Shown: positions 1 to 64,000 of the stretch, one piece after another
How positions within the stretch are numbered: the stretch's first letter is position 1
Layout: each line of letters begins with the position of its first letter
Origin: an uncultured delta proteobacterium
GTDB taxonomy: Bacteria; Myxococcota_A; Polyangia; Polyangiales; Polyangiaceae
Reading direction: 5' to 3'
Length of the DNA stretch: 64,000 bases
Assembly: GCA_963763745.1 (NCBI GenBank)
Contig: CAVXQJ010000001.1
Location: 130,431 to 194,430 of the forward strand
The notes under the pieces: generated by a model
What the model was told of the DNA's origin: nothing
Databases searched by the model: none
What the model saw: the letters and a program-made list of their open reading frames with translations, nothing else
Translations under genes and position numbers: made by a program

Positions 1-84
1 CGTCGCAACCGGTTGTTGCGCTTGCTGCTGCGATCCGCCGCACGCCACGATCGACAACGCGATCAACATGAGAGTTGATTTCAT
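1..84 (-). CDS. lipoprotein, N-terminal fragment (gene continues upstream of the window)
   Basis: The reverse strand from 84 reads MKSTLMLIALSIVACGGSQQQ, a typical signal peptide plus lipobox; only the first 28 codons lie inside the window. Confidence 0.4.
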   Translation of the reverse strand, partial: MKSTLMLIALSIVACGGSQQQAQQPVAT

Positions 85-110
85 CGCGCGCGATTCTACC
101 CTCCGCTCCC

Positions 111-1040
111 ATGTTGACACGCCTGATCGCGTTGCTTGCCCTCACCGCCGCGTGCGGCACGCCGTACATGCCCGCGCGCACGCCGGTCGAAGTCGCGCAA
201 CCCGACGGAACGAAGCACGATCAAGGACAGTTCATCGGCGTCGGCAAGATGCCGCTCTATTGGCAAAGCTGGGAGCCGACGAAGGCGCGAAAGCGCGGCG
301 CGCTCGTCGTCACGCACGGCCTCAAGGATCACTCCGCGCGCTACGAAGAGTTCGCGCACGCGCTCAACCAAGCGGGCTACGCGGTCTACGCGTTCGACCT
401 CCGCGGCCACGGCGACTCCGCGGGCGATCGCGTCGGCGTGCTGCTCTTCGACGACTACGTGATGGACCTCGACATCTTCCTCTATCGCGTGATCTCGCAA
501 GAGACCGTGCCCGTCTTCATGTTCGGTCACAGCATGGGCGGCGCGATCGTGACGCTCGACGAGATCGAATATCACCCGCCCGTTGCCGGAATGATCCTGA
601 GCGGTGCGGCGCTCCTGCCCGGCGTGTCGGCCGGCAAGATCGGTCTCACGCGCTTCACCGCTGCGATCGATCCGGACTTCGACGCGTTCAACCTCGACCT
701 CGACAAGTTCTCGCGCGATCCCGCGGTCGTCGCGGCCGCGAAGAAAGATCCGCTCGTCTATCAAGGCGCGGCGACGGTGCGCATGGCGACGAAGCTCATC
801 GACGCGATCGAACGCATCGACGCGAGCATGGAGAAGGTCACCGCGCCCATTTTGATCCTCCACGGCAAAGCCGACGAAGTGACGCCGCCCGAGGGAAGCC
901 AAATGCTCTACGTGCGCGCGAGCTCGACCGACAAGACGCTCACGCTCTACGGAAAAATGTTCCACGACCTCTTGCATGAGCCCGAGAAGGCGAGCGTCAC
1001 GACCGACATCATCACGTGGATGAACGCGCACACGAAGTGA
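111..1040 (+). CDS. alpha/beta-hydrolase lipoprotein, lysophospholipase/monoacylglycerol-lipase family
   Basis: The ORF is 75..1040, with the likely start at the internal Met (MLTRLIALLALTAACG lipobox). It has the HGxxDH oxyanion region, a GHSMGG nucleophile elbow and a C-terminal HD(L/F) motif. Confidence 0.8.
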   Translation: MLTRLIALLALTAACGTPYMPARTPVEVAQPDGTKHDQGQFIGVGKMPLYWQSWEPTKARKRGALVVTHGLKDHSARYEEFAHALNQAGYAVYAFDLRGHGDSAGDRVGVLLFDDYVMDLDIFLYRVISQETVPVFMFGHSMGGAIVTLDEIEYHPPVAGMILSGAALLPGVSAGKIGLTRFTAAIDPDFDAFNLDLDKFSRDPAVVAAAKKDPLVYQGAATVRMATKLIDAIERIDASMEKVTAPILILHGKADEVTPPEGSQMLYVRASSTDKTLTLYGKMFHDLLHEPEKASVTTDIITWMNAHTK

Positions 1041-1149
1041 GCCTGGATCTGCGGACCATCAGCCGATCCACTCCCGCTGCAATGCGATCGCGAATCGCCC
1101 TGAAAACAAGGCAATTCGTGATGGCGCGCGCATTGCTACGTGGAGAGGC

Positions 1150-1530
1150 ATGGACGAGATCGACCGCACCGACCCGTCGTTCACGCCGCCGTGGCTCGCA
1201 GAGAAGCCGCGCATCATCGCACCGAGCCTCCCGTCGCAGTACGAGCTCGACAGCGAGCGCAAGTCGAGCCCGCCCGTGCTCGAGCGTCGCAAGCAGCTCA
1301 CGCGCGTCGTCGCGAGCGCGGTCGGCGTCGCCTGGTTCATTTGTCTCGTCGCCGTTGGACAAGGCGCGCTGCGCGCGGTGCTCACATCACTTCACGACGA
1401 GGCGCGCGCGGCTCCGCGGCGCGAGCACCGCATCGACCACGTCGACACGACGACGCGCGCCGAGCGCAAGACCGGTCACGAGGCGCGCGTCGCGATCGCT
1501 CAGGCGCGTGTGGAGCATCGCCACCGCTAA
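1150..1530 (+). CDS. hypothetical protein with one predicted TM helix
   Basis: ORF with protein-like composition and a hydrophobic segment VVASAVGVAWFICLVAV; no recognisable domain. Confidence 0.35.
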   Translation: MDEIDRTDPSFTPPWLAEKPRIIAPSLPSQYELDSERKSSPPVLERRKQLTRVVASAVGVAWFICLVAVGQGALRAVLTSLHDEARAAPRREHRIDHVDTTTRAERKTGHEARVAIAQARVEHRHR

Positions 1531-2330
1531 AAAACGACCTTGAGCGAAATTCCAGGCGCCTCGCGCAGCGGCCCGACCGAAAACGCCACCGACTTCCGCA
1601 CCGACGGAGGGAGCTCGCCTTTCAAATAATGTTTGTACCCCGTCGCCGCGCCCGTTGGCGTCGACAAAATTTGCGCTTCGGTGAGCAAGATCCCGACGCC
1701 CGTGTTCGTGATCGCGTTGATCCAGTGCGCGTTCTGTACTTCGCCCGGCGGGGACGTCGCGGCTTCGACCGCCATGATGGAGAACATCGCGCCGAGCCCG
1801 ACGAACGCGAGGATCTGCGCGAACACGCCGGTGTTCTGCGCTTCCTCGGCCGCGCTCTTCGCGAAGAGCTCTTCGATGCGCGCGAGGACGAGGCACGTTC
1901 CCGCCGCGCCGTCGTTCGTCGCTGCGAGAAGCTTGTCGACGACGGGCGCGTCGTCCTCCACGCGAAGCGCAAAGAGGAGCGCCGTCACGGGCGTCACGAT
2001 CGAGAAACCGGAGACGACCAGGTTGTCGATGATGTTCGCCTCGCGCGCGACGTCGTTGCCCGCAGCCCACGCGGCGACCTGCACCGCGCTCGTCGTGAAC
2101 GTGGCCGAGCCGATCGCGAACCACCACCACTTCCAGAGGTTCGCGTAGTGCGCTTGATCGTCGATCGTACGGTGGAGGTAGTCGATGCGCGTGCGCGCAT
2201 CGATCGCGGCGAGCTTCGCGTCGCCGCCGGTCGGCGCGGGACACGTATCGGCGAGCGCGACGGACGAGGCACACAGCACAGCCGCGCTGCAGCACCACAC
2301 CGCCCACGATCGCATCGGCACACGATACAC
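1527..2330 (-). CDS. hypothetical secreted/membrane protein
   Basis: 267-aa ORF with an N-terminal signal-like segment (MRSWAVWCCSAAVLCASSVALA) and non-repetitive composition. The overlapping Arg-rich ORFs in the other frames look like GC artefacts. Confidence 0.5.
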   Translation of the reverse strand: MYRVPMRSWAVWCCSAAVLCASSVALADTCPAPTGGDAKLAAIDARTRIDYLHRTIDDQAHYANLWKWWWFAIGSATFTTSAVQVAAWAAGNDVAREANIIDNLVVSGFSIVTPVTALLFALRVEDDAPVVDKLLAATNDGAAGTCLVLARIEELFAKSAAEEAQNTGVFAQILAFVGLGAMFSIMAVEAATSPPGEVQNAHWINAITNTGVGILLTEAQILSTPTGAATGYKHYLKGELPPSVRKSVAFSVGPLREAPGISLKVVF

Positions 2331-2339
2331 TAAGCGCGA

Positions 2340-3449
2340 ATGATCGATCCGATCGCGGTCGCGGTGCCCGGATTCTTCGCGCTCATCGGCGTGGAAATGG
2401 CCGTCGCGCGCGCGCGCGGCGTTCGCGTGTATCGACTCGCCGACTCGGTGACGGATCTCTCGTGCGGCGTGTCGTCGCAGATCGAAGCGATGTTCTTCGC
2501 CGCGATCCAGCTCGCGATCTACGCGTTCTTGTGGAGCCGCTTTCGCTTCTTCGATCTACACGGTTGGCAAGCGTGGGTCGTCGCGTTCTTCGGCGTCGAT
2601 TTTCTCTACTACTGGTGGCATCGCCTCTCGCACGAGGTGAATTTCTTGTGGGCTGCGCACGTCGTCCACCACCAGAGCGAGGACTACAACCTCGCCGTCG
2701 CGCTCCGCCAATCGATCACGACGAGCTGGACGGCGCTCCCGTTCTACATTCCGCTCGCGTTCGTCGGCGTGCCGCCGCTCGTTTTCGCGATCACGCACGC
2801 GCTGTCGACGCTCTATCAATTCTGGATTCACACGCAGCTCGTGAAAAAAATCCACGGGCCCATCGATTGGATCTTGAACTTGCCGTCGCATCATCGCGTG
2901 CATCACGCGGTGAACCCGCAGTACCTCGACAAGAACTACGCGGCGACGCTCATCGTGTGGGACAGGCTCTTCGGGACGTACATCGAAGAAGACGAACCGT
3001 GCGTCTACGGCATCACGAAGCCGCTCGCGAGCTTCAACCCGATGTGGGCGCAGGTTCATTATTGGCTCGAGCTCGCGAGGCGCTCCGTCCGCACGTCGGG
3101 CTTCGATCGCGTGCGCGTGTGGTTCGCGTCGCCCGCGTGGGTCGGGAAGAACGAATCGAAGTACGTGACGGACGTCCATGCGCGACCGAAGTACGACGTC
3201 ACGGCGAGCCGCAAAACCCGCCGTTATGTATTTGTACAATACATCTTTTTGCTCGGCGCGATGTCCGCGCTCATGTTCGCGCACGCATCGCTGCCGCCCG
3301 TCGCCGTCGCGTCGTGCTGCGCGGCGCTCGCGCTCGGCCTCGTCGCGATGGGCGCGCTCCTCGAGGAAAAATCTTGGGCGCGCGCCATGGAAGTCGCGCG
3401 CATCGCGCTGTCTATTGCGGCGATCGTGATCGTCGTTCGTAGTCGTTGA
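2340..3449 (+). CDS. fatty acid hydroxylase / sterol desaturase family membrane protein
   Basis: Three histidine boxes (HRLSHE, HVVHHQSEDYN, HHRVHHAVN) and multiple TM segments. Confidence 0.85.
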   Translation: MIDPIAVAVPGFFALIGVEMAVARARGVRVYRLADSVTDLSCGVSSQIEAMFFAAIQLAIYAFLWSRFRFFDLHGWQAWVVAFFGVDFLYYWWHRLSHEVNFLWAAHVVHHQSEDYNLAVALRQSITTSWTALPFYIPLAFVGVPPLVFAITHALSTLYQFWIHTQLVKKIHGPIDWILNLPSHHRVHHAVNPQYLDKNYAATLIVWDRLFGTYIEEDEPCVYGITKPLASFNPMWAQVHYWLELARRSVRTSGFDRVRVWFASPAWVGKNESKYVTDVHARPKYDVTASRKTRRYVFVQYIFLLGAMSALMFAHASLPPVAVASCCAALALGLVAMGALLEEKSWARAMEVARIALSIAAIVIVVRSR

Positions 3450-3464
3450 CTAAAAAAAAGAGCC

Positions 3465-3683
3465 ATGGTGCCCTCGTGGGCCACCATGGCTCAAAAATTC
3501 GAATACGACATCTACACCGCAGCTTGGGGACACGGCGAAGCAACGAACAAGATCAAGAAAGAGCTCAACAAGCGCGGCGGCTCGGGCTGGGAGCTCGTCG
3601 GCATGACGCGCGACGAGAGCCCGACCGACGAGCACGACGAAGAGGTCGTCATGTTCGTCTTCAAGCGAAACAAGAAGAAGTAA
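3465..3683 (+). CDS. DUF4177-like small protein
   Basis: MAQKFEYDIYTAAWGHGEATNKIKKELNKRGGSGWELVGMTRDE matches the small DUF4177 family pattern; the start is probably the second Met at 3486. Confidence 0.55.
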   Translation: MVPSWATMAQKFEYDIYTAAWGHGEATNKIKKELNKRGGSGWELVGMTRDESPTDEHDEEVVMFVFKRNKKK

Positions 3684-3687
3684 GCGC

Positions 3688-4380
3688 CTACTTCAGCGCG
3701 GTGGCCGCGCGGGTTTGGTCGCCCGATTCGACGACGCGCGTCGTGTAGAGCGTCTTGCCGGAGTCGGAGACGATGTCGCCCGCGAGGTCGCCCCACGCGA
3801 ACGCGTCGGAGTGCACGATGCTCATTGTCGCGGGTTTTCCGGCGACGACGACTTTGTACGTCGTGCGAACGGCAGCGACTTTGCTCGCGCCGATGTCGAG
3901 CGTCACCGGCTCGACGTCGACGACGCCGTCGTTGCGATCGACGTTCGGCACGGTCTTCTGAAGCGCGGCTTCGTACGTGGCCATCGTGGTCGCGTGCTCG
4001 ATCGCGCCGTCGACTTTGGTGACGTCCGTGATCTGCTCGCCCGCACGCGTGGAGCTCGTGCGAATGCGGAACGTCTGCATCTTCTTGCCGTCTTTGATCG
4101 CGACCTCGACGACGCTTGCCGCGCCATCGCGCGAGAGCACGCGCTGCTGAACCGTGATCGGTTTGCCGTTCTGCGCGAACTCGGTCGTCACCCAATCGCC
4201 GACGTTGCGTGCGTCGGTCGATTGCTGCGCGTAGGGATTCTCTTCGTCGTCGATGCCGTCGAAGGTCATCGGAATGACGTGATCGGAGCGCAGCTTGAGC
4301 GCGGTCTGCGCAAGGGTTCCGTCGTGGTGCGCCGAACAGCCGAGGAGAACGAACAGCGGAGCGAGTGCCATCTTCTTCAT
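3688..4380 (-). CDS. hypothetical lipoprotein
   Basis: MKKMALAPLFVLLGCSAHH lipobox signal followed by a 200-aa soluble domain with no recognisable fold. Confidence 0.55.
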   Translation of the reverse strand: MKKMALAPLFVLLGCSAHHDGTLAQTALKLRSDHVIPMTFDGIDDEENPYAQQSTDARNVGDWVTTEFAQNGKPITVQQRVLSRDGAASVVEVAIKDGKKMQTFRIRTSSTRAGEQITDVTKVDGAIEHATTMATYEAALQKTVPNVDRNDGVVDVEPVTLDIGASKVAAVRTTYKVVVAGKPATMSIVHSDAFAWGDLAGDIVSDSGKTLYTTRVVESGDQTRAATALK

Positions 4381-4407
4381 GATTCGGCTGTCGCATTCTC
4401 GAAGCCG

Positions 4408-5397
4408 ATGGGCCAAGTTTTCGCTAGAAGGTCATTCGTGAAACGGTTCGCGCGATTCGTGTGGCTCGTGCTCGCGTACGACGTGCTCGTCGTGCTCTGG
4501 GGCGCGTACGTTCGCGCGAGCTTCTCCGGGGACGGATGCGGAAGCCACTGGCCGCTCTGCAACGGCGAGATCGTTCCGCACGCAACGCAGACGAAGACGA
4601 TCGTCGAGCTCAGTCATCGCCTCTCCAGCGGCGGCTCGCTCATCCTCGCGGTGGTCGTGTTCGCGTGGGCGTGGCGTGCGTTCGAAAAGGGCTCGTTCGT
4701 TCGGCGCGGTGCCGCGTACGTGCTCGCGTTCACTTTGTCCGAGGCGCTCATCGGCGGCGCGCTCGTGCTCTTGCGTCTCGTCGCGCACGACGTGTCGCTG
4801 CGTCGCGGCGTGTCGACGTCGCTCCATCTCGGCAACACGTTCTTGCTCCTCGCGAGCCTCACCGTCACTGCGCGCACCGCGGGCGGCGCGCTTCCCCCGG
4901 TTTTTCGAGGCCGCGGGTGGCTCGGCGCGCTCGCGATCGGCGCGCTCGTCACGACGATCCTCGTCGCGGCGACCGGATCGATCGCCGCGCTCGGCGACAC
5001 GCTCTACCCATCGCACTCGGTCGCGCAAGGGCTCGCTCAGGACATCGCGCCGAGCGCGCCGCTCTTCATTCGATTGCGATCGATTCATCCGTTCGTCGCG
5101 ATCGGCTCGGCGATTTTGGTGCTCGGTCTCGCGTCGCTCGCGCCCGCGGTCCGTCCGTCGAAGGACATCTCGCGTTTCGCGCGCGCCGTTTCGATCGCGT
5201 ACTTCGTCCAGCTCGGTCTCGGCGCGCTCAACGTGATGACGCTCGCGCCCACGTGGCTCCAGCTCACGCACCTTCTCTCCGCCGACGTCGTGTGGATCCT
5301 CCTCGTCACGCTCGCGAGCGCGTCGCTCGCGCTCGACGGAACCGAAGTCAGCGCGTCGCGAGGAGCAGTGCTCGAAGGATCTCCGCCTGCTCGGTGA
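4408..5397 (+). CDS. ctaA: heme A synthase (CtaA/COX15 family)
   Basis: GDGCGSHWPLCNG and ELSHRLSSG motifs parallel B. subtilis CtaA (GQGCGRQWPLCHG, EWSHRF); eight predicted TM helices. Confidence 0.8.
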   Translation: MGQVFARRSFVKRFARFVWLVLAYDVLVVLWGAYVRASFSGDGCGSHWPLCNGEIVPHATQTKTIVELSHRLSSGGSLILAVVVFAWAWRAFEKGSFVRRGAAYVLAFTLSEALIGGALVLLRLVAHDVSLRRGVSTSLHLGNTFLLLASLTVTARTAGGALPPVFRGRGWLGALAIGALVTTILVAATGSIAALGDTLYPSHSVAQGLAQDIAPSAPLFIRLRSIHPFVAIGSAILVLGLASLAPAVRPSKDISRFARAVSIAYFVQLGLGALNVMTLAPTWLQLTHLLSADVVWILLVTLASASLALDGTEVSASRGAVLEGSPPAR

Positions 5398-6769
5398 TCG
5401 CGCGATCGTGCGTGTCGCGCGCGAGGAGCGTCATCGAGCTCGCGTGGATCCACGCGATTTGCCATAGCCCGCCCGCGCGCTTCACGTCGTCGCCGACGAA
5501 CGCTGCATCGAGTCGTCGGAGCGTCGCGAGCGCGGACGCGTATGCGATCACGTCGCCATAGCGCGACTCCGCGATGCGCTCGATGTCGTCGTCGTATTGG
5601 CAAGGGATGGTCGCGGCGAACGTGCGAGCCGCGCCCGTCTTCGCGTCCTTGGCCGTCGCCGTGACGGTGAACGTGAAGTTCGCGCCCGCGACCCACGGCG
5701 GCACGGTCACGCGAACGACCTCGGTGCGCGCCTCGCCCGCGATCACGTCGCCGAGGAGGAGCTCGCCCGAATCCACGCGCCATCGAACGCCGCCGCCCGA
5801 GGTCTCGAGCACGTGCGAAGGCGCGGGTGTTCCCGCGAACGTGAGCACGACGTCGTGAAACACGACGTCGCCCGCGGGCGGCGCGGCGAGCGGGACGCTC
5901 TTCTCGCGCGCAGCGAGATCGTCGGCCACCGCGATGACGCCGCTCTGCGCGATGGCCATCGCGTCGTCGCCGCTCGTCCCCGATCGCGTCGCGAGCACGC
6001 TCACTGGAACGCCGCCGCGCGCGAGCTCGCCCGCGGCGTCGATGATCGCTTGCGTGGGCTTCACCGCGTCGTCGCTGAGCACGACGACGCGCCGCTGCGG
6101 CCCGACGCCGATCACGCCACGCGCGACCTTGAGCGCCGAAGCGAGATCGCGCCGCGATCGCGCCGTCGTCCGCAAACGTTTTTCGATCGCGGCTTCCGCG
6201 AGCGAGCGGTGATTCGCCGGGATGAGCGGTACGACGATCTTCGCGTCGGTGGCGTCGACGACCACGATGCGATCGTAAGAGCCGGTCTGCGAGATCACGT
6301 CCTCCGCGAGCACGATCGAATCGACGCCCGATCCATCGAGCACGATCGCGATGCTCTCGCCGAGCCGCGCAGTTCCTTGCGCCGCGGGCGACATCACGTC
6401 GACGCGAACCAGCACCTCGCCACCCCACGACGGCACGCGCTGATCGCTCGGCCGCAGCGCGAACCCGAGCCCCGGCATCGCGACGACCGTCGGCTTGCTC
6501 GTCTCGGTGAAGCGCCCATCCTTCGGCAAAATGAATCCAACCGGCGCGCGCCACGGTTCGTCCGTCGTTCGCCGCACGAGTCGCTGAGGCACATCGGCGC
6601 GATCGCGAAATTGGATCCCATTCGCGCCCATCACCGCCGCGCCGTGCGCGCCGTGCTCGGGAAACGTGAGCGTTCCATCCGTCTTGGAGAAGACGGGCGC
6701 TTCACACGCTGCGAGCGCCAAGAGCGCTGGAAGAGCGAGCGCGATGAGAAGAGGACGCGCCATCTCCAT
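5348..6769 (-). CDS. von Willebrand factor A (VWA) domain lipoprotein
   Basis: Signal plus lipobox LLALAACEA; the IVLDGSGVDSIVLA stretch resembles a VWA MIDAS-type motif. Its 3' end overlaps the ctaA end convergently. Confidence 0.65.
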   Translation of the reverse strand: MEMARPLLIALALPALLALAACEAPVFSKTDGTLTFPEHGAHGAAVMGANGIQFRDRADVPQRLVRRTTDEPWRAPVGFILPKDGRFTETSKPTVVAMPGLGFALRPSDQRVPSWGGEVLVRVDVMSPAAQGTARLGESIAIVLDGSGVDSIVLAEDVISQTGSYDRIVVVDATDAKIVVPLIPANHRSLAEAAIEKRLRTTARSRRDLASALKVARGVIGVGPQRRVVVLSDDAVKPTQAIIDAAGELARGGVPVSVLATRSGTSGDDAMAIAQSGVIAVADDLAAREKSVPLAAPPAGDVVFHDVVLTFAGTPAPSHVLETSGGGVRWRVDSGELLLGDVIAGEARTEVVRVTVPPWVAGANFTFTVTATAKDAKTGAARTFAATIPCQYDDDIERIAESRYGDVIAYASALATLRRLDAAFVGDDVKRAGGLWQIAWIHASSMTLLARDTHDRAITEQAEILRALLLATR

Positions 6770-7191
6770 GGGTTATACGTATGCCGCTGTGGGGGGCTTC
6801 CTGCAAGGAGGGGGTTCTCCCCCCGCCAACATGCTCGGCTCGCCGGAGGGACGCGGGATGCGTGCATCATGCACACATTGGGTTTGCGAGCCTGCGCGTG
6901 TTGGCGCCCCTCATGCGTTCGCTTCGCGAACGCGAGGGGGTTGGTAGCGGGGATAGTGGCTCGTCGCAGGTGTTGTTCCCGTAACGTCTCGCGCCCACCT
7001 CTGCGAGCGACACCCATTGAAGACCTCGTCCCCTCGCGGTCGGCCGCTTTGGGCCGACGCCGGAGGGGACGCGCCGCGCGCAGGCGTCGCGCGCAAGCTC
7101 GCGCGCAGGCCAATTGCATTCTACACGTATCGCGCGAGGCCGAGCACGAGCGAGCACGACGCCGAGCACGGCGCCAGGGGTGCCCACTCAC

Positions 7192-11188
<3,997 letters not shown>

Positions 11189-11245
11189 GTTTGCATCAGT
11201 GGATTGCGATGCCTCCGCACGGTCCCGAGCCGAAGTAGTCCGTCG

Positions 11246-13673
11246 TCACGTCCTATGGCAACGAGCGAATGTCACCACGTGAAACCTACCGCTCGGTCGT
11301 GGTCGTGCGATGCGAGGCGTCGGCTCGGGCGGCCTGCGTGGCGGTGATCCAGATCGGGATTGGTCGAGCGCGAACGGCGTGAATCGGCATGAACGGGAGG
11401 ATGTCGTCGATCGCGCGCGAGCCGCGGGCGATCGCGAGCGCCCACGTCGGCTCGGTCCGGTCGCGACGCGTCGATCGCACACGTCGGCATCGAAGCGAAC
11501 CGTGCGCGCCGCGGCTTCTTCGAGCGTGCCCGTCCGGGTCCCGTCGTCGTCGGGCGCGACGCGAACGTCGAACGTCTTGCGCCTCGCGCCCGCCGACGAT
11601 GATCTCGAACGAGCTGACGTCGACCCACGGCGCCGCGCGCACGCGAGTGCGCCCGAGTGGGCGCGCGAGCACGTCGACGTCACGTCGCCGCCGGGCCGCG
11701 CGCCTTCGACCTCGAGCTCGATGAGCGGTCCGCTCGTCACGGTCGCGTGCCCCTGCTTTGATCGCCGCGACGACCGCCGCGGTGTCGATCGGCCGGCTCA
11801 CGTCGCCCGCCGCCGACGCCGACGAACGCCATCGTCCGCGGGTAGCCGGCCCACTGATACTGAATGCGGTGCGAGTCGCTGCTGCCGGTCGCCGCGTAAC
11901 TGTGGCCCGCGTTCAGCAGCGCGAAGAAATCGCGCGAGCACGGTGTCGACCTTGTCGTGCGCGGCGCTCTCGTAGCCGTTGTAGACCTCGATCGCGTCGA
12001 AGTCCATGCGCATGCGCGGGCGGCAGCGCCGGCGCATCGGGCTTGTAGCCGAAGATCGTCGAAGTAGCCGATCGCCTGCGTGCAAGCGCGGGTGGTTGAA
12101 CGATGAGCGACGCGGTTCGGATCGCCGCGGTGCGCGGCGGCGAAGATTGCGCCGGTGTCGGTGCCGCGGAACGGCGGCGCGGTTGGCCGGTCGGGTACGG
12201 AAAGACGCCGAAGTGGCCGAAGCGCGGGTGTGAACGTGGTCACCTCGACCCCGGTGACGAACGCGAGCTGGCCGTCGAGGTTCTGCGATCTCGATCGCCG
12301 GGCCGTAGTCGCCGACGATGTTGTGCTCGCTCGGCACCGCGAAGTCGACGCCCGACGCGACGAGCGACAACACGCGATCCTCCGGCGTGACCGGCGAGTC
12401 GAAGCTCGGGCGCGCGTGCACGTGGAGATCGCAGCCGACCACGCCCGGCGTGGGGACGACGTGGCGGAGCGCGAGCTGCGCGCGAGGCGCTGTGGCCGCT
12501 GGTGATGGCGATCGTCTGCGCGTCGATGCTCCACTCGATGCCCTTCGTCGCCGCGACGCGGTAGCGGCCGGCGGGGAGCGGCGTCGTCAGTTCGCCGCGG
12601 AGCGCGTCGATGAGCGGGCCTGCGCCGGACGCGCGAAAATCGGGGCCGAAGCTGGGATCGAGCGTGCCCTCGATGCCGTGCACGACGACGCGCGCGGTGA
12701 GCGGCGCGCCGGTGTCGCCGTCGGTCACGCGCACGGGAGCTCGCCGCCGGGCGACACGTCGAGGCGGAGATCCCACTGCAAGCCCGGCGTGAAAAATGAT
12801 CGGCGCGCTCGTTCGCGACGCGCTCGCGCTCGCGTACCAACTCTTCACGCTCTCGGGCGCGCGCGAAATCGAAGCGACCTGCGACTTCGGTCCGACGCGC
12901 ATGTGCGGCGCGCCTTCGTCGTCGAGCCCGAAGACTTGCGACGAGCCCGGCGCGCCGGTCACGAGACCTTTCACGCGCTTCGTGTCGGCCTTCGCGCGAT
13001 CGAAGAGCACCGACCAAATCGCGCCGCCAGCGTTCGCGAGCGCGATCGTCATGCGCGCAGTTTCCACCGGCACGCTCGCGCGCATCGCCATCGTGTGCGC
13101 TTGGCCCGGCATCGACTCGATGGTGACGTGCATCATGTTGCCGTTCGCGACGACGCCGAGCGGGTGAACCACGTCGCCGAGCACGAGGTATTTTCCGTAC
13201 TCGCTCGACAAGTCCGCGAGCTCGCCGCGGCCGGAGAGAAACGCGCTGCGCCCGTCGAGCGGAACGCGCACGGCGATCGCGCGCGACGTCGCGCCCGCTT
13301 CGCTCGGTTCGATCGCGAGATCGATCGCGTCGCGTGCGGCGTCGATGGAGAGGTCCATCGCGCCGACGAGTTTTTCTCGACCATGCGCCGCCTGGCCGCT
13401 CGCGCGCAAATCGTCGAACGCGATCGCGTGAACGCCTTCGTCGTCTTCGATCACGAGCTCCGCGTCGATGGTGCGCGTGTGATCGTCCGACTCGATGCGG
13501 AGACGTCCGTCGCGGAAAATCGTGAAGTGCGCGTGCTTCGAGTCGAGCGTCACGCTCGGGCCGTTTCGCGTGCGAATGTCGCCGCACCGATGCATCTGAT
13601 GGACGAGCGCGACCGCCACGAGCACCGCGAGCGCGACGATCACGAACGGCTTCGAGCGGCTCTCCTCGGTCAT
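11246..13673 (-). pseudogene. PHP-domain metallohydrolase (CehA/McbA-like) with N-terminal signal anchor, frameshifted
   Basis: The N-terminal 400 aa (MTEESRSKPFVIVALAVLVAVALV...) are intact. The PHP motifs DLHVHARPSFDS, SEHN, AIEVYNG and GSSDSH sit in two other frames, and the 3' end is uncertain. Confidence 0.55.
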
Positions 13674-14134
13674 GGTGCGCGCGGCCCGCTCAGCGTCGCT
13701 TCACGCACGGACTTCTTCATCTCGATGTCGACGACGAGCTCGGGTCGTCCGCCGAGGAACGCGATCGCGTCTTTTCCCCATTCCACGATCAGGATTGAGC
13801 CCTCGGCGCGCCGTTCGCGCAAGCCGAGCCGTTCGATTTCGCGCTGCAGATCCCCGCCAAGGATGCGGTGCAGGTCGACGTGGAGCAGCGTGCCCTTCTT
13901 CGTTTCGTACTCTTGAACCAGGTTGAACGTCGGGCTCGTGATGCGCACGTCGTCCGGCACGCCGAGCGCGCGTGCGATGGCGCGCGCGAGAAACGTCTTG
14001 CCCGCGCCGAGGTCGCCGCTGAGGATCACGAGATCGCCGGCGCAGAGCTTCGCGCCAATCGCCGCACCGAGCTTCTGCGTGTCGCGTCGCGTACGAAGCT
14101 CGAGGTGCGGCATCGCGAGCCGTGACCTTATCAC
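13670..14134 (-). CDS. tsaE: tRNA threonylcarbamoyladenosine biosynthesis ATPase TsaE
   Basis: LSGDLGAGKTFLARAIARALGV Walker A and ITSPTFNLVQEY are signature TsaE/YjeE motifs; the start is possibly the Met at 14113. Confidence 0.85.
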   Translation of the reverse strand: MIRSRLAMPHLELRTRRDTQKLGAAIGAKLCAGDLVILSGDLGAGKTFLARAIARALGVPDDVRITSPTFNLVQEYETKKGTLLHVDLHRILGGDLQREIERLGLRERRAEGSILIVEWGKDAIAFLGGRPELVVDIEMKKSVREATLSGPRAP

Positions 14135-14230
14135 CTCACTTTCGAATCGGGTTGTTCGCGGGGTCGTCGATGGGCGCTTGAAACGAGCCGTGCGTCACGT
14201 CGATGTTCGCGCCCGCCGGAAGTCACACGC

Positions 14231-15313
14231 TCAGAATCGATAGAGCGCGCGCGCCATCGTGCCGCCGAGAACGATGGGTTCTGCTCCGCCGAACGCGCTC
14301 TCGACGTCGAACGCGACTTCGAGCTGCACGTGCTCGCCGAAACCGATCGACGCGAACGCGTCCGTGCGGAAGAGAAAACGCGATTCGAGATCTCCGCTCG
14401 TCACGAAGAAGCCGCCGATCGTGATCTCGGGGCCGACGAAGATGCGGAGCTTCGGCACGATCGGGATCGCCCAGCGCGCGCCGACATCGAGCACCACGGA
14501 GCCCGGTCCGTAGAACGCGCCGCCGAGATCCGCGCGCAGCGCGATGCCGCGGAAGAGCGACGGAAAACGCTCCGCGGAGAGCGGCGCGTATTCGAACGAG
14601 ATCGTCCCGTTGAAGGCGAACGTCGACAAACCATTTCCGCCCGTCGGATGCGCGAACGCTCCGTCGATTCCGAGACCGACGCCGAGCGCAAACGGCGCGT
14701 GGATTCCGTAGCCGCGATCGGGCTCGGGCGGCGGCGGCGGAGGCGGAGGCGGGGGCGGCGGCGGCGGCGGAGGTGGAGGCGGGGGCGGCGGCGGCGGCGG
14801 TTTGACGACCTCGTTCTCCCACGGGATCTCGGCGTTTGCGATTCCCTCGGGACGCAGCAGCAGCGCGAGCATCTCGGCGATCTGGTTGTTGGCCTTCTTT
14901 GGATCGATCTCGCGCGCGAGCGACTCGACGCGTCCACTGTCGACCTGACACGCTTCGACTTCGATTCGATACGAACCAGGAACCGCGCCCGGCCCGAGGT
15001 GCGGCGCGACGTGCCCGACGACGACCCACTGCGACGACGACGCGCGCCCCGCGGCTTGGTACTCCGCTTTCGTGTCGGCGACGCCGTCGGCGACGGCGAC
15101 TTGCGCGGTCGTCAGCTCGGAATCCGTTGCGGGCGTGAAGGCGCGCTGCATCACCGCGCCGAGCGTCGCGCTGCGCGCGGCGTCGAGCTGCTCTTTCGTC
15201 GCGTTGCCCCCAGACGCGGGCAAGAACGGCATCACCGCGACTTTGTCCGCGAGCGCGCTCGCGGCGATGAATGTGACGAACGAGAATGCGATGGCGGAGA
15301 AGAAGCGTTTCAT
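14231..15313 (-). CDS. secreted protein with a 27-residue polyproline linker and a C-terminal Gly-rich domain
   Basis: Signal peptide MKRFFSAIAFSFVTFIAASALA, then a P27 run, then a Gly/aromatic-rich C-terminal region reminiscent of beta-barrel-like domains. Confidence 0.6.
   Translation of the reverse strand: MKRFFSAIAFSFVTFIAASALADKVAVMPFLPASGGNATKEQLDAARSATLGAVMQRAFTPATDSELTTAQVAVADGVADTKAEYQAAGRASSSQWVVVGHVAPHLGPGAVPGSYRIEVEACQVDSGRVESLAREIDPKKANNQIAEMLALLLRPEGIANAEIPWENEVVKPPPPPPPPPPPPPPPPPPPPPPPPPEPDRGYGIHAPFALGVGLGIDGAFAHPTGGNGLSTFAFNGTISFEYAPLSAERFPSLFRGIALRADLGGAFYGPGSVVLDVGARWAIPIVPKLRIFVGPEITIGGFFVTSGDLESRFLFRTDAFASIGFGEHVQLEVAFDVESAFGGAEPIVLGGTMARALYRF
14724..14800. repeat. (GGC/GGN)n simple-sequence repeat, codes the polyproline run on the minus strand
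   Basis: ggcggcggcggaggcggaggcgggggcggcggc... runs for about 77 bp. Confidence 0.8.
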
Positions 15314-15357
15314 ACGCAGCTCTTCCGGCCGCTCGCGAACAATCACCTTGTAGCGCA

Positions 15358-16832
15358 TCAAGCCGGTTCCGGCTCGCCATCTTTCTCTTTCTCGGGCTCT
15401 TTCTCGTCGTCGTCTTCCTTGCCGGCTGGCTTCTTCGGAGCTTCCTCTTCCTCGGGCTCCGCTTCTTCTTCCTCTTCTTCTTCGGGCTCCGGCTCGGGCT
15501 CCGCTTCTGCCTTCTTCTTTTTCTTCTTCTTCTCTTCGGGGAGGCCGAGCTCCATCGCCTGCTTCGGGTTCTTGCGCGCCTCTTCCCAGAGCTTCGCGTA
15601 GAAGTACGAGACGATCGACCGCGCTGATCACGCCGATGAACTGGCTCGTCGACAAGTTGTACGGGTCCGCCTCGAACTGCGCGGGCTTGAGCGTCGACGA
15701 ACGCGACGATCGCCGGCAGGACCGACAACACGCGCGCCGCCGTGCGCACGCTCTTGTTCGGGATGCCCAGCGAGATGCCGAAGATGAACGCGAGCGCGAA
15801 GAGGAGAGCGCCGCCCGAGATGAGCAGGTAGCGATCCATCGCGGCGGCACGTTCCCGCGCTCTTCGTCGTCGCGAAAGAGCTCGAGCAGGAAACGCAAGA
15901 AGCCGTACGCGAACACGAACATGAAGAAAATCTGCCCGCGGAATTTCTGATGCTTCCGATGCCACGAGCAAAAGCAGAAGCAGCCCGAGACCGACGAGCG
16001 ACTCGTAGATCTGCGTCGGGTGCACCGGGAAGGAGTGCTCCTTCAGGTTCATGCACTGCGCGATGGTGTAGCCGGCCAGTTCTCTTGGCAGGCCTTCAAG
16101 TGGTGCGCGAAGGGGATGCTGCCGACGAGCGCGGAGCCTTTGTCGTCGTAGCCGAGCGTGCCGTCGGGCAGGTGCGGGAAGGTGCCGAGCTTCTGCAGCC
16201 AGCCTGGCGCGGTCGGCCGAGAGGCGCGTTCCGAAGTCGCAGCCGAAGAGGTAGCAACCGATGCGCGTGATGAGCAGACCCGACGCGAGGCTCGGCACCG
16301 CGACGTCCGCCCACGGGAGCAGCCGGATGTTCTGGCGCGAGAGATACAGCCAGCTCCCGAGGAAGCCGCCGATGAATCCGCCGTACGCGACGAGCCCGCC
16401 GCGCCGGAGCGCGAAGCAATCCGCGGTCGTGTCGAACTGGCTCGGAGTTCGTGAGGATGTAGAGGATGCGCGAGCCGACGAGCGCGGCGATCGCCGTGAT
16501 GACGTAGCAGTTCGCCATCGTCTCGTTCGGCAGGCCGTCGCGCGTCGCGAGGCCGAGCGTGAAGAACCAGCCGACGATGAGCGACGAGGCCGAGCATGAC
16601 GCCGTACGAATAAATCGGGAGCGCCTCGAGCTTGTACTCGGTCGTGCGCCAGTAGTACGCGCCCGCGATCGCGAAGATCGCGACGCCGAAGCCGGTGAAG
16701 CTCTCGTCGCGAATGCTGCTTTCGGCGAGACCACCCGCCGTAGAGCGCGCCGAGCACCGCGAGCGCGACGAGCGCCCACCAGAGCTTCAGCGGGCGGTTG
16801 GGAAGCGGGATCCGAAAAAGGATGGGATGCAT
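15358..16832 (-). pseudogene. lgt: prolipoprotein diacylglyceryl transferase Lgt with an acidic KE-rich C-terminal tail, split over at least 4 frames
   Basis: Lgt signatures are present but scattered across frames: N-terminal MHPILFRIPLP, the HPTQIYESLVGL signature, LIVGWFFTLGLATRDG, YGFLRFLLELFRDD and a tail YFYAKLWEEARKNPKQAMELGLPEEKKKKKKK. Confidence 0.7.
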
Positions 16833-16861
16833 GCGGGACGTCTCCCCGGATGTACTCGCAA

Positions 16862-17783
16862 GGCATGCCGATGTCGACTAAACCGCGGCTCGTGAAAGCA
16901 CGCATGACGCGCGTGCCTCTTCTCGTTTCTGCGCGATCTCGGCGCGGCGTGCGTGCCGCCGGGCAACAGCATCACGACGACGCGGGAACGCAACACGGCG
17001 CGACGCCGCCCCCACGGCGCCACGAGCTGTTCGCCCGCTCGACGGACGTCATGACGGCGCCCTTCGAGGACAACTTCGATCGCGCGCCGACGCCGCTCGT
17101 CATGCCCTCCGCCTGCTGCCTCGGTCTCCGCGTCCGCGTCCGCCTCCGCGCTCGCGTTCCCGCGATTCGGCGTCGCGCCCACCGCGACGCGCGAGCTCGC
17201 CGACGGCGATGGGCGAAGATCTCGGACCGAACTGGCACCAGGCGGCAAACGCAGCGCGTGGCACATCGAGAACGGCCGCCTCTGCGGTCAGACACGCGCA
17301 AAACCACGGCGTGTGGCTGAACCAAGATCCTCCCGGTCAACGCGCGCATCGAGTTCGACGCGATCACCGACTCGACCGACGGGCGACCTGAAGGCCGAGG
17401 TCTGGGGCGACGGCCAATCCGCACGCGACGGCGCATGTCGTACACGAACGCGACGAGCTACCTCACGATCCTCGGCGGCTGGAAGAACAAGTTCCACGTG
17501 CTCGCGCGCATCAACGAGCACGGCAACGATCGCAAGGAAATCAAGGTCGATCCGCGAGTCCGACGATCCGCAGCGAAAAACCGGTCGTCGCCGGCCAGAT
17601 CTACCACTTCAAAATCGAGCGGACCGACGGCCACACCGTCCATTGGTCCGTCGACGGCTCGAGCAGTACCTCACCTACGACGACCCGACGCCGCTCGTCG
17701 GCATGGGCCACGACCATTTCGGCTTCAACGATTGGGAAGTGAAAGTCTGCTTCGACAACGTGAAGGTCATGCCGCTCCCTTGA
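16862..17783 (+). pseudogene. secreted LamG/DUF1080-like protein, split over about 3 frames
   Basis: N-terminal MPMSTKPRLVKARMTRVPLL; the conserved-looking pieces AWHIENGRLCGQ, SYLTILGGWKNKFHVLARINEHGNDRKEIKVD, KPVVAGQIYHFKIERTDGHTVHWSVDG and YLTYDDPTPLVGMGHDHFGFNDWEVKVCFDNVKVMPL are in different frames. Confidence 0.45.
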
Positions 17784-17797
17784 GCTAATCTCGCACT

Positions 17798-18672
17798 GTG
17801 GAGTCGGCCGAGATCGAGACGCTCGTCAACGAGCTCGAGACGCGCGTCGATCGTTTGCGCGCGCTCTACGAGCAATACTTCATGGGCATCGAGCGCCTCG
17901 CGCCGGCGGTCGCCGCACAAAGACGTCGAGCGTCGCATCCAGGTCATGCGCAAAGAGCAGATCCGCAACACGGGCGTGCGCTTTCGCTTTCAGATGATCA
18001 TCCAGCGGTACAACACCTACCAAACGCATTGGCAGCGCATCTGCCGGCAGATCGAGGAAGGGACGTACAAGCGCGATCGACTGCGCGCCGAGCGGCGGTT
18101 CAAACCTGCGGCGGTCGACGCGGCACCCGAATCGATCGACGTGACGTTCTCGAGCGCGCCGCCGCCGATGGCGCCCGAGCCTCCGACGAAGCCCGTGCAA
18201 GTGATCCCGACGCTCGAGCTCGACGACATCGGCGATCTCGACGCCATCCTCAACGCACCCCCTTCGAAGCCACTGCCGAAAGCCCCCGCCCCCGCGCCTG
18301 CCGCGAAGCCGCTCCCCCCACGCCCCGTTTGGCGCAAAGTCGAAAAAGACCGCCCCCATCGCTGCCCCCGCCCCCGCTCCTGCGCCCGCACCCGTCCAAG
18401 CGCGTCCCGCTCAACCTCCCAAGCCTCCGCCTCCTCCCGTTCCAAAATCGCCCGCCGATCTCCCGGACACGCGCCTTCGGCAGCTCTACGCGCAGTACGT
18501 CCAAACGCGTCGCTCGCAGAACGAGTCGACCGCGGCGATCACGTACGACGCGCTCGCCAAGAGCCTCCGCGAGTCGAGCGCGAAATTACGCGAAAAACAC
18601 GGCAAATCCGTCGATTTCGAGGTCACCGTCAAAGACGGCAAGACCATCCTGAAACCCGTCGTGAAGGGCTAA
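17798..18672 (+). pseudogene. hypothetical protein with a Pro-rich central linker, frameshifted
   Basis: MESAEIETLVNELETRVDRLRALYEQYFMGIERL, then IRNTGVRFRFQMIIQRYNTYQTHWQRICRQIEEGTYKRDRLRAERRF, and a C-terminal TYDALAKSLRESSAKLREKHGKSVDFEVTVKDGKTILKPVVKG, in three frames. Confidence 0.4.
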
Positions 18673-18727
18673 GTTCGGATCCGAACTTTGGATTGTCTGG
18701 CCTGCAGCCCGTAGCCCGTAGCCCGAC

Positions 18728-18994
18728 CTAATGACTGAGGCGCGCGGCGACCCGTGCGGAGAGCGGCGTCTCGTCGTCTTCGCTGCAAAAGAGAATCGCG
18801 CAGTGCTGGAGATCGGCGCGGCGCATGCGCGTGCAGAGCTCGACGAGGTCCTCATCCGAGTCGACGATCGAGCCTTCGATGACTTGCGAAGTCTTCATGT
18901 CGTAGCGGCACTCGTCGAGCGCCACCCAGCGCCCGCGAAGAAGACCGTCTTGTTTTGCTTGCTGAAGGGAGAGACCGCGCATTCGTTTGCGCAC
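18728..18994 (-). CDS. small hypothetical protein (DUF5678-like?)
   Basis: 88-aa ORF containing GRWVALDECRYDMKTSQVIEGSIVDSDEDLVELCTRMRR; protein-like composition. Confidence 0.35.
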   Translation of the reverse strand: MRKRMRGLSLQQAKQDGLLRGRWVALDECRYDMKTSQVIEGSIVDSDEDLVELCTRMRRADLQHCAILFCSEDDETPLSARVAARLSH

Positions 18995-19053
18995 TACCTA
19001 CCCTCTCGGCGCGGGGGCGGTCAAGAAAGGGTGTGGTACGTTTCGCGTGCGCC

Positions 19054-20338
19054 ATGGACACCGCAGCTCAAGCAATCGAGCGCGCCGTTCGCGAAATTCC
19101 CTTTTATGCGCGCCACCGGGAGGCGCTGCCCGAGGGCGCGGCGCTCGCCGACGTCCTCAAGAACCTCCCGCTCTTGTTCAAGAAAGACGTGCGGCGCGCG
19201 CTGCCGAAGTCCTGGGTGCCCGCAGGGCGCGACGTGAAGGCCGACCTCGAGTCGGGCGAGCTCGAGATCGTCGAGACGAGCGGCTCGACCGATGACCGGC
19301 TCAACATTCTCTGGGACCGCGGGTGGTGGCTCAAACAAGAAGAGCGCGCGATGCGGACGAACGGGCGCGTCGCGCGGGCGATGGACGGCGAGCTCGGTCC
19401 GTACCGCGAAGCGATCTCTGACGACGCCGGTGTGCGGCGGCGGGCAGTGTCACATCGGCGATCTCTCGTACGAGGAGCGCCTCGAGGATCATCGCATCTT
19501 CCTCAACATGCGCGCCGACCCGACGTTCTGGCAGGACGCCGACAAGACGCGCATGCTCGACGAGCTCGAGAGGCACGAGACCATCGGTCTCGAAGCGGAC
19601 CCCGCGTATCTCGCGGCGCTCGCGCTTCACGCGGAGAAAATCTCGCGCCGCATCGCCGCGACGGGTTTCACGCAGCTCACCTACGCATCGACGACGCGCG
19701 CGCACCTGCGATCGATTCGCCGCGCATATGACGGTCCGCTCTTTCAGCTTTATGGCGCGAGCGAGGTGGGCGTGTTGTTCATGGAGGGCGAAGACGGTCT
19801 CCTTCACCATTCGCCTTTCACGACGCACGTCGAGCTTCTTCCGGCGCGCGTCGAGACGCCTGGTGCGAAGGACGTCGCGCTCGTCGTCGTGACGACGCTC
19901 GATCGCATCGCGCAGCCGCTCCTTCGGTTCGTCGTCGGCGATCTCGTGTCCGTCGATTGGCAGGGGCCGCGAAAATTCTCGAACGTCGCGCCGCTGCGCT
20001 CGATCGAAGGACGCGTGCAAGACGCGGTGGCTCGTCGTGACGGCGCCCTCGTGACGACCGGCGCGATCGATCGCGCGCTCGACGCGCTCTCCGCGGGCAT
20101 CGAGCAGTTTCAAGTGCGGCAAGCGACGCCCGACGCGGTGGAGGTGGACGTCGTCGCGCGATCGTCCGCGAGCGCTTCGCTCAACGACGACGTGCGCTCC
20201 GCGCTCGCGCCGCTGTTCGGCGATTTGACGATGACCGTGCGCGACGTGACCGCCGTGGCCGCGGAGCCGAGCGGGAAGTTCCGCGTGTGCAAGCGCGATT
20301 TTCCGATCGACTACGCGAATTCGTTCGAGATTGCATGA
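19054..20338 (+). CDS. CapK/PaaK-family adenylate-forming enzyme (phenylacetate-CoA ligase / F390 synthetase-like), one frameshift near 19420
   Basis: ETSGSTDDRLNILWDRGWW AMP-binding-type motif, a CGGGQCH motif and the downstream fold. The N-terminal 120 aa are in another frame; its stop overlaps the next gene's start (ATGA). Confidence 0.65.
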
Positions 20339-21552
20339 GCGGCGACGCGCTCGGACAGCGCGTTCGCCGCGAGTTCCCGCTGCTCGCGCAAAAGGTCGGG
20401 GACCTGCCGCTCGTGTTCTTGGATGCCGCGTCGACGACGCCGAAACCGCGCGTCGTCATCGACGCCGTGCGCGATCACTACGAGACGTCGCACCGCGAAC
20501 GTGCATCGCGGCGTTCACCCGCTCGGCGAGCTCGCGACGCAACGCTACGAAGCCGCGCGACTCGAGATCGCGAGCCTCATCGGCGCATCACCGAGCGAGA
20601 TCGTGTTTTGTCGCGGAACGACCGAGGCCATCAACTTGGTCGCGCACGGGCTCGAGCTCGGCTCGGACGACGAAGTGATTTTCCCGCGAGCGAGCACCAC
20701 GCGAATTTCCTTCCGTGGCGCGTGCGCGCAAAACCGATCATCTTGCCCATCGACGAAGGCGGCGTGCCGCGCTGGGAGATGGCCCCGAAGCTCTTCTCGC
20801 CGAAGACGCGCCTCCTCGCGTTCGCGCACGCGTCGAACGTGACGGGCGCGATCGCGCCGGTGCGCGAGATGGTGGAGCTCGCGCGTGCGCACGGCGTTCC
20901 CGTTCTCCTCGATGCGGCGCAGTCGCTCAGCCACGTGCCCATCGACGTGCGCACGCTCGGCGTGGATTTTCTCGCGGCGAGCTCGCACAAAGCGTTCGGG
21001 CCGAGCGGCGTCGGGATTCTCTACGCGAAAAAAGAAAAGCTCGGAAAGCTCGCGCTCTATCAAGTCGGCGGCGGGATGGTCGCGCACAACCGCGATGGCG
21101 GATCATGCGGACTTCGTTCCGCTCGACGCGCCTTTTCGTTTCGAAGCGGGCACGCCCGCGATCGAGGCGGCGATCGGATTCGGCGCCGCGGTGAGATTCC
21201 TCCGGAGCCTCGGGTGGGACGCGCTGCGCGCGCACGAGCACGCGCTCGCCGAGCGGCTCTTCGGGAAGCTCGGAGAAATTCCGGGCGTGAAGATCCTCGC
21301 GTCGCGATCGCTTTCGTCGCGAGCGCTCGCGCTCGCGACGTTCGTCGTCGACACGCCGGGCGTCGAGCAAGAGCACGTCGCGCGCATGCTCGCGGACAAC
21401 GCGGGCATCTGCGTGTCCGGCGGTTACCACTGCACGCACGTGCTTCACGCGCGAACGAAATTGAGGGCACCGTCCGCGCGAGCGCGCACGTCTACAACAC
21501 GTTCGAAGACGTCGACGTGCTCGTGAACGCCGTGCGCGAGATCGCGAGCTAA
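20335..21552 (+). pseudogene. cysteine desulfurase (SufS/CsdA-like class V aminotransferase), split over at least 4 frames
   Basis: FLDAASTTPKPRVVIDAV, NVHRGVHPLGELATQRYEAAR, AFAHASNVTGAIAPV, SSHKAFGPSGVGILY, SGGYHCTHVL and a C-terminal RASAHVYNTFEDVD all alternate between frames. Confidence 0.7.
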
Positions 21553-21553
21553 A

Positions 21554-22450
21554 TCAGCGCCGCCTGCGCGGGCGGCGAATCGCGATGACGCCCGCGGTCG
21601 GTGCGGGCTCGGGATCCATCGGTGGGAGTGCGAGCACGAGACGCTCGATGAGGAGCAAGTGATCGCGTAGCGCGCGCTCGGCGCGGAGCATGTCGAACGC
21701 TTTGTCGAACACGAGGATCAGCACGTAAATCGCGGCGAAGCTGCGCGCGACGACGCCGTAGTGCTCGGTGCGAACGTTGTAGGCGAGGTGGCCACCGCGG
21801 TGGAGCTGCGACGTCACGGGGAGCGCGCGAATCTCGGCGACGGCGCGCGTCGTCAGCGGCGAAGGTTGCCCCGGTGGCGGCGTCTGCGAGCTTCGCTCCT
21901 TGTCGTCGTCGTCGTCGTCGCCTGCGTCGAGCGCGGCGATGAGATCGCGGTGCGACTCGTGGATGCGCTCGACGCGTTTGCGCGCCTCCGCGTTGAGCGG
22001 GATGACGTTCGCTTTCGTCGTCGCGATGGGACCGGCGACCGCGCCCCACACGATCGGCGAGTGCGCGTCGATGACGAGCGCGTCGACCGCTTCGGCGCGC
22101 GTGGCGAGCGCTTCGAGCTCGCGACGCAGCGAGCCGCGATTCGATCTGCGACGAACGCGCTCTTCGTTTTTCTGAGCGCCTTCGATCGCGCTCGCGAACG
22201 CCGACGAAAGCATGTCGAGACGTCGCTGGCGCGCGTCGAGGTCGGGCGGCGTCTCGTCGAACTGCACGACGACGTCCGTGCGCTCGCCGAGCGCCGCGAT
22301 GAGCACGAGCGCCGACGGCGCAGTCGTCCCGCGAGGCTCGGCGCGCACGTCCGCGGCGTCCATCTCACGCGCGACGAGCTCGAGAAATCGCGAGAGAGCG
22401 TCCTCGCTCACTGGATGGTCGAAGCCTTCGCGCGGCGCATCAGCTTGGCG
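21554..22450 (-). CDS. hypothetical protein (Asp-rich patch)
   Basis: ORF downstream of the histidine-kinase gene with protein-like composition (ALVIDAHSPIVWGAVAGPIATTKANVIPLNAEARKRV...). The 5' boundary is uncertain because of the frameshifted REC domain upstream. Confidence 0.35.
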   Translation of the reverse strand, partial: RQADAPREGFDHPVSEDALSRFLELVAREMDAADVRAEPRGTTAPSALVLIAALGERTDVVVQFDETPPDLDARQRRLDMLSSAFASAIEGAQKNEERVRRRSNRGSLRRELEALATRAEAVDALVIDAHSPIVWGAVAGPIATTKANVIPLNAEARKRVERIHESHRDLIAALDAGDDDDDDKERSSQTPPPGQPSPLTTRAVAEIRALPVTSQLHRGGHLAYNVRTEHYGVVARSFAAIYVLILVFDKAFDMLRAERALRDHLLLIERLVLALPPMDPEPAPTAGVIAIRRPRRRR

Positions 22451-23975
22451 AGCTGGCGCATCTCGAACGGCTTCTCGAGGAAAGGCAGGCCGACGCGCTC
22501 GATGAACTCGAGCGTTCCGCCGGTGGGCGTGCCGCCCGTCATGAAGACGAAGCGGTCGCGAAGGTCGGGGATGCGTTTGCACGACTTGCTCGAACAGCTC
22601 GATTCCGGTCACGTCGGGCATCATGATATCGCAAAGCACGAGGTCGAAGCGATCGTCGTGTCGAGAGAAGCTCGATCGCTTGCTCGGCGGAGCTCGCGAG
22701 CTCGATGTCGGCCTCCGACCCGATTGCGCGGCGCAGCGAGGAAAGCAGCGTCAGCTCGTCGTCGATGATGAGCAGCCTCTGGCGCATCTCGGGAGCAGTC
22801 GTACCCGAGCCCGCTTCGCGAACGGAAGAGCGAGGTGTCGTCACGGGGAAGCGCAATCGGAACGTCGAGCCTACGCGCTCCTCGCTCTCCACGCTGATCA
22901 ATCCGTTCGACGCGTGCACCACGGCGAGGACCATCGTGAGCCCGAGCCCGGTCGCTACGTCGATCGGTTTGCGCGAATAGAACGGATCGAAGATGCGCGA
23001 TTGAACGGCCGGCCCCATCCCGCAACCGTTGTCGCTCACTTCGACGACGACCATTCCGTCGCTCGCGTCGAGGCGCGTGCGCACCACGATCTCGAGCGGC
23101 GTCGTGCTGCCCTCCGCGCTCGATTGAACGGCGTTGCGCAAGAGCGCGAGGAACGCTTGCGTGAGGCGCGTCGCGCTCGCTTCGATCAACGCGACGGACT
23201 CGTATTGCTTCACGATGCGGCCACGCTCGCCGAGCTCGGCGACCGCGGTGGCGCACGCCGTGTCGAGGAGAGACCGAACGTCCACCATGCCGAGCTGCGT
23301 GTCGTCGGTGCGCGAGCACTCGCGCAGAGAGCGCACGAGCCGCGCGATTCGCTCTGCGCCTTCGCGCGCGTCGGCGATCGCGCCGAGCATGTCCGACAAG
23401 AGGTCGTGCTGCTCGTCGTCGAACGACGGCGCGCACTCGCGCAAGAACGGAGGGAGCTCTTCCGCGAGAAAATTCAGGTTGGCGAGCACGTACGCGAGCG
23501 GGTTGTTGAGCTGATGCGAGATGCCCGCGCTGAGCGCTGCGATGAGCGCGAGTTGGTCCGTGCGCCGCGCGCGCTCCGACGACGTCGCGTCGCGCACGTG
23601 AACGACGAACCCTTCGCCGTCGGCGAGCGCAACGGGCGAAGCGGTCACCGCGAGGTGCACCACGCGCCCATCCGTGCGCAGCCACTTTTGCGAGTGCGTC
23701 TCGTTCGGCGGAGTCGCGTTCAACCACGCTTCGTAATCCACCGCGTCGACGACGACGCTCACCGGTCGCGCTGCGAGCTCGGCGAGAGAGCTCGGACCCA
23801 GCATCGCGAGGAGCTGCGCGTTCGCATAGAGGAACGCATCGTTCTCTACGACGCAGACGCCGCCGTCGACGTGGTCGAGCAGCTTCCCGAGATCGTCACC
23901 GAGCGCACGCGACAAGCCGGAGCGTGGCGGCGTCGTGGATCTTCGTTCGTCGAGCGGCTTCGGACCCCGCGCCAT
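22400..23975 (-). CDS. hybrid sensor histidine kinase/response regulator (PAS-HisKA-HATPase-REC), with the REC domain frameshifted
   Basis: H-box AALSAGISHQLNNPL and the ATPase G-boxes DNGCGM and GLGLTMV, then the REC domain RLLIIDDELTLLSSLRRAIG. The REC continuation LCDIMMPDVTGIELFE is in another frame. Confidence 0.7.
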
Positions 23976-24036
23976 CGTTACCTTTCCAAAATAGAAACGG
24001 CTCCAGCCATGATCAATTAAGCCGTAAACTCATGGA

Positions 24037-24642
24037 GTGTCCACGAGTACCGCGCTCTTGATCGAGTCCGAGGCGAGCGCCGACCCCTTCGTGCAGTTCG
24101 GCTTTTGGTTCGCGGCCGCCCAAAATCTGCCCGAGCCGACGGCGATGGCCCTCGCGACTGCCACGCCGGACGGCGCCCCCAGCGTCCGCATGGTGCTCCT
24201 GAAAGAGTGGGGCGAGCGCGGCTTCGTCTTCTTCACGAACTACGACAGCCGCAAAGGGCGCGAGCTCGCGAGCAACGGGCAGGCGGCGCTCCTCTTCTTT
24301 TGGGCCACGCTCCAGCGGCAAATTCGCGTCGAAGGCCGGGTGACGCGCGTCACGCGTGAAGAGTCCGCAGCCTATTTCCGCACGCGCGCACGCGGAGCGC
24401 AGATCGGCGCGTGGGCGTCCGCGCAGAGCCGCGTCGTCGAGCGCGACGCGCTCGCCCGCCGTGTGGAAGAGCTCGAACAGGAATACGAAGGCCGCGAGGT
24501 CCCCGTTCCCCCGTATTGGGGCGGTTTTCTCGTCGAACCAGCGCGTTTCGAGTTCTGGCAAGGGCGCGACCATCGCCTGCACGACCGCCTCGCGTACGTT
24601 CGCGAGGAAGACAAATGGCGCATCGAACGTCTCTCTCCTTGA
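24037..24642 (+). CDS. pdxH: pyridoxamine 5'-phosphate oxidase
   Basis: Full-length match to the PdxH pattern (RMVLLKEWGERGFVFFTNYDSRKGRELASN, YWGGFLVEP, FEFWQGR, LHDRLAY). Confidence 0.9.
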   Translation: MSTSTALLIESEASADPFVQFGFWFAAAQNLPEPTAMALATATPDGAPSVRMVLLKEWGERGFVFFTNYDSRKGRELASNGQAALLFFWATLQRQIRVEGRVTRVTREESAAYFRTRARGAQIGAWASAQSRVVERDALARRVEELEQEYEGREVPVPPYWGGFLVEPARFEFWQGRDHRLHDRLAYVREEDKWRIERLSP

Positions 24643-27600
24643 GACCAACGGGTGATGGAAAGGCTACCCTTCGGCACGTGACAGGTCTTCGCGTCGCGCT
24701 CATCGTTGGCGTCTTCGCGTCGGCTTGTGGAGGCGCGCGTCCCGCGGAGGACGCGAGTCGCGCCGCGCTTCGTACGCCCGCCTCCGCCGCGGCCGATCCC
24801 ACGCTCAAACCCGCGAGGCTCGTCCCGCTCCGCGCCGCGGACGACGAGCTCACGTTCGGCGCGGAGCCCGGCGGCGGAAAGCGCGCGCTCGTCGCGGGCG
24901 TACGCGTCGTCCGGTGGGCGGGAGGCGGCGTTCAAAGCGCGACCGATCCGCTCCCCGCACCGCCCACCGAGACGGTCGAAGTGCCCGAGCGACTCGGCGG
25001 TGGCTTCTTGTTCGCGATCGGCCCGAAGATTTATCGCGCCGACAAATGGCTCGCGCCGCTCCAGCTCCTCTACGTCGCGCCGATGAACCCGACGCACGTG
25101 TTCGTCGGTCTCGATCGCGCGTACGTGCGTTTGACGAACAACGCCTACGCGGCGTTCGACGCGCACACGGGCATGCCGATGGATCTCGGACCATGGCCGA
25201 CGAGCCCGGAGGTCACGCGTTACGTCGCGGCGGACGGATGGCGCGCGGTCGCCATCGCCGACATGCGCGGCGCCGTGGCGACGTTCGACGCAGGCGCGAA
25301 GTGGCAATCGCTCGCGCTTCCGATTCAACCGAGCGAGCTTCGTCTCGTCGGCGAATCGATCCTCGTGTCGGGCATGGATGGAAGCGGCGCGCTGCAGTCG
25401 TACGCGGTGCAACCGAACGGACAAATCGCGCACCTCGTGACCGACGAGAAAGCGCACGTGCACGCGAAGCCTCCGCCTCCGCCACCCGACGCGGAGAAAC
25501 AAGCGAGCAAAAATCCGCTCGTCGCCGCGGTGCTCGACGGCTGGCCGCTCGAAGGCGGCGCTGCGCTCGTCGCGCGCGACGGCGAGCTCCTCCGCATTCG
25601 CATCGCCGACGGAAACGTGCTCGACAGAGCGCCCGATGCGTTTCCGCTCAAGCCCGCGCGCTGCCACTCGATCTCGCTCACGCCGTCGAAGTCGCCCGTC
25701 GCGTTCGGATTCGTGTGCGGCGTGCCGCACGGCGCGACGGAAATCTACGCGTACGACCCACACGCTGGAAAGCTCGTGACGCTCCGTCACTTCGACGCGC
25801 CGCGCGCGGTGTTCTCGCCCGGCAACGGCACGCTCGTCGTGGAGGGCGCGTGCGACGAGGCCGCGGCGCCCGTCGACATCAAAAAGACCGAGCAGGGCTA
25901 CTGCCTCATGCACCGCGATCGCACGTTCGAAGACTTCGTCGTGAACGGCGACGTCGGAAGCGAGCGCGTCGTTCCGCTGACGGATGGTCGCACCGCGATC
26001 CTCTCGCCGCCCGTCGGAGATCTCTCGACGGCGCGCTTGACGATCTTCGACGGCAAACGCCCGACGACGATCCCGATCGTCTTCGACGACGTCGCAACGG
26101 CGAAGAAACCGACGCAAGCGCGCAAGCGCGACGATGACGACGACGACGACGACGAACGCACCACGCCCGACGACGACTCGATCATGACCGCGCTCCTCCG
26201 CTCGGGCACGTGGCTTCGCGGCGTCGAAGAGCGCACGCCCGGCGTTCTGTCCGCGTGGGTCGAGCACTCGGGTCACTACGTCGGCGTCGAAGTGAACGTG
26301 AACGGACACGCCAAGCACGGTCACTACATCGCGGAGCTCGGCACGGCGCTCGTGTCGGGTCGCTACGGTCTCGGATGGAGCGCGTCGCGACAAGGTTACG
26401 AAACGATCGACGGCGGGATGACGTGGACGGCGCTCGCGCTCCCCGAGCCGCTCGAGAGCGCGGGACCTGCCGCGGGCGCCGCATCGCACGGCTGCGGTCC
26501 GCTCGGCTGCGTGCTCGCGGGTTGGATTCGAGTCGGATGGACCGCGGACAACGACAAATCACCGCCCGATCTCACCAGCCAAACGCCCCGCTCCGTCGAC
26601 GTGCACGCGCCCGAGTCGCTCTCGCTCCGCTGCGAGCTCGCGCCCGGAAAAATCGCCCTCGCGAGCAACGACACGTCCGGCCCTGCGCAAAACAACTTCG
26701 GCTACGGCGGTTACTACGGCGGCTACTACGGTCGATACGGATACAACCGCACGCCCGTCTCGCAAGATTGGTCGCCGTTCTTCACGATCGACGCGCCCAA
26801 GCTCGGCGCGGACGATTTGGGTTTCAGTCGCGCGATCGACGACGCGTACGAGCGCAACGGCAACGATCGCAACTCGCAAGGACGCTTCTCGCTCGCACGC
26901 GTCGCGCGCCTCTACGCGTGGGGACCCAAGGGCCTCGATTGGGACTTGCGCGGTCGCTTCATGGTGCGCTTCACGTCGCCGTTCGAGAGCTCGACGCAGC
27001 TCCACGCGACGCAAACGATGACGACGCCCGAGTTCATCAAGGAAGCGACCAACTTCGCGATGGGCGGCGGAATGATCACGCACGCGATCCAGAACATCGC
27101 GATGATCCCCGGCGACGACGCGAGCCACGCGCTCCTCGTCATTCACCGCGCGAGCACGATCAACAACGAGCCCGTCGTGCTCGACATCGAAGCCGAGCGT
27201 CCGCCCGCGATCGTGCACCGCATCGATTCGCAATCGCTCGGTGACGTGGAGTCCGCCGTCCGCATGAGCGGGCACTGGTACATGGTCACGTCGGAGGGCA
27301 TGACGTCCGCGGTGTGGGAGCTCGAGAACGGCGTCGCGCGCGAAGTCGTGCGCATCCCGCGCGTGCCGAGCGAAGGCAACTCGCGCTCGTGGGCCATCCG
27401 CCTCGCGCGCCGCGCCGACAACCACATGCTCGCCGCGATGCTCGAAGGCGTCCCCGTCACCGAAGGCGCGGCGATCCCAGCGCACACGTGGTGGCCGCAG
27501 CTCTACGCGCTTCCGATCGACGCCGACGCGGGCACGCTGCAAGACCCCGAGCGCCTCGGCGCGGTGAACGGCGCGGGCAAGAGCATGCACGTCTGCGGAC

Positions 27601-27881
27601 CCGAAGACGGCGGCTGGGTGATCGACGGACGATGGCCCGGCGGCAACGTGTCGATCACGTCGGCGTCGGGCAACGCGACGATCTCGGGCTCGTCGAGCAG
27701 CGGCATGCTCGCGCGTTATCACGTGACTCAGGCGTCGCTCTGCATCGAAAAGATTTCGCTCACCGGCTACGGCGAAACGACCGGCGTCGGAACGCTCGGC
27801 AAAGTCGACAAGCCGCTCGTCTCTGTCGCGATGTTCGTCGACCGCGCGCGTCAATCGCTTCGGTGCGTCGGCAACCGCTAA
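24615..27881 (+). CDS. large hypothetical lipoprotein (~1090 aa) with a poly-Asp stretch and a Gly/Tyr-rich segment
   Basis: Lipobox LIVGVFASACGG; weak BNR/Asp-box-like motifs (DGGMTWTAL); a D9 run coded by (GAC)n near 26131; GYGGYYGGYYGRYGY. Confidence 0.6.
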   Translation: MAHRTSLSLRPTGDGKATLRHVTGLRVALIVGVFASACGGARPAEDASRAALRTPASAAADPTLKPARLVPLRAADDELTFGAEPGGGKRALVAGVRVVRWAGGGVQSATDPLPAPPTETVEVPERLGGGFLFAIGPKIYRADKWLAPLQLLYVAPMNPTHVFVGLDRAYVRLTNNAYAAFDAHTGMPMDLGPWPTSPEVTRYVAADGWRAVAIADMRGAVATFDAGAKWQSLALPIQPSELRLVGESILVSGMDGSGALQSYAVQPNGQIAHLVTDEKAHVHAKPPPPPPDAEKQASKNPLVAAVLDGWPLEGGAALVARDGELLRIRIADGNVLDRAPDAFPLKPARCHSISLTPSKSPVAFGFVCGVPHGATEIYAYDPHAGKLVTLRHFDAPRAVFSPGNGTLVVEGACDEAAAPVDIKKTEQGYCLMHRDRTFEDFVVNGDVGSERVVPLTDGRTAILSPPVGDLSTARLTIFDGKRPTTIPIVFDDVATAKKPTQARKRDDDDDDDDERTTPDDDSIMTALLRSGTWLRGVEERTPGVLSAWVEHSGHYVGVEVNVNGHAKHGHYIAELGTALVSGRYGLGWSASRQGYETIDGGMTWTALALPEPLESAGPAAGAASHGCGPLGCVLAGWIRVGWTADNDKSPPDLTSQTPRSVDVHAPESLSLRCELAPGKIALASNDTSGPAQNNFGYGGYYGGYYGRYGYNRTPVSQDWSPFFTIDAPKLGADDLGFSRAIDDAYERNGNDRNSQGRFSLARVARLYAWGPKGLDWDLRGRFMVRFTSPFESSTQLHATQTMTTPEFIKEATNFAMGGGMITHAIQNIAMIPGDDASHALLVIHRASTINNEPVVLDIEAERPPAIVHRIDSQSLGDVESAVRMSGHWYMVTSEGMTSAVWELENGVAREVVRIPRVPSEGNSRSWAIRLARRADNHMLAAMLEGVPVTEGAAIPAHTWWPQLYALPIDADAGTLQDPERLGAVNGAGKSMHVCGPEDGGWVIDGRWPGGNVSITSASGNATISGSSSSGMLARYHVTQASLCIEKISLTGYGETTGVGTLGKVDKPLVSVAMFVDRARQSLRCVGNR

Positions 27882-27901
27882 AAACGTGATAACGAGGGCT
27901 C

Positions 27902-29851
27902 ATGAGTGAGCCCGAAGAGCCGTATCGCGCACCGGCCCCACCGGACGAAGAGCACACCGGCGATCCCGAGGTCGATTGGTACAGGACCGTCTACCAAGGT
28001 CACGTTCGCCAGTTCACGCTGCGCTCGTTCATCGTCGGGAGCATCATCGGCGCGGTGATGTGCTTGTCGAACCTCTACGTCGGTTTGAAAACCGGTTGGG
28101 GTCTCGGCGTCGCGATCACGGCGTGCATTCTTTCGTTCGCGGTCTACTCCACGCTCTCGCGCGTGGCGCCGAGCCTCTTCGGCAAGAACCTCACGATGCT
28201 CGAGAACAACGCGATGCAATCCACCGCGTCGAGCGCCGCGAACACGACGACGATCATCCTCTGCTCGGCGATCTCCGCGCTGCTCCTCGTCACTGGAAAA
28301 CACATCCGCATGTCGACGCTCATGGGATGGCTTTTCTTCATGGCGGTGCTCGGGACGATCATGGCGATCCCGATGAAGCGTCAGATGATCAACATCGAGA
28401 AGCTTCGTTTTCCGTCGGGCACCGCCGCCGCCGAGACGTTGAAATCGCTCTACGGCGCGGGCGGCGAAGCGGTGAAGAAGGCGCGCGCGCTCTTCTGGAC
28501 GATGGGCATCGGCGCGGTCATCGCGTGGCTCCGCGATGCGCACGGCGCGGCGGGCCATCCGATCCTCGGCATCTTCACGAAGGCGTCGATCATCCCGGCG
28601 AACATCCAGATCCCCTTCATCAAGATTCGCGGGCTGTCGCTGCTCCAGTACACGATCTCGTTCGAGGGCTCGCTCATCATGGTGGGCGCGGGAATGCTCA
28701 TGGGGCTCCGCACGACGATCAGCATGCTCGTCGGAGCGCTCATCAACTACGGCGTGATCGCGCCCATCGCGCTCGATCACGGCGTCATCAAGACGCACCT
28801 CGATGCGCACGGCGCCCCCGCGCTCGGTTACCGCGCGATCGTGTCGTTCAGCTTGTGGCCCGGCGCCGCGCTGATGGTCACGTCGGGCCTCCTCACGTTC
28901 GCGCTCCAATGGCGCACCGTGCTCCGCGCGTTTTCGGGTTTCGGAAAACTGCTCAAGAAGAGCGCCGAGCATCACGATGCAGCATCGAGCGATCCGCTCG
29001 AGAAGACGCGCGCCGATCTCGACAAGATCGAAGTGCCCTCGTCGTGGTTCGCGGGCGGCACCGCGGCGGCGACCGTGGGCCTCGTGCTCATCGGGTACTT
29101 CGCGTTTCAGATTCGCCCGTGGATGGGCGTAGTCGCGGTGATTCTCTCGTTCATGCTCGCGATCGTCGCGTGCCGCGCAACGGGCGAGACGGACATCACG
29201 CCCGTCGGCGCGATGGGCAAGATCACGCAGCTCACGTACGGCGTGCTCGCGCCGTCGAACATCACGACGAACCTCATGACGGCGAGCCTCACGGCAGGCA
29301 CCGCCGGCGCATCCGCGGACCTGCTGAACGATCTCAAGAGCGGATATCTGCTCGGCGCGAACCCGCGCCAACAGTTTCTCGCGCAGCTCTCGGGCACGCT
29401 CATCGGCACGGCCGTGTCGGTGCCGGTGTTCTACTTGCTCGTGCCGACGCCCGACGCGCTCGGCACGGATCGCTTCCCCGCGCCGAGCGCGCAAGTGTGG
29501 AAGGGCGTCGCCGAATTGCTCGCGAATGGAGTCGAGTCGCTCCACCCGTGGGCGCGCTGGGGCATCGTCGTCGGCGGCGCGATCGGCATCGTGCTCCCGC
29601 TCCTCGAGCTCGCGTTTCCGAAACATCGAAAGTGGATGCCGAGCGCGACGGGCCTTGGGCTCGCGCTCGTCATCCCGTGCTGGAACTCGGTGTCGATGTT
29701 TCTCGGCGCGCTCCTCGCGTACGTCTGGACGAAGTACAAGAGCGAGCACGGCGAGCGCTACATCACGTCGGTCGCCTCGGGCATCATCGCGGGCGAGAGC
29801 CTTCTCGGCGTCGTCGTCGCGCTCCTCAGCGCCGGTGGCTATCTCGAATGA
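27902..29851 (+). CDS. OPT-family oligopeptide transporter
   Basis: About 16 TM helices and typical OPT conserved blocks (NLYVGLKTGWGLG, RFPSGTAAAETLKSL, PVGAMGKITQLTYG). Confidence 0.85.
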   Translation: MSEPEEPYRAPAPPDEEHTGDPEVDWYRTVYQGHVRQFTLRSFIVGSIIGAVMCLSNLYVGLKTGWGLGVAITACILSFAVYSTLSRVAPSLFGKNLTMLENNAMQSTASSAANTTTIILCSAISALLLVTGKHIRMSTLMGWLFFMAVLGTIMAIPMKRQMINIEKLRFPSGTAAAETLKSLYGAGGEAVKKARALFWTMGIGAVIAWLRDAHGAAGHPILGIFTKASIIPANIQIPFIKIRGLSLLQYTISFEGSLIMVGAGMLMGLRTTISMLVGALINYGVIAPIALDHGVIKTHLDAHGAPALGYRAIVSFSLWPGAALMVTSGLLTFALQWRTVLRAFSGFGKLLKKSAEHHDAASSDPLEKTRADLDKIEVPSSWFAGGTAAATVGLVLIGYFAFQIRPWMGVVAVILSFMLAIVACRATGETDITPVGAMGKITQLTYGVLAPSNITTNLMTASLTAGTAGASADLLNDLKSGYLLGANPRQQFLAQLSGTLIGTAVSVPVFYLLVPTPDALGTDRFPAPSAQVWKGVAELLANGVESLHPWARWGIVVGGAIGIVLPLLELAFPKHRKWMPSATGLGLALVIPCWNSVSMFLGALLAYVWTKYKSEHGERYITSVASGIIAGESLLGVVVALLSAGGYLE

Positions 29852-29957
29852 AGAATTAGACAGGGAGTCAAGGCAGAGAGTGGGAGAAGAGATGGGAGAT
29901 ATTTTTCTTTAAGAAAAAAATCTCCCTCTTCACTCCATTTCTCTGACCTTCTCCCTG
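29852..29957. repeat. AT-rich imperfect palindrome (~45-bp arms, perfect central hairpin gggagatatttttctttaagaaaaaaatctccc); a candidate bidirectional terminator or REP/MITE-like element
   Basis: The left arm agaattagacagggagtcaaggcagagagtgggagaag is the reverse complement, with a few indels, of the right arm cttctccctgtcaattct. It fills the whole gap between two convergent stop codons; local GC is about 40% against about 70% for the window. Confidence 0.6.
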
Positions 29958-31466
29958 TCAATTCTTCTCTTGGTCGTAAGCCCACTTGGGACGCGGGTGC
30001 TCCGGTGGGCGGAGCTCGCAGCCCGCGTTCTTCTTCAGCGGGCCATCGGGAACGAAGAGGCCGTCGTTCGTTCCGGGTTTGCCCCACACTTCGGTGGGTC
30101 CCTTGCATCCTTGCGCGATCCACGTCGCGATGATCGAGAGCTCTTCGTCCGTCATCGACGGAATGCCCATCGGCATCCCGAGCGGCGCCTTCGGAACGCG
30201 CGGATAATTCGGGCGATCGTAGTCCTCGAACGCGGGCACGTGATCGCGTTGCTCCTCGACGCGTCGCTGCACCATCGCAAGAACGATCGGCGGCATCGCC
30301 TCACCCGGTCGCGCGATCAAGACCGAATAACGTTTTCCATCCGTGCCCACCGCGCCGTTCACGAGCGCTTCGTACGTGCGCATCGAGAGGCCGATGCCGT
30401 GGTAACCGAACCCGCCTTTGTTTCCGGGGCCGGTGTCTTTCTCGTAGTCGTTCATGTGGCAGTGGACGCACACCTTCCCGATCGTGCGCGCCTTCATCTC
30501 TTCCCACTTCACTTCGCGCTCGAGAATTTTCGGCGGCGTGACCGTGTATGCGTCGGGCGCGCTATGGAGATCGGGATCGCCGAAGAAGAGAAAATCGCGA
30601 ATCGCCGCGGCTTCGTCGTGCGTGAGGCTGCTCGGCGGCATCGTCGTGTCGGGTTTGATCTTCGGAGCGTTTTGGATCCACTCGACGATGACGTCCGCGC
30701 GTGTCCGCTCTTTCGCGAAGCGGAGATTCGGCGCGAGGCCGTTCGTTCCGCGAGCGCCTTCGAGCGCGGCGCGCGGAATGCCCGTGTCGATGTTTCCGAA
30801 CGTGTGACACGCGGGACAACCCTTGTTCAAAAAGAGCTGTTTGCCTTTGTCGATGCGTGACTGCTCCGGACGCTTTCCGAGCTCCGGCGCTTTGTAATCG
30901 GGCGCGTATGGATCGGGCGCGAACGCGATCGCGGCGAAGTAGCGCGCGATCGCCTTGATGTCGTCGTCGCTCAGGTTGTGGCGGATCATGCTCTCTTCGA
31001 GCGTCGGCCGCTGATCGTAGGGCTGCGCGAGGAAGCTCGCGATGTAGTCCGCGCGCACGCGCTTTCCCACGTTCGTGAGGCTCGGCACTTTGATCAAGTG
31101 CACGATGTTCTTCTGGTAGCGCGCGAGGATGTCCGCGCCGTAGCGCGTCTTCAGCTCTTCGAATTGTTTCTCGCCGGGTTTGAGCCCGTTCAAGAACTCG
31201 TGACAGCTCGTGCAGTAGTTCGGGCGAACGGGCGCGGCGAGATCGTCGATGTCGTGACAGCGGCGGCACTCGTTTTTCTCGAGCACCGCCTTGCCCGCTG
31301 CGATCGCGTCGGTGCGCGTTTTCTCGTCCCACTTCGTCTTCGGTGGTTCGAACGTCGTCACCGCGACGGACGCGGCAGCGTCGATCGTCGAGGGAGGCGG
31401 TGGTGTTTTTCCGCATGCGGCACAGAGCGCAGCGATCGCGATCGACCCAGCGAAGAACCTATGCAC
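29958..31466 (-). CDS. tetraheme c-type cytochrome lipoprotein
   Basis: Lipobox AIAALCAACG; four CxxCH motifs (CRRCH, CTSCH, CPACH, CVHCH). Confidence 0.8.
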   Translation of the reverse strand: MHRFFAGSIAIAALCAACGKTPPPPSTIDAAASVAVTTFEPPKTKWDEKTRTDAIAAGKAVLEKNECRRCHDIDDLAAPVRPNYCTSCHEFLNGLKPGEKQFEELKTRYGADILARYQKNIVHLIKVPSLTNVGKRVRADYIASFLAQPYDQRPTLEESMIRHNLSDDDIKAIARYFAAIAFAPDPYAPDYKAPELGKRPEQSRIDKGKQLFLNKGCPACHTFGNIDTGIPRAALEGARGTNGLAPNLRFAKERTRADVIVEWIQNAPKIKPDTTMPPSSLTHDEAAAIRDFLFFGDPDLHSAPDAYTVTPPKILEREVKWEEMKARTIGKVCVHCHMNDYEKDTGPGNKGGFGYHGIGLSMRTYEALVNGAVGTDGKRYSVLIARPGEAMPPIVLAMVQRRVEEQRDHVPAFEDYDRPNYPRVPKAPLGMPMGIPSMTDEELSIIATWIAQGCKGPTEVWGKPGTNDGLFVPDGPLKKNAGCELRPPEHPRPKWAYDQEKN

Positions 31467-31471
31467 GCGCC

Positions 31472-33431
31472 CTACTTTACACTCTTCGACGAGCCCTCCG
31501 TTCCGTTCTTGCGAACCACGTTCTTCACGTGCGAGTCCGTGCCGATCGGAAGCGCGCCGAGGAGTCGTTCGACGACGTCGGTCACGCTCTCACCGCCGAG
31601 GATGGCGAGCGGCGAGACGTTCTTCGAGAGCTCCGCTGCGAGCTGTTGATGACCGAGCGTCTTCAGCGTCGCGACGAGCTCGGGCGACATCGCGGCCATT
31701 TGATCTCGGAACGCGGCGACGCGCGCTTCCATCATCTTCTGCTCGAGCGCGTTCTCGCGCTCCTTCGCCGCCATGCGCGCCGCGTCCGCGACGCCGCTCA
31801 CCGCGGCTGCCGCTTCGGCAGTCGCGAGATCCACGAGTCGCTTCTTCTCGACGCGCGCTTGCTCGACGACCATCGTCGATGCTTGCTCTTCGCAAATCGT
31901 CCGGCGCACTTGCTCCTTCAGCTTCTCCGTCTCGAGACGGAGGAGCTCTTGCCGGCGCGTCACGTCCGCGACGATCGCGTTCTTCTGCGCGCCGCCGAGG
32001 AGGACCTGCACTTCGGGATCGAGGATGCGCACGTCGAGGACCTCGACGTCGTAGATCCACATTCCGTTTTCTTCGAAGTGACGGCCGGGACGCGGTTCGC
32101 CTTCGCGCTTCTCGCCGAGGATCGCGGTGCGGAGGATCTCCGTGCCGTTTTGGTAGAACGCCTCGATCGAGCACGCGCGCGCCGCGGCGCGCAGAAGCGA
32201 GCCCGCGTGGTCGCACAAGAGACCGACGTAGTCCTTCACGTTGAACCAACGCGCCGTCTCGGGACCGACGAACGACACGCGATACGACACGACGACCTCG
32301 ACCTCGTTGTGATCGCCCGTCTTCAATCGGAGGACGTCCGAGACTTTGTTCCCGTCGGTTTGGAGGAAGCACGTGCGCAGCGTGCGCTCCGACGATTTGG
32401 GTTTGCCCGTCGAGAGCTCGAGCACCTCGAGATCTTCGTCGAAGTCGAGGACGCGCGTTTGCGGACCGCGCACGACCTCGCGCGAGCTCCGCGCGGTGAC
32501 GAGCACGGCGAAGCTCGACGGGATGTACACGGCGAGCGAGTAGCCGTCGTTCGCGACGCCGATAGAGATCGATGCGCGCTTGATCGAGATCGCGCGCGAT
32601 GATTTGCACGCGCGTCGGGTCGGGCAAGTAGTTCACCGGACCGACGATCGTCGTGATGCGCCCCGTCGCGATGTCGCGCGCGTAAACGCCTTGTCGCTCG
32701 CCGATCGGAATCGCCGAGATCTCTGCGACGACTTCGACGTTCGGCGTTGGAAAGAAGAATCCTTCGCCCTCCGCGATGAACATGTCTTGTCCAGCTTCGT
32801 ATTCGCCCTCCGGAATTACGCCGCCCGCGGGTTGAACGAACGATTTTGCGACGCGCAGATGAAGACCCGCGCCTTTGCGCAAGCGACGCGCCTTGTGGAC
32901 GTATCCGCTCTGCCCGGCGAGGACCTCGATGCCGGTGATGGGAACATAGAAGCTCGTGTCTTCGCCGCGCACGATCATCTCCGTTCCGATCGGCTCCTCG
33001 TGGCCTTCGTCGTCGTAGACGCGCACGACGAGGTACTCGTCTTCGCGGAGCGCGTGACCGTCGACGACGCGCGCGCGCTGTCCGGGCCAGAGCGGAAACG
33101 ACGCGGGCCCGGGCACGACGACTTTGCGACCGGTGCGAAGCTCGACCGCGCTGTTGTTCCCTTTCGTCGGTTTGACGTTCGGATCCTTCGGCGGATTTTC
33201 GAGCACGATGTACTGCGACGACGTCGCGCTCGTGAACGTCGCGACGGCGCTGCCTTCATCGGCGCGCACGGGAACGAAGCGGCCGTGCTGGTAGTCGACG
33301 AGGCGTTCGGTGTTCGACAGGCTGATCTTCGTCGGACCCACGTAGAGGACGATGTCGCCCTTCGTGAGATCCTGGACGTAGGCGTATTCGTTCGAGGCCA
33401 CGAGGATGTCGCGTTCGCGTGTGTCGGTCAT
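31472..33431 (-). CDS. major vault protein (MVP) homolog, with a single frameshift near 32500-32560
   Basis: The N-terminal MVP repeats (FPLWPGQ vs eukaryotic FPLYPGE; IPIGERQGVYARDIATGRITTIVGPVNY vs [28 protein letters not shown]) are in ORF 31590..33467. The shoulder and cap-helix regions (VEVVVSYRVSF, NVKDYVGLLCDHAGSLL, NGMWIYDVEVLDVRILDPEVQVLLGGAQKNAIV) are in ORF 31472..32530. Confidence 0.8.
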
Positions 33432-33526
33432 GCACGGCGAGATTGCAGCGTGCGTGCCGTGCTCCAAATGCGCGGCGACCCGTGTTTTCCCGTCGATTCG
33501 CCGCTCTCGAATGGAGCGCGACGCGA

Positions 33527-34675
33527 TCAGATCCGGCGCGCGACGTTTGGGAGCTTCTTCGCGCTCTCGTCATCGAGCGCGCAAACGCCCACTTCCTTGC
33601 GCGTCTGAAAGACGATGAACGCCTCGCTCGCCCACCACGCTTCGCCCGGCTTCGACGCGGACGGCACGCGCTTCGCGCCGATCACTTTGGCGACGCGCGC
33701 GCCGCTGCCCTTCGGCATCTTCCGAAAGCGCCTGCGCGAGATCTTCTCCTCGAAGTACGACGCGAGCGTGAGGCGCGCGACGATCGAGTCACCGTTTTTC
33801 GCGAACACGCCCGGCATCATGCCTTCGATCTCGTCTTCGCCGAACACGCGGCCCTTCGCGTCCATGTAACAGTTGCCGCGCGAGTCGATCGCGATCGGAA
33901 CGAGATCGTCTTCGCGCTTCTTCGGTTTCTGCGATTTGAAAAACGCGAACGCGCCGAACATCGCGTAGGTTCCTTCGTCGATCCAATCGTCGTCGCCGGA
34001 TTCGGGCACGATCAAGCCGCCGTAGCGCGCTTCGAAATCGAGCACGGCGGGGTGCGCTTTGTATCCGCGCTTCGCGAGGAGCGCGACGAGCTCGGCGCGC
34101 GTCGTCGTCTTCTTTGGATCGCGCTCGGCCTTCTTGCGCCGGAAGAGCGCCGCGATGGGCGCATCGACGACGCTCATCACGCTCGCGAGCGCGGCCGCGG
34201 CGCGCGGATCGACGCGACGCTTCGGCTCTGGAATCGGCGTGCTGTCGATGTCGTCGCGTTTGGCGACGCGTTTCTTGGCGTCTGCGAATCGCGCCTGCAC
34301 CTTGCGGTGCCGAGCGAGCGAGTCCTTGCCGGGCATCCCGTACGAAGTGTGGGTGAGGATGAGGTCGACGAGATCCTTGCCGCCGGTCGCTGCAGCGAGC
34401 AGCTTGCCGATCGCGTCGGACAGCCAACCCGCGGCGCGCTGGAGCGGGTCGTCGAAGTGATTGTCGTGTTTGTCCGAGATGCGAAACATTTTGTTCTGCG
34501 CGAGCACCAAGTCTTTCTTCTTGGCTTCGCCGCGCAGCGACGCTTCGACGAGACCGAGAGCACGGTGCCACTCGGGCGTGACGGGGCCTCCTGCTTCGGC
34601 GAGCTCGGCGACGGCAACGCTCACGACGATGTGGAGCGCTGCGATCGTTTGCGGAGTCGTTTGTGCGCGCTTCAT
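33527..34675 (-). CDS. SMI1/KNR4 (SUKH-superfamily) domain protein
   Basis: The C-terminal region YGGLIVPESGDDDWIDEGTYAMFGAFAFF...LVPIAIDSRGNCYMDAKGRVFGED fits the SUKH pattern; the start is MKRAQTT. Confidence 0.5.
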   Translation of the reverse strand: MKRAQTTPQTIAALHIVVSVAVAELAEAGGPVTPEWHRALGLVEASLRGEAKKKDLVLAQNKMFRISDKHDNHFDDPLQRAAGWLSDAIGKLLAAATGGKDLVDLILTHTSYGMPGKDSLARHRKVQARFADAKKRVAKRDDIDSTPIPEPKRRVDPRAAAALASVMSVVDAPIAALFRRKKAERDPKKTTTRAELVALLAKRGYKAHPAVLDFEARYGGLIVPESGDDDWIDEGTYAMFGAFAFFKSQKPKKREDDLVPIAIDSRGNCYMDAKGRVFGEDEIEGMMPGVFAKNGDSIVARLTLASYFEEKISRRRFRKMPKGSGARVAKVIGAKRVPSASKPGEAWWASEAFIVFQTRKEVGVCALDDESAKKLPNVARRI

Positions 34676-35412
34676 CGCTTGCGAAGGTCGATCGTCACCA
34701 TCCCGCGCACCACCTCGCTCGACGCGACGTCGAACCCCGCGTCGCGCGCGCGCTTCTCGAGCCAGTCGGGCGCGATGCGCAGCTTTCTGTAGCTCGACAC
34801 GCGCATGTCCCATCCGGCGTCGCGCCGCTGGTGAATCACGTCGTACACGCGAACGTGATCGCCGTCGTACTCGAGGAAGCACGAGAACACGGTGTGCTCG
34901 TCGGCGCGCACGGGGATGAAGCGCTCCTCGGCGCGGAGCTCGCGCGTGAAATCGCGCAGCGCGATGACGAAGCGTCCGCCGGGCACGAGCACGCGATTCA
35001 CTTCACGCAGCAAGCGTTGAACGTCGCCGAAGCTCGCGAGGTGCGTGAGCGTGTCGCCCATGCACACGCACGCGTCGAACGACTGCGGCTTCATCTCCGT
35101 GATGCATTGGAGGATGTCGCTGCGAACGATTTCGATCTGCAGGTCCCCGGCGTTTTGCACGAGCTCGCCGAGCAGCTTCTGGCTCAAGTCGACCGCGGTG
35201 ACCGCGAATCCGAGCTCCGCGAGCGGGATCGACTGAAAGCCGGAGCCCGCACCGATGTCGAGCGCGCGCGCGTTTTCTTTTCCGCCCTCTTTTCCGCGCA
35301 GCCCGATCGACTCGAAGAACGCGCGGTTCTCTCTCGCGCGCTCGGGCAGCCCGCCGAAGAGCCACGAGTAGTGCTCTGCGAGATGGAGGTCGTAGTGCTC
35401 GGCGATGTTCAT
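34672..35412 (-). CDS. class I SAM-dependent methyltransferase
   Basis: LDIGAGSGFQSIPLAELGFAVTAVDLS is motif I, and there is a motif post I/II. The start overlaps the upstream stop by 4 bp. Confidence 0.75.
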   Translation of the reverse strand: MNIAEHYDLHLAEHYSWLFGGLPERARENRAFFESIGLRGKEGGKENARALDIGAGSGFQSIPLAELGFAVTAVDLSQKLLGELVQNAGDLQIEIVRSDILQCITEMKPQSFDACVCMGDTLTHLASFGDVQRLLREVNRVLVPGGRFVIALRDFTRELRAEERFIPVRADEHTVFSCFLEYDGDHVRVYDVIHQRRDAGWDMRVSSYRKLRIAPDWLEKRARDAGFDVASSEVVRGMVTIDLRKR

Positions 35413-36503
35413 TTGAGCGTGAGCGGTGGCTTCGCGCGCGCCCACACGGTCATCTCCGCGGGGTACACGCAGCTCGTGAGCGCGGAGTCTTTGCAGCCGG
35501 CCTCGCCGCGAATCGCGTTGCAGCTCGACGCGACCGAGGACACCGCTTGCGCTTCCGTCATGCCCCACATGCGCGCGCACGCGATGTTGACGAACGTTTG
35601 ATCGTCGTCGACGTGTTTCTCCTCGTCGCGCGCGACGCTGAAGCCGGGCTTCTCGCAGTGTTGCTTTGCGAACGCGATGGAGCGCTCGTCCGTCATCGAG
35701 AAGGTTCCATTCGGAAGCGAGTGAACGAGCATCGGCGGGCCGACGACTTGCGCGGGCGCGCCGTTGCAACGTGCGCCGATGCGCGCGCGGTACGGACCGT
35801 ACGAGACGAAGTCGGGGCGGCCGTCACGATCGACGTCTTCGACGCGGAAAATCGGGAGATCCTTCGCGGGCGCATAGAGCTGCGCGGACGCGTTCTTGAA
35901 CTCGACGATGTACGCCATCGGATCGCGCGGGCCGTCCTTGGTTTGATCGTGACCGATGACGATGAGCTCTTCCTCGCCGTCGCCGTCGAAGTCGAAATCC
36001 ATTTGCGTGTCGAACGCGACGCGATCCATCTCGTGGCTCTGGAACGCGCGATCCTTGGTGCGCACGGTTCCTTGGAGCACGACGCTCGTCTTCTGACCTT
36101 TCGCGTCCGCGTGGAACGCGACGAGCTGCGCCGTGACGCCGTGGAGCTCCTCTTTCAAATCGCGAAGACCGATGCCCCACGCGCCGCCCGATTTCGTCTT
36201 CGTGCACTTCGAGAACGCACCGAGCACGTCGTCGTTCATCGATTGAACGTGACCGAGCGGATCCTTCGATTCGGTGATCGCTTTGAGCTTCGCGTTTTGA
36301 TCTTTGCGCTCGTCGTCGAGCGCGCCGCATGCGACGTCTTTTTCCGGCGTGGGCGGTGTCACCGTTTGCGCCGTCGTTGCGGATGCCGTCGGCGCGCTTG
36401 CCGTCGCGGTCGCCGTCGCCGATGGAACCGGCGGAGTGTTCACGGGCGTGCTCTCGCCACAAGCGACGAAGCCGACAAATCCGATGATTAGAGCGTGCTT
36501 CAT
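35409..36503 (-). CDS. lipoprotein with FG-GAP-like DxDGDG repeats
   Basis: Lipobox LIIGFVGFVACG; a T/A/P-rich linker; FDFDGDGEEELIVIG and DVDRDGRPDFVSYG repeats. Its start overlaps the methyltransferase stop (ATGA). Confidence 0.55.
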   Translation of the reverse strand: MKHALIIGFVGFVACGESTPVNTPPVPSATATATASAPTASATTAQTVTPPTPEKDVACGALDDERKDQNAKLKAITESKDPLGHVQSMNDDVLGAFSKCTKTKSGGAWGIGLRDLKEELHGVTAQLVAFHADAKGQKTSVVLQGTVRTKDRAFQSHEMDRVAFDTQMDFDFDGDGEEELIVIGHDQTKDGPRDPMAYIVEFKNASAQLYAPAKDLPIFRVEDVDRDGRPDFVSYGPYRARIGARCNGAPAQVVGPPMLVHSLPNGTFSMTDERSIAFAKQHCEKPGFSVARDEEKHVDDDQTFVNIACARMWGMTEAQAVSSVASSCNAIRGEAGCKDSALTSCVYPAEMTVWARAKPPLTLK

Positions 36504-36539
36504 GGCGGAACGTTTTCTCACGTGCTAGATGGGCGCGCG

Positions 36540-37472
36540 ATGAAAAAGGGGATTCTTGCGCTTTTTCTGACCGTCACGCCGGTCACGCTCGCGTTCGCGT
36601 GCGGGGACAATGGCAACGGAACCGAAACGGACAGCGGCGCTCTCGACGTGACGCAGAAACAGGACGTGATGACGCAGCCCGTCGACGCGGCGAAAGACGC
36701 GCTCGATGCGGCGCCGACCGACGCTCCCGGTTTCCCCTGGCCCGACTGCACGTCGCAACCGTCGACCGTCCCGACGAAGACCATCGTCGATTTGTGGAAC
36801 GACGATCCGACGACGCCCGAGCAAGTCTGGTTGAACGGCGTGTACGTCACGGCGATCTCCGCCGGTGGATGCGCGGCGGGCAAAGCGTGCGAGTTCATCG
36901 TCCAGCAAGATCTCACGTACTCGTCGCTCGCCGTTGGCGCGCACCACGCGATTCGCGAGTGGGTCACGTCGACCACCGCGAAGTATTTCACGTCGCTGCA
37001 AGTGGGCGACCAAGTGAACATGATGGCGTGGGCCCTCCGCGAGAACGAAGGCGGACAGAACGAGCTGATCACGCACGTCGACACGATCGAGCCGGGCTGC
37101 GCGCTCAAGATCGGAACGGGAACGCCAGCGCCGATCACCGGCGTCACGCTCCAAGACATCGGATCGATCGCCGCATACGAGACGACGTACGGTCCGCTCT
37201 TGATCGAAATCGCGAACGTCACGGGGACGCCGAAGCAACCGGATCAAACCTTCGGTCTCGGCGATACGTTCTACGACGGCGGCGCGAGCGACGCGCAGAT
37301 CGTGAGCCTCAGCCCGTATTACATGGCGGGCAGCGTGTTCGTCGGATTCGACGCGGGCGTGAAGACGAAGTTCGCGTCGGTATCGGGCGTGTACAACGAG
37401 TACTTCAACCCCGACGCATCCGCGGTGAAGTACTTGGAGATCGGCACGCGCACGATGGGCGACGTGCAGTAG
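36540..37472 (+). CDS. hypothetical lipoprotein
   Basis: MKKGILALFLTVTPVTLAFACG lipobox; transcribed divergently from the MVP operon. Confidence 0.55.
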   Translation: MKKGILALFLTVTPVTLAFACGDNGNGTETDSGALDVTQKQDVMTQPVDAAKDALDAAPTDAPGFPWPDCTSQPSTVPTKTIVDLWNDDPTTPEQVWLNGVYVTAISAGGCAAGKACEFIVQQDLTYSSLAVGAHHAIREWVTSTTAKYFTSLQVGDQVNMMAWALRENEGGQNELITHVDTIEPGCALKIGTGTPAPITGVTLQDIGSIAAYETTYGPLLIEIANVTGTPKQPDQTFGLGDTFYDGGASDAQIVSLSPYYMAGSVFVGFDAGVKTKFASVSGVYNEYFNPDASAVKYLEIGTRTMGDVQ

Positions 37473-37506
37473 GCTGGTTACCTGCTCCGCGGCTTCGCCG
37501 CGATGG

Positions 37507-37917
37507 TCATTTGAGCGCTTCCGGAACGCGCGAGAGCGCGCCGTGGACTGCGCCGCGCATCGCGCTCTCGGGGACGTGACCGCTGCCGCCTTGTGCGCGC
37601 GCGCGACCTTCGAGCACCGCGAAGAGAACGCCGCCGTCGCGCGAGCGCAGCGTCGCCGAGATCACGCACGTCGTCTCCGCGTGCTCGGTCTCCATCTTCA
37701 CGAGCGACACGCTGAGGATGGCGTCTTTGTGCGCGCCGCGTAGATCGAGCTCGCGCATCTCCGATTGGAGCGCATCACGCAGCGCGCTCGTCATGTGCGT
37801 CGCGCCCGACGGGACGGCGACCTCGCCGAGCGAGAGGTGGCGGCTCTCGGCATCCGCGGCCTTCGCGGGAACCAGCACGCCCAAACCGAGAACCACTCCG
37901 AGAATCGCGAGGCGCAT
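37507..37917 (-). CDS. small secreted hypothetical protein
   Basis: Signal peptide MRLAILGVVLGLGVLVPAKA followed by a roughly 115-aa domain. Confidence 0.4.
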   Translation of the reverse strand: MRLAILGVVLGLGVLVPAKAADAESRHLSLGEVAVPSGATHMTSALRDALQSEMRELDLRGAHKDAILSVSLVKMETEHAETTCVISATLRSRDGGVLFAVLEGRARAQGGSGHVPESAMRGAVHGALSRVPEALK

Positions 37918-37967
37918 GAAATCCTCCTTCACGTCCGCTATCGGATGCGACGAGGTCGGGCCAACTT

Positions 37968-40388
37968 TTGGAGTACCATCCTCACGCGGTCATGCGCGGT
38001 CTCGCCTTCGCGCCCTTCCTCTTTCTTTGTGCGTTCTGCGAGTCGAACCAAGTTCCGCCCGCGCCGCAGACGTTCGATCTCGGCGACCACACCACCGCGA
38101 CGTTTTCGAACGGGTCGCTCTCCGTCACGCGCGACGGCGCGCCGCTTCTCTCGTCGCCGAACGGAACGCCGCTCATGACGCGCGCGCACGACACCGACTC
38201 GCCCGACGAGTGGCACGATCCCGCGAAGACGACGTACACGTTCGACACGATCGATCCGCGCACCATCTCGGTCGAGAGCCCATCGCCCGGCGTGCTCCAC
38301 GTGACGACGCCCGATGACGGCGCAGACACGGTGCTCTTGCGCGTCTCGCTCGCGAGCGACGACGGATTTTACACCGGGCTCGGCGAGCAGTTCGCGCACG
38401 TGAGCGCCCGCTCTGCGATCACGCCGATGCAGATGCTCGTCAACGCGCAGTTCGAGTCCGCGACGAACGACGCGCACGTTCCCGTTCCGCTGCTCGTCTC
38501 GTCGAAGGGCTACGGCGTGTTCTTCGAGAGCCACGAAGCGGGCGCGTTCGACGTCGCCGCGACGGATCCGAACGTGGTGACGGCGACGTTCGAAGGAAAA
38601 GTCTCGAGCGTGTGGTTCTTCTTCGCGCGCGACCCGCTCGAAGTGATTGCACAATACACGCAATACGTGGGCCTCCCGCGCGTCCTCCCGCGCTGGGCGC
38701 TCGGCCCGATGTACTGGCGCAACGAATTTTCCGGGACCGCACAAGTTCTCGACGACGCGGCGATGTTCCGCACGCTCCACATCCCGACCACGACGATGTG
38801 GATCGACAACCCGTGGCAGACCGCATGGAACACCTTCGTTCCCGATCCGGCGAAGTACGCCGATCCGTCGTCGCTCATCGGCGAGCTCGGCGCGCTCGGT
38901 TACCGGATGATGTTCTGGTCGGAGCCGTATCTCGAAAAACCGGGGACGGGTCCCGCGGACGAAGCGCAGGATCTCTACACGCAAGCCGCGAACACCGATG
39001 GCGTGCTCGTGCGACTGCACGATGGCGCCATCTTCGCGGCGCTCGGCTCCGACACGTCGAAGCAATTCGGCATGATCGATTTCACGACGAGCGCGGGGCG
39101 CGATTTTTGGGCGAACCTCGCGTCGCGCGCGGTGTCGCTCGGCGCGGCGGGTTTCAAGCTCGATTACGGCGAGGATGTCATCGCACAGATCTTCAACGCG
39201 CGCATCGGCATCATCTACGGAGACGGCGAGACGGATCGCACCGCGCGAAATTATCCGCGCCACTACCACGACGCGTATCACCAAGCGCTCGATGCGGTTC
39301 GCGACGACGGGATCTTGCTCGTGCGCGCGTCGAGCTACGGCGGCGCGCAAAACGCGGACATCATCTGGCCCGGCGATCTCGATCCGGATTTTGCGAAGCG
39401 CGGTGATCCCACGGGCACGGGCACGTTCTTCGTCGGTGGATTGCCGGCGGCGGTCGTTGCCGCGGAGACGCTCTCGGTGAGCGGGTTTCCGCAGTTCGGA
39501 TCCGACACGGGCGGCTTTCGTCACGGCGCGCCGACGAAGGAAGCGCTCCTTCGCTGGGCAGAGCACACCGCGCTCTCGATGGTGATGCAGCTCGGCGGCG
39601 GAGGGGACACTCACGCTCCGTGGACGTACGACGACGAAACGGTGACGCTCTATCGACAGCTCGCAGCGCTGCACACGGACCTCGAGCCGTATCTCTCGTC
39701 GCTCGCGCGCGACGCGGAGACGAAAGGCCTGCCGACGATTCGGCCCATTCCGCTCGCGTTTCCGACGGATGCAGCGTCGTTCGATTTCGCGGACGAGGAG
39801 TACATGCTCGGCGCGGATCTGCTCGTGCCGCTCGTGATCACGCAGGGCGCGACGAATCACACCGTGCATTTTCCGCCAGGCGCGTGGGCGAATTTCGCGA
39901 CGGGCGAAGTGACGAAAGGCCCGATCGAAGAGACCGTCGACGCACCGCTCGGCGCGCCCATTTTCTACGCGCGCGTCGGCGCGATCGTTCCCATGCTCGC
40001 GTCCGACGTGGACTCGCTCGTCGACGCGACGGTGCCGACCGTCGTCAGCGCGTCGCAGCGTCCGACGTTCGAAGCGCGTGGATGGCCGAGCGGAAAAGCG
40101 AGCGCGCAATTCGACGACGGATCGCAAATCGCGATCGACGACACGGCGCAAGGCGTCGGCGTGACGTTCACGCCGGGCTCGTTCGGCACGGCGATCGTGT
40201 GCACGCTCGACGTGCGATCGCGCACGGGAAAAACTTCTCCGCTCACGCACGTCGTCATCGGTCAGGCCGAGGTCGCGGCGGCCGCGAGCGAAGCGGACGT
40301 TCGCGCGGCCACGGGGAGCGCGTTTTTTCTTTCGGGTGATTCGATCGTCCTTCGTTTGGCGGGCGGCGCGACCGCGTGGATCGAGTGA
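37968..40388 (+). CDS. glycoside hydrolase family 31 (alpha-glucosidase/alpha-xylosidase-like)
   Basis: GFKLDYGED nucleophile block (compare YicI KTDFGE) and the WPGDLDPDF...GLPAAV...SGFPQFGSDTGGF block typical of GH31. Confidence 0.75.
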   Translation: MEYHPHAVMRGLAFAPFLFLCAFCESNQVPPAPQTFDLGDHTTATFSNGSLSVTRDGAPLLSSPNGTPLMTRAHDTDSPDEWHDPAKTTYTFDTIDPRTISVESPSPGVLHVTTPDDGADTVLLRVSLASDDGFYTGLGEQFAHVSARSAITPMQMLVNAQFESATNDAHVPVPLLVSSKGYGVFFESHEAGAFDVAATDPNVVTATFEGKVSSVWFFFARDPLEVIAQYTQYVGLPRVLPRWALGPMYWRNEFSGTAQVLDDAAMFRTLHIPTTTMWIDNPWQTAWNTFVPDPAKYADPSSLIGELGALGYRMMFWSEPYLEKPGTGPADEAQDLYTQAANTDGVLVRLHDGAIFAALGSDTSKQFGMIDFTTSAGRDFWANLASRAVSLGAAGFKLDYGEDVIAQIFNARIGIIYGDGETDRTARNYPRHYHDAYHQALDAVRDDGILLVRASSYGGAQNADIIWPGDLDPDFAKRGDPTGTGTFFVGGLPAAVVAAETLSVSGFPQFGSDTGGFRHGAPTKEALLRWAEHTALSMVMQLGGGGDTHAPWTYDDETVTLYRQLAALHTDLEPYLSSLARDAETKGLPTIRPIPLAFPTDAASFDFADEEYMLGADLLVPLVITQGATNHTVHFPPGAWANFATGEVTKGPIEETVDAPLGAPIFYARVGAIVPMLASDVDSLVDATVPTVVSASQRPTFEARGWPSGKASAQFDDGSQIAIDDTAQGVGVTFTPGSFGTAIVCTLDVRSRTGKTSPLTHVVIGQAEVAAAASEADVRAATGSAFFLSGDSIVLRLAGGATAWIE

Positions 40389-40389
40389 C

Positions 40390-41664
40390 GTGGCGCACGC
40401 GAGCTTGACCGGAACGCTGCTGGGAGGGCGATATCGCGTCGGCGAGATGCTCGGCGAGGGCGGCATGGGCACCGTGTACGCCGCAGTGCAAGAAGGTCTC
40501 GACCGGCGCGTCGCGCTCAAGGTGATGCACCCGCACCTCGCGCACGACACGGAGCTCCGCGGGCGCTTTCAGCGAGAGGCGCACGTCGTCGCGATGCTCG
40601 GTCATCCGAACGTCGTTCAGATCAGCGATTTTCAAACCAACGAAGACGAGCCGCCGTTCTTGGTGATGGAGCTCTTGCACGGCGAGAACTTGCGCGACGT
40701 GCTCAAGCGAACGCCGCGCATCGCGCCGTCGCGCGTCGCGTACATCGCGGTGCAGGTGCTCTCCGCGCTCGAGGCCGCGCACCGCGCGAACGTCGTCCAT
40801 CGCGACATCAAACCCGACAACATTTTTCTCGAGCGAACGAGCGTGCAGGCGGACATCGTGAAGGTGCTCGATTTCGGCGTCGCGAAGCTTCTCGGCGAAA
40901 GCGATCACATGCCGAAGCTGACGCGCTCGGGTCTCGTCGTCGGCACGCTCTCGTACATGGCGCCGGAGCAAGCGACGGGCGATCCGATCGATGGCCGCGC
41001 GGATCTCTATTCGCTCGCCGCGGTGATGTACGTCGCGCTCGTCGGGAAGAAACCGTTCGAAGGCACCGCGACCGGCGAGCTCGTGCAAGCGATCATGACG
41101 GCCGTTCCAAAGCCCGTCGTGGAGGTGCGGCGCGAGATCGACGCGGAGCTTTCGCGCATCGTCGATCGCGCGCTCGCGAAGCGCCCCGCGGATCGATTCG
41201 CGGATGCAGCGGAGATGGCGCGCGCGCTCAAACCGTTCGCGAAGCCGACTCCGCTGGACGAGCCGCTCTCCACGCAGCCCGCCGTGACCGTGCCGACGCC
41301 CGACACGGCGATCGAACCGCACGCGCTCCCTCCCGAGACCGCGCCGCTTCCGAAGACGATCCCGATGGAGGCCGTCCCGGACAGCATCGCGCCGCGCACG
41401 ACGCCGATCCCGTCGCCCGAAACGATACGCTCCTCGTATCACCCTTCAGTCGCAGCAAGCGTCGCCACGACGGCGCCGCTGAAGCCGCTCCCCGCCGAGC
41501 TTCTCCAAAAGAAGATCACGCCTCGCAAACGATCGATCGCGCCGCTCGCGATTTCGATCGCGGTCGCGTCGCTCATCTTGCTCGTGGCCGGCGGAACGCT
41601 GCTCGCCGTTTTTCGTCCGTGGGAGCCCTCGCGCGCTCCCGCATCCGCAACTTCGAAACACTGA
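40390..41664 (+). CDS. Ser/Thr protein kinase with a C-terminal TM anchor
   Basis: GEGGMGTVY, ALKVM, HRDIKPDNIFL, DFGVAK, SYMAPE; the C-terminal IAPLAISIAVASLILLVAGG helix. GTG start at 40390, or alternatively ATG 40336 overlapping the GH31 end. Confidence 0.85.
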   Translation: MAHASLTGTLLGGRYRVGEMLGEGGMGTVYAAVQEGLDRRVALKVMHPHLAHDTELRGRFQREAHVVAMLGHPNVVQISDFQTNEDEPPFLVMELLHGENLRDVLKRTPRIAPSRVAYIAVQVLSALEAAHRANVVHRDIKPDNIFLERTSVQADIVKVLDFGVAKLLGESDHMPKLTRSGLVVGTLSYMAPEQATGDPIDGRADLYSLAAVMYVALVGKKPFEGTATGELVQAIMTAVPKPVVEVRREIDAELSRIVDRALAKRPADRFADAAEMARALKPFAKPTPLDEPLSTQPAVTVPTPDTAIEPHALPPETAPLPKTIPMEAVPDSIAPRTTPIPSPETIRSSYHPSVAASVATTAPLKPLPAELLQKKITPRKRSIAPLAISIAVASLILLVAGGTLLAVFRPWEPSRAPASATSKH

Positions 41665-41675
41665 CGGAGGACCAC

Positions 41676-41957
41676 ATGGGAATTCTCGGAACGCGTTGGG
41701 AAGGCAACCACGAGGGACACGCGATCGTCGTCACGCGCAACGAGCTCACGAAGGGCTTTCACATCGTGTGGGACGGAAAAGAGATCGCGCACAAGACCTG
41801 GTCGCTCATCGGCCTCGGCGAGCTCCACGCGAGCGCGATGCACGACGACAAAGTGCACGACGTGAAGCTCGCGCTCGAGTGGAGCATCGGCACGGACAGC
41901 AACGGGTGCAAAGTCACGGTCGACGGAAAACCCGTCGAGATGACGCACGTCAGTTAG
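41676..41957 (+). CDS. small hypothetical protein
   Basis: 93-aa ORF MGILGTRWEGNHEGHAIVVTRNELTKGFHIVWDGKEIAHK..., non-repetitive. Confidence 0.4.
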   Translation: MGILGTRWEGNHEGHAIVVTRNELTKGFHIVWDGKEIAHKTWSLIGLGELHASAMHDDKVHDVKLALEWSIGTDSNGCKVTVDGKPVEMTHVS

Positions 41958-42550
41958 CTGACGGCGGTGAGCAAGAGTCCACGCGTCCACATGTCGAGGA
42001 GCGCGTGGCGCGGGATCTCGCGGTTCTCGAGCCACTCGAGCGCGGTCGTCTCGACGAAGCCGACCCATCCGCGGACGGCGAGCTTCATCGCGGGCGTGAG
42101 CGCGCTCTTCAACTCGGGCGCGGAGAAAAATCGATCGACGAACGCGGCGCGCGTCTTCTCGACGATCGCGCCGACTTGTTTGTCGACGCCCATCCCGCCG
42201 CGCATGAGCGTCGTGTACGCGCGCGCGTGCTTCTCGACGAACCCGAGATAACCCTCGAGCCCTTTTCGCAATCGCTCTTCGGGCGGGTCGGATTCGTTCG
42301 GCTCGGTTTGCGCGAGGAGCTGGCGCGCGGCTTCGCGGAGCGCGGCGACGTAGAAGTGCCGCTTCGTCGGGAAGTAGTGATAGACGAGGCCCTTCGAGAT
42401 CCCCGCGGCGCGCGCGAGATCCTCCATCGACACGTCGTCGTACGCGCGCGACGAGAAAACGTTCAAGCCGAGCGCGAGCAGCTGCGCGCGCCGCGCGTCG
42501 TTCTCCATGCGCGTGCGTTTCGCGGCTGTCACGTCGCCAATGTAGCACAA
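41954..42550 (-). CDS. TetR/AcrR family transcriptional regulator
   Basis: N-terminal HTH YDDVSMEDLARAAGISKGLVYHYFPTKRHFY. Confidence 0.8.
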   Translation of the reverse strand: MCYIGDVTAAKRTRMENDARRAQLLALGLNVFSSRAYDDVSMEDLARAAGISKGLVYHYFPTKRHFYVAALREAARQLLAQTEPNESDPPEERLRKGLEGYLGFVEKHARAYTTLMRGGMGVDKQVGAIVEKTRAAFVDRFFSAPELKSALTPAMKLAVRGWVGFVETTALEWLENREIPRHALLDMWTRGLLLTAVS

Positions 42551-42552
42551 GC

Positions 42553-42595
42553 ACGCTTATTGACTTTCGTTCAACAGCGCCTCATCGTTGGTTTC
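42553..42595. promoter_or_regulatory. divergent promoter region with a candidate TetR operator (TTGAc-N5-gTCAA)
   Basis: The partial palindrome ttgactttcgttcaa lies between the divergent TetR and hydrolase starts. Confidence 0.25.
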
Positions 42596-43423
42596 ATGCA
42601 GACGCAGCCGCTCGTTTCGCATGTTCCACGCGTACGCGATCCGGGGATCGATTTGCACGGCGTGCCGCGCCATTGGTTCGGCGAGAACGTCGTCGCGACG
42701 CACATCGCGAACGGCGTGAACCTTTTGTTTCCGGCGGGCGAGCGCTTCTTCGTGCGCGCGGTGAAGCACTACCTCGAAGACCTCGACGACGAGACGCTCC
42801 GCGCACGCGTGAAAGGTTTCTTCGGACAAGAAGGTCGTCACGCGAAGGAGCACGACGATTACAACCGCATCCTCGAGGCGCACGGCTTCCGCGTCGATCG
42901 ATTCCTCGATTGGTACGAGCGCGTCGCGTACGCGAACATCGAGCGCGTCTCGCCGCCCGCGCTTCGTCTCGCGGCAACCGCGGCGTGCGAGCACTTCACC
43001 GCGATCCTCGCGGAGAACGCGCTCGAGATGCGCTTCCTCGACGTCGCCGATCCTCGCATGCGCGCGCTTCTCCTGTGGCACGCGTGCGAAGAGATCGAGC
43101 ATCGCGACGTCGCATTCGACGTGCTCGTCGCGGTGAACCCGAGCTACGCGCTGCGCGTCGCGGGGCTCGCGGTGGCGACGGCGTGCCTCGCGGGATTTTG
43201 GACGGCGGGCACGCTGCACCTCCTCGAGCAAGAGCGCAAAGAGATCGGCGTCCGCGAAATCGCGCGGCAGTTCCTCGCGCTCCGCAAACATCAGCGGACG
43301 TTCAAGAAGCGCAAGCCGGTCTTCGCGAACGGCATTCGCCAATACTTGAGGCGCGATTTTCACCCGTCGAAGAATCCCATCGATCACCTCGCGACCGAGT
43401 ACCTCGCCTCCGCTGGGCTCTGA
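42596..43423 (+). CDS. predicted metal-dependent hydrolase (PF10118-like)
   Basis: FFGQEGRHAKEHDDYN and LWHACEEIEHRDVAFDV motifs. Confidence 0.6.
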   Translation: MQTQPLVSHVPRVRDPGIDLHGVPRHWFGENVVATHIANGVNLLFPAGERFFVRAVKHYLEDLDDETLRARVKGFFGQEGRHAKEHDDYNRILEAHGFRVDRFLDWYERVAYANIERVSPPALRLAATAACEHFTAILAENALEMRFLDVADPRMRALLLWHACEEIEHRDVAFDVLVAVNPSYALRVAGLAVATACLAGFWTAGTLHLLEQERKEIGVREIARQFLALRKHQRTFKKRKPVFANGIRQYLRRDFHPSKNPIDHLATEYLASAGL

Positions 43424-43438
43424 CACTATCTTTGGGAT

Positions 43439-43837
43439 GTGAGCGCGATCCTCCTCTTCGACGGCGTCTGCAACCTGTGCAGCTCGTCGGTTCAGTTCGT
43501 CATCGCGCACGACAAGGCCAACCATTTTCGATTCGCGTCGCAGCAATCGGACGCCGGCAAAGACTTGATGCGCGCGCACCGCCTGCCGATTCCGGAGGGC
43601 GATCCCGCGAGCATGATCTTGGTCGACGGCGATCGCGTCTACGAGCGCTCGGCCGCGGCGATCGAAATCGGGCGCGGGCTCGGCTTTCCGTGGTCGCTTG
43701 CGATCGTGTGGTACGTCGTCCCGCGGTTCATCCGCGACGCCGTGTACATGTTCATCGCGCGCCATCGCTATCGCTGGTTTGGAAAGAAAGACGTCTGCAT
43801 GGTTCCGACGCCGGAGCTGCGCGCGCGCTTTCTATGA
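43439..43837 (+). CDS. DCC1-like thiol-disulfide oxidoreductase family protein (DUF393)
   Basis: LLFDGVCNLCSSSVQFV is the N-terminal CxxC signature of this family. Confidence 0.75.
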   Translation: MSAILLFDGVCNLCSSSVQFVIAHDKANHFRFASQQSDAGKDLMRAHRLPIPEGDPASMILVDGDRVYERSAAAIEIGRGLGFPWSLAIVWYVVPRFIRDAVYMFIARHRYRWFGKKDVCMVPTPELRARFL

Positions 43838-43849
43838 TGTAGAAGGCGC

Positions 43850-45118
43850 GTGATGGAACCGCCGCACGATGCACTCTCCGCGTTCCGCGCGGTGCCACGC
43901 ACGGGCGTGATTTACGTCACGTCGGAGGCGACGCGTCTCGGCTTCTCGGCGTCGAATCCGGATTGGTGCAACCTCGGACAAGGCCAACCCGAGACGGGCG
44001 AGCTCGCGGGCGCGCCGCCGCGTGTGTCGCACGTCGAGATCGACGTGGACGATCAAGAGTACGCGCCCGTCGCGGGGATCCCCGAGCTCCGCGAGGCGAT
44101 CGCAAACTTGTACAATACACTTTATCGAAAGGGCCTCCGCTCGCAGTACTCGGCGGAGAACGTGTGCGTGTCGGGCGGCGGGCGCATGGCGCTCACGCGT
44201 GCCGCGGCGAGCCTCTCGCAAGTGAACCTCGGACATTTTTTGCCGGACTACACGGCGTACGAAGAGCTGCTCGACATCTTCCGCGCGTTCACGGCGATCC
44301 CGATCATGCTCGACGGCGATCGCGGCTACGCGTTTTCGCACGAGGATCTCCGCAGGGAAATCATGGGCCGCGGGCTCTCGGCGATTCTCCTCTCGAACCC
44401 GTGCAACCCGACAGGCAAAGCCGTCATGGGCGAAGAGCTCGCGCGCTGGGTCTCCGTCGCGCGCGATCTCGAGTGCTCGCTGATGCTCGACGAGTTCTAT
44501 TCGCATTACATCTACCGAACGCGTCCGGGCACGCTGCCGATCGAGAGCGCGGCGCGCTACGTCGAAGACGTCGATCGCGATCCCGTCTTGATCTTCGACG
44601 GGCTCACGAAGAACTGGCGCTACCCGGGTTGGCGCGTCACGTGGGCGCTCGGTCCGAAGAAGATCATCGAAGCGCTGACGAGCGCGGGATCGTTCCTCGA
44701 CGGCGGCGGGAGCAAGCCGCTCCAGCGCGCGGCCATCGCGCTGATGAGCGAAGAGCACGTGACGAAAGAGACGTGGGCGATTCACAACGCCTTCCGCGAC
44801 AAGCGCGACAAAGTCCTCTCGCGCCTCGAGCGGCTCGGCGTGCGCGTCGATCGCGTGCCGGATGGAACGTTCTACGTTTGGGGAAGCGTCGCGAATCTCC
44901 CGCCGAAGCTCGCCGACGGGATGAGCTTCTTCCGCGCGGCGCTCGGGAAGAAGGTCATCACCGTGCCGGGCGAGTTCTTCGACGTGAACCCCGGCAAGCG
45001 CCGGCATGCGCGCGCGTCGCGTTTTCGCGACTACGTCCGCTTTTCGTTCGGCCCGAGCGCGCCCGTCCTCGACAAGGCGCTCGATCGCTTGGAAGCCCTG
45101 ATTTCAGCCGGATCGTAG
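43850..45118 (+). CDS. PLP-dependent aminotransferase, class I/II
   Basis: Fold-type I length and pattern (NLGQGQP, VSGGGRMAL, LLSNPCNPTG, IFDGLTKNWRYPGWRVTW with the Lys-containing block). Confidence 0.75.
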   Translation: MMEPPHDALSAFRAVPRTGVIYVTSEATRLGFSASNPDWCNLGQGQPETGELAGAPPRVSHVEIDVDDQEYAPVAGIPELREAIANLYNTLYRKGLRSQYSAENVCVSGGGRMALTRAAASLSQVNLGHFLPDYTAYEELLDIFRAFTAIPIMLDGDRGYAFSHEDLRREIMGRGLSAILLSNPCNPTGKAVMGEELARWVSVARDLECSLMLDEFYSHYIYRTRPGTLPIESAARYVEDVDRDPVLIFDGLTKNWRYPGWRVTWALGPKKIIEALTSAGSFLDGGGSKPLQRAAIALMSEEHVTKETWAIHNAFRDKRDKVLSRLERLGVRVDRVPDGTFYVWGSVANLPPKLADGMSFFRAALGKKVITVPGEFFDVNPGKRRHARASRFRDYVRFSFGPSAPVLDKALDRLEALISAGS

Positions 45119-45163
45119 CGTTTGAAATAAACGGGCAGGGTCGGACGAAGCATTCGGGAGAGA

Positions 45164-45769
45164 ATGCTCGGCGCCGTCTTCTTTGCTTCGCCTCCGCCAC
45201 GCGGCAACATCGGTGCGATGACCGCAGCGGCGATGACCGTCGAAGCGTTTTCGCGCGAGGCCGCCGAGCTTCGTCCGCTGCTTCGCGCCGTCGCTGCGTC
45301 CGTGCTCCACGTGGGACCGGAGCATCCCGACGTGGACGACGCCGTCAGCGAGACGATGCGGCGCGCGATCGAAGGGCGCACGCGCGTCCGCGACGGCGAG
45401 CCGCTCCGCGCGTGGATCGTCGGCATCGTGAAGCACGTCGCGCTCGACGCCGCGCGCAGCCGAACGCGCGCGCTGAAGCGTCAAGCGGCGCCCGCACCCG
45501 AAGACTCGGCGCGCGATCTCGCCGATCGCATCCCCGACTCGAAGCCTTCGCCGTTCGAGCGCGCATCTCGCACGCAAGAGATCGCGAGACTCCGCACCGC
45601 GCTCGGCGCGCTCCCGGAGAAACACCGCGAGGCGGTCGAGCTCTTCTTCATCGAGGGCATGTCGTACGTCGACATCGGCAAGAAGCTCGGCGTGCCGATG
45701 GGCACGGTGGCGACGTGGATTCTTCGCGGGCGCAAGGCGCTCGCGGCGAGCTTGGAGAGAGACGCATGA
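45164..45769 (+). CDS. ECF-family RNA polymerase sigma-70 factor
   Basis: Region 2 (LRAWIVGIVKHVALDAAR) and region 4 HTH (FFIEGMSYVDIGKKLGVPMGTVATWILRGRKAL); the true start may be the internal Met near 45218. Confidence 0.8.
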   Translation: MLGAVFFASPPPRGNIGAMTAAAMTVEAFSREAAELRPLLRAVAASVLHVGPEHPDVDDAVSETMRRAIEGRTRVRDGEPLRAWIVGIVKHVALDAARSRTRALKRQAAPAPEDSARDLADRIPDSKPSPFERASRTQEIARLRTALGALPEKHREAVELFFIEGMSYVDIGKKLGVPMGTVATWILRGRKALAASLERDA

Positions 45770-46284
45770 ACGACGAAACCGAGAGGCTCTCCGAAGCCGA
45801 GACATGGAGCGGCGATCACTTGAGCGACGTGGCACTCTCGTGCCTCGCGGACGCGCAAGACGTGATCGATCCCGTCGCGCGCGTTCACGCGGAATCGTGT
45901 GCAGAATGCATGTTTCGCCTCGGCGCGATGGCGCTCGAGTCGCACGACGTCGGCGTTGCGCTGCGCGTGGCGAAGCAAATCGAAGCGCGCGAAGCCGCAC
46001 CGAAGACCGTGCATCGCTTCCCGACTCTCCTCGTCGCGGCCGCGGCGCTCGTCGCCGCGGTGTGCAGCGGCCCCGCGCTCGTCGATTCGCTCCCGCGCGC
46101 GATCGCGTGGGCGTTCGCTGCACCGCGCATGGTCCCCGCGGTCACGACGTCGCTCGTCGCCGTCGCGAAGAGCTTCTCGTCCGGATCGAGCGGCGCCGCC
46201 GCGTCCGTCGTCGCCACGTTCACGCTCGCGCTCATCGGCTTCGCGATCGCGCGCTTCTCACGTTCGTATGGAGTCAGATCATGA
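45766..46284 (+). CDS. anti-sigma factor (zf-HC2-like with a C-terminal TM segment)
   Basis: ATGA overlap with the sigma stop; HAESCAECM zinc-finger-like motif; a hydrophobic helix LLVAAAALVAAVC. Confidence 0.6.
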   Translation: MNDETERLSEAETWSGDHLSDVALSCLADAQDVIDPVARVHAESCAECMFRLGAMALESHDVGVALRVAKQIEAREAAPKTVHRFPTLLVAAAALVAAVCSGPALVDSLPRAIAWAFAAPRMVPAVTTSLVAVAKSFSSGSSGAAASVVATFTLALIGFAIARFSRSYGVRS

Positions 46285-47555
46285 AGTGGTTTGCATGCGC
46301 TGCGCTGTGCGGCATCGGTCTCGTCTCGAGCGTCGCGCTGGCGCAAGTTCGCCACGAAGGCGAGTGGCCCGTCGAGCTGAAGCACGTCTCGATCGAAGCG
46401 ACGCACGTCACGCACACCGAAGCCGTCACGCGGCTCGCGAAGGAAGCGGGCTGGAGCATCGCGCTCCGCGACATCGACGACACGAAGGCGATGGACCTCC
46501 ACCTGAACGACGTGCCCGCCGACAAAGCGCTCGACGTGATCCTCGGCGATGGAGAGTTCGTCGCGAAGCGCGACGGCACGATCATCACGATCAGCGGCGT
46601 CCCCAAGAAGGTTCCCGGACAAGTCGGCGGATTCTTCCCGCCCGATGCGCCGCAAGCCTCGGCGTCCGCGGTGTCGACGATTCCGCCGATGGCGACGATG
46701 CGCGGCGAGGATCGTCTCGTGCGCGGCGGCGATCTCGTCATCGCCGCGGACGAAACGGTTCACGACGTCACCATCTTCGGCGGATCGGTCTCGATTTACG
46801 GAACCGCGACGGGCAACGTCACGGTGATGGGCGGAAGCGCGTACGTGAAGAAAGGCGCGCACGTCGTCGGCAGCGCGACGGCGATCGGAGGATCGATCGA
46901 CGTGGACGACGGCGCGCAGATCGACGGCGACGTTGGCGTCGTCGGTGGCTCGCTCGACCGGCACAAGGGCGCGAAGATCGGCGGCGCGATCCACAAGAAC
47001 GACGACGTACGCATCGGCAATTCATCGTCGTCGTCGCACGGGATCTTGCGAGAGGTGAGCGACGCGACGACGCGCGCGGCGATGCTCTTCGTGTTCGGCG
47101 CGGTGCTCTTCGCGCTCGCGGGCAACAAGATGAACGCGCTTCGCGTCGAAGCGGCGTCACGCCCGATGCGCGCGTTCGCGCTCGGCATCGTCGGCGGGCT
47201 CGTCGGGCTCGTCATCATCGCGATCGTCGCGATCACCGTGATCGGCATTCCGGTCGCGGTCGTTCTCGTGCTCGGCGCGGTCTTCGCGAGCTACGCGGGC
47301 ATCTGCGCCGTGCTCGCGACGGTCGGAAAGGCGCTCGTCGGTCACAAGAGCGACAACCCGCACGTTCACTTGCTCGTCGGTTGTCTCCTCTTTCTCGTGA
47401 GCGGAGCGATCCCCATCGTGAACGGGCTCGTCACGCTTGCGGTCGTCCTGACGGGAATCGGCGTGATCGTCGCGACGCGAGCGGCAGGCACGGTCGGGCG
47501 CGCGCCGAATTCAGGCTCGTTCGGCCCGTATCGAGCGGACGCCACAACCGCATGA
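46281..47555 (+). CDS. secreted/membrane protein with an STN-like domain, a bactofilin-like beta-helical repeat region and C-terminal TM helices
   Basis: Signal MKWFACAALCGIGLVSSVALA; an STN-like segment; GNVTVMGGSAYVKKGAHVVGSATAIGGSIDVDDGAQIDGDVGVVGGSL repeats; three C-terminal TM helices. ATGA overlap with the anti-sigma stop. Confidence 0.5.
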   Translation: MKWFACAALCGIGLVSSVALAQVRHEGEWPVELKHVSIEATHVTHTEAVTRLAKEAGWSIALRDIDDTKAMDLHLNDVPADKALDVILGDGEFVAKRDGTIITISGVPKKVPGQVGGFFPPDAPQASASAVSTIPPMATMRGEDRLVRGGDLVIAADETVHDVTIFGGSVSIYGTATGNVTVMGGSAYVKKGAHVVGSATAIGGSIDVDDGAQIDGDVGVVGGSLDRHKGAKIGGAIHKNDDVRIGNSSSSSHGILREVSDATTRAAMLFVFGAVLFALAGNKMNALRVEAASRPMRAFALGIVGGLVGLVIIAIVAITVIGIPVAVVLVLGAVFASYAGICAVLATVGKALVGHKSDNPHVHLLVGCLLFLVSGAIPIVNGLVTLAVVLTGIGVIVATRAAGTVGRAPNSGSFGPYRADATTA

Positions 47556-47618
47556 GCACTGAACGGTAGACCAGATCGCGGAAAGCGTGGGGGTTGATAC
47601 CCTCGCCATTCCGCGATC

Positions 47619-50600
47619 ATGTCCGACAACACCCGATCCCGATCAGCAGGCTTGTCTGCGGTCATCGAAGCTCTCGAGCAACGGCTCGAGAACGAAGGTG
47701 AAGTCCTCGACGCGTTCTTGCTCGCGCTCGCGCGCAATCAACTCCCGAAAGAAGCGTGGCCGAAGCTCTATCAAGCCGCGCAGCGCGACGATCGCATCAC
47801 CGAGCTCGCGTTCGCATTCGAAGGCCTCGCGGGCGATCGCAAGCTCCGTACGCTGCAAGCGGGCGTGGTCGCGGAGTTCATGTATCAGTCGTCGATTTTC
47901 TTCGCCGACGTGATGGGCGATGACGTCGGCGCGGCGAGCTATCTCGATCGAGCGATGACGGCGATGCCGACGCACGCGGGATCGATCGCGCGCTTCGAAG
48001 AGAAGCTCACGCAGGCAGGCGATTTCCGGAAGCTCGGCGAGTTTTATTTCGACATGGCGCAACACCGCGCGCGCGCGGAGCAGGCGCCGGCGCTCAGAAA
48101 AGCGGCGGAGGCGTTCGAGAAGGCCGACGCGGGCGACAGGCTCGCGGACGTGCTCGCGATGCTCGTGCGCGTCGATCCCAAAGACGAAGAAGCACGCGCG
48201 AAGCTCGAAGGCGCGCTGCTCAACGCGAACAGGCCGCGCGACGTCGCGAAGATGCTCGAGCAAGCGCTCGCAGCGGACGCGTCGCTCGCGGACGACGTCG
48301 CGTTCGCGCATCGAACGAAGCTCCTCGCTTTGTACGACGAGACGGGCGAAGTGGAGCGCGCTCTGCCGCACGTCGAGTGGCTGCTCGGGCGCGCGCCCGG
48401 GCACGAAGGCGCGAAGAGCATCGGCATGCGCTTGCTCGAAGTGAAAGCGGCCGCGCAGCGTGTGGCATCGGCGCTCGCGAGCGCGGCGGAGAAGGAGCAG
48501 GCGTGGGGCGACGCGATTCGCTTCTACACGATCGAGCTCGAGCACGCGCGCGGCGCGCGACGCTTCGGTCCATTGCGCGCGCTCGCAGGGCTTCGTCACG
48601 ATCACGCCGACGATCTCCCGGGAGCATACGAAGCCGCGGAACAAGCGATTCAAATCGATCCGTCGGACAGCGACTTGCTCGATCGATACGTCGCGCTCAC
48701 GCGCGGGCTCGGCAAGCACGAAGCGGCGCAGAAAACGCTGCAGCGCCTCGTGAGCTTGACGAAAGATCCGGCGGCGCGCGCGCGTCTCTCCGCGGAGATC
48801 GGCGAGCTCCTGCTCGCGACGGGCGACGTCAAGCGAGCGCGCGCTGCGTTTTCGAGCGCGCTCACCGTTCCTGGCGCGCCGCCCACCGCGCTCCTTCCGG
48901 CGATGCACGCGCTCGCGCGTCTCTACGCGGAAGACGAAGACCACGTGTCGCTCGCGGAGATGCTCGAGCGAATCATCCACACGGAGACCGACGTCGTCAG
49001 GCGGCAACAGGCTGCGGAGCAACTCGCGGAGCTCGCGTCGGGCGCGCTCAAGGATCCGGCGCGCGCCGTCGCCGCGTATCGCGGGCTGCTCGACACACCA
49101 GCGCGCGCGCGCGCGCTCGCCGCGCTGGAACCGCTGCTCTCCGACCTCGGTGATGCGCTCGGGCTCGCGGAAGTGCTCCGCGCGCGCGCCGCGGACGCGC
49201 CGACGCGCGAAGAGAAGCGCGAACTGCTCGTGCGCGCCGCGGACCAGATCACCGAGGCGTCGGGTAATCATGCGGCCGCGTCGCAAGCGTGGAGCGAGAT
49301 CATCGAAGAGTTCGGCGCGACGAACGAGCTCCTCACGCGATGGATCCCGCTGCTCGAGCTCGAACGAGATTTCGCGAAGCTCGCTTCGGCGTACGACTCG
49401 CTCGCGAAGCTCCAGCACGGCGCGGACAAAGTCGGCACGCTCGGGCGCCTCGGTCTCTTGAAGATGCAGTGGCTCGGAGATGCGCCGGGCGCGGTGGAAG
49501 CGTTCGGCGCGGCGCTCGCGCTGGATCCGCACGACACGCTGTCGCGCGAGTCGATGGAGCAACTGCTCGACGCGACCGACACGGCGACCGCGCTCGCGGC
49601 AGCCGACGTGCTCGACCCAATCTATCGCGCGGAGGGTGCGCGTTCGGGAATGCTTCGCGTCCTCCTCGCGCGCGCGCAAGGCGCGAGCGACGCGGCGGTG
49701 CGCATGCAGGCGCTTTCGGATGCGGTGACGCTCGCCGAGCACTTGCCGAACGAACGCGCGCGCGTCCTCGGGCTCGTCAAGACTGCTCTCACGCACGCGC
49801 TCGACGAGGCGACGCCCGTCGCGCCGTGGATTGCGGCGCTCGATCGACTCTCTCCAGGCGAAGGCGGGGCGAACGCGCGCGCGGACGTGCTCGCGCTCGC
49901 GTTCGGCGATCGCGCCGTGTCGAACGACGATTTGCTTCTCGTCGCGCAGCGCCTCGGTGACGCGGCGATGAGCGCGGGCGATCGCGCGCGCGCTCTCGAA
50001 GCGTACAAACGCGCGCTCGATTACGCGCCGTCGTCGCCCGAGCTCATGGCGGGCGTGGATTTGCTGCTGCGCGAACAAGGCACGCCGCACGATCGCATGC
50101 GCCTCTATCGCGCGGCGCTCGCGAAGGAAACACAACCGGACAAGCGGCGAGGCCTACACCTCGCGATCGCGAACCTGCAACGCAAAGACTTGGGCGACGC
50201 GGGCGGCGCGATGGAGACGCTTCGCGCGAGCATCGCCGAGGGCGTGGACGACGCGACGGAAGACGCGCTCTACGATCTCTATTGCGAGGCTGGCGCGTTC
50301 GCCGATGCGTGCGCGCTCCTCGAGCAGCGGCTCCCGCGGACGCCGCCCGGCGAAGACGAGCGCCTCTTGCGTGCGCGGCTCGCGCGGCTCGCGTCGGATC
50401 ACGGGTTGCGCGAACGCGCCGTCGTGCACGCACGCGCTCTCGCCGAGGATGCGTTCGCGACGAACGCGGACCTCGATCTCGTCGAGCAAGTCGCGGAGCG
50501 CGCCGACGATCGCGATTTGCTCGTCGCCGCGTCGACGAAGCGCGTCGAGCTCGCCGAGTCGCCCGACGACAAAGTGTTCTGGTTCACGCGCCTCGGCACG

Positions 50601-53600
50601 CTCCACACCGAGCGCGGTGATGCGGCGAGCGCAGCAGCCGCGTGGCGCGACGGTGCGCTCGTCGCGGAGCAGATGGACGACAAGAAGACCGCGCGAAAGC
50701 TCTACGAGCGAATTCGTCGCGGCGCTCCATTCGATCGAACCGCAACCGAGCGGCTCGCCGGGCTCCTCGAATCGAGCGGCGAGTGGGGATCGCTCCCCGA
50801 GCTCTACGCGGCGCTCGTCGAGTCGGCCGGAAGCGCGATGGAGCGCAAGGACGCGCTCCTCAAGCTCGCCGATGTGCTTCGCACGCGGATGAACGACGCG
50901 CCCGGCGCGTTCGATGCCGCGGCGCGCGCGTTCCTCGAAGCGCCGAACGACGCTGAAGCGCTCGCGAAGCTCGTCGAGCTCGGCGTCGCCGCCGACGCAA
51001 CGAGCGCACTGACGCGCACGCTCGACAACGCGCTCGCGAGCGACGCAGGTCGCGATCCCACGCTGCGCGCTCGGCTCATCGCCGCGAAAGCGGAGCTGCT
51101 CGCGCAAGACGACGCCACCGCGGACGAAGCGCGCGGTCTCTTGCGCGGCGTCCTCGATGATCCCTTCTCGGACGCGGGCACGAAGGATCGCGCGGCGAAG
51201 CGCTTCGAAGCGCTGCTCGAGAAGCGCGACGCGCGCGGCGAAGCGGACGCATGGCGATGGCTTCTCTCGTGGCGTGCGCAGCGCGAGACGGGCGCGGCGC
51301 GCGCGAGCGCGTTCGGTCGATGGGCGAAGCTCGAAGAAGAGAAGCTCGGCGGCGATCTCGGACGCGCAATCGATTTGTGGAAGCAGGCAGCCGAAGCGGA
51401 TCCCGCGAGCGCGGAAGCCCACGCGGAAATCGCACGCTTGATGATCGCGAGCGGAGACGTCGACGGCGCGCTCGGAACGCTGCGCGTCAGGCTCGCCGCG
51501 TCCGAAGGCGAAGCAGCCTCGCGATTGCGCGCGGAGATCGCGGCGCTCCTCGCGTCGATTCCGGGACGCCAAGAAGAAGCGATGGGCGAGCTCCGCAGCG
51601 CGCTCTCCGCGAAGCCCGACGACGAAGCGGCGCTTCGCGTGCTCGTGCGTTTGCTCGCCCATCCCGAAATCGGCGCGGAGGCTTCGGGTCTCCTCGAGGG
51701 GTCGCTCGAGAGCGCGGACCCCGCGGCGCGAAAACGCGTGCTCGCCGCGCTCGTCTCGAGCGCGACGGATGCGCCCGTGGAGCGGCGTCGCGCGTGGCAC
51801 ACGAAGCTGCTCGATCTCGCGGTGTCGCAAGACGAGGCGTATGGCGTCCTCTTGCGCGCGCTCGCCGAGCTTCCGGCGGAGCTCGTGTGGTGGGATCGCG
51901 CGGAGCAACTCGCGCGTGCTCTCGACAGGCCACAAGAGCTCTCCGACTTGTATCAAGCGGCGATCGCGAAACCGCTTCCGACGGAAGACGCGCTCGAGCT
52001 CGGCCAGCGCGCCGTCGCGTTCCACGAAGAGTGGTTCGACGACGCGCAGGCCGTCGTTCGCATCCTCGAGCGCATGCTGGATCTCGATCCGGGCGGGTGG
52101 GCGTTCGATCGACTGAAGCTCCTCTTCGACTCGCAGGAGCGATGGGACGATCTCTTCGCGCTCTACGATCGCATCGCTCGCGGGCGACGTCGACACGACG
52201 CGCCGGATCGGAGCTCCTCGAGGACGCCGCGCAGATCGCGAAAGACTTCGCGAAGCACGCGGAGCGCGCGGTCGGGTATCTCGAGCAGCTCCTCGCACTC
52301 AAGCCGAAGAACGCGCGCTTGCTCGCGTCGCTCGAGCGCCTCTACGAGCGCCACGGAAGGCACCGCGAGCTCATCGGGCTCCTCGGCGCGCAGCTCCGGC
52401 GGCACGACCGCGGAAGACGCAGGAGACGCGCATGCGCATGGCGACGCTCTGGCTCGACGAGCTCGGCGACGCGGGCTCCGCGCTCCTCGTCGTCGAAGAG
52501 ATGATCGCACGCGAGCCGGACACGCCGCGCCGATCGACGTCGCTCGGCGCTGCTCGAGCGCGTCCTCGCCGCGGCGCCCGCCGGCGCGGAGATGAAGAAG
52601 ACGCTGCCGCCGACGTCGACCTCGCCGGTCGCGAGCGCGTCGCGGCCGCGCACGAGAGCGTGATTCGCCCGCCGCGCGCTTCGTCCGCCGCGCGGGTCGC
52701 GTGCCGCCGCCGGGCGGAAAGGGCGCGAAGCGCATGCTCGTCAGCCAGCGCGCGGCCGTCGCTTCTTCAAGAGAGCGTTACGCGGAGCTGGCGCGCGACG
52801 CGGATCTCGCGCGCATGCTCGAGGTCGAGCTCGAGGCGGTGAAGAGCGCGAAGGAGCGCATTCGCCGCCACGCCAAATCGCGAAGCTCACGAGCAGCTCG
52901 GCAACGACGCGCGGCGCTCGAGCACTGCGTCGCGCTCGTCATGCTCGATCCCGACGCGACGACGCATCGCGAGCAGCTCTCGCGAATCGCCGAGAAGGTG
53001 GGGCGCTTCGATCGGCTCGCCGAGGTGCTCGCGGCCGCGGCCGACGACTGCACAGGCGACGAGCTGCGCGTCGATTGCTCATGCACGCGGCCGCCGTGCA
53101 CGCGGACGACTTGAACGAGCGCGACGCGCGCGATCGACCTGCTTTTCCGCGTGCTGCTCGTGTCGCCGATCGCGCAGGCGTCGCTCCTCGCGCGCGTGCC
53201 GCCGCATCGATCCGCTCCTCGCGACGCCGGGCGCAAAGCGCGAGCGCCTCGACGTGCTCGAGCGCCTCGCGACGCTCGAGCACGAGCCGCGGAGGGCGCA
53301 AAGCGGGTGCTCGGCGCAGCGGCGCGCCTCGCGGCCGAGATCGGCGAGACCGATCGAGCAATCGCGGCGTGGGAAGCGCGCTCGCACGATGATCCGCACC
53401 GACACCGAAGCGCTCGACGGCCTCGTCGAATCCTGCTCGGCAAGGCAAGCGCTGGCGGCGCTCGTCGACGCGCTCCTGCGCAAGCGCGCCAGGCGAGCCG
53501 AAGGCGGCGCGAGCGCGCGCCGACCGCGTGCGGGTCGCGCGCATCTTGTCGAGCGAGCTCGGCGAGCCGCGGACGAAGCGATCGACGTCGTGGCGCGACC

Positions 53601-56600
53601 GTGCGAAGGCGAGTTCGGCGAGGCCGACGACGAGCAAGCGCGCGCTCGTCGAGCTCTACAAGGGCTGGAGCAAGTGGAAGGATCTCGCCGCGATGCTCGA
53701 GCGCGCCGCGGAGCGCACGAAGATCGCGAAGAGCGAGCGCCGCGCTGCTCCGCGAGCTCGGCGACGTGCAGCGCGAGAAGCTCGACGAGCCGAAGGCGCG
53801 ATCGAGAGCTACGCGCGCAGCGCTCGACGCCGAATCCGGGTGACGCGCGCGCGATCGCCGGGCTTGACCGCGCTGCTCGACATCGAGAAGGCCGCGCGCA
53901 AGGCGCTCGACGTGCTCTTGCGCGATACGCGTCGGGCGATGCGTGGGCCGCGATCGTGGCGCTCTTGCCGCAGCGACTGCGCCTCGCGAGCAGCGACGAG
54001 GAGCGCGTCGAGACCCTGCTCGAGACTGCGGACTTGTTCGAGCGCCGCGCGAGCGACATCGAAGCGGCGTTCCACGCGGCGCGCGAAGCGTTCACGATCG
54101 CGCGCGGCAAATCCGAGGTCGCCGAGATCGCGGAAGGCTCGCCGAAGCAGCACACGCGGCGGGAACGCCCGATGCGTATCGCGCGTTCGCGGACGCGCAG
54201 CGTGGTCGTGCTCGACGCGCTCGAGGGCACGCGCGGCAACGATCCGAACGTGCTCCGCCTCCGCACGAAGCTCGGCACGATGCTCGAGACGTACCTCGAC
54301 GATGCGCGCGGCGCATTGTTGCAATATACACGCGTCGCGAAGGACGACGTGACCGAGGCGGACGCGGCGCTCTCCGTGATTCGCGTCGCCGGGCGCGTGA
54401 GCCGATGGGACGCGGCTGCGAAGATCGTTCTCGAATCGTGCGGCGGTCGAGGGCGCGCCGAACGAGACGCTCGTTCATGCGCTCGAAGACGCGGCGTCGG
54501 CGCACGCCGGTTGGGACGCGCTCACCGCGGCGTTCGAAGCGTCGGTCGCGGAGCACGGGTCGATTTGCTGCGGAGGCGGCGCGCGATCTCGAAGCGCGCC
54601 TTGCGACGTGGCATCGCGATCGTCGCGCGGACGCGGAGGCCGCGGAGGCCGCGTATGCGCGCGCGCTCACGCACGACGCGAACGACACGCGCCTCTTGTC
54701 TCAGCTCGCGCAGCTCCAGCGGCGTCATCGCGGTCGTCCGCTCATCGAGAGCTTGCTGAGGCTCTCGCAAGCGACGGGTGGCGATCCGGAGCTCTTGCGC
54801 GAAGCGGCGGAGGTCGCGGGGCGCGTCGTCGTCGATCGCAGTCTCGCGAAGACGATCCTCGAGCGCCTGATGAAGCTCTCCTCGGAGCGGTGGACCGCGA
54901 GCGAAGAACATCCGCCGAGCACGGTGTCGCCCGACAAAGACAAGACGCTCGGTGATGCGGATGGCGCGCCGAGCGTCGGACAGGCAGCGCACCCGAGCGA
55001 GCACGTCGAGTGGGCGCTGGCGGAGCTCCTTCGCGTGCACAACGAGGAAGGAAACGCGGAGCGCATCGTCGAGCTGCTCGAAGAGTCGGCGAAGCTTCCG
55101 TTCACGCGCGCGCGCACGCGCGAGATTTTGCACGAGGCCGGGCGCACCGCGCTCGATCGCGTCGGCGATGCTCGCGCCGCGCAAAGGCTCTACGCGCGCC
55201 TCTTCGACGAAGATCCGCGCGACGAAGAAGCCGCGTCACGCCTCGCCGAAGTGTACGCGTCGCTCGGACGCAAAGAAGATTTGCTCGCGGTGCGCAAGCG
55301 CCAGGTCAGCGTCGCGGAGAGCGCGACGGCGCGCGTCGAGCATCGCCTCGAAGCGGCGCTCATCGAACGCGAGCTCGGCCACGTCGACGAAGCCGCTGCG
55401 ATCTTGCGCGAGAATCTCATCGATGCGCCAAGGCATCCGAAGACGACGCTCGTTCTTTCGGAGACGCTCGAGAGCGCTGGACGCTGGGACGAGCTCGCGG
55501 CGTTCTGCGCGGAGCAAGCGGGTCTCGCCGAGGCCGACGGCGACGCGCTCTCGGCGGTCGAGCTGTGGTCGCGCGCGGCGGTCATCTCGGAGGAGAAGCT
55601 CCAGCATTTCCCGCTCGCGCTCTCGCACTACAAACGCGCGCTCGCGCTCGAGCTTCGCGCGCCGCTGCTCGATGCGATCGCGCGCATTCACGAGCATCAA
55701 AAAGAGTGGCTCGACGCGGCGACGCACCTCGACCGCCTCGTGCGCGAATTCCCCGAGCAGCGCCCGGCGGTGATCATTCGACTCGCGGACGCGTTCACGA
55801 ACGCATCGCGCGACGACGCAGCGCAAGAGCGACTCGAGGCGGCGCTGGGCGATCCGAGCGCGCCGGCCGAAGTCCCGTCGCGGCTCGCGGCGATTTACCG
55901 GCGCACGCAGCAGTTCGCACCGCTCGGCGAGCTCATTGCGCGGCAAGCGGAGGCCGCGAAGACGCCGGACGAACAGCGCACGTCGCTCGTCGAGGCAGCG
56001 GAGATTTTCCTCGGACGCTGCGCGCAGCCCGATCGCGCGGTGCCGCTGCTCGAGCAAGCATCCGCGCTCGCGCCAGAGGATCGCGTGCTCAAGCTTCGAC
56101 TCGCCGAGGCGCTGCAAGACGCGGGTCGCGCGGATCAAGCGCGCGCGCTCTTGCGCGACATGATCGACGGCTTCGCGGGCCGACGTCCGAAGGAGCGCGC
56201 GACGGTTCACTTCCACCTCGCGCGATTGCACCTTCGCATCAGCGAACGCGCGCAAGCGCTCGCGGAGCTCGAAGCGGCGACGCGCATCGACCCGGCGAAC
56301 CCGGAGATTCTGCGCATGGTCGCGGAGCTCGCGCGCGACGATGGTCAGCTAGACAAAGCGGAGCGTTCGTATCGCGCGCTCCTCGCGGTGGTGCGTCGCG
56401 CCGATGACGACGCGCCCGTCTTGCGAACGGAGGTCCTCGTCGAGCTCAGCGCGCTCGCGGAGCGACAAGGCGAGCCGGAGCGCGCGTCCGAGATCCTCGA
56501 GTCGGCGTTCGAGACGGCGACGACGTCCGAGGCGGAAGCGAAGCGACTCGAGAAAGCGCTCCGCGCGCGCGGCAACATGCAAGGCCTCTTGCGGTCGCTC

Positions 56601-59600
56601 GCCGCGCGACTCGAACGCGCAAAAGAACACACGGCGCGCGCCGACGTGTTCTTCGAGCTCGCGAGCGCGCACGAAGCGCTCGGTGACGCACCCGCCGCGC
56701 TGCGCGCGCAGCTCGATGCGATCGCAGAAGTCCCCGACTCCGCACAAGCGCACGACGCGGCGATGGCGCTCGCGAAGAAGCTCGCGACGCCCGAGGCGTA
56801 CATCGACGCGGTGGTCGCGCTGGCGGATCGCGCGAGCGCGAGCGGCGATGCGCGCGCGGCGTGCACGCTCATGCTTCGCGCGGCGAACGCGCTCGGCCAA
56901 GTCGACGGAAGCGGCGCGCGCGTGACGTCGCTGCTCGAACGCGCGAAAGAGACGGGCGCGATGCGCGGCGAAGTCCTGCGCGCGCTCGATCACGCTTACG
57001 CGGCGCTCGGTGATGAGGAGAAACAGGAAGCGACGCTCGCGGAGCTCGCGGCGCTCGAGGTGGAGACGACATCGCGCGATCCGCGAACGTCGAGCGACAT
57101 TCTCTATCGACTCGCGGAGCTTCGCGTGAAGCGCGACGAGACGGTGGACGACGCAGCTCGCTCGCTCGCCACGGCGCTCGACCTCGCGCCCGACGCGGAG
57201 CGCGCCGCGACGATCGCGGAGATGGCGATCGGACGCGGGGCGTCGACGGGCGCAATGCTCGACGTCTTCGTGCGCGCGGCGCGGCTCACCGCGCGCCCGC
57301 AGCTCGTGCAGCGCGCCGTCCTCTTGCAGGCGGAGCAGCCCGAAGCCGCGCTCGCGACGCTGCGCGAGGCCGCGACGATCACGCTGCAATCCGGAGATGG
57401 GGCGCGCGCGGAGTCGTTCCTTCGTCGCATCGTGGACGTCGCGACGGGGCAGCGCGATGTCCTTCGGTGGGCGCTCCTCGAGCTCGCGGCGCTCGTGTCG
57501 GCGCGCGGCGACGTCGCGGATGCGCTCGCGCTCGAGCTCGCCGCGGGCGAGCATTGCGAGCCAGCCGACGCGCGTCGTCTTCGCGAAGGCGTCGCGCTGC
57601 GTGCGCGACAGCTCGGCGACGCGGCGCTCGAGCTCCGTGCGCGCCGCGAGATCATCGCAGCCGATCCGACGGACGCGTCCGCGCGCACCGCGCTTCTCGA
57701 GCTCTTGCGCACGACGGGCGACGACGCGGCGCTCCTCGAGGTCGTCGAGTCGCTTCTTCCGACGGTCACGGACGATGCGGAGCGCCGAGCGCTTCGTCGC
57801 GAACGCGCGCGGCTCCTCGCCGCACAACCTTCGCGCGTCGACGAGGTGATCGCCGAGCTGCGCGCGCTCCTCGACGAAGAACCGTACGATGCGCACGCCG
57901 TCGCGCTCCTCGCCGAGCTTCTCGAAGCGCGCGGCGAAACGGGCGAGCTCGCTTCGCTCCTCGAGCGCCAGCTCGATACGGCCAAGGATCGACAAGACGC
58001 ATCGGGCGTCGCGATGCTCACGCTTCGGCTCGGCGCGCTCCTCGAGTCCTCGGATCGCGATCGCGCCCGTGAGCTCTACACGATGGGCCTCGACTGGGAT
58101 GCGAAGAACCGGCCGCTCCTCCTCGCGATGCGTGCGCTCCTCGCGGATGCCGATCCCGCCGATCGCGCAGACGTGATGGAGCGTTTGCTCGAGACCGAGC
58201 GCGGCGAAAGCGCAGAGGCGCTCGCGCTCGAGCTCGTCGCGATTCGCGCGGAGGCGTGGGACGACGCAGGCGTCGAGCGCGCGCTCGAGATTGGTCTCGC
58301 CGGTCACCCCGCGAGCGACGAGCTTCGCACGCGGCTCGTGACGATGTACGCGGACCGCGGCGACAGGCGGAAGCTCGCGGCGCTGAAGGAGACGAGCGCG
58401 CGCGCGATGACGGGCGCCGCGGCGAAGGCGGAGCTCCTCTCCGCGGCGGAGATTCATCGCGAGCTCGGCGACGCGGAGGCTGCGGTTCGCGCGCTCACCG
58501 CCGCGCGCGCCGTCGATCCATCCGACGTGCGAGTTCTCGGCGAGCTCGTGTCGGCGCTCGAACAACGCGGCGATGAACGCTCCGTCGCCGAGCTCGGCGC
58601 GCTCATCGAAGCGTCGCCCGACCCGACGTTGCTCGGCGCGCGCGCGCGCGTGCTCGCATCGCTCGGCCGTCACGACGAGGCCATCGCCGACGCAGAGCGC
58701 GCCGCGAACGTCGACCTTCTCTTGCACGTTCTCTCGCGCGCGGCCGACGCGGCCGAGCCAGCTGCGCAGAAACCGCTGCGCCGTCGCATCGCGGAGCTCT
58801 ACGCGTCCGTGGGTCGCGTCGACGAAGCACACGCGCAGCTCGAGGTGCTCCTCTCGCTCGACGACACGGATCGCGAAACGCTCTGGTCGATGGCGCGCAT
58901 CGAAGAAGCCGCAGGTCGCTTCGACACCGCGAGCGACACGTACGTGCGTCTCGTGGATCTCGAAGCGGGAGACAAGCTCGTCGAAGCCGCGCTGCACCTC
59001 GCCGATGCGTCGATGCGCGCGCAAAATCCGGGTTACGCGCGCGAGGGTCTCGAGAAGGCGCGCGCGTCGGCGCCCGCCGACGATCGCGTCCTCGAGAAGC
59101 TCGCCGCGATCTATCAAGCGAGCGGCGCGCACCGCGAGCTCGCCGAGCTGCGCATCGCGGAGGCGCGCGCGGCGACCGATCCAGCGCGCCGTTTCGAGAT
59201 GCTCTGCGCCGCCGGCGCGACGCTCCTCGAGCACGACCCAGCCGCCGCCGCGAACGCGCTCGAAGAGGCGCGCACGATCAAACCCGCCGACATGGAATGC
59301 GCGGGCCTCCTCGGCGACGCATACATCTCCGCGCAACGCTTCGACGAGGCGCGCGATCTTCTCCAAGCGGTCGTCGCCGCGCAGAAGGGGCGACGCTCGA
59401 AAGACCTCGCGCAGATCTATCTTCGCCTCGGACGACTCGAGACCGCGCTCTCCAACCCGAAGGGCGCGCTGCAGATGTTCACCGCCGCGCTCGACATGGA
59501 CGGACAAAACGGCGTCGTCGCGTCGGAGCTCGCGCACGTCGCGCTCACCGAAGGCGAGCTCGAGCTCGCGACGCGCGCCCTCCGCGCGATCACGATGCTC

Positions 59601-59765
59601 CGCACCGCTGCGCCGATCTCGAAGGGCATCGCCTACGAGCGCCTCGGCGAAATCGCGATGCACCAAGGCGACAACAAACGCGCCGTCATGCTCCTCAAGC
59701 GCGCGATCGACGAAGACGCCGAGCTCGAGCACGCGCGAGAGCTACTCGCTCAGCTCGGCGGGTGA
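47619..59765 (+). CDS. giant TPR/alpha-solenoid repeat protein (~4000 aa), with a cluster of at least 6 frameshifts between about 52200 and 54600
   Basis: ORFs 47619..52595 (1658 aa) and 53943..59765 (1940 aa) are in the same frame, and repeat-protein pieces in the gap (51251, 52432, 52701, 53254 ORFs) hop between frames. Composition is uniformly Ala/Leu/Arg/Glu-rich TPR-like throughout. Confidence 0.65.
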
Positions 59766-59780
59766 TAAACGTATCGCGCG

Positions 59781-60968
59781 ATGTACTTCCAAGACATCAT
59801 CCAGTCGCTTCAGGCGTTTTGGGCGAAGCGCGGCTGTCTCGTTTTGCAGCCGTACAACTCCGAGGTCGGCGCGGGCACGTTCAACCCCGCGACCTTTCTT
59901 CGCGCGCTCGGCCCCGAGCCGTGGAAGGTCGCGTTCGTCGAGCCGTCGCGCAGACCCGGCGATGGCCGCTACGGCGACAACCCGAATCGCTTGCAGCAGT
60001 ATCACCAGTTCCAAGTCATCTTGAAGCCGTCGCCGATCGACATTCAGGATCAATACGTCGAGTCGCTCCGCGCGCTCGGCACGGAAGCCGAAGAGCACGA
60101 TCTTCGATTTCTCGAAGACGATTGGGAGTCGCCGACGCTCGGCGCGTGGGGCCTCGGCTGGCAAGTGTGGATGGATGGTCTCGAGATTTCTCAGTTCACG
60201 TACTTCCAACAAGTCGGCGGCTTCGATTGCAAACCCGTGAGCGGCGAGCTCACGTACGGCGTCGAGCGCATCGCGATGTACTTGCAAGACGTCGACGACG
60301 TGTACGACGTGATGTACGCGCCCGGCGTTCGATACCGCGAGATCTACAAGCGCGCGGAGTGGGAGTGGAGCACGTACAACTTCGAGCAGGCGGACATCCC
60401 CGCGCATTTTGCCGCGTTCGATCACGACGAGAAGGAGTGCAAACGCTTGCTCGCGCTATCCGATGACCCGACGAAAAAATTGGTTTTGCCCGCGTACGAT
60501 TTCGTGACGAAGGCGGCTCACATGTTCAACGTGCTCGACGCGCGCGGCGCGATCGGCGTGACGGAGCGCGCGCGCTTCATCGGTCGCGTGCGCGGGATGG
60601 CGCGCGGCGTCGCGGAGGCGTGGGTCGCGCAGCGCAAGGCGCTCGGTCATCCGCTTCTCATCGCGGCGACGATCGCGATCGCGATGTGCTTCGCGTGCAG
60701 CGGCGGAGGCGGCGACTCGAAGTATCCGTCGCGTCCGGATGGCTGTGACGTGCAGGTGTATCAGCAGTCGCCGACGGTGAAGACCGAGAACATCGGCCCG
60801 GTCACAGCGTCGTGCGACGACATCGTGTCGAAGGACGACTGCCTCCGCACGCTGAAGGATCAAGTGTGCAAGCTCGGCGGCAACGCCGTGTGGGGCGTTC
60901 CCGCGGAGCCCGATCACGACGGCGACAAGTGGAAGTACCAAGGTCGCGCCGTGCACACGACGCCGTGA
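59781..60968 (+). CDS. glyQ: glycine--tRNA ligase alpha subunit fused in frame to a ~95-aa lipoprotein-like Cys-rich tail
   Basis: The first 300 aa are a canonical GlyQ ([19 protein letters not shown]...GHPLL). With no stop the ORF continues [18 protein letters not shown] (signal/lipobox-like) plus a 6-Cys domain. Confidence 0.8.
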
Positions 60969-60974
60969 CGGGCG

Positions 60975-61271
60975 TCACTCCAGGCACTTCTCCAGCGCAT
61001 CGGGTGTCGCCGCCTTCATCGCGCAGTCGTAGTCGCTCGGCTGCACCTCCGATGCGCAGTTCTTGAACGCGTCGTCGCCGTGCGCTTCGTTCTTTTCGCG
61101 GGCGCGCTCGGCGGCGATGTCGCTCGCGGACGCGTCGGGCATCTTCTCTTTCACGACGAGCTCCGCGTAGCGCTCGACGATCGCCTCGCACTGCGCGGGC
61201 GTGACCTTCTTCTTGCAGCCGCACACGACGAGCACCGCTGCGACGAAAACGCGCGCTGCTAACGGAGGCAC
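60975..61271 (-). CDS. small Cys-containing lipoprotein (paralog of 61259..61537)
   Basis: GTG start; lipobox VFVAAVLVVCGC; a conserved C..QCE...R....VK...C....Y.C....T.EA..KCL spacing shared with the neighbouring gene. Confidence 0.45.
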   Translation of the reverse strand: MPPLAARVFVAAVLVVCGCKKKVTPAQCEAIVERYAELVVKEKMPDASASDIAAERAREKNEAHGDDAFKNCASEVQPSDYDCAMKAATPDALEKCLE

Positions 61272-61537
61272 TTGACGATGGCTTCCTGCGTCTCGGCCTT
61301 CTTGATGCACTCCATCGCGCCGTCGCTGATGCGGCGACCGACGCACCCCGGAAAATCCGACTCGGCGTCTTTGCGCAGATCGGTTTGCATCTTCGCGACG
61401 CTCGGCGCGTCCGTGATGTTCTTCTGCTTCAATTTCACGACGACCATGCGATCGAGGATGATCTCGCAGTCTTGTTGGGTCGCGTGGCGACCGCACGACA
61501 GCACGCCGAACGCGGCGATGAGCACGAAACGTCGCAT
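61259..61537 (-). CDS. small Cys-containing lipoprotein
   Basis: MRRFVLIAAFGVLSCG lipobox; 92 aa; the same Cys pattern as the downstream paralog. Confidence 0.5.
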   Translation of the reverse strand: MRRFVLIAAFGVLSCGRHATQQDCEIILDRMVVVKLKQKNITDAPSVAKMQTDLRKDAESDFPGCVGRRISDGAMECIKKAETQEAIVKCLR

Positions 61538-61561
61538 CGGGCTTCCGTGTAGCATACACAC

Positions 61562-62284
61562 GTGGCGCAAACGAGTCCGGAGGAGTGGCTGCGTCGCGCC
61601 GTCGGCGCGCGAGATGCCGCGTCGCGTGCGCGTCTCGCGCGAAGAGGTCTCGCGATGCGCGCCGGGCTCGATCGCACGACGCAAGCGATGCTCCTCCGCC
61701 AGCTCTACCTCGCGCTCTTCGAGTCGCGCCGATTCGATCGCGCGCGCGAGGTCGCCGAGAGCGCGATCGATCTCCGCGTGATGCGCGACGTGATGCACCA
61801 CGACGCCGCGCGCGCCGCGACCGCAGCCGGCGACATCGACGTCGCGATCGAGCACTTGCGATCCGCCGCGCGCCGCGCGCCCGCATCGCGTCGCGCGTTC
61901 CACTGGTGGACGCTCGGCAGCACGCTATTTTTTTCGCAGCGTTACGACGAGGCGATCACCGCGCTCGAGCGCGCCGTGCGATGGAGCAGCGCGGACAAAC
62001 CGCTCTATCGCGCGCACCTCGCGCTCGTGCTCGTCGCATCCGGTCGTGCGCCGAACGATTTGCAGGAAACGATCGACGACCTCGCGCGCGCGCCGAGCGG
62101 GCAGGGCTACGGGCGATTCGTGCTGGGGCATCTCGCGTACGCGGCGCGCGAATTCCGGTCCGCGCGAAAATTTCTCGAAGCGTTCATCGCGCGCGCGGAA
62201 AAATGGTCCGCTTCCACGTCGATTGCGCTCGAGCCAGAAGTCCGCATGACGCTGGCGACGCTCTCGAAGATGACGGAAAGTTGA
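61562..62284 (+). CDS. TPR-like hypothetical protein
   Basis: 240-aa ORF with helical-repeat-like composition (YDEAITALERAV..., YRAHLALVLVASG). Confidence 0.4.
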   Translation: MAQTSPEEWLRRAVGARDAASRARLARRGLAMRAGLDRTTQAMLLRQLYLALFESRRFDRAREVAESAIDLRVMRDVMHHDAARAATAAGDIDVAIEHLRSAARRAPASRRAFHWWTLGSTLFFSQRYDEAITALERAVRWSSADKPLYRAHLALVLVASGRAPNDLQETIDDLARAPSGQGYGRFVLGHLAYAAREFRSARKFLEAFIARAEKWSASTSIALEPEVRMTLATLSKMTES

Positions 62285-62399
62285 TCCTGGATCGGCGACT
62301 CTCCATGCGAGCTTTTCTCGGGATTTCTGCGTGCTATAAACCCCCAGTGTAAGGCTCGGGCCTTGCACAACGTGGACGTGACGCCGTGAGAGGAAACCG

Positions 62400-63692
62400 A
62401 TGTTCGCGACACTCGCTCTAGCGCTCCTTGGGGGCTTGATACTCAACGTGATGCCGTGCGTGCTTCCGGTGCTCGCGCTCAAAGCGATGAGCGTCGTCGA
62501 GCACGCCAAGCACGACGCACGCAAGCGTCGCATGCACGGCTTCGCCTACACGATCGGCACGATGAGCTTGTTCATCGCGCTCGCTGTCATGGTCGTCGTG
62601 ATCAAAGCGTCGGGTCATCGCCTCGGTTGGGGCATGCAGTTCCAACACCCCGCGTTCGTCGCAACGATGACGGCGATCGTCTTCGCGTTCGCGCTCAACG
62701 CGGTCGGCGTGTTCGAGATCACGATGTCGTCCGGCGCCGAAGGCGGCGATGACGACAAGTTCCTCGGCTCCGTCGTCAACGGCCTCTTCGCCGCGCTCAT
62801 GTCGACGCCGTGCTCCGCGCCGTTCCTCGGCACTGCGGTCGCGTTCGCGCTCGGCTCGGATGTCCCCGCGTGGAAGACGATCCTCATCTTCGCGTGCATC
62901 GGCCTCGGCCTCGCGCTCCCGTATCTCGCCATCACGCTCATCCCGGGCTTCTCGAAGATTCTCCCGCGCCCCGGCCGGTGGATGGAGACAGTGAAGCAAG
63001 TGATGGGCTTCGCGCTCTTCGGCACGGCGATCTGGCTGTACCGGACGCTGCAAGTTCAAGTGACGCCCGCGTCGGCCAACTCGTTTCTCATCTTCTTGCT
63101 CGCGCTCGCGGTCGCGCTCTGGCTCGGCGCTCGTTACGGCGGCGTCGCGGTCGACGCGGGTCGTCGCTGGGTCGTGCGCGGCATCCAGGTCGGCGGCGTC
63201 GTCTTTGCAGGATACATGTGTCTCTCGTTCGTGAAGCCGGAGCCGAGCATGGCCGCGATCACGGCAGATCCGAAGGGCGGCATCTCGAACGATCCGCCGG
63301 TCGTCGTCGACAACCACATCGCGTGGGCTGGGTTCGACGGCAAGCGCCTCGCGAGCGAGGGGAAGCGTGGTCGCCCGGTGTTCCTCGATTTCACCGCGGA
63401 GTGGTGCGCGTCGTGCAAAGCGAACGAGCACGCGTTCCTCGAGACGGACACGGTGCGTGGTGCGCTCACGAAGACGAACATCCTCCCGATGCGCGCGGAC
63501 ATGACGAACGAGAGCGACGAGCTCTCCGCTTTCCTCGACAGCCTCGGCCGCTCGGGCATCCCCGCGTACGTCATCATCATGCCGGATGGCACGCGCGACT
63601 TGCTCCCGGTGACGATCACCGCGGAGATGGTCGCGTCACACCTCGGCGACGCGTCGAACAAGTTCCCGCAAGAAAAATACGCGAGGAACTAG
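62400..63692 (+). CDS. dsbD: thiol:disulfide interchange protein, DsbD/CcdA family with a C-terminal thioredoxin-like domain
   Basis: NVMPCVLPVL and STPCSAPFLG Cys pairs in the TM core; the thioredoxin motif EWCASCK. Confidence 0.8.
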   Translation: MFATLALALLGGLILNVMPCVLPVLALKAMSVVEHAKHDARKRRMHGFAYTIGTMSLFIALAVMVVVIKASGHRLGWGMQFQHPAFVATMTAIVFAFALNAVGVFEITMSSGAEGGDDDKFLGSVVNGLFAALMSTPCSAPFLGTAVAFALGSDVPAWKTILIFACIGLGLALPYLAITLIPGFSKILPRPGRWMETVKQVMGFALFGTAIWLYRTLQVQVTPASANSFLIFLLALAVALWLGARYGGVAVDAGRRWVVRGIQVGGVVFAGYMCLSFVKPEPSMAAITADPKGGISNDPPVVVDNHIAWAGFDGKRLASEGKRGRPVFLDFTAEWCASCKANEHAFLETDTVRGALTKTNILPMRADMTNESDELSAFLDSLGRSGIPAYVIIMPDGTRDLLPVTITAEMVASHLGDASNKFPQEKYARN

Positions 63693-64000
63693 CAACCACC
63701 GTCGGGGGAGCCCGCGTCGAACGCGCCGCCGTCGTAGAGCGGATCGGTCGACGTCGGCGCGCACACCTTCGTCGTGGACCAGCGGAAGTGATCGACGAGC
63801 AGCTGCGAGTCGAAGATGCTGTCGAGCGTGTCGAAGATGATGAATCGCAGCTTGATCGTGTCGCCCGGCGTCACGGGCGCGCTGAGCGTCATCCATCCCG
63901 TGCCGCCGCCTGCGATTTGATTGGCCGTTGCCGCAACCTCCATGCCCGTTCCTTGGAGGCTCGTGGCGTCGTTGAGCACCAAATACGGGCTGTTCACGGA
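63689..64000 (-). CDS. hypothetical secreted protein, C-terminal part only (gene continues beyond the window end)
   Basis: Open frame running to the window edge, ending ...FDAGSPDGGC; its stop overlaps the dsbD stop. Confidence 0.35.
   Translation of the reverse strand, partial: SVNSPYLVLNDATSLQGTGMEVAATANQIAGGGTGWMTLSAPVTPGDTIKLRFIIFDTLDSIFDSQLLVDHFRWSTTKVCAPTSTDPLYDGGAFDAGSPDGGC

Follow-up and report, generated by a model that had tools for sequence, protein, structure and literature searches.

A conserved PaaK-type adenylating enzyme–cysteine desulfurase gene pair as a candidate cassette for ATP-dependent sulfur insertion

The 64,000-nucleotide window analyzed here, from an uncultured member of the Polyangiaceae, contains two overlapping genes on the forward strand. 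The upstream gene (19054–20338; ATG at 19054, TGA at 20336–20338) encodes a PaaK-fold adenylate-forming (ANL) enzyme, and the downstream gene (20335–21552; ATG at 20335, TAA at 21550–21552) encodes a SufS-like type II cysteine desulfurase. The ATGA stop/start overlap at 20335–20338 described in the initial annotation was confirmed by the sequence and by three-frame translation. The frameshifts it mentioned are also present and were mapped as single-base indels, one in the ANL gene and four in the desulfurase gene. Alignment to three orthologous loci located the single break in the ANL gene at a 1-bp insertion near 19416–19417, and three of those in the desulfurase gene at a 1-bp insertion near 20491 and 1-bp deletions near 20685 and 21463. 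Frame translations revealed the fourth, a +1 shift near 21090–21100. The corrected proteins, of 427 aa (ANL) and 405 aa (desulfurase), match intact homologues over their full length with 82% identity, and neither corrected frame contains an internal stop codon.

Five single-base indels within 2.5 kb, along with a truncated 302-aa call (P0021) in the deposited assembly, could mean that the frameshifts are genuine and that the pair is decaying in this genome. We regard this as very unlikely, because similar frame breaks strike many neighboring genes, including, among others within the window, those for Lgt, a DUF6250 protein, a 313-aa protein, and a response regulator. The breaks fall in many unrelated, essential-looking genes over 9–24 kb, for example Lgt and the 136-aa response regulator, which is read in three frames. 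Between the indels, the protein-level identity to intact orthologues is 82% and the corrected frames stay open, while sister assemblies carry nanopore-style contig names. The indels of both genes are therefore most likely assembly errors and not decay, and the two genes were taken as functional.

The pair had been described as flanked by two small unknown genes and a hybrid histidine kinase. Upstream, one conserved 84-aa protein with no assigned function is encoded on the reverse strand at 18731–18982, divergent from the pair, with 88% identity to its counterpart in L001, an intact orthologous locus. It lacks a C-terminal GG, so there is no obvious case for it as a sulfur carrier, and it has no Pfam match. 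At four other loci (L002, L028, L029, and L035), the 84-aa gene is parted from the pair by other genes, and it is probably merely syntenic. On these grounds, the 84-aa protein was rejected as a sulfur carrier. The downstream neighbor (21578–22411, reverse strand) is a 278-aa protein with no assigned function. A frameshift artifact probably accounts for the hybrid kinase, because a response regulator (22411–22784, reverse strand) and a histidine kinase (22989–23885, reverse strand) are separate genes in L001; two genes are most likely present here as well.

The upstream enzyme was originally called CapK/F390-synthetase-like, a label that holds for the PaaK fold but not for membership of a curated family. 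Homologues of the ANL enzyme are uninterrupted and 430–450 aa long, and roughly 4000 of them fall within E ≤ 0.001. An AlphaFold 2 model of one 82%-identical orthologue, P0001 (pLDDT 86, pTM 0.87), adopts the two-domain fold of ANL enzymes and most resembles PaaK-family structures, with AjiA1, NatL2, BT_0428, PaaK1, and ClxA as the top Foldseek matches (E = 1e-16 to 1e-18, TM 0.6–0.7). Sequence identity to these matches is only 14–20%, and the family profile reaches PaaK sequences in the PDB only at E ~1e-6. A Pfam scan of the window copy gave no match, and NCBIfam returned weak matches only, to PaaK, F390-related, and DVU_1553 ligases. None of the curated thresholds for CapK, PaaK, or F390 was reached: the PaaK equivalogs scored 13.4 bits against 646.3 (TIGR02155) and 19.4 against 700 (NF041878), the F390 model TIGR02304 scored 21.8 against 251.9, and TIGR03335 had no reported match to the window enzyme. 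The CapK_C family (PF27533) appeared as a "weak" precomputed match on some homologues and was absent from the local Pfam scan. A role as a CapK capsule ligase was rejected, as no glycosyltransferase or polysaccharide genes lie beside the pair and no CapK model matched beyond this weak PF27533 hit.

Catalytic motifs were judged against the ANL core set, namely the P-loop (T/S)SG(T/S), YGxTE, the hinge GRxxD, and a C-terminal SGK. The window enzyme carries TSGST, YGASE, EGRVQD, and SGKFR, and the core motifs are kept in 95–99 of 99 homologues, the exception being one subclade that replaces the A10 lysine with Arg and keeps its desulfurase. In the P-loop (T75-S-G-S-T79, motif A3; 19276–19290, forward strand), T75 and G77 are found in at least 96 of the 99 paired homologues. 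The same holds for S406 and G407 of the C-terminal lysine motif (S406-G-K408, motif A10; 20270–20278, forward strand). Both ETSGST and SGKFR are invariant across the Polyangiales clade. Comparison thus shows that the predicted protein combines a PaaK fold with the motifs of adenylation.

Like PaaK1, BT_0428, NatL2, AjiA1, and ClxA, the enzyme combines a two-domain fold with the P-loop, YGxTE, hinge, and C-terminal Lys motifs. Unlike these PaaK-family AMP-ligases, it has a Cys-x4-Cys-His loop in place of the GYG(L/M)FTGGLG segment; to our knowledge, none of the five pairs with a desulfurase. The loop, C127-GGGQ-C132-H133 (19433–19453, forward strand), aligns with "GYGMFTGGLG" of BT_0428, a segment that we take, from the PaaK1 structure, to line the acyl/substrate pocket. 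Cys132 is present in 99 of 99 paired homologues and His133 in 97 of 99, while one subclade has lost Cys127 but kept its desulfurase. The stretch between Cys127 and Cys132 is modeled at pLDDT <50 in P0001, as a flexible loop. We propose that Cys132 is a putative persulfide acceptor or relay.

The downstream protein matches Aminotran_5 (Pfam) over residues 27–396 (E = 1e-108) and has the marks of a type II (SufS/CsdA-like) cysteine desulfurase: a full-length Aminotran_5 fold, the PLP lysine, the catalytic cysteine in a short C-terminal loop, and the His, Asn, Arg, and Ser ligands of substrate and PLP. The PLP-binding Lys219 (SSHK; 20989–20991, forward strand) is kept in all 80 partner desulfurases compared, as are Glu120, His121, Asn124, Arg381, and Ser383. 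So is the catalytic, persulfide-forming Cys366 (GGYHCTH; 21431–21433, forward strand), and His368 is kept in 78 of the 80. By comparison, the desulfurase has all residues needed to form an enzyme-bound persulfide from L-cysteine. Its identity to solved SufS structures is 39–41% (E = 1e-79 to 1e-86), and its active-site motif is GG(Y/F)HC(A/T)H across partner desulfurases versus GHHC(A/T)QP in the three solved SufS sequences aligned.

The desulfurase falls below every curated subfamily cut-off that we applied. It scored 383 bits against 475 on TIGR01979 and 300 against 661 on PRK09295 for SufS, and 303.5 against 493.6 on TIGR03392 and 304.4 against 607 on PRK10874 for CsdA. Nine other partner desulfurases gave 370–409 bits on TIGR01979 (cut-off 475). 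The family 2A encapsulin cargo model NF041166 was matched at 377 bits against 800, over profile positions 228–622 of 623 only; the 405-aa window enzyme is without its ~225-aa N-terminal cargo-loading extension. In a tree of desulfurases, the main partner clade was monophyletic and lay apart from three canonical SufS sequences. The most distant partners, those of L110, L112, and the plasmids, were no closer to the window enzyme than canonical SufS, and the pairing may therefore have had more than one origin. Identity as a housekeeping SufS was rejected on the basis of the sub-threshold scores, the lack of observed suf neighbors, and the separation of the main clade from canonical SufS.

The pairing itself is strongly conserved. 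Among related loci with at least 400 bp of DNA downstream of the ANL gene, the desulfurase gene follows directly on the same strand in 90 of 90, comprising 23/23 genome loci, 10/10 looked-up loci, 54/54 metagenome loci, and 3/3 plasmids. Searches begun from the desulfurase side also recovered the pair. The proposal that the two genes act as a functional unit is thus upheld by their adjacency in several phyla, usually with a stop/start overlap. A 4-bp overlap (A/G/TTGA) could be drawn in 57 related loci by a start-codon rule that favors overlaps, and it also appears in independent gene calls for L001, L029, L030, L031, L032, L033, L034, L035, and L110/L111 and for the Klebsiella and Rhizobium plasmids. 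By comparison, the two genes are conserved as one unit, co-transcribed and probably coupled in translation. A literature search, partial in coverage and so able to miss one, found no published description of the pair.

Paired loci come from Polyangiales (Myxococcota) MAGs, one Planctomycetota MAG, metagenome contigs, and plasmids of Klebsiella pneumoniae, Vibrio coralliilyticus, and Rhizobium binae, and some of their relatives are labeled Thermoanaerobaculaceae. The pair is distributed over at least four phyla. One further hit (H5) fell in an unannotated part of a Nonomuraea record. GC content ranges from 0.45 to 0.74 among these loci, and ANL identity drops to 24%. The ANL enzyme and desulfurase co-diverge (mirror-tree r = 0.91; Mantel 0/2000), a correlation that partly reflects species phylogeny. 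What different clades have in common is the pair only; the flanks are otherwise unrelated.

Two ANL relatives served as negative controls. P0142 has neither the Cys loop nor a desulfurase, and the same is true of L027, a CapK-type relative (27% identity) located among glycosyltransferase genes in a polysaccharide locus. The association of the Cys loop with a desulfurase rests on these two controls. The metagenome loci were fetched by a peptide pattern that includes the first Cys of the loop and are therefore no test of that link.

These data bear on the possibility that the two genes have no functional link, being a housekeeping SufS beside a CapK-like capsule or CoA-ligase gene by inherited synteny. 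The wider region is indeed syntenic within Polyangiales (TsaE, Lgt, DUF6250). However, the pair is kept where all flanks differ, across phyla and on plasmids; the desulfurase scores under the SufS cut-off, with suf genes adjacent nowhere examined; and L027, a true CapK-type relative, has no desulfurase. We consider a chance association extremely improbable. The initial annotation had named two outcomes that would count against its reading, and neither was found. Relatives of the desulfurase do not group with housekeeping SufS beside a suf operon, as the main clade is separate and sufBCD was not seen, and the relative that does lie in a polysaccharide locus, L027, has neither the Cys loop nor a desulfurase.

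The neighborhood is also not the usual suf context, as had been stated at the outset. Neither sufBCD nor a SufE or SufU acceptor gene was present beside the desulfurase among the scanned window ORFs or in the neighborhood tables of related loci. At the level of Pfam families, no Suf, NifU, or SufE member was found in the gene calls of ~16 related loci, in three annotated plasmid regions, or in the window ORFs scanned. Judged by Pfam family or product name, the neighborhood tables of related loci likewise contain neither a CoA-transferase nor a sulfur-carrier protein.

Other genes recur around the pair in particular lineages. Outside the window's clade, cysteine-supply genes (CBS/CGL/Rrf2, CysE) lie next to it, and NRPS or LanB-like genes also accompany it. 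Peptidase_S51 is found near the pair in 30 loci, L112 has Peptidase_C26/GATase plus RimK, and P0252, a relative of the ANL enzyme, is a GATase1 fusion. The S51 and C26 peptidase families are reported to have the fold of class-I amidotransferases. In the window's clade, neither family is encoded within 10 kb. Recurrent near the Polyangiales pair are a downstream protein of ~1000–1170 aa with no assigned function, DAHP synthases, and, in one subclade, an RlhA-like U32 protein, which is directly upstream in nine Polyangiaceae loci. All-against-all ORF clustering of the Polyangiales loci was noisy owing to high-GC shadow ORFs. The recurring items were judged to be synteny, and a conserved third gene in this clade was rejected.

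We propose that the pair is a self-contained, ATP-dependent sulfur-insertion cassette with a thioacid-type product, a reading that we favor while placing it slightly short of an even chance. The proposed thiocarboxylate/sulfur-transfer chemistry is inferred from conserved residues and from analogy. The cysteine-supply genes beside the pair also speak for it, as do relatives fused to, or neighbored by, alternative candidate nucleophile donors or hydrolases (GATase1, C26, S51). The ANL enzyme would activate a carboxylic acid as an acyl-AMP, and the Cys366 persulfide of the desulfurase would pass its sulfane sulfur to Cys132 of the ANL enzyme, which would replace SufE, SufU, or CsdE as a dedicated sulfur acceptor. 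The Cys132 persulfide would then attack the acyl-adenylate, and reductive release would yield a thiocarboxylate or a derived product.

Elements of this scheme have precedent. In ThiI and MnmA (PP-loop) and in MoeZ, Uba4, and MOCS3 (E1 plus rhodanese), ATP turns an oxygen-bearing carbon into an adenylate, and AMP is then displaced by a protein Cys persulfide whose sulfur comes from a cysteine desulfurase. Their substrates are tRNA bases or protein C-termini, and the desulfurase is normally the housekeeping IscS or NFS1. The logic proposed for the pair is the same and differs in the ANL fold and in the private, coupled desulfurase. With SufS–SufE, SufS–SufU, and CsdA–CsdE/TcdA, the pair shares the type II catalytic residues and an adjacently encoded, Cys-bearing partner, and the CsdA system includes an ATP-using partner, the E1-like TcdA. 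In contrast to the SufS and CsdA systems, the partner here is an ANL adenylating enzyme and not a SufE-fold or E1-fold protein, and SufBCD, SufE, SufU, and CsdE are not encoded nearby.

Another close parallel is offered by PtmA3/PtmU4 and TaaJ/TaaI, in which the acid is first converted to a CoA thioester and a type III CoA-transferase takes sulfur from the thiocarboxylate of a sulfur-carrier protein, the desulfurase being a primary-metabolism enzyme encoded elsewhere (PMC6006322; bioRxiv 10.1101/2024.10.16.618611). These systems resemble the window pair in being portable two-gene cassettes found in many genomes. In them, an ANL-superfamily enzyme activates a carboxylate with ATP, and sulfur ultimately from a cysteine desulfurase ends up in a thiocarboxylic acid, both as we propose for the pair. 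Unlike PtmA3/PtmU4, the window pair has the desulfurase itself as the obligate partner, and its ANL enzyme is PaaK-type with a putative active-site Cys. The two-domain type III CoA-transferase that defines a PtmA3/PtmU4-type cassette is absent from the neighborhood tables of related loci.

More tentatively, the pair may represent a widespread, so far unreported cassette in which a PaaK-type ANL enzyme receives persulfide sulfur on an active-site Cys directly from its own SufS-type desulfurase. The ANL enzyme would then turn an acyl-adenylate into a thiocarboxylate with no need for CoA, a CoA-transferase, or a sulfur-carrier protein. On this extended reading, which we think less probable than not by a clear measure, the Polyangiales core pair would make a sulfur-containing primary metabolite or cofactor, and the Klebsiella and Vibrio plasmid pairs would tailor non-ribosomal peptides. 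The location in a housekeeping region of this Polyangiales genome argues for a common metabolite as the substrate.

A different use of the same two folds is conceivable. The ANL enzyme could couple the activated acyl moiety with L-cysteine or a gamma-Glu/Asp-Cys peptide, after which the PLP enzyme would cleave the C–S bond as a lyase, leaving sulfur on the acyl group, and S51 or C26 hydrolases would trim the carrier amino acid. Such conjugate-lyase logic operates in YcfA/YcfC (6-thioguanine), EgtC/EgtE (ergothioneine), and GGP1/SUR1 (glucosinolates). AjiA1, NatL2, and ClxA hand their adenylate to nucleophiles other than CoA. These three are also the nearest structures, PaaK-family AMP-ligases bound to aryl acids and adenylates according to their PDB titles. 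Further points in favor are the hydrolases of families with the reported amidotransferase fold in many loci (S51 in 30; C26 and RimK in L112) and the adjacent cysteine-supply genes. Still, we judge this route unlikely. A plain C–S lyase has no need for the SufS-type Cys366 found in 80 of 80 partners, the EgtE model scores far under threshold (100 against 400 bits), S51 and C26 genes are missing within 10 kb of the pair in the window's clade, and the invariant Cys132 of the ANL enzyme would be left without a role. Chemically, S-acyl-cysteine rearranges rapidly to N-acyl-cysteine, which also counts against it.

The Cys/His loop could instead serve a cofactor. Together with a CPCG motif in some clades, it might bind an Fe–S cluster or metal with the desulfurase as maturation factor, or the ANL enzyme might act as a SufE-like activator or acceptor for another pathway, with no thioacid chemistry in either case. 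The non-myxobacterial clade has C-x4-C-H plus CPCG, amounting to four possible ligands, and type II desulfurases require a partner acceptor. U32 proteins are Fe–S enzymes, and an RlhA-like member lies upstream of the pair in nine Polyangiaceae loci. We nevertheless rate this explanation as improbable, because the window's clade lacks CPCG, one subclade lacks Cys127, and the universal residues, one Cys and one His, are too few for cluster ligation. The conserved adenylation motifs suggest that catalysis is retained, and a private desulfurase for the cofactor of one enzyme across four phyla would be unusual.

Few thiocarboxylic-acid natural products are known, nine of them fully characterized (PMC10915793), and the characterized route that we found employs an acyl-CoA synthetase, a CoA-transferase, and sulfur-carrier-protein machinery (PMC6006322; bioRxiv 10.1101/2024.10.16.618611). 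Should the pair prove to act only in cofactor maturation or as a conjugate-lyase route, it would still constitute an uncharacterized conserved system. The sulfur-insertion hypothesis is directly testable, since the pair is carried on plasmids of the culturable species K. pneumoniae, V. coralliilyticus, and R. binae. If correct, it would reveal a simpler, two-gene way to place sulfur on a carboxyl carbon and a new type of acceptor, beside SufE, SufU, and CsdE, for the sulfur of SufS-like enzymes. It would also offer a way to mine genomes of at least four phyla for sulfur-containing metabolites.

Three-frame translation of 19054-21560 places the gene for an adenylate-forming enzyme of the PaaK fold (the ANL enzyme) on the + strand from an ATG at 19054 to a TGA at 20336-20338, followed on the same strand by the gene for a SufS-like desulfurase, from an ATG at 20335 to 21552. 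The two genes overlap in the sequence ATGA, bearing out the gene pair and the stop/start overlap described in the initial annotation. The region has a G+C content of 65-68%, and the corrected proteins (427 aa for the ANL enzyme and 405 aa for the desulfurase) can be aligned end to end with intact homologues.

As judged by locus comparison, the two genes form a conserved unit. A locus was counted as informative when its ANL 3′ end was complete and was followed by 400 bp or more of sequence; on this basis, the gene-neighbourhood test proposed in the initial annotation found a desulfurase gene downstream of the ANL gene, on the same strand, in 90 of 90 loci. The pairing held in 23/23 informative loci from a one-genome-per-species scan (25 relatives, each from a Myxococcota MAG, and an outlier of 27% identity), 10/10 from individual look-ups, 54/54 from a scan of metagenomes for which a more distant clade served as seed (locus GC 0.45-0.73) and 3/3 from plasmids of cultured bacteria. 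Homologues reached by look-up include two of 44% and 41% identity, one from a Planctomycetota MAG (39%), a 542-aa form (31%) and a 408-aa form (34%); look-ups begun at the desulfurase side recovered the same pair with different flanks. Relatives of the metagenome-clade homologues are labelled Thermoanaerobaculaceae (Acidobacteriota), and only the pair is common between clades, the flanking genes being otherwise different. Under a start-codon rule that favours overlaps, 57 loci allow a 4-bp start/stop overlap, and independent gene calls give it in at least 11. The ANL and desulfurase identity matrices are correlated (r = 0.91; Mantel 0/2000), a value to which shared species history contributes. 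As controls, a 31%-identical homologue (P0142) and a CapK-type gene in a glycosyltransferase locus (L027) both lack the desulfurase and the ANL loop C127-GGGQ-C132-H133 (the Cys loop); P0142 is instead followed by a Peptidase_S51 gene. Strong conservation of the pairing strongly supports, through comparative genomics, the functional coupling proposed at the outset.

Both window genes are broken in frame. The ANL reading frame undergoes a +1 shift near 19416, and that of the desulfurase switches four times. When the DNA was aligned to three orthologous loci, single-base insertions fell at ~19416 (ANL gene) and ~20491 (desulfurase gene) and single-base deletions at ~20685 and ~21463 (desulfurase gene); a fifth change, +1, was seen in the frame translations of the desulfurase gene near 21090-21100. 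Desulfurase frame 1 stays open over 20287-21552 despite two internal out-of-frame segments, so automatic gene calling could yield a protein of full length whose interior is partly garbled. Using translated gene calls of the closest intact orthologous locus (L001, 82% protein identity) as queries, we detected single-base frame breaks in many unrelated genes at ~9-24 kb of the window, including Lgt, a DUF6250 protein, a 313-aa gene and a 136-aa response regulator (three frames), while 24.6-29.8 kb was free of them. At 14223-16832 (-), a 357-aa gene and Lgt run together into a single 869-aa composite ORF. A truncated 302-aa public protein (P0021) is 100% identical to the window ANL enzyme, indicating that the errors were already in the deposit, and sister contigs carry nanopore-style names. 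The pattern over 9000-24000 fits long-read indel errors, and the breaks are most likely assembly indels rather than decay. A 755-aa homologue (P0259) resembling an ANL-desulfurase "fusion" has a sequence that suggests frameshift run-through from one of the overlapping genes into the other, in a different error-prone assembly, rather than a natural fusion.

The ANL protein had no match in a local copy of Pfam, its NCBIfam matches (DVU_1553, FlxY and PaaK-type ligases) are weak (E ~1e-7), and its family profile matches PDB entries for PaaK at no better than E ~1e-6. An AlphaFold2 model of an 82%-identical orthologue (P0001) is confident (pLDDT 86, pTM 0.87), with the best structural matches all being PaaK-family AMP-ligases (AjiA1, NatL2, BT_0428, PaaK1 and ClxA; TM 0.6-0.7). 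The ANL motifs TSGST, YGASE, RFVVGD, EGRxxD and SGK were found. Cys132 is invariant in 99/99 paired ANL proteins and His133 is present in 97/99; Cys127 is missing from one subclade in which the desulfurase is still present. The Cys loop aligns to the BT_0428 segment GYGMFTGGLG, whose counterpart in the PaaK1 structure presumably helps form the acyl pocket, and the residues between the two cysteines have pLDDT <50 in the P0001 model, which marks the loop as flexible.

The downstream protein is a complete Aminotran_5 enzyme (E 1e-108) with 39-41% identity to three solved SufS structures. Its top NCBIfam model is SufS (TIGR01979), at 383 bits versus a cut-off of 475, and it also falls under the CsdA and encapsulin-cargo desulfurase thresholds; the SufS cut-off was missed by all nine partner desulfurases tested. 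In a neighbour-joining tree, the main partner clade is monophyletic and apart from three canonical SufS sequences, with the most distant partners branching outside both groups. In the window enzyme, SSHK holds the PLP lysine and GGYHC the catalytic cysteine. Cys366, Lys219, Glu120, His121, Asn124, Arg381 and Ser383 are invariant in 80/80 full-length partners, by which residues these enzymes are identified as persulfide-forming desulfurases rather than simple lyases. On sequence grounds, both members of the pair look catalytically competent.

We infer, as a reasoned hypothesis, that the pair performs thioacid-type sulfur chemistry. The ANL enzyme would make an acyl-adenylate. Type II desulfurases require a dedicated acceptor, and the ANL enzyme could fill this role by receiving the desulfurase persulfide on Cys132; this persulfide would then attack the adenylate to yield a thiocarboxylate or derived product. 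A role for the desulfurase in cofactor maturation is a weaker rival, because universal conservation is limited to one Cys and one His.

Thirty non-myxobacterial loci also carry a Peptidase_S51-like gene, either just after the desulfurase gene or divergent from the ANL gene (L034, 10525-11205; also L044, L050, L051, L054, L056, L058, L060, L061, L064, L066, L069, L072, L073, L085 and others); at L109, one (7323-7982) follows an ANL gene without the Cys loop or a desulfurase. RimK and Peptidase_C26/GATase genes lie upstream of the pair at L112, and two relatives are fusions, one with a GATase1 domain and a second with an alpha/beta hydrolase. The main rival, in which cysteine is the conjugated sulfur donor and the PLP enzyme acts as a C-S lyase, gains support from the S51 and C26 hydrolases; against it stand the invariant SufS-type Cys and the lack of such hydrolase genes near the pair in the window's clade. 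The amidotransferase-type and related hydrolase partners of relatives and the recurrence of cysteine-supply genes beside the pair are consistent with, though no proof of, the logic of a nucleophile-donor partner. Upstream of the ANL gene, 16 loci carry a PALP (CysK/CBS-like) gene (L039, L040, L041, L042, L044, L046, L049, L052, L053, L054, L056, L057, L061, L069, L078 and L098); it is the immediate neighbour in the 14 from ORF clustering. Together with a nearby Cys_Met_Meta_PP (cystathionine-gamma-lyase-like) gene and, in seven loci, an Rrf2 regulator, it gives a cysteine or transsulfuration context.

Surroundings in the window's own clade are housekeeping (TsaE, Lgt, a two-component system, a PNPOx-like gene and an OPT transporter), and no biosynthetic character was seen among the genes around the pair there. 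In nine loci (L012, L014, L016, L017 at 7102-9612, L018, L020, L021, L023 and L025), the gene immediately preceding the ANL gene on its strand encodes an RlhA-like Peptidase_U32 + DUF3656 protein (ORFs ~840-910 aa), and DAHP synthases of two classes lie beside or near the pair in other Polyangiales loci (PF00793 in L002; PF01474 in L028, L029 and L035). Several Polyangiales-type loci encode a conserved protein of 1064-1101 aa 0-4 kb past the pair on the same strand (window 24687-27878 (+); L001 15733-18948; L002 14801-18034; L031 9234-12539, beginning 10 bp past the desulfurase stop), for which Pfam gave no significant match in these four cases. Farther along the window, two families, PF11978 (major-vault-protein shoulder domain, E 1e-26) and Vault_3 (PF17795), match the ORF at 31475-32632 (-); they mark a bacterial MVP-like gene that probably extends beyond this ORF. 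At L110, two 807-aa LanB-N-terminal-like (glutamylation-type) proteins (3472-5895 and 8869-11292) flank the pair, the ANL form has 542 aa and a 101-aa ORF is close by, which may represent a peptide-modification context.

The plasmid ANL genes, 24-27% identical to that of the window, are each annotated as "phenylacetate--CoA ligase family protein" and followed by "aminotransferase class V-fold PLP-dependent enzyme". On Klebsiella pneumoniae pC696_1 (L114; CP067531, 93775-106986) and Vibrio coralliilyticus pOCN014 (L115; NZ_CP009266, 199327-220553), the pair sits within uncharacterised NRPS(-PKS) clusters encoding a DUF6817 protein, a TauD-family dioxygenase, a serine O-acetyltransferase and a PPTase; a second cysteine--tRNA ligase gene (cysS), perhaps serving self-resistance or cysteine supply, is additionally present in the Vibrio cluster. 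On Rhizobium binae p6 (L113; NZ_CP071610, 200042-213079), the pair lies beside an HNH endonuclease, a large AAA ATPase and an "ABC-three component system" gene, with an adjoining transposase and integrase; these surroundings are mobile and defence-like.

Among described systems, the PtmA3/PtmU4 (TaaJ/TaaI) thioacid cassette comes closest: it operates via a CoA thioester and a type III CoA-transferase, and primary-metabolism enzymes load the sulfur-carrier protein that supplies its sulfur (PMC6006322; bioRxiv 10.1101/2024.10.16.618611). None of these extra components were seen adjoining the ANL-desulfurase pair. Within an incomplete coverage of the literature, we found no published description of a PaaK-type ligase paired with a SufS-type desulfurase. 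The presence of the pair on plasmids of culturable strains opens the hypothesis to testing there.

Follow-up and report, generated by a model that had tools for sequence, protein, structure and literature searches.

The convergent genes for an OPT-family oligopeptide transporter and a cytochrome c, in the 64-kb stretch of DNA analysed here (referred to as the window), are separated by an AT-rich spacer that reads as one long inverted repeat. Where does such a sequence come from, and what could it do to the two genes that are transcribed towards it? The OPT gene (27902-29851, + strand) is assigned to the Pfam family PF03169 (OPT) with an E-value of 5.6e-104 and ends in the TGA stop codon at 29849-29851. 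The cytochrome c gene (29958-31466, - strand), with matches to PF00034/PF13442 (Cytochrom_C, Cytochrome_CBB3), encodes a multi-haem or mono-haem protein and has its stop at 29958-29960. The stop-to-stop gap between them is 106 bp (29852-29957), and both reading frames are unbroken right up to the palindrome.

The genes on either side of this pair have some features of their own. The ORF adjoining the OPT gene upstream (24411-27881, + strand) encodes 1156 residues and has no Pfam domain, its best match being BNR with an E-value of 0.26; counterparts of 1061-1080 residues, with no Pfam match recorded, occupy the same position in L001, L002, L005 and L007, which are among the related loci compared below. 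The neighbour of the cytochrome c gene (31472-33431, - strand) is a homologue of a 647-residue protein of L005 in which the shoulder domain of the Major Vault Protein (PF11978) and faint vault repeats are recognised. This vault-like gene is split into two frames in the window, with a frameshift near 32555-32562: residues 1-297 of the homologue correspond to the ORF at 31590-33467 (87% identity) and residues 282-644 to the ORF at 31472-32620 (83%). The split arises because of one extra base in the stretch '...gatctctat-c-ggcgtcgcg...', and the gene is either a pseudogene or the site of an assembly indel. A bacterial vault-protein-like gene kept beside an OPT/cytochrome c locus is unusual in itself.

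The inverted repeat fills the gap between the convergent stops, as a sequence-only reading of this DNA had proposed, and is slightly larger than the gap. The full imperfect palindrome covers 118 bp (29850-29967), running from GAAGAATT-a-GACAGGGAG to CTCCCTGTC-AATTCTTC, and takes in the last two bases of the OPT stop, which form the first two pairs of the hairpin, as well as the last three codons and the stop of the cytochrome c gene. The terminal blocks are perfect (8/8 and 9/9, with a 1-nt bulge between them), and all 17 of their 17 bases pair when GAAGAATT(a)GACAGGGAG is set against CTCCCTGTC-AATTCTTC. Purines make up 72% of the left arm (29850-29908, + strand), in which GGGAG occurs three times (29863, 29882 and 29894). 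The pyrimidine-rich right arm (29912-29967, + strand) corresponds at 80% to the reverse complement of the left one, 4 of the aligned columns being indels. The complementarity of about 80% estimated earlier is thus reproduced (48 of 60 aligned columns), whereas the arms are about 58 nt long and not about 45 bp. The AT-rich hairpin at the centre, GGGAGAT(A)TTTTTCTT-T-AAGAAAAA(A)ATCTCCC (29894-29926, 33 nt), had been described as perfect; it has 15 bp and one internal A/A mismatch between 16-nt arms that are 94% complementary, and would contribute about -15 kcal/mol alone. Over 100-120 nt the GC content is 0.41, falling to 0.33 in the lowest 60-nt stretch, which agrees with the drop to about 40% that had been noted, although the background in the window is 0.669 and not 70%. 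The longest fully open frame is 39 codons, and two of the six frames are open throughout.

Folding establishes that the symmetry is beyond chance. The RNA of 29849-29962 (114 nt) has a minimum free energy of -59.1 kcal/mol on the + strand and -55.9 kcal/mol on the - strand (z-scores of -8.1 and -7.9); among 200 dinucleotide-shuffled sequences there was not one as stable. Over the full 120 nt the RNA forms a single hairpin, of 50 base pairs and -67.8 kcal/mol on the + strand, where 2 of the pairs are G-U, and of 48 base pairs and -63.9 kcal/mol on the - strand, where no pair is G-U. With DNA parameters the palindrome has an energy of -37.9 kcal/mol (z -8.6), and the hairpin is kept on both strands when folded within 181 nt of native context. 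When every 120-nt segment of both strands of the 64 kb was folded and the energy regressed on GC, the palindrome came out as the top GC-corrected structure outlier at -8.0 SD, the next independent locus being at -3.6 SD. The stable structure for which the earlier reading had proposed a folding check is thus predicted on both strands, with z about -8, and the palindrome is real. Both strands fold nearly equally and almost without G-U pairs, as would be expected of a DNA-level palindrome serving both strands, and there is no sign of selection for one RNA.

It is highly improbable that this structure is an artefact of assembly or sequencing, such as a chimeric fold-back or an untrimmed adapter. 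The source is apparently a metagenome-assembled contig, and the 1-nt frameshift of the vault-like neighbour against its 83-87% identical homologue is a possible assembly error. However, the arms are unrelated to the flanks, so the palindrome is not a fold-back chimera, and they have no similarity above shuffled controls to common adapters. Neither of the flanking reading frames is disrupted before the element. An independent Logan assembly of the run ERR11594405 also contains a 1,895-bp contig encoding the identical 502-residue cytochrome c, including the C-terminal residues EKN that are discussed below; this contig ends 14 bp past the cytochrome c stop, inside the palindrome, and thereby reproduces 14 nt of the element and confirms its right edge. 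The break of the contig at this place could reflect a repeat, a coverage or assembly problem at an AT-rich hairpin, or chance. The assembly may hold small indel errors, which would not create a 118-bp palindrome.

The history of the junction is revealed by its relatives. We have compared the junction with the loci of the closest OPT homologues in the protein collection, which are 85-89% identical. The two genes form a convergent pair with stops 1 nt apart in L120 (OPT 89%), 3 nt apart in L005/L006 (86-87%) and 13 nt apart in L007/L008 (GCA_038239005.1, 85%), which are empty sites as expected of a mobile insertion. Comparison of the junction in the window with those of L120, L005, L007 and L001 defines the segment without counterpart in the relatives, the inserted DNA, as 29852-29969, between the OPT stop and a conserved Gln codon of the cytochrome c gene, and the inverted repeat reaches essentially both edges of this segment. 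Among the loci that retain the OPT/cytochrome c pair, L007 stands furthest apart by OPT identity (84-85% to all others in the matrix); since its genes also abut, abutting genes are the ancestral state and the palindrome is the derived one. On the strength of this comparison, the palindrome is a derived insertion specific to this lineage.

The insertion has also left its mark on the cytochrome c. In four relatives the protein ends in ...PKWA(Y/F/C)DQ(Q), whereas in the window it ends in ...PKWAYDQEKN, and the EKN extension is found only in the window among the C-termini compared. The codons for these residues (Glu-Lys-Asn) and the TGA at which the frame now ends come from the element (29958-29969, - strand). 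The original cytochrome c stop was taken away by the insertion, with the element donating both EKN and a stop in its place.

The 3' side of the OPT gene is, across these loci, a hot spot of rearrangement. In L001 (OPT 89.5%) about 965 bp are inserted between OPT and the cytochrome c gene (region 11954-12987), including a 300-residue ORF with a weak match to Peripla_BP_2, the end of which overlaps the cytochrome c 3' end. Other genes lie downstream of OPT in L002-L004 and L121 (OPT 87-88%): in L002-L004 a convergent DsbD-like gene lies 2 nt after OPT (11956-13242 in L002), and in L121 a hibernation-factor gene (Ribosomal_S30AE) follows on the same strand (3144 onward). A remnant of the 1-kb junction gene of L001 was considered as the source of the palindrome and rejected: the two share no similarity, and the closest empty-site relatives of L001 indicate a separate insertion.

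Searches with blastn-short and nhmmer reveal no similarity between the palindrome and the L001 insert, its own flanks or any other part of the window. Its foreign composition means that it was not copied from local DNA, and at 41% GC it cannot have grown out of flanks of 67% GC. These observations bear on the proposal that it is the product of a one-off repair or replication accident (template switching, repair of a hairpin-capped break, or captured filler DNA), since decayed to 80% symmetry and without function. Such an accident would fit a sequence that is single-copy as far as searched, at a junction that has received a 1-kb gene in one lineage and a different downstream gene in others, and whose arms have diverged by 20% with indels; but the lack of any similarity to the flanks, the rest of the window or the L001 insert makes it quite unlikely.

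A mobile element may be expected to have left copies elsewhere. In the window no second copy has been found by blastn-short and nhmmer, which recover nothing beyond the element on its two strands, and the same programs found none in about 120 kb from the loci of eight relatives. Larger collections were scanned with two seeds, a terminal one (TIR-proximal) and one from the central hairpin, each of which matches both arms and was verified in the window; as a hit must be exact at 18-19 specified bases, most copies below about 90% identity would escape these scans. The terminal seed gave 59 single matches in 185,579 species genomes, in unrelated taxa, confined to the seed and at about the chance expectation. 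The central-hairpin seed gave 39 matches in JGI metagenomes, all on low-GC contigs and confined to 20-25 nt, and the two seeds together gave 13 chance matches in viral contigs. No locus in the scanned collections matches both arms, and the source genome is therefore not among them. Plasmids, phages and E. coli genomes gave no match to the element (blastn, word 11), and its six-frame peptides gave nothing at E-values up to 1 against 5.8 billion proteins. For a target-site duplication, no direct repeat of at least 3 nt is present at any symmetric boundary, and the pre-insertion spacer differs among the relatives.

The element has several of the features by which MITEs are recognised, namely terminal inverted repeats at the ends of the insert, a length below about 400 bp, no transposase and a long RNA stem-loop; it lacks a target-site duplication. 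The sequence-only reading had offered a REP- or MITE-like mobile palindrome as one explanation. A foreign or mobile origin is supported by the empty sites, the composition and the palindromic ends; as to a repetitive nature, no second copy turned up in the sequences searched. By analogy, these features suggest that the palindrome may resemble a SPRITE- or MITE-type insertion in its working, and no named family is claimed for it.

Some other classes were considered and discarded. The R'' (RYYYAAC) and R' (GTTRRRY) sites of an integron attC are both absent from 29830-29990. No known RNA family in Rfam matches at the gathering thresholds; at E-values up to 10 the only matches are to generic miRNA-precursor hairpins, with at most 32 bits against thresholds of 60-100 bits. 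No promoter is called within the AT-rich palindrome. The protein-binding or sRNA element that had also been suggested is not borne out by these searches, which give no family, only sub-threshold generic hairpins and no promoter-like site.

An inserted palindrome need not do anything for its host. A purely selfish or neutral MITE-like palindrome with no transcriptional role, tolerated at a permissive convergent junction, is a possible, if somewhat doubtful, explanation. It is a derived insertion of foreign composition, palindromic to its ends, below 200 bp and with no coding capacity, at a junction that took other insertions and rearrangements in other lineages; the relatives, and the other convergent pairs in the window, manage without a spacer. 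Yet neither a further copy nor a target-site duplication was found in the searches described above, and a stem-loop as stable as -64 to -68 kcal/mol, present in two 3' UTRs, would hardly leave the RNA unaffected.

The position of the hairpin is that of a bidirectional terminator, directly after two convergent stops, and it folds on both strands. The outer blocks place GAAGAAUU before the stem and AAUUCUUC after it on each strand, which recalls in weak form the paired A and U tracts of such terminators. An intrinsic terminator has a G+C-rich stem of about 5-15 bp followed by a U tract. Here the consensus scan makes no call. Directly after the inner hairpin stands UCUUCACU, in which 4 of 8 bases are U, and after the full stem a tail that is only moderately U-rich. 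With a stem of about 50 bp and 118 nt in all, the element is several times longer than an ordinary intrinsic terminator, as had been remarked from the sequence. The bidirectional terminator proposed at the same time is supported in its position and hairpin stability but not in its canonical form, given the weak U tract and the silent consensus scan.

The surroundings indicate how far such a terminator is called for. A rough GC3-based gene map of the window contains five further convergent pairs, whose members either share 4 nt or have 4-34 nt between them. The 4-nt overlaps are at 1527-1530, 41954-41957 and 63689-63692, and one pair is 4 nt apart (3683/3688). Judged from this map, convergent genes in this genome seem usually to be packed stop-to-stop, with no room for a terminator. 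Given these short or overlapping spacers, and the relatives that have no spacer at this junction, a terminator spacer is not needed as a rule. Terminator-like sites number 30 in 20001-40000, against 16.8 expected, and are no more frequent than chance predicts in the other two 20-kb segments.

The possibility that the palindrome is a dedicated bidirectional intrinsic terminator, evolved or selected in place and never mobile, is unlikely in the light of these results. Its location exactly between convergent stops, its very stable hairpin on both strands and its GAAGAAUU and AAUUCUUC blocks, which on either strand put A-rich sequence ahead of the stem and U-rich sequence behind it, would suit a terminator of a class known from between convergent genes. 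They are to be set against a stem and a total length several times those of intrinsic terminators, the weak U tract missed by the consensus scan, terminator-like sites that are at chance level in two segments and above it only in the third, three relatives without a spacer and with no intermediate form, and a GC content too low to arise from the flanks. As the scan makes no call, terminator-like sites are at chance in two of three segments, other convergent pairs are tight and three relatives are spacerless, whatever the hairpin does as a terminator or stabiliser is best understood as following from the insertion.

A further hairpin was observed at 3450-3500, where GAGCCATGGTG...CACCATGGCTC is accompanied on the + strand by A8 upstream and AAAAATT downstream. 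Read on the - strand, this would be a stem-loop followed by U8, a canonical-looking strong intrinsic terminator. The hairpin overlaps both candidate ATGs (3465 and 3486) of a small ORF (MAQKFEYDIY..., 72 or 65 residues, GC3 0.83). It could end an antisense or convergent transcript, or occlude the start of the small gene.

The account that we favour, with a probability of roughly one half, is that a foreign palindrome derived from a mobile element was inserted between the OPT and cytochrome c genes and now acts as a shared 3' hairpin, which would terminate transcription in both directions or stabilise the mRNAs. A foreign segment of about 118 bp, rich in AT and palindromic up to both ends, would have been inserted at abutting convergent stops. 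We infer its mobile origin, and it would most likely be a non-autonomous mobile palindrome, or a remnant of one, of the MITE, SPRITE or ERIC-like kind. The cytochrome c frame would then run three codons into the element, to the stop that it supplies. With both genes transcribed towards the element, each mRNA would carry the same 3' hairpin, about 50 bp long, in which purines prevail in the 5' arm and pyrimidines in the 3' arm, and which is followed by a AAUUCUUC tail. We infer terminator or stabiliser activity for this hairpin, which on both strands may pause or terminate RNA polymerase and block 3'-5' exonucleases. As an outcome both transcripts would be ended and stabilised, and transcription would run on less often into the gene opposite. 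Such a role would have come with the insertion as a side effect and would not explain why the sequence exists.

If this account is true, the locus offers a natural before-and-after pair, with the stops 1-13 nt apart in the relatives and the palindrome between them in this genome. A foreign palindrome would have added three residues to a protein, swapped its stop codon and given two mRNAs the same long 3' hairpin. Canonical terminators are scarce in GC-rich bacteria, and 3' UTR structure and terminators would here be gained in one step in such a bacterium. A more far-reaching proposal is that the palindrome belongs to a family not described before, of which it would be the first member to be seen: mobile elements of uncultured, GC-rich Myxococcota (Polyangia-like) that are AT-rich and palindromic throughout, target convergent stop junctions, bring their own stops and install a bidirectional terminator; we regard this as speculative, with the odds well against it. 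The importance of the locus would grow only if a complete genome shows a family targeting convergent stop-codon junctions.

The palindrome can be compared with several known systems. Correia/NEMIS elements are MITEs. ERIC/IRU sequences are imperfect palindromes of 124-127 bp in transcribed intergenic regions (PMC3184786). Like both of these, the palindrome is below 200 bp, has no ORF, bears terminal inverted repeats and forms a stable long RNA stem-loop; like them it is intergenic, present or absent between close relatives and, to judge by its position, probably co-transcribed with its neighbours. Unlike them, it has no target-site duplication, no other copies of it were found, nor any match in plasmids or phages that might point to a parent IS, and it is palindromic as a whole and not at its ends alone. 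ERIC, REP and BIME elements reside in E. coli genomes, whereas the palindrome has no blastn match in any E. coli genome.

REP sequences are described as extragenic palindromes that often lie between convergent genes and act as stabilisers or terminators in 3' UTRs (PMC3184786; bioRxiv 10.64898/2026.03.23.713779). The palindrome is likewise extragenic and between convergent genes, as REP and BIME elements are. It differs from them in that REP sequences are 20-40 bp, G+C-rich and present in many copies, up to the hundreds, whereas it is 118 bp, AT-rich with 41% GC and single in the window. The palindromic elements of Rickettsia (RPE) are 105-146 bp, multi-copy and inserted in-frame inside genes. 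As in RPE, a palindromic insertion joins a reading frame here, with three codons and the stop of the cytochrome c, but only its outer 12 nt are read, and no protein with a related peptide was found in the protein search. SPRITE is a multi-copy family of a low-GC Firmicute with a recognisable terminator motif, while the palindrome is present in one copy and has no clear U tract; its likeness to SPRITE is one of form and position, and no kinship in sequence is expected.

Terminators that work in both directions are an established class between convergent genes, and were reportedly described by Ju et al. in 2019. The palindrome is like them in its convergent position, its symmetric hairpin and its A-rich and U-rich flanks on both strands, and unlike them in a stem about five times longer, AT-rich and imperfect, in its weak U tract and in its absence from the junction of the relatives. 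No new mechanism is called for by these comparisons: palindromes inserted between genes, alike in length and placement, are well documented from other phyla, and the palindrome belongs to a well-known kind of feature.

Follow-up and report, generated by a model that had tools for sequence, protein, structure and literature searches.

In the 64,000-nt stretch of DNA analysed here (the window), five genes follow one another on the minus strand. The first in the direction of reading encodes a probable lipoprotein of 364 amino acids (35409..36503) with a lipoprotein-type N-terminus and one weak FG-GAP-like repeat (Pfam FG-GAP_3, E=3.7e-4, 21.5 bits vs a cut-off of 26.9). Its stop codon overlaps, as ATGA (35409-35412), the start of a class I SAM-dependent methyltransferase gene (34672..35412; Pfam Methyltransf_11, E=1.3e-16; sub-threshold matches only in NCBIfam), which begins at the ATG at 35412 or possibly at a GTG at 35445, as in the gene call of the related locus L001. 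The methyltransferase stop codon in turn overlaps, again as ATGA (34672-34675), the ATG of a SUKH-3-like gene (33527..34675, 382 amino acids; Pfam SUKH-3, E=4.7e-4, 20.8 bits vs a cut-off of 23). The SUKH and FG-GAP names, which come from an earlier, sequence-only reading of this DNA, thus have Pfam matches behind them, both of which lie under the curated cut-offs.

A 95-nt gap containing a promoter-like element separates the SUKH-3-like gene from a gene related to major vault protein (MVP; 31472..33431). The stop codon of the MVP-like gene, at 31472, lies 5 nt ahead of the GTG start codon (31466) of a tetraheme c-type cytochrome, a probable lipoprotein of 502 amino acids (29958..31466; Pfam Cytochrom_C, E=2.6e-15); the window and L001 both have this tight spacing of 4-5 nt. 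The earlier description of this protein is borne out by its four CXXCH motifs (residues 67, 85, 217 and 333) and by a hydrophobic segment of lipoprotein type at its N-terminus, which ends in Cys; the gene spacings given there are likewise correct.

Where the cytochrome c and OPT-transporter genes converge, RNA folding shows a long near-perfect hairpin of about 112 nt (29855..29966; dG -65.2 kcal/mol, z=-8.8). It overlaps the final codons of the cytochrome gene, has no second copy in the window and gives weak matches to miRNA-precursor (hairpin) models only. L001, with 3 nt between the two genes, lacks this hairpin, which is likely a bidirectional terminator or a small palindromic insertion.

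The MVP-like gene encodes a shortened homologue of major vault protein

The MVP-like gene is not one open reading frame, as three-frame translation shows. Its N-terminal part (32562..33431, minus strand) starts with the ATG at 33431 and encodes residues 1-290, containing beta-repeat domains 1-5; its C-terminal part (31472..32560, minus strand) encodes residues 291-652 (32560..31475) and ends in a TAG stop. DNA alignment with three related loci (L001, L002 and L062) places a single extra base, relative to all homologues, at 32561 on the minus strand, where the window reads TCTATCGGCGTC and the relatives TCTAC-GGCGTC; the inserted base is ambiguous among its neighbours. Across this junction, every aligned homologue has the peptide DLYG[VIM]. 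After repair of the frameshift, the joined protein has 652 amino acids, and tblastn with this protein gave 100% across 33431..32562.

The encoded protein is a true homologue of eukaryotic MVP by sequence, profile and predicted fold, as the sequence-only reading had proposed, and MVP repeats can indeed be recognised in it, as can the shoulder and the cap helix. In Pfam, the joined protein matched MVP_shoulder (PF11978) at E=1.1e-26 over residues 361-471 (93.6 bits vs a cut-off of 25), as did 16/16 relatives, and Vault_3 at E=3.7e-7 (30.6-31.2 bits vs 28.8); the window's protein stayed below cut-off for Vault_4, a model to which 15/16 relatives have matches (best E=6e-6), and classic Vault (PF01505) gave no match. 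A profile search against the PDB returned MVP chains alone (E=6e-45), aligning query residues 149-618 with MVP residues 294-800, and hhalign against human MVP residues 275-409 gave E=8.7e-10. The similarity of IPIGERQGVYARDIATGRI to human MVP, quoted earlier, is present in both the HMMER and hhalign alignments. For the other quoted pair, FPLWPGQ/FPLYPGE, significance is not demonstrable: the N-terminal alignment to human MVP is collinear but reaches only E=0.025, and the likeness of repeat 1 is not significant either. Foldseek searches with an AlphaFold2 (AF2) model of the joined protein (pLDDT 80.8) found full-length matches to human, rat and rabbit vault chains (E=7e-32 to 1e-25) and matches to crystal structures of murine MVP R1-R7 (E=3e-12), with rings of the SPFH family (HflK/C, flotillin, erlin, prohibitin, stomatin) ranked after the vault chains at about 1e-6. 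The GC content of the region (0.62-0.66) is host-like, as stated before.

The model contains an array of about six five-strand beta-repeat units (residues 16-353), where MVP has nine, with repeat 6 in the C-terminal part of the gene. This is followed by an alpha/beta shoulder domain (residues 361-471; about 32018..32350, minus strand) and a predicted single cap helix of ~120 residues (472-591; about 31658..32017, minus strand), into whose MVP counterpart the PDB profile alignment extends, to residue ~800. Beyond that residue the conserved bacterial C-terminus does not align with MVP and is modelled with pLDDT <55; within it, the homologue alignment shows a helical region (residues ~583-630) with invariant P583, L585, G612, G613 and P628. 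Repeat 1 is also modelled with low confidence (pLDDT 47-69); the N-terminal part was aligned to sets of 15 and 117 full-length homologues, and residues 12-43 are near-invariant among 118 homologues. The N-terminus is charged, and the protein has neither a signal peptide nor a hydrophobic segment (maximum Kyte-Doolittle 1.17), features that predict a cytoplasmic protein. In the rat vault, 78 copies of MVP form a closed shell of two halves. The Foldseek comparison shows the predicted monomer fold to be compatible with a shell of this kind.

A sigma-54-type element precedes the MVP gene

Within the gap upstream of the MVP-like gene lies a sigma-54-type promoter element, CGGCACGCACGCTGCA (GG-N10-GC; 33444..33459, minus strand), identified by alignment, an enrichment scan and base frequencies. 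The C of its -12 'GC' is 14 nt ahead of the A of the MVP ATG, a spacing that implies a leaderless or near-leaderless transcript. The element is kept in an alignment of five relatives whose upstream genes differ, and 45/62 loci have a comparable site in the 150 nt ahead of the MVP start, compared with 121/14752 control windows (0.8%); with a stricter score, the figures are 24/62 loci and 0.11% of controls. Base frequencies of the sites agree with TGGCAC-N5-TTGCW: among 52 sites from homologous loci, all of which have GG and GC because the scan selected for them, the independently scored positions show C4 in 50, A5 in 47, C6 in 46 and W16 in 48. By position the sites form two classes, which correspond to whether a GGAG ribosome-binding site is absent or present. 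In the same scan, the element was absent at the loci of Planctomycetota and Acidobacteriota MVP homologues. A motif search for GAFTGA-type activators found none in the window and only 2-3 near MVP in 71 loci; at L071, an FHA-Sigma54_activat gene lies 2.8 kb downstream.

The element upstream of MVP is, as a match to the consensus, a new finding of this analysis. Because a conserved element of this type stands just upstream, the MVP gene probably starts a transcription unit of its own, comprising here MVP and the cytochrome c, although upstream genes may alternatively be read through into MVP.

Neighbouring genes are not conserved with MVP

Clustering of all flanking open reading frames at about 62 loci showed no recurrent MVP partner family. 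The FG-GAP-like gene adjoins the methyltransferase gene in L001-L006, L062 and L071; however, this pair is divided from MVP by an opposite-strand gene in L004, L062 and L071 and lies 4-5 kb away on the other strand in L005 and L006. The SUKH-like gene, whose insertion point coincides with the stop codon of the methyltransferase gene, occurs in none of the 70 related loci, and its product has 4 homologues among 5.8 billion proteins, three of them non-identical and one with PF14433; it is a lineage-specific insertion outside the MVP unit. The cytochrome is found directly downstream of MVP in L001, L002/L003, L004 and L062 only, an adjacency that extends over five genomes with at least 77% MVP identity and gaps of 4-80 nt, and is missing beside MVP in L071 (78% MVP identity) and at 70% identity and lower. 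As a whole, the five-gene order is held only at 77% MVP identity or above, where it is interrupted or incomplete in L004, L062 and L071, and is absent at 70% or below; nor does any neighbour family recur throughout the phylum.

The sequence-only reading had described the five genes as tightly coupled, which the overlaps and short spacings support in part; with the 95-nt gap and its promoter-like element between SUKH and MVP, the coupling is not uniform. As to the eukaryotic vault partners, which it had described as missing, an Rfam search of 27000..39000 found no vault RNA, not even at E<=1, and neither TEP1 nor vPARP is among the neighbours. The cytochrome and FG-GAP-like proteins carry lipoprotein signal peptides and the MVP-like protein does not, which assigns them to different compartments.

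The locus belongs to a common bacterial family

The locus is one more member of the described bacterial MVP-like family, in a Polyangiaceae-type myxobacterium. This family is common in myxobacteria and not extremely rare in bacteria, as had been supposed: searches gave 3,576 database matches, all single open reading frames of about 650-720 amino acids, as well as 645 clusters at 50% identity with E<=1e-30 (1,437 with E<=1e-3) and 62 loci in species-representative genomes. Bacterial members from Corallococcus (H8MNI3), Plesiocystis (A6FXM1/A6FXE2), Enhygromyxa (A0A0C2D5V5), Saprospira and Microscilla were described in 2013 (Daly, PMC3762200) and 2019 (Sokolskyi, 10.1101/872010) by in silico work, which predicted folding and docking like those of MVP; neither report discusses gene context or promoter. 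The window's copy shares with them the family, the phylum Myxococcota, the architecture with a band-7-like shoulder and the uncharacterised status, but belongs to a Polyangiales/Haliangiales-type subgroup of ~650-720 amino acids, whereas most other clusters have 800-930, and is frameshifted.

Compared with eukaryotic MVP (PDB 4V60, 9BW5, 9R86), the bacterial protein keeps the collinear order of beta-repeats, SPFH-like shoulder and long cap helix, and motif-level identity around repeats 7/8 (IPL.E.EG.Y..D..TG). It differs in having about 21% overall identity, about six repeats instead of nine, no counterpart of the PF01505-matched region, a shorter modelled cap helix (~120 amino acids) and a C-terminus of bacterial type that does not align with the cap ring, in lacking vault RNA, TEP1 and vPARP in its surroundings, and in its predicted sigma-54-dependent transcription. 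Asgard archaea, although they belong to another domain of life, likewise encode shortened MVP homologues, which combine five repeats with a shoulder and a cap helix; closed cups have been proposed as their assembled form, and they have entered the discussion as evidence that vaults arose in prokaryotes (Nat Microbiol 2026, PMC12962969). The same study places bacterial MVP homologues in 'only a few Bacteria', whereas the matches found here number in thousands. The SPFH/Band-7 ring formers (HflK/C, flotillin, prohibitin, stomatin, erlin) share the shoulder fold followed by a long dome-bundling helix, but possess an N-terminal membrane anchor and lack a beta-repeat array. Membership of the anchored SPFH/Band 7 group was considered and rejected: the SPFH-like fold is present, but there is no hydrophobic segment, and Pfam Band_7 is matched by only 1/16 members of the MVP-like family.

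Discussion

Taken together, these data are best explained, with a probability of roughly three in four, by a shortened cytoplasmic MVP that is expressed from its own sigma-54 promoter and carries a frameshift introduced by assembly, next to a separate upstream unit of the FG-GAP-like lipoprotein gene (the first gene), the methyltransferase gene and the strain-only SUKH-like insertion, whose adjacency to MVP would reflect recent synteny rather than a functional vault module. The MVP gene would be read from a sigma-54-dependent promoter directly upstream, with an enhancer-binding activator required and, probably in this genome, a leaderless mRNA as the product; in the shallow clade, the transcript would probably run through the tetraheme cytochrome c lipoprotein gene, co-transcribed with MVP, and end at the long hairpin. 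On the model of MVP and of SPFH rings, the protein most likely homo-oligomerises: monomers would line up laterally to build a large dome or closed cage, and their helices would form a bundle at its cap.

Two alternatives concern the MVP-like gene itself. The frameshift is present in the sequence as given, and no intact identical allele was found among the public data searched, as would be expected if a real 1-nt insertion had made the gene a true pseudogene in this strain. We regard this as distinctly unlikely, since neither half contains stops or other lesions, both retain the invariant residues, with 84-87% identity to the closest orthologue, and the downstream cytochrome and upstream promoter element are intact. 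Moreover, a kinase gene within 10 kb (22411..23975) contains two further frameshifts no more than 200 nt apart, and clustered frameshifts are typical of indel-prone long-read assemblies; the shift at 32561 is therefore most likely an assembly error. The second alternative holds that the gene product builds, instead of a closed vault, a scaffold of the SPFH type: an open ring or dome that uses its extremely conserved N-terminal repeat to dock against the cytoplasmic membrane from the inside, or against some other structure. The shoulder matches SPFH rings (about E=1e-6), annotators frequently label the family HflC/stomatin-like, six repeats would make a much shorter barrel than nine, and the near-invariance of residues 12-43 suggests a conserved binding surface. 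However, the protein lacks a membrane anchor or hydrophobic segment, and the vault shell is by far its best structural match, over the full length. In eukaryotic vaults (PDB 4V60), the N-terminal repeat makes the half-to-half waist contact, and such a role would also account for the strong conservation of this repeat. On balance, we consider the scaffold possible, though rather unlikely.

The remaining alternatives concern the neighbours of the preferred shortened MVP. That all five genes form one co-transcribed vault module, with new partners in place of TEP1, vPARP and vault RNA, was the proposal of the sequence-only reading, and is suggested by their common strand, the two ATGA overlaps, the 5-nt MVP-cytochrome spacing and the recurrence of the order FG-GAP - methyltransferase - MVP - cytochrome in L001 and L002/L003. 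Comparative context has already largely refuted this proposal, which we find highly improbable: SUKH is unique to the window, opposite-strand genes or 4-5 kb separate the methyltransferase from MVP elsewhere, the cytochrome is lost already at 78% MVP identity, no partner recurs in about 62 loci, a conserved sigma-54 element lies in the gap before MVP, and two of the proteins are exported lipoproteins while MVP is predicted to be cytoplasmic. A narrower version, in which MVP and the tetraheme cytochrome are a sigma-54-controlled functional pair in this Polyangiaceae clade, draws on their adjacency in five genomes, and the 4-5 nt spacing in the window and L001 leaves room for such a clade-specific link. 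One possible role would be a redox, metalloid or envelope-stress response to which the nearby methyltransferase contributes, given that, weakly and below threshold, the cytochrome resembles the selenite/tellurite-reduction cytochrome ExtS (25.6 bits vs a cut-off of 100) and the methyltransferase resembles TehB (Pfam TehB, E=0.0045). These similarities are generic (a heme-binding motif and a class I methyltransferase fold) and far under curated cut-offs, the pairing is lost in L071 and all more distant genomes, and the two proteins occupy different compartments, which together make a functional pair very unlikely.

Beyond this locus, we propose tentatively, as a speculative extension, that Myxococcota make genuine vaults: closed cages of six-repeat MVP that are switched on in starving, developing or stressed cells through sigma-54 and an enhancer-binding protein, in many cases by way of leaderless mRNAs. 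If so, the literature would greatly underestimate how widespread the vault family is in bacteria, the cage gene of this Polyangiaceae clade would be co-expressed with a periplasmic tetraheme cytochrome, and myxobacteria would offer a tractable system for studying the function and prokaryotic origin of vaults.

Results

The MVP-like gene (31472..33431, minus strand) encodes, once its frameshift is repaired, a 652-aa protein that matches the Pfam MVP_shoulder model at E=1e-26 and exceeds the cut-off of Vault_3, with Vault_4 matched by 15 of 16 relatives. A search of the PDB with a profile of 16 homologs returned major vault protein (MVP) chains only (E=6e-45), profile positions 149-618 aligning to MVP residues 294-800, and hhalign paired bacterial residues 127-270 with human MVP 275-409 at E=8.7e-10, the human sequence having been confirmed as identical to the PDB chain. 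An AlphaFold2 model built from 118 homologs (mean pLDDT 80.8; a 16-sequence input gave an unusable 59.7) has about six beta units of five strands each over residues 16-353, followed by an alpha/beta domain (361-469), a single helix (472-591) and short C-terminal helices. Foldseek matched this model over its full length to human, rat and rabbit vault chains (E=7e-32 to 1e-25), then to murine R1-R7 crystal structures (3e-12) and next to SPFH ring formers (~1e-6). The MVP homolog with repeats, shoulder and cap helix proposed in the sequence-only reading is thus borne out by Pfam, by the PDB profile and by the predicted MVP-type fold. Compared with eukaryotic MVP, however, the bacterial protein has six repeats rather than nine, and none of them matches the classic Pfam 'Vault' model (PF01505-type repeats). 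Neither a hydrophobic segment nor a signal peptide was found in the protein, which argues for a cytoplasmic location, and we take it to be a cytoplasmic, shortened MVP.

Towards the N-terminus, phmmer of the first 171 aa against the PDB gave matches at chance level only, and aligning the family profile to human MVP 1-134 with hhalign gave a collinear but non-significant result, as did comparing repeat 1 with human repeat 1. For repeats 1-2, the evidence of homology to MVP is thus the match in predicted fold. Over 118 homologs with 52-87% overall identity, residues 12-43 of repeat 1 (~33303..33398; EYAYVQDLTKGDIVLYVGPTKISLSNTER) are almost invariant; no other part of the protein is as well conserved in the alignment of these homologs, yet this stretch is modelled with low confidence, and it may form a key interface. 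Scans of an MVP orthologue against NCBIfam and PADLOC returned no family and no defence-system match, respectively. Eukaryotic contamination or recent transfer from a eukaryote was ruled out by 22 kb of synteny with bacterial contigs, by thousands of bacterial homologs and by a GC content that is host-like, as had been noted from the sequence.

Five successive minus-strand genes span 29958-36503: a probable lipoprotein with one weak FG-GAP-like repeat (35409..36503), a class I SAM methyltransferase (34672..35412), a SUKH-3-like protein (33527..34675), the MVP-like gene and a c-type cytochrome (29958..31466) with four CXXCH motifs, as expected of the tetraheme protein first described. The spacings also agree with that description, the FG-GAP/methyltransferase and methyltransferase/SUKH junctions being ATGA overlaps and the MVP stop lying 5 nt from the cytochrome GTG; 95 nt separate the SUKH stop from the MVP start. 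The SUKH and FG-GAP labels were recovered as Pfam matches (SUKH-3 and FG-GAP_3), but both fall below the curated cut-offs. In the cytochrome and the FG-GAP-like protein an N-terminal hydrophobic segment ends in Cys, so both are probably lipoproteins, the cytochrome a periplasmic one.

We compared these neighbours with 64, later 71, related loci. The order FG-GAP, methyltransferase, MVP, cytochrome is kept in L001 and in L002/L003. A beta-propeller lipoprotein gene on the opposite strand separates the methyltransferase from MVP in L004 and L062, and in L071 (MVP identity 78%) a different opposite-strand gene does so and the cytochrome is absent. At 63-64% MVP identity the FG-GAP and methyltransferase genes lie 4-5 kb away on the other strand, and at 70% or below MVP has unrelated neighbours and looks monocistronic. 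When all ORFs up to 4 kb from MVP were clustered over about 62 loci, no family was present in more than 11 of them; the top cluster consists of generic Ser/Thr kinases, the remainder of shallow synteny blocks. The SUKH-like gene was found in none of the related loci. The proposed five-gene vault operon is therefore not upheld, since its gene set is not kept across related loci and no partner recurs, and myxobacterial MVP-like genes are stand-alone across the phylum. As first reported, no vault RNA was detected in the region.

The SUKH-3-like gene is a 1,149-bp insert placed precisely at the methyltransferase stop codon (ATGA ... TGA), with TGA flanking both ends and host-like GC. Its protein has only three non-identical homologs among 5.8 billion proteins, and a look-up of the identical protein gave a single 1.6-kb contig. 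An independent contig, a short one from run ERR11594405, has the same methyltransferase-SUKH junction. What lies between methyltransferase and MVP varies among relatives: either nothing or opposite-strand genes.

The ~50 nt upstream of the MVP ATG are conserved in five relatives with differing upstream genes, and this stretch holds a sigma-54-type GG-N10-GC element, CGGCACGCACGCTGCA (33444..33459, minus strand). Scanning up to 150 nt upstream of the MVP start, and requiring GG, GC and a match at five or more of the seven remaining consensus positions, we found a site in 45 of 62 non-redundant loci; control windows drawn from these loci gave 121 of 14,752. Raising the requirement to 6 of 7 left 24 of 62 loci and 0.11% of controls. 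The base frequencies of the sites reproduce TGGCAC-N5-TTGCW. By consensus, then, the MVP gene appears to have its own sigma-54-type promoter. The sites form two classes by position: in one, a GGAG ribosome-binding site follows a GC at about -36 to -40; in the other, which includes the window, the GC lies at -14 from the ATG and there is no Shine-Dalgarno sequence. The latter geometry would place the start at or next to the ATG, implying a leaderless MVP mRNA in the window.

The element is absent from loci labelled Planctomycetota and Acidobacteriota, two of which show sigma-70-like hexamers by eye. No dedicated sigma-54 activator lies near MVP in the window, and a GAFTGA motif occurs near the gene in 2-3 of 71 loci. 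L071 carries a gene for an FHA-Sigma54_activat-HTH_8 enhancer-binding protein (9803..11110, plus strand), 2.8 kb downstream of its MVP-like gene. Over 29700..36800, a consensus scan for sigma-70 promoters found none, and one for intrinsic terminators gave terminator-like matches, none at gene ends. The cytochrome c and OPT transporter genes converge on a near-perfect, purine- and AT-rich hairpin of ~112 nt (29855..29966; dG -65 kcal/mol, z=-8.8). The window contains a single copy of it; in L001 the hairpin is missing and 3 nt separate the two flanking genes. Matches to plant miRNA precursor models were weak and spurious. The hairpin may act as a terminator in both directions, or it may be a small inserted palindrome. 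With a sigma-54-type element upstream and this long hairpin after the cytochrome gene, the transcription unit most likely runs from the promoter through MVP and cytochrome c to the hairpin.

A word-indexed search with the MVP-like protein gave 3,576 significant matches. The best 120 of these are all single ORFs, nearly all of ~650-720 aa and mostly from Myxococcota, and several carry the source names 'major vault protein' or 'HflC/stomatin-like'. When representatives at 50% identity were searched exhaustively, 1,437 clusters reached E<=1e-3 and 645 reached E<=1e-30; the majority are 800-930 aa long, and JGI calls some of them MVP. Alignments of the 800-930 aa clusters to the myxobacterial profile are confined to its C-terminal half (repeat 6, shoulder, helix and C-terminus), which points to at least two length classes of bacterial MVP-like proteins with a common bacterial-type C-terminal region. 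Two exact peptide motifs alone located 62 loci in species-representative genomes, taking in Polyangiales, Labilithrix, Haliangium, Kofleriaceae, Archangium and Myxococcaceae as well as bins labelled Planctomycetota and Acidobacteriota. Bins labelled Planctomycetota, Gemmataceae, Blastocatellia/Acidobacteriota and 'Clostridia' contain homologs of 49-60% identity (L008, L012-L015, L029, L052, L053), some with low-GC upstream regions and sigma-70-like promoters. Either Myxococcota passed these genes on by horizontal transfer or the contigs were placed in the wrong bins.

In silico descriptions of myxobacterial homologs, from Corallococcus, Plesiocystis and Enhygromyxa, by Daly et al. 2013 (PMC3762200) and Sokolskyi 2019 (10.1101/872010) preceded reports of phage and Asgard homologs (Asgard: PMC12962969); the 2026 paper on the Asgard proteins places MVP homologs in 'only a few Bacteria' (PMC12962969). 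These counts contradict the earlier view that MVP homologs are extremely rare in bacteria. That they are uncharacterised holds in so far as our literature search found no experimental work on any bacterial MVP, but not for in silico description, which dates from 2013. The gene studied here is a frameshifted new member of a known, uncharacterised family.

Residues 1-290 of the protein lie in the frame of 33431..32562 and residues 291-652 in another, 32560..31475. Removal of one base yields the junction peptide DLYGV, kept in all full-length homologs; in the DNA alignment the window reads TCTATCGGCGTC against TCTAC-GGCGTC in relatives. Both halves are otherwise undamaged, at 84-87% identity to the nearest orthologue. 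Programmed frameshifting was ruled out, the homologs being single ORFs with the junction peptide conserved in frame. A hybrid histidine kinase/response regulator gene (22411..23975, minus strand) is likewise split over three frames (23975..22662, 22657..22568 and 22569..22411), that is, by two frameshifts within ~200 nt; its L001 orthologue is intact (520 aa). The MVP-like and kinase genes together hold at least three frameshifts in 22 kb, which makes an indel-prone assembly the likeliest cause. That the MVP-like gene is a true pseudogene in the window is unlikely, and is entertained because protein and DNA searches turned up no intact copy of this allele from an independent source. No match came from a protein search with a junction-spanning segment of 140 aa, a length at which the word index is probably limiting, and exact DNA matching against JGI metagenomes found neither allele at the frameshift.

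Discussion

A metalloid or redox role might be read from similarities of two genes beside MVP. The cytochrome (29958..31466) scores 25.6 bits against ExtS, a selenite/tellurite-reduction cytochrome lipoprotein (cut-off 100), and the methyltransferase (34672..35445) weakly resembles tellurite-resistance TehB and a daptide RiPP methyltransferase; however, these similarities are all sub-threshold and probably generic motif matches, so this role is given low weight.

Beyond the MVP-type fold, the cytoplasmic location, the stand-alone gene and its conserved sigma-54-type element, which the analysis establishes, we propose by analogy with MVP and SPFH proteins that the protein would self-assemble by lateral contacts, giving a large ring, a dome or a closed cage whose cap is a bundle of the long helices. 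The two halves of eukaryotic vaults meet in a waist contact, and residues 12-43 of repeat 1 might provide such a half-to-half contact or a docking surface. Expression would be conditional, through an enhancer-binding protein.

The homology in the original interpretation has stood, whereas the operon and the rarity have not. By itself this gene adds little, as both Pfam and the literature have included bacterial homologs, myxobacterial ones among them, since 2013, and some already receive the name 'major vault protein' from annotation pipelines. Two points are worth keeping, the predicted sigma-54 control of the MVP gene and an unexpectedly large family, far larger than the papers say: its sequences run to thousands and its 50% clusters to hundreds, mostly in Myxococcota, with others in Planctomycetota and Acidobacteriota. 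That the myxobacterial MVP genes stand alone with a conserved sigma-54-type promoter element speaks against seeking cargo or partners among their neighbours; the promoter itself would offer an experimental handle on when bacteria make the MVP-like protein.

Follow-up and report, generated by a model that had tools for sequence, protein, structure and literature searches.

A giant all-TPR gene in a Polyangiaceae contig, broken in the record by a patch of probable long-read sequence error

The window analyzed here, a 64,000-nucleotide stretch of an uncultured Polyangiaceae genome (contig CAVXQJ010000001.1, positions 130,431 to 194,430), holds a single conserved gene of ~4,030 codons where two long open reading frames (ORFs) are called, because each of its orthologues in short-read-style assemblies is a single ORF without a break. 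We consider it very probable that the patch separating the two ORFs, at positions 52176 to 54566, is a stretch of poor consensus sequence from long-read (meta)genome assembly and that the gene itself is an intact single-ORF orthologue. A reading of the sequence alone (hereafter the sequence-only reading) had proposed one 12.1-kb gene carrying sequencing indels, and this proposal was upheld by the intact ORFs of the orthologues and by colinearity from the ATG at 47619 to the stop codon at 59765. The gene adds a further orthologue to a conserved, uncharacterised, Myxococcota-wide family of all-TPR proteins of 2600-4100 residues, and its compensating frameshifts are most probably not biological.

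Reading frame and frameshifts of the giant gene

The two ORFs lie on the forward strand at 47619 to 52595 (ORF1, 1658 aa, ATG start) and 53943 to 59765 (ORF2, 1940 aa, GTG start). They had been said to share a reading frame, which their coordinates confirmed, as codon position 1 falls at positions divisible by three in both. In this frame, frame 0, the GC content by codon position followed the pattern usual for high-GC coding DNA, poor at position 2 and rich at the other two, over 47.7-52.1 kb and again over 54.6-59.8 kb. The pattern left frame 0 at ~52.1-52.2 kb and came back to it at ~54.6 kb, and the low-GC codon position moved repeatedly between 52.1 and 54.6 kb. Three-frame translation of this patch revealed a TPR-like helical-repeat sequence, rich in Ala, Leu, Glu and Arg, that jumps between frames, with 4 stop codons in frame 0. 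The start assigned to ORF2 at 53943 is false, as coding does not return to frame 0 before 54567.

Intact orthologous proteins were aligned to the window DNA with our own protein-to-DNA dynamic programme, which allows one- and two-base skips. Plain tblastn of the orthologues against the window was dropped, since the internal self-similarity of the TPR sequence produced HSPs that crossed the patch in the wrong frame. With the closest relative, L042, as the reference, window positions 47619 to 59760 aligned colinearly with residues 1-4027, with 3299 of 4010 residues identical (82%), and an alignment to L006 was similarly colinear from end to end. The ATG of L042 aligned to window position 47619, which is the gene start. 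Three parts could be delimited on the forward strand. The intact 5' part (47619 to 52175, residues 1-1519) is in a single frame by its GC profile, has no frameshift relative to L042 and gives TPR matches in Pfam. The frameshift patch (52176 to 54566, 2391 nt), as delimited by the frameshift-aware alignments, encodes the restored residues ~1520-2307. The intact 3' part (54567 to 59765, ~1730 residues and the stop codon) is likewise in a single frame, has no frameshift relative to L042 or L006 and gives strong TPR matches.

Depending on the reference (L002, L003, L006 or L042), 25-29 frameshift events were found, at nearly identical coordinates. Against L042 there were 29, comprising 19 one-base and 10 two-base skips. 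The sequence-only reading had the same repeat protein hopping between frames at least six times in this gap, which was correct in kind and a large undercount. Every event fell between 52176 and 54566, approximately one per 85 nt, and frameshift-aware alignment placed none in the remaining 9.75 kb of the gene (47619-52175 and 54567-59762). Were 29 events distributed uniformly along the 12.1 kb, the chance of all of them falling within these 2.39 kb would be ~(0.197)^29, or ~1e-20 by our own arithmetic. The skips against L042 sum to 39 nt (13 x 3), in agreement with the earlier statement that the shifts net to a multiple of three and leave the flanks in register; this sum is fortuitous and had a prior probability of one in three. 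The frame-restored patch contained no stop codons, and its amino acid identity to L042 was 74.5%, compared with 85% in the 5' flank and 83% in the 3' flank.

Orthologues, protein architecture and neighbourhood

The sequence-only reading had named orthologous giant TPR genes as the comparison to make, and these proved to be uninterrupted. The closest relative, L042 (JGI contig Ga0335078_10000279), has an ORF of 4027 aa, L006 (JBBSFE010000007) one of 4059 aa, L008 one of 4053 aa and L041 one of 4130 aa, all four in short-read-style assemblies. Open frames of 3480-4116 codons are present at approximately 20 other loci of Polyangiaceae. In orthologues at 76-87% local identity, and also in distant ones at ~35-45%, the gene is a single ORF of about 3500-4100 aa without interruption. 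When 1.8 billion cluster representatives were searched exhaustively with a 124-aa motif of the gene, many proteins of 3900-4060 aa were likewise returned. The window copy does not read as one such ORF, being broken by the ~29 frameshifts and the 4 frame-0 stops described above, and this interruption is almost certainly attributable to sequence error rather than to biology.

When the clean 5' part was used as a protein query, it recovered the called 1658-aa product (P0001) together with close relatives, encoded on long contigs, that measure 1648, 1011 and 965 aa. In these three relatives the gene is cut into two or three called genes, of 1648, 1605 and 590 aa, of 1011 and 3021 aa and of 965 and 3045 aa. 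Two of them are from the Microflora Danica bins MFD01872 and MFD05705, with contigs of the form contig_NNNNN, and the contig name of the third ends in _np1212; judging from this naming, all three would be long-read metagenome assemblies. The closest relatives among nanopore MAGs also show isolated frameshifts in the giant TPR gene, at positions other than those in the window.

Both ORFs scored well above the Pfam cut-offs for TPR families, with 113 bits for TPR_19 (cut-off 25), 57 for TPR_2, 51 for TPR_14, 43 for TPR_11 and matches to others, in keeping with the earlier description of a TPR protein. The scan covered the two clean parts and detected no domain other than TPR. Ala makes up 20% of the residues, Leu 14%, Arg 10% and Glu 9%. 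The protein lacks a signal peptide, and outside the patch no hydrophobic segment was found. The source names of the protein matches were consistent with the further claim that proteins of this kind are a hallmark of Myxococcota and uncharacterised, and a literature search found no paper on a giant TPR protein family of Myxococcota.

The best-conserved part of the protein across the phylum is a ~100-residue motif at ~1420-1520. It belongs to a landmark region at window residues 1396-1519 (51804 to 52175, forward strand), recognized by BLASTP, by the cluster search and in a family alignment (A1) with invariant W, F, Y and P columns. The motif reads WD..E.LA...P.EV..LY....RAV.FHEEWF....DP..WAFDRL....ERWDDL..LYDR. 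It is matched by 657 cluster representatives (E<=1e-3) and occupies the same position in the representatives of 3900-4060 aa. By BLASTP, window residues 1425-1518 are 40% identical to residues 26-121 of P0076, a 2582-aa protein of Pseudenhygromyxa sp. WMMC2535. In 57 of 82 matches the motif lies within the first 150 residues, and those proteins are mostly 2577-2660 aa long. The exhaustive search resolved three length classes, of ~2600, ~3480 and ~4000 aa, with the motif at residue ~10-140 in the ~2600-aa class and, for most of the ~3480- and ~4000-aa proteins, at ~1360-1540. Because the position of the motif differs in this way with length class, the Polyangiaceae protein is composed of a ~2600-aa core, with the landmark motif at its N terminus, preceded by an extension of ~1400 aa (47619 to 51800, forward strand) that is absent from the ~2600-aa Myxococcota family. 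The extension itself resembles the start of the core (residues 147-710 of P0076 against window residues 169-742, 27% identity, E value of 2e-14) and is probably a partial duplication of it.

The fold was modelled on the family member P0076 and not on the window protein itself. AlphaFold2, applied to core residues 1-360 with family alignment A1, which includes the window motif, predicted a continuous stack of 20 helices with a pLDDT of 94. A Foldseek search with this model placed TPR solenoids at the top with a probability of 1.0. On the basis of this predicted fold, the protein may serve as a very large cytoplasmic scaffold for protein-protein interactions, the one function that the model would support.

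Upstream of the gene, on the same strand, lie an ECF sigma factor (45164-45769, Pfam Sigma70_r2/r4_2), a 175-aa ORF (45757-46284) and a ~410-aa protein (46326-47555) whose orthologues are matched by DUF8173 (PF26514). Downstream, also on the forward strand, glyQ, encoding the glycyl-tRNA synthetase alpha subunit (59781 to 60968; Pfam tRNA-synt_2e, 459 bits), begins 16 nt after the stop codon of the giant gene. By tblastn, the upstream neighbours (45164 to 47555) were syntenic in L001-L007 and L012, and glyQ held the same position in L001-L003, L006 and L010. The order ECF sigma factor, DUF8173-like gene, giant gene and glyQ was shared by the window, L001-L003 and L005-L007 and was partial in distant loci. 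Judged from these loci, the conserved neighbourhood appears to be a feature of close relatives only and not of the family as a whole, and it would give no firm functional clue.

Origin of the frameshift patch

We next weighed sequence error against genuine change in the organism. Excluding gaps, the nucleotide identity to L042 was 83.7% in the patch, compared with 84.1% and 82.9% in the flanks. Gaps whose length is not a multiple of three numbered 66 in the patch versus 8 and 14 in the flanks, and the flank gaps were all adjacent compensating pairs, that is, alignment noise. Relative to L042, the excess in the patch therefore consists of indels only, with no excess of substitutions. The dN/dS ratio to L006 was 0.29 in the patch versus 0.21-0.24 in the flanks, and the underlying sequence is therefore selected coding sequence. 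The indels are absent from the orthologues, and restoring the frames yields a stop-free, conserved protein.

Placement of the indel contexts against L006 was abandoned, as that sequence (76% nucleotide identity) is too diverged to position indels, and L042 was used instead. Relative to L042 the contexts were mixed, with no convincing homopolymer or motif bias, and one-base insertions outnumbered deletions by approximately 2:1. GATC contexts at indels gave the impression of being frequent. The patch is poor in homopolymers, with 0.8 runs of at least 4 bases per kb and none of at least 5. Homopolymer-linked error, the classic signature of nanopore consensus, was rejected on this ground as the pattern of these indels. 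We found no long direct, inverted or tandem repeats able to explain an assembly collapse. On our assumption, the indel pattern fits raw or near-raw read quality better than the errors of polished nanopore sequence.

Similar damage was seen elsewhere in the window. A codon-usage HMM assigned long single-frame segments to 22-52 kb and 54.6-64 kb, which are clean, and rapid same-strand frame changes to 8.6-10.8 kb, to parts of 12.3-16.8 kb and to 19.1-21.6 kb. One apparent frame switch of the HMM, at 14633-14798, was discarded as a run of 25 prolines inside an intact ORF, and the 12.3-16.8 kb segment is only partly affected. Whole frames were then scanned against Pfam with X in place of stops. 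In a SufS-like gene, positions 91-233 of the Aminotran_5 profile matched in one frame and positions 243-358 in another, and at least four hops between two frames are visible in the translation; the evidence for this gene consists of the Pfam split and the visible translation, the orthologue search having returned fragments. In an Lgt-like gene, the LGT profile was split between two minus-strand frames. Both genes are unrelated to the giant gene and show the same kind of break.

The alternative that fares best, already raised by the sequence-only reading, is that of real decay: the gene of the organism would be a recent pseudogene or have a degraded, dispensable middle of 2.4 kb, and the indels would be true mutations. 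The in-frame stops and frameshifts of the sequence as given count in favour of this reading. The dN to L006 is also slightly raised in the patch (0.247 versus 0.18). With codons near the events excluded, ~5% extra non-synonymous differences from L006 are left, which could be real substitutions rather than residual misregistration. Differences private to the window are flat across codon positions 1, 2 and 3 in the patch (9.1, 8.2 and 7.6%) compared with the 5' flank (4.7, 3.1 and 8.3%), as unselected noise or residual register errors would give. However, a dead gene would be expected to gather indels over its whole 12 kb, and none lie outside a patch making up 20% of it. Neutral decay adds several substitutions for each indel, and nucleotide substitutions are not raised relative to L042, the closest orthologue. 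The region has been kept open in every orthologue. The same dense frame hopping breaks the Lgt-like and SufS-like genes, which are of the housekeeping type, and this implicates the sequence record rather than selection on the giant gene. Taken together, we regard decay as quite unlikely.

It is very unlikely that the dense patches of +/-1 indels, here at 52.2-54.6 kb and in similar form at ~15.4-16.8 and 19.4-21.6 kb, are real in the DNA of the organism. In that case they could be, for example, tracts resynthesised during DNA repair that is very error-prone and generates indels, the lineage being tolerant of losing these genes.

Less probable again, and best called highly improbable, is the arrangement of two genes, a 5' one of ~1500 aa and a 3' one of ~1700-1900 aa, around a degraded intergenic or linker region, the other possibility that had been left open at the outset. 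The gene caller does report two long ORFs, P0001 being the 1658-aa call, and the ~2600-aa family shows that a shorter, stand-alone core form exists. The boundary between extension and core, however, lies at ~51.8 kb, upstream of the patch and within the open frame. The alignment to the intact orthologues contradicts the arrangement, since what the patch encodes is conserved and matches their residues ~1520-2307 colinearly. None of the orthologues has a stop or a start at the equivalent of 52176-54566, and a search for promoter-like or forward-strand terminator-like sites within the gene found none.

Biological recoding by programmed ribosomal frameshifting or transcriptional slippage has a practically negligible probability: the net shift is a multiple of three and the event at 52684-52700 coincides with a frameshift at 14519 of L001, in a CG-rich, low-complexity stretch, but ~29 events in 2.4 kb far exceed any recoding system known to us, L006, L042 and L002 read straight through with none of the events present, and homopolymer or slippery runs are absent.

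We therefore return to low-quality long-read consensus as the origin of the patch. Judging from the sequence, the window would derive from a long-read assembly in which low depth or failed polishing produced such patches. The region at 52176-54566 was probably poorly covered or left unpolished, and its consensus would then have retained ~1-2% single-base insertions and deletions, enough to scramble the reading frame ~29 times. The result would be kb-sized patches of near-raw-read quality within an otherwise good consensus, with the giant gene most probably intact in the organism. Nanopore consensus sequences are described as containing indels that cause frameshifts, especially below ~40x coverage (PMC9262707), and a method for the protein-guided correction of such frameshifts has been described (bioRxiv 10.1101/2021.08.23.457338).

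These findings serve mainly as a data-quality flag, as the window contains patches with unreliable gene calls. The giant gene has been cut into false proteins of 1658 and 1940 aa that are already in protein databases (P0001), and for this genome any tally of pseudogenes, of protein lengths or of completeness would be misleading.

Comparison with known systems

The patch resembles the indel damage of long-read assemblies in that ORFs are fragmented by +/-1 indels with no counterpart in intact homologues, several genes of one contig are hit and protein-guided alignment restores the frame. It differs in that the errors in the window are concentrated in kb-sized patches at ~1-2% and lie off homopolymers, whereas the errors of polished nanopore sequence are described as sparse and linked to homopolymers.

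Among proteins, the nearest comparison is with the ~4000-aa TPR proteins of Polyangiaceae such as L042 and L006. The window copy shares with them colinearity over the whole length, the position of the start codon, the landmark motif at ~1400-1520 and, in close relatives, the ECF sigma factor, DUF8173-like and glyQ neighbours. The orthologues are uninterrupted, and only the window copy has the ~29 frameshifts in 52176-54566. The C-terminal ~2600 residues of the window protein have their homologues in the ~2600-aa Myxococcota family, represented by P0076 and annotated as 'tetratricopeptide repeat protein', although this family is without the ~1400-aa N-terminal extension and its identity outside the motif is only 25-30%. 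This architecture, a ~2600-aa core with a landmark N-terminal motif and, in Polyangiaceae, a duplicated extension of ~900-1500 aa, may help later work on what emerges as a family of TPR megaproteins with a sharply conserved motif and discrete length classes.

The known TPR superhelices are more remote. OGT, SPINDLY, designed consensus TPR proteins, BBS4/8 of the BBSome, LGN and Naa15 were the best Foldseek matches of the P0076 core model, at TM-scores of 0.2-0.3, which denote no more than the same type of repeat; the superhelical pitch differs. The giant protein has no attached catalytic or partner domain in the parts scanned, so that no specific function can be transferred to it from these superhelices.

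Frameshifts and length classes of the giant TPR gene

In the giant TPR gene, a one-base insertion was observed both in the nanopore-MAG relative L001 (position 14519) and in the window (52684-52700), at most a few columns apart in the two copies. The shared site is a CG-rich low-complexity stretch, CCGCCGCGCGCG, which is possibly a recurrent error-prone context. The insertion is absent from two other relatives, L002 and L003, and from L006, the intact 4059-aa orthologue. Frameshift-aware alignment to L006 placed a +1/+2 pair in L002, at 18642 and 19402 with 760 nt between them, which falls within its open 3021-aa ORF; this pair could be an out-of-frame stretch with compensation or an alignment artefact.

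The giant TPR family, as seen in proteins P0121-P0263, comprises three discrete length classes of about 2600, 3480 and 4000 aa, defined by the position of the FHEEWF/WAFDRL motif, which lies at the N-terminus or, in most of the longer proteins, around residue 1360-1540. The landmark motif region (window 51804-52175) is matched by 657 cluster representatives at E<=1e-3.

Opposite the giant gene, the minus strand carries very long ORFs of 1127 aa (56349..59732) and 830 aa (47643..50135) in the window and of 3404 aa (4916..15130) in L042, the closest intact orthologue. With 70% GC and an Ala/Leu/Arg/Glu-rich codon set, such ORFs are to be expected, and these are not genes.

Other genes with frame changes in the window

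The SufS-like class-V aminotransferase gene (20287-21552, plus strand) has at least four frameshifts, with alternating frames holding its N- and C-terminal pieces; the Pfam domain Aminotran_5 is split between one frame (profile positions 91-233) and another (243-358). Upstream on the same strand (19067-20363), ORFs 18955..19731 and 19292..20338 look like a single gene whose reading frame shifts near 19449, and neither ORF had a match in Pfam. The Lgt-like (prolipoprotein diacylglyceryl transferase) gene at ~15400-16830 on the minus strand is a further housekeeping-type gene with a frameshift, its domain lying in two frames (profile positions 72-181 and 174-214).

Downstream of the TPR-containing ORF 7192..8664, the codon-usage HMM called frame changes in quick succession at 8621-10802 (minus strand), which may be an additional low-quality patch. 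The same HMM called 10803-12278 and 16786-17798 non-coding.

Genes downstream of glyQ and the intact proline-run ORF

Downstream of glyQ, the plus strand encodes a small 240-aa TPR protein (61562-62284) and a DsbD-like protein with DsbD_TM and Thioredoxin_7 domains (62400-63692), both of which are also present at the L001 locus.

The minus-strand ORF at 14231-15313 is intact and encodes 360 aa with a signal-peptide-like N-terminus and 25 prolines in an unbroken row (14726-14800). A frame switch called here by the codon HMM was dismissed as false, being caused by the proline run. The C-terminal part of the protein ends with Phe, as in outer-membrane beta-barrels.
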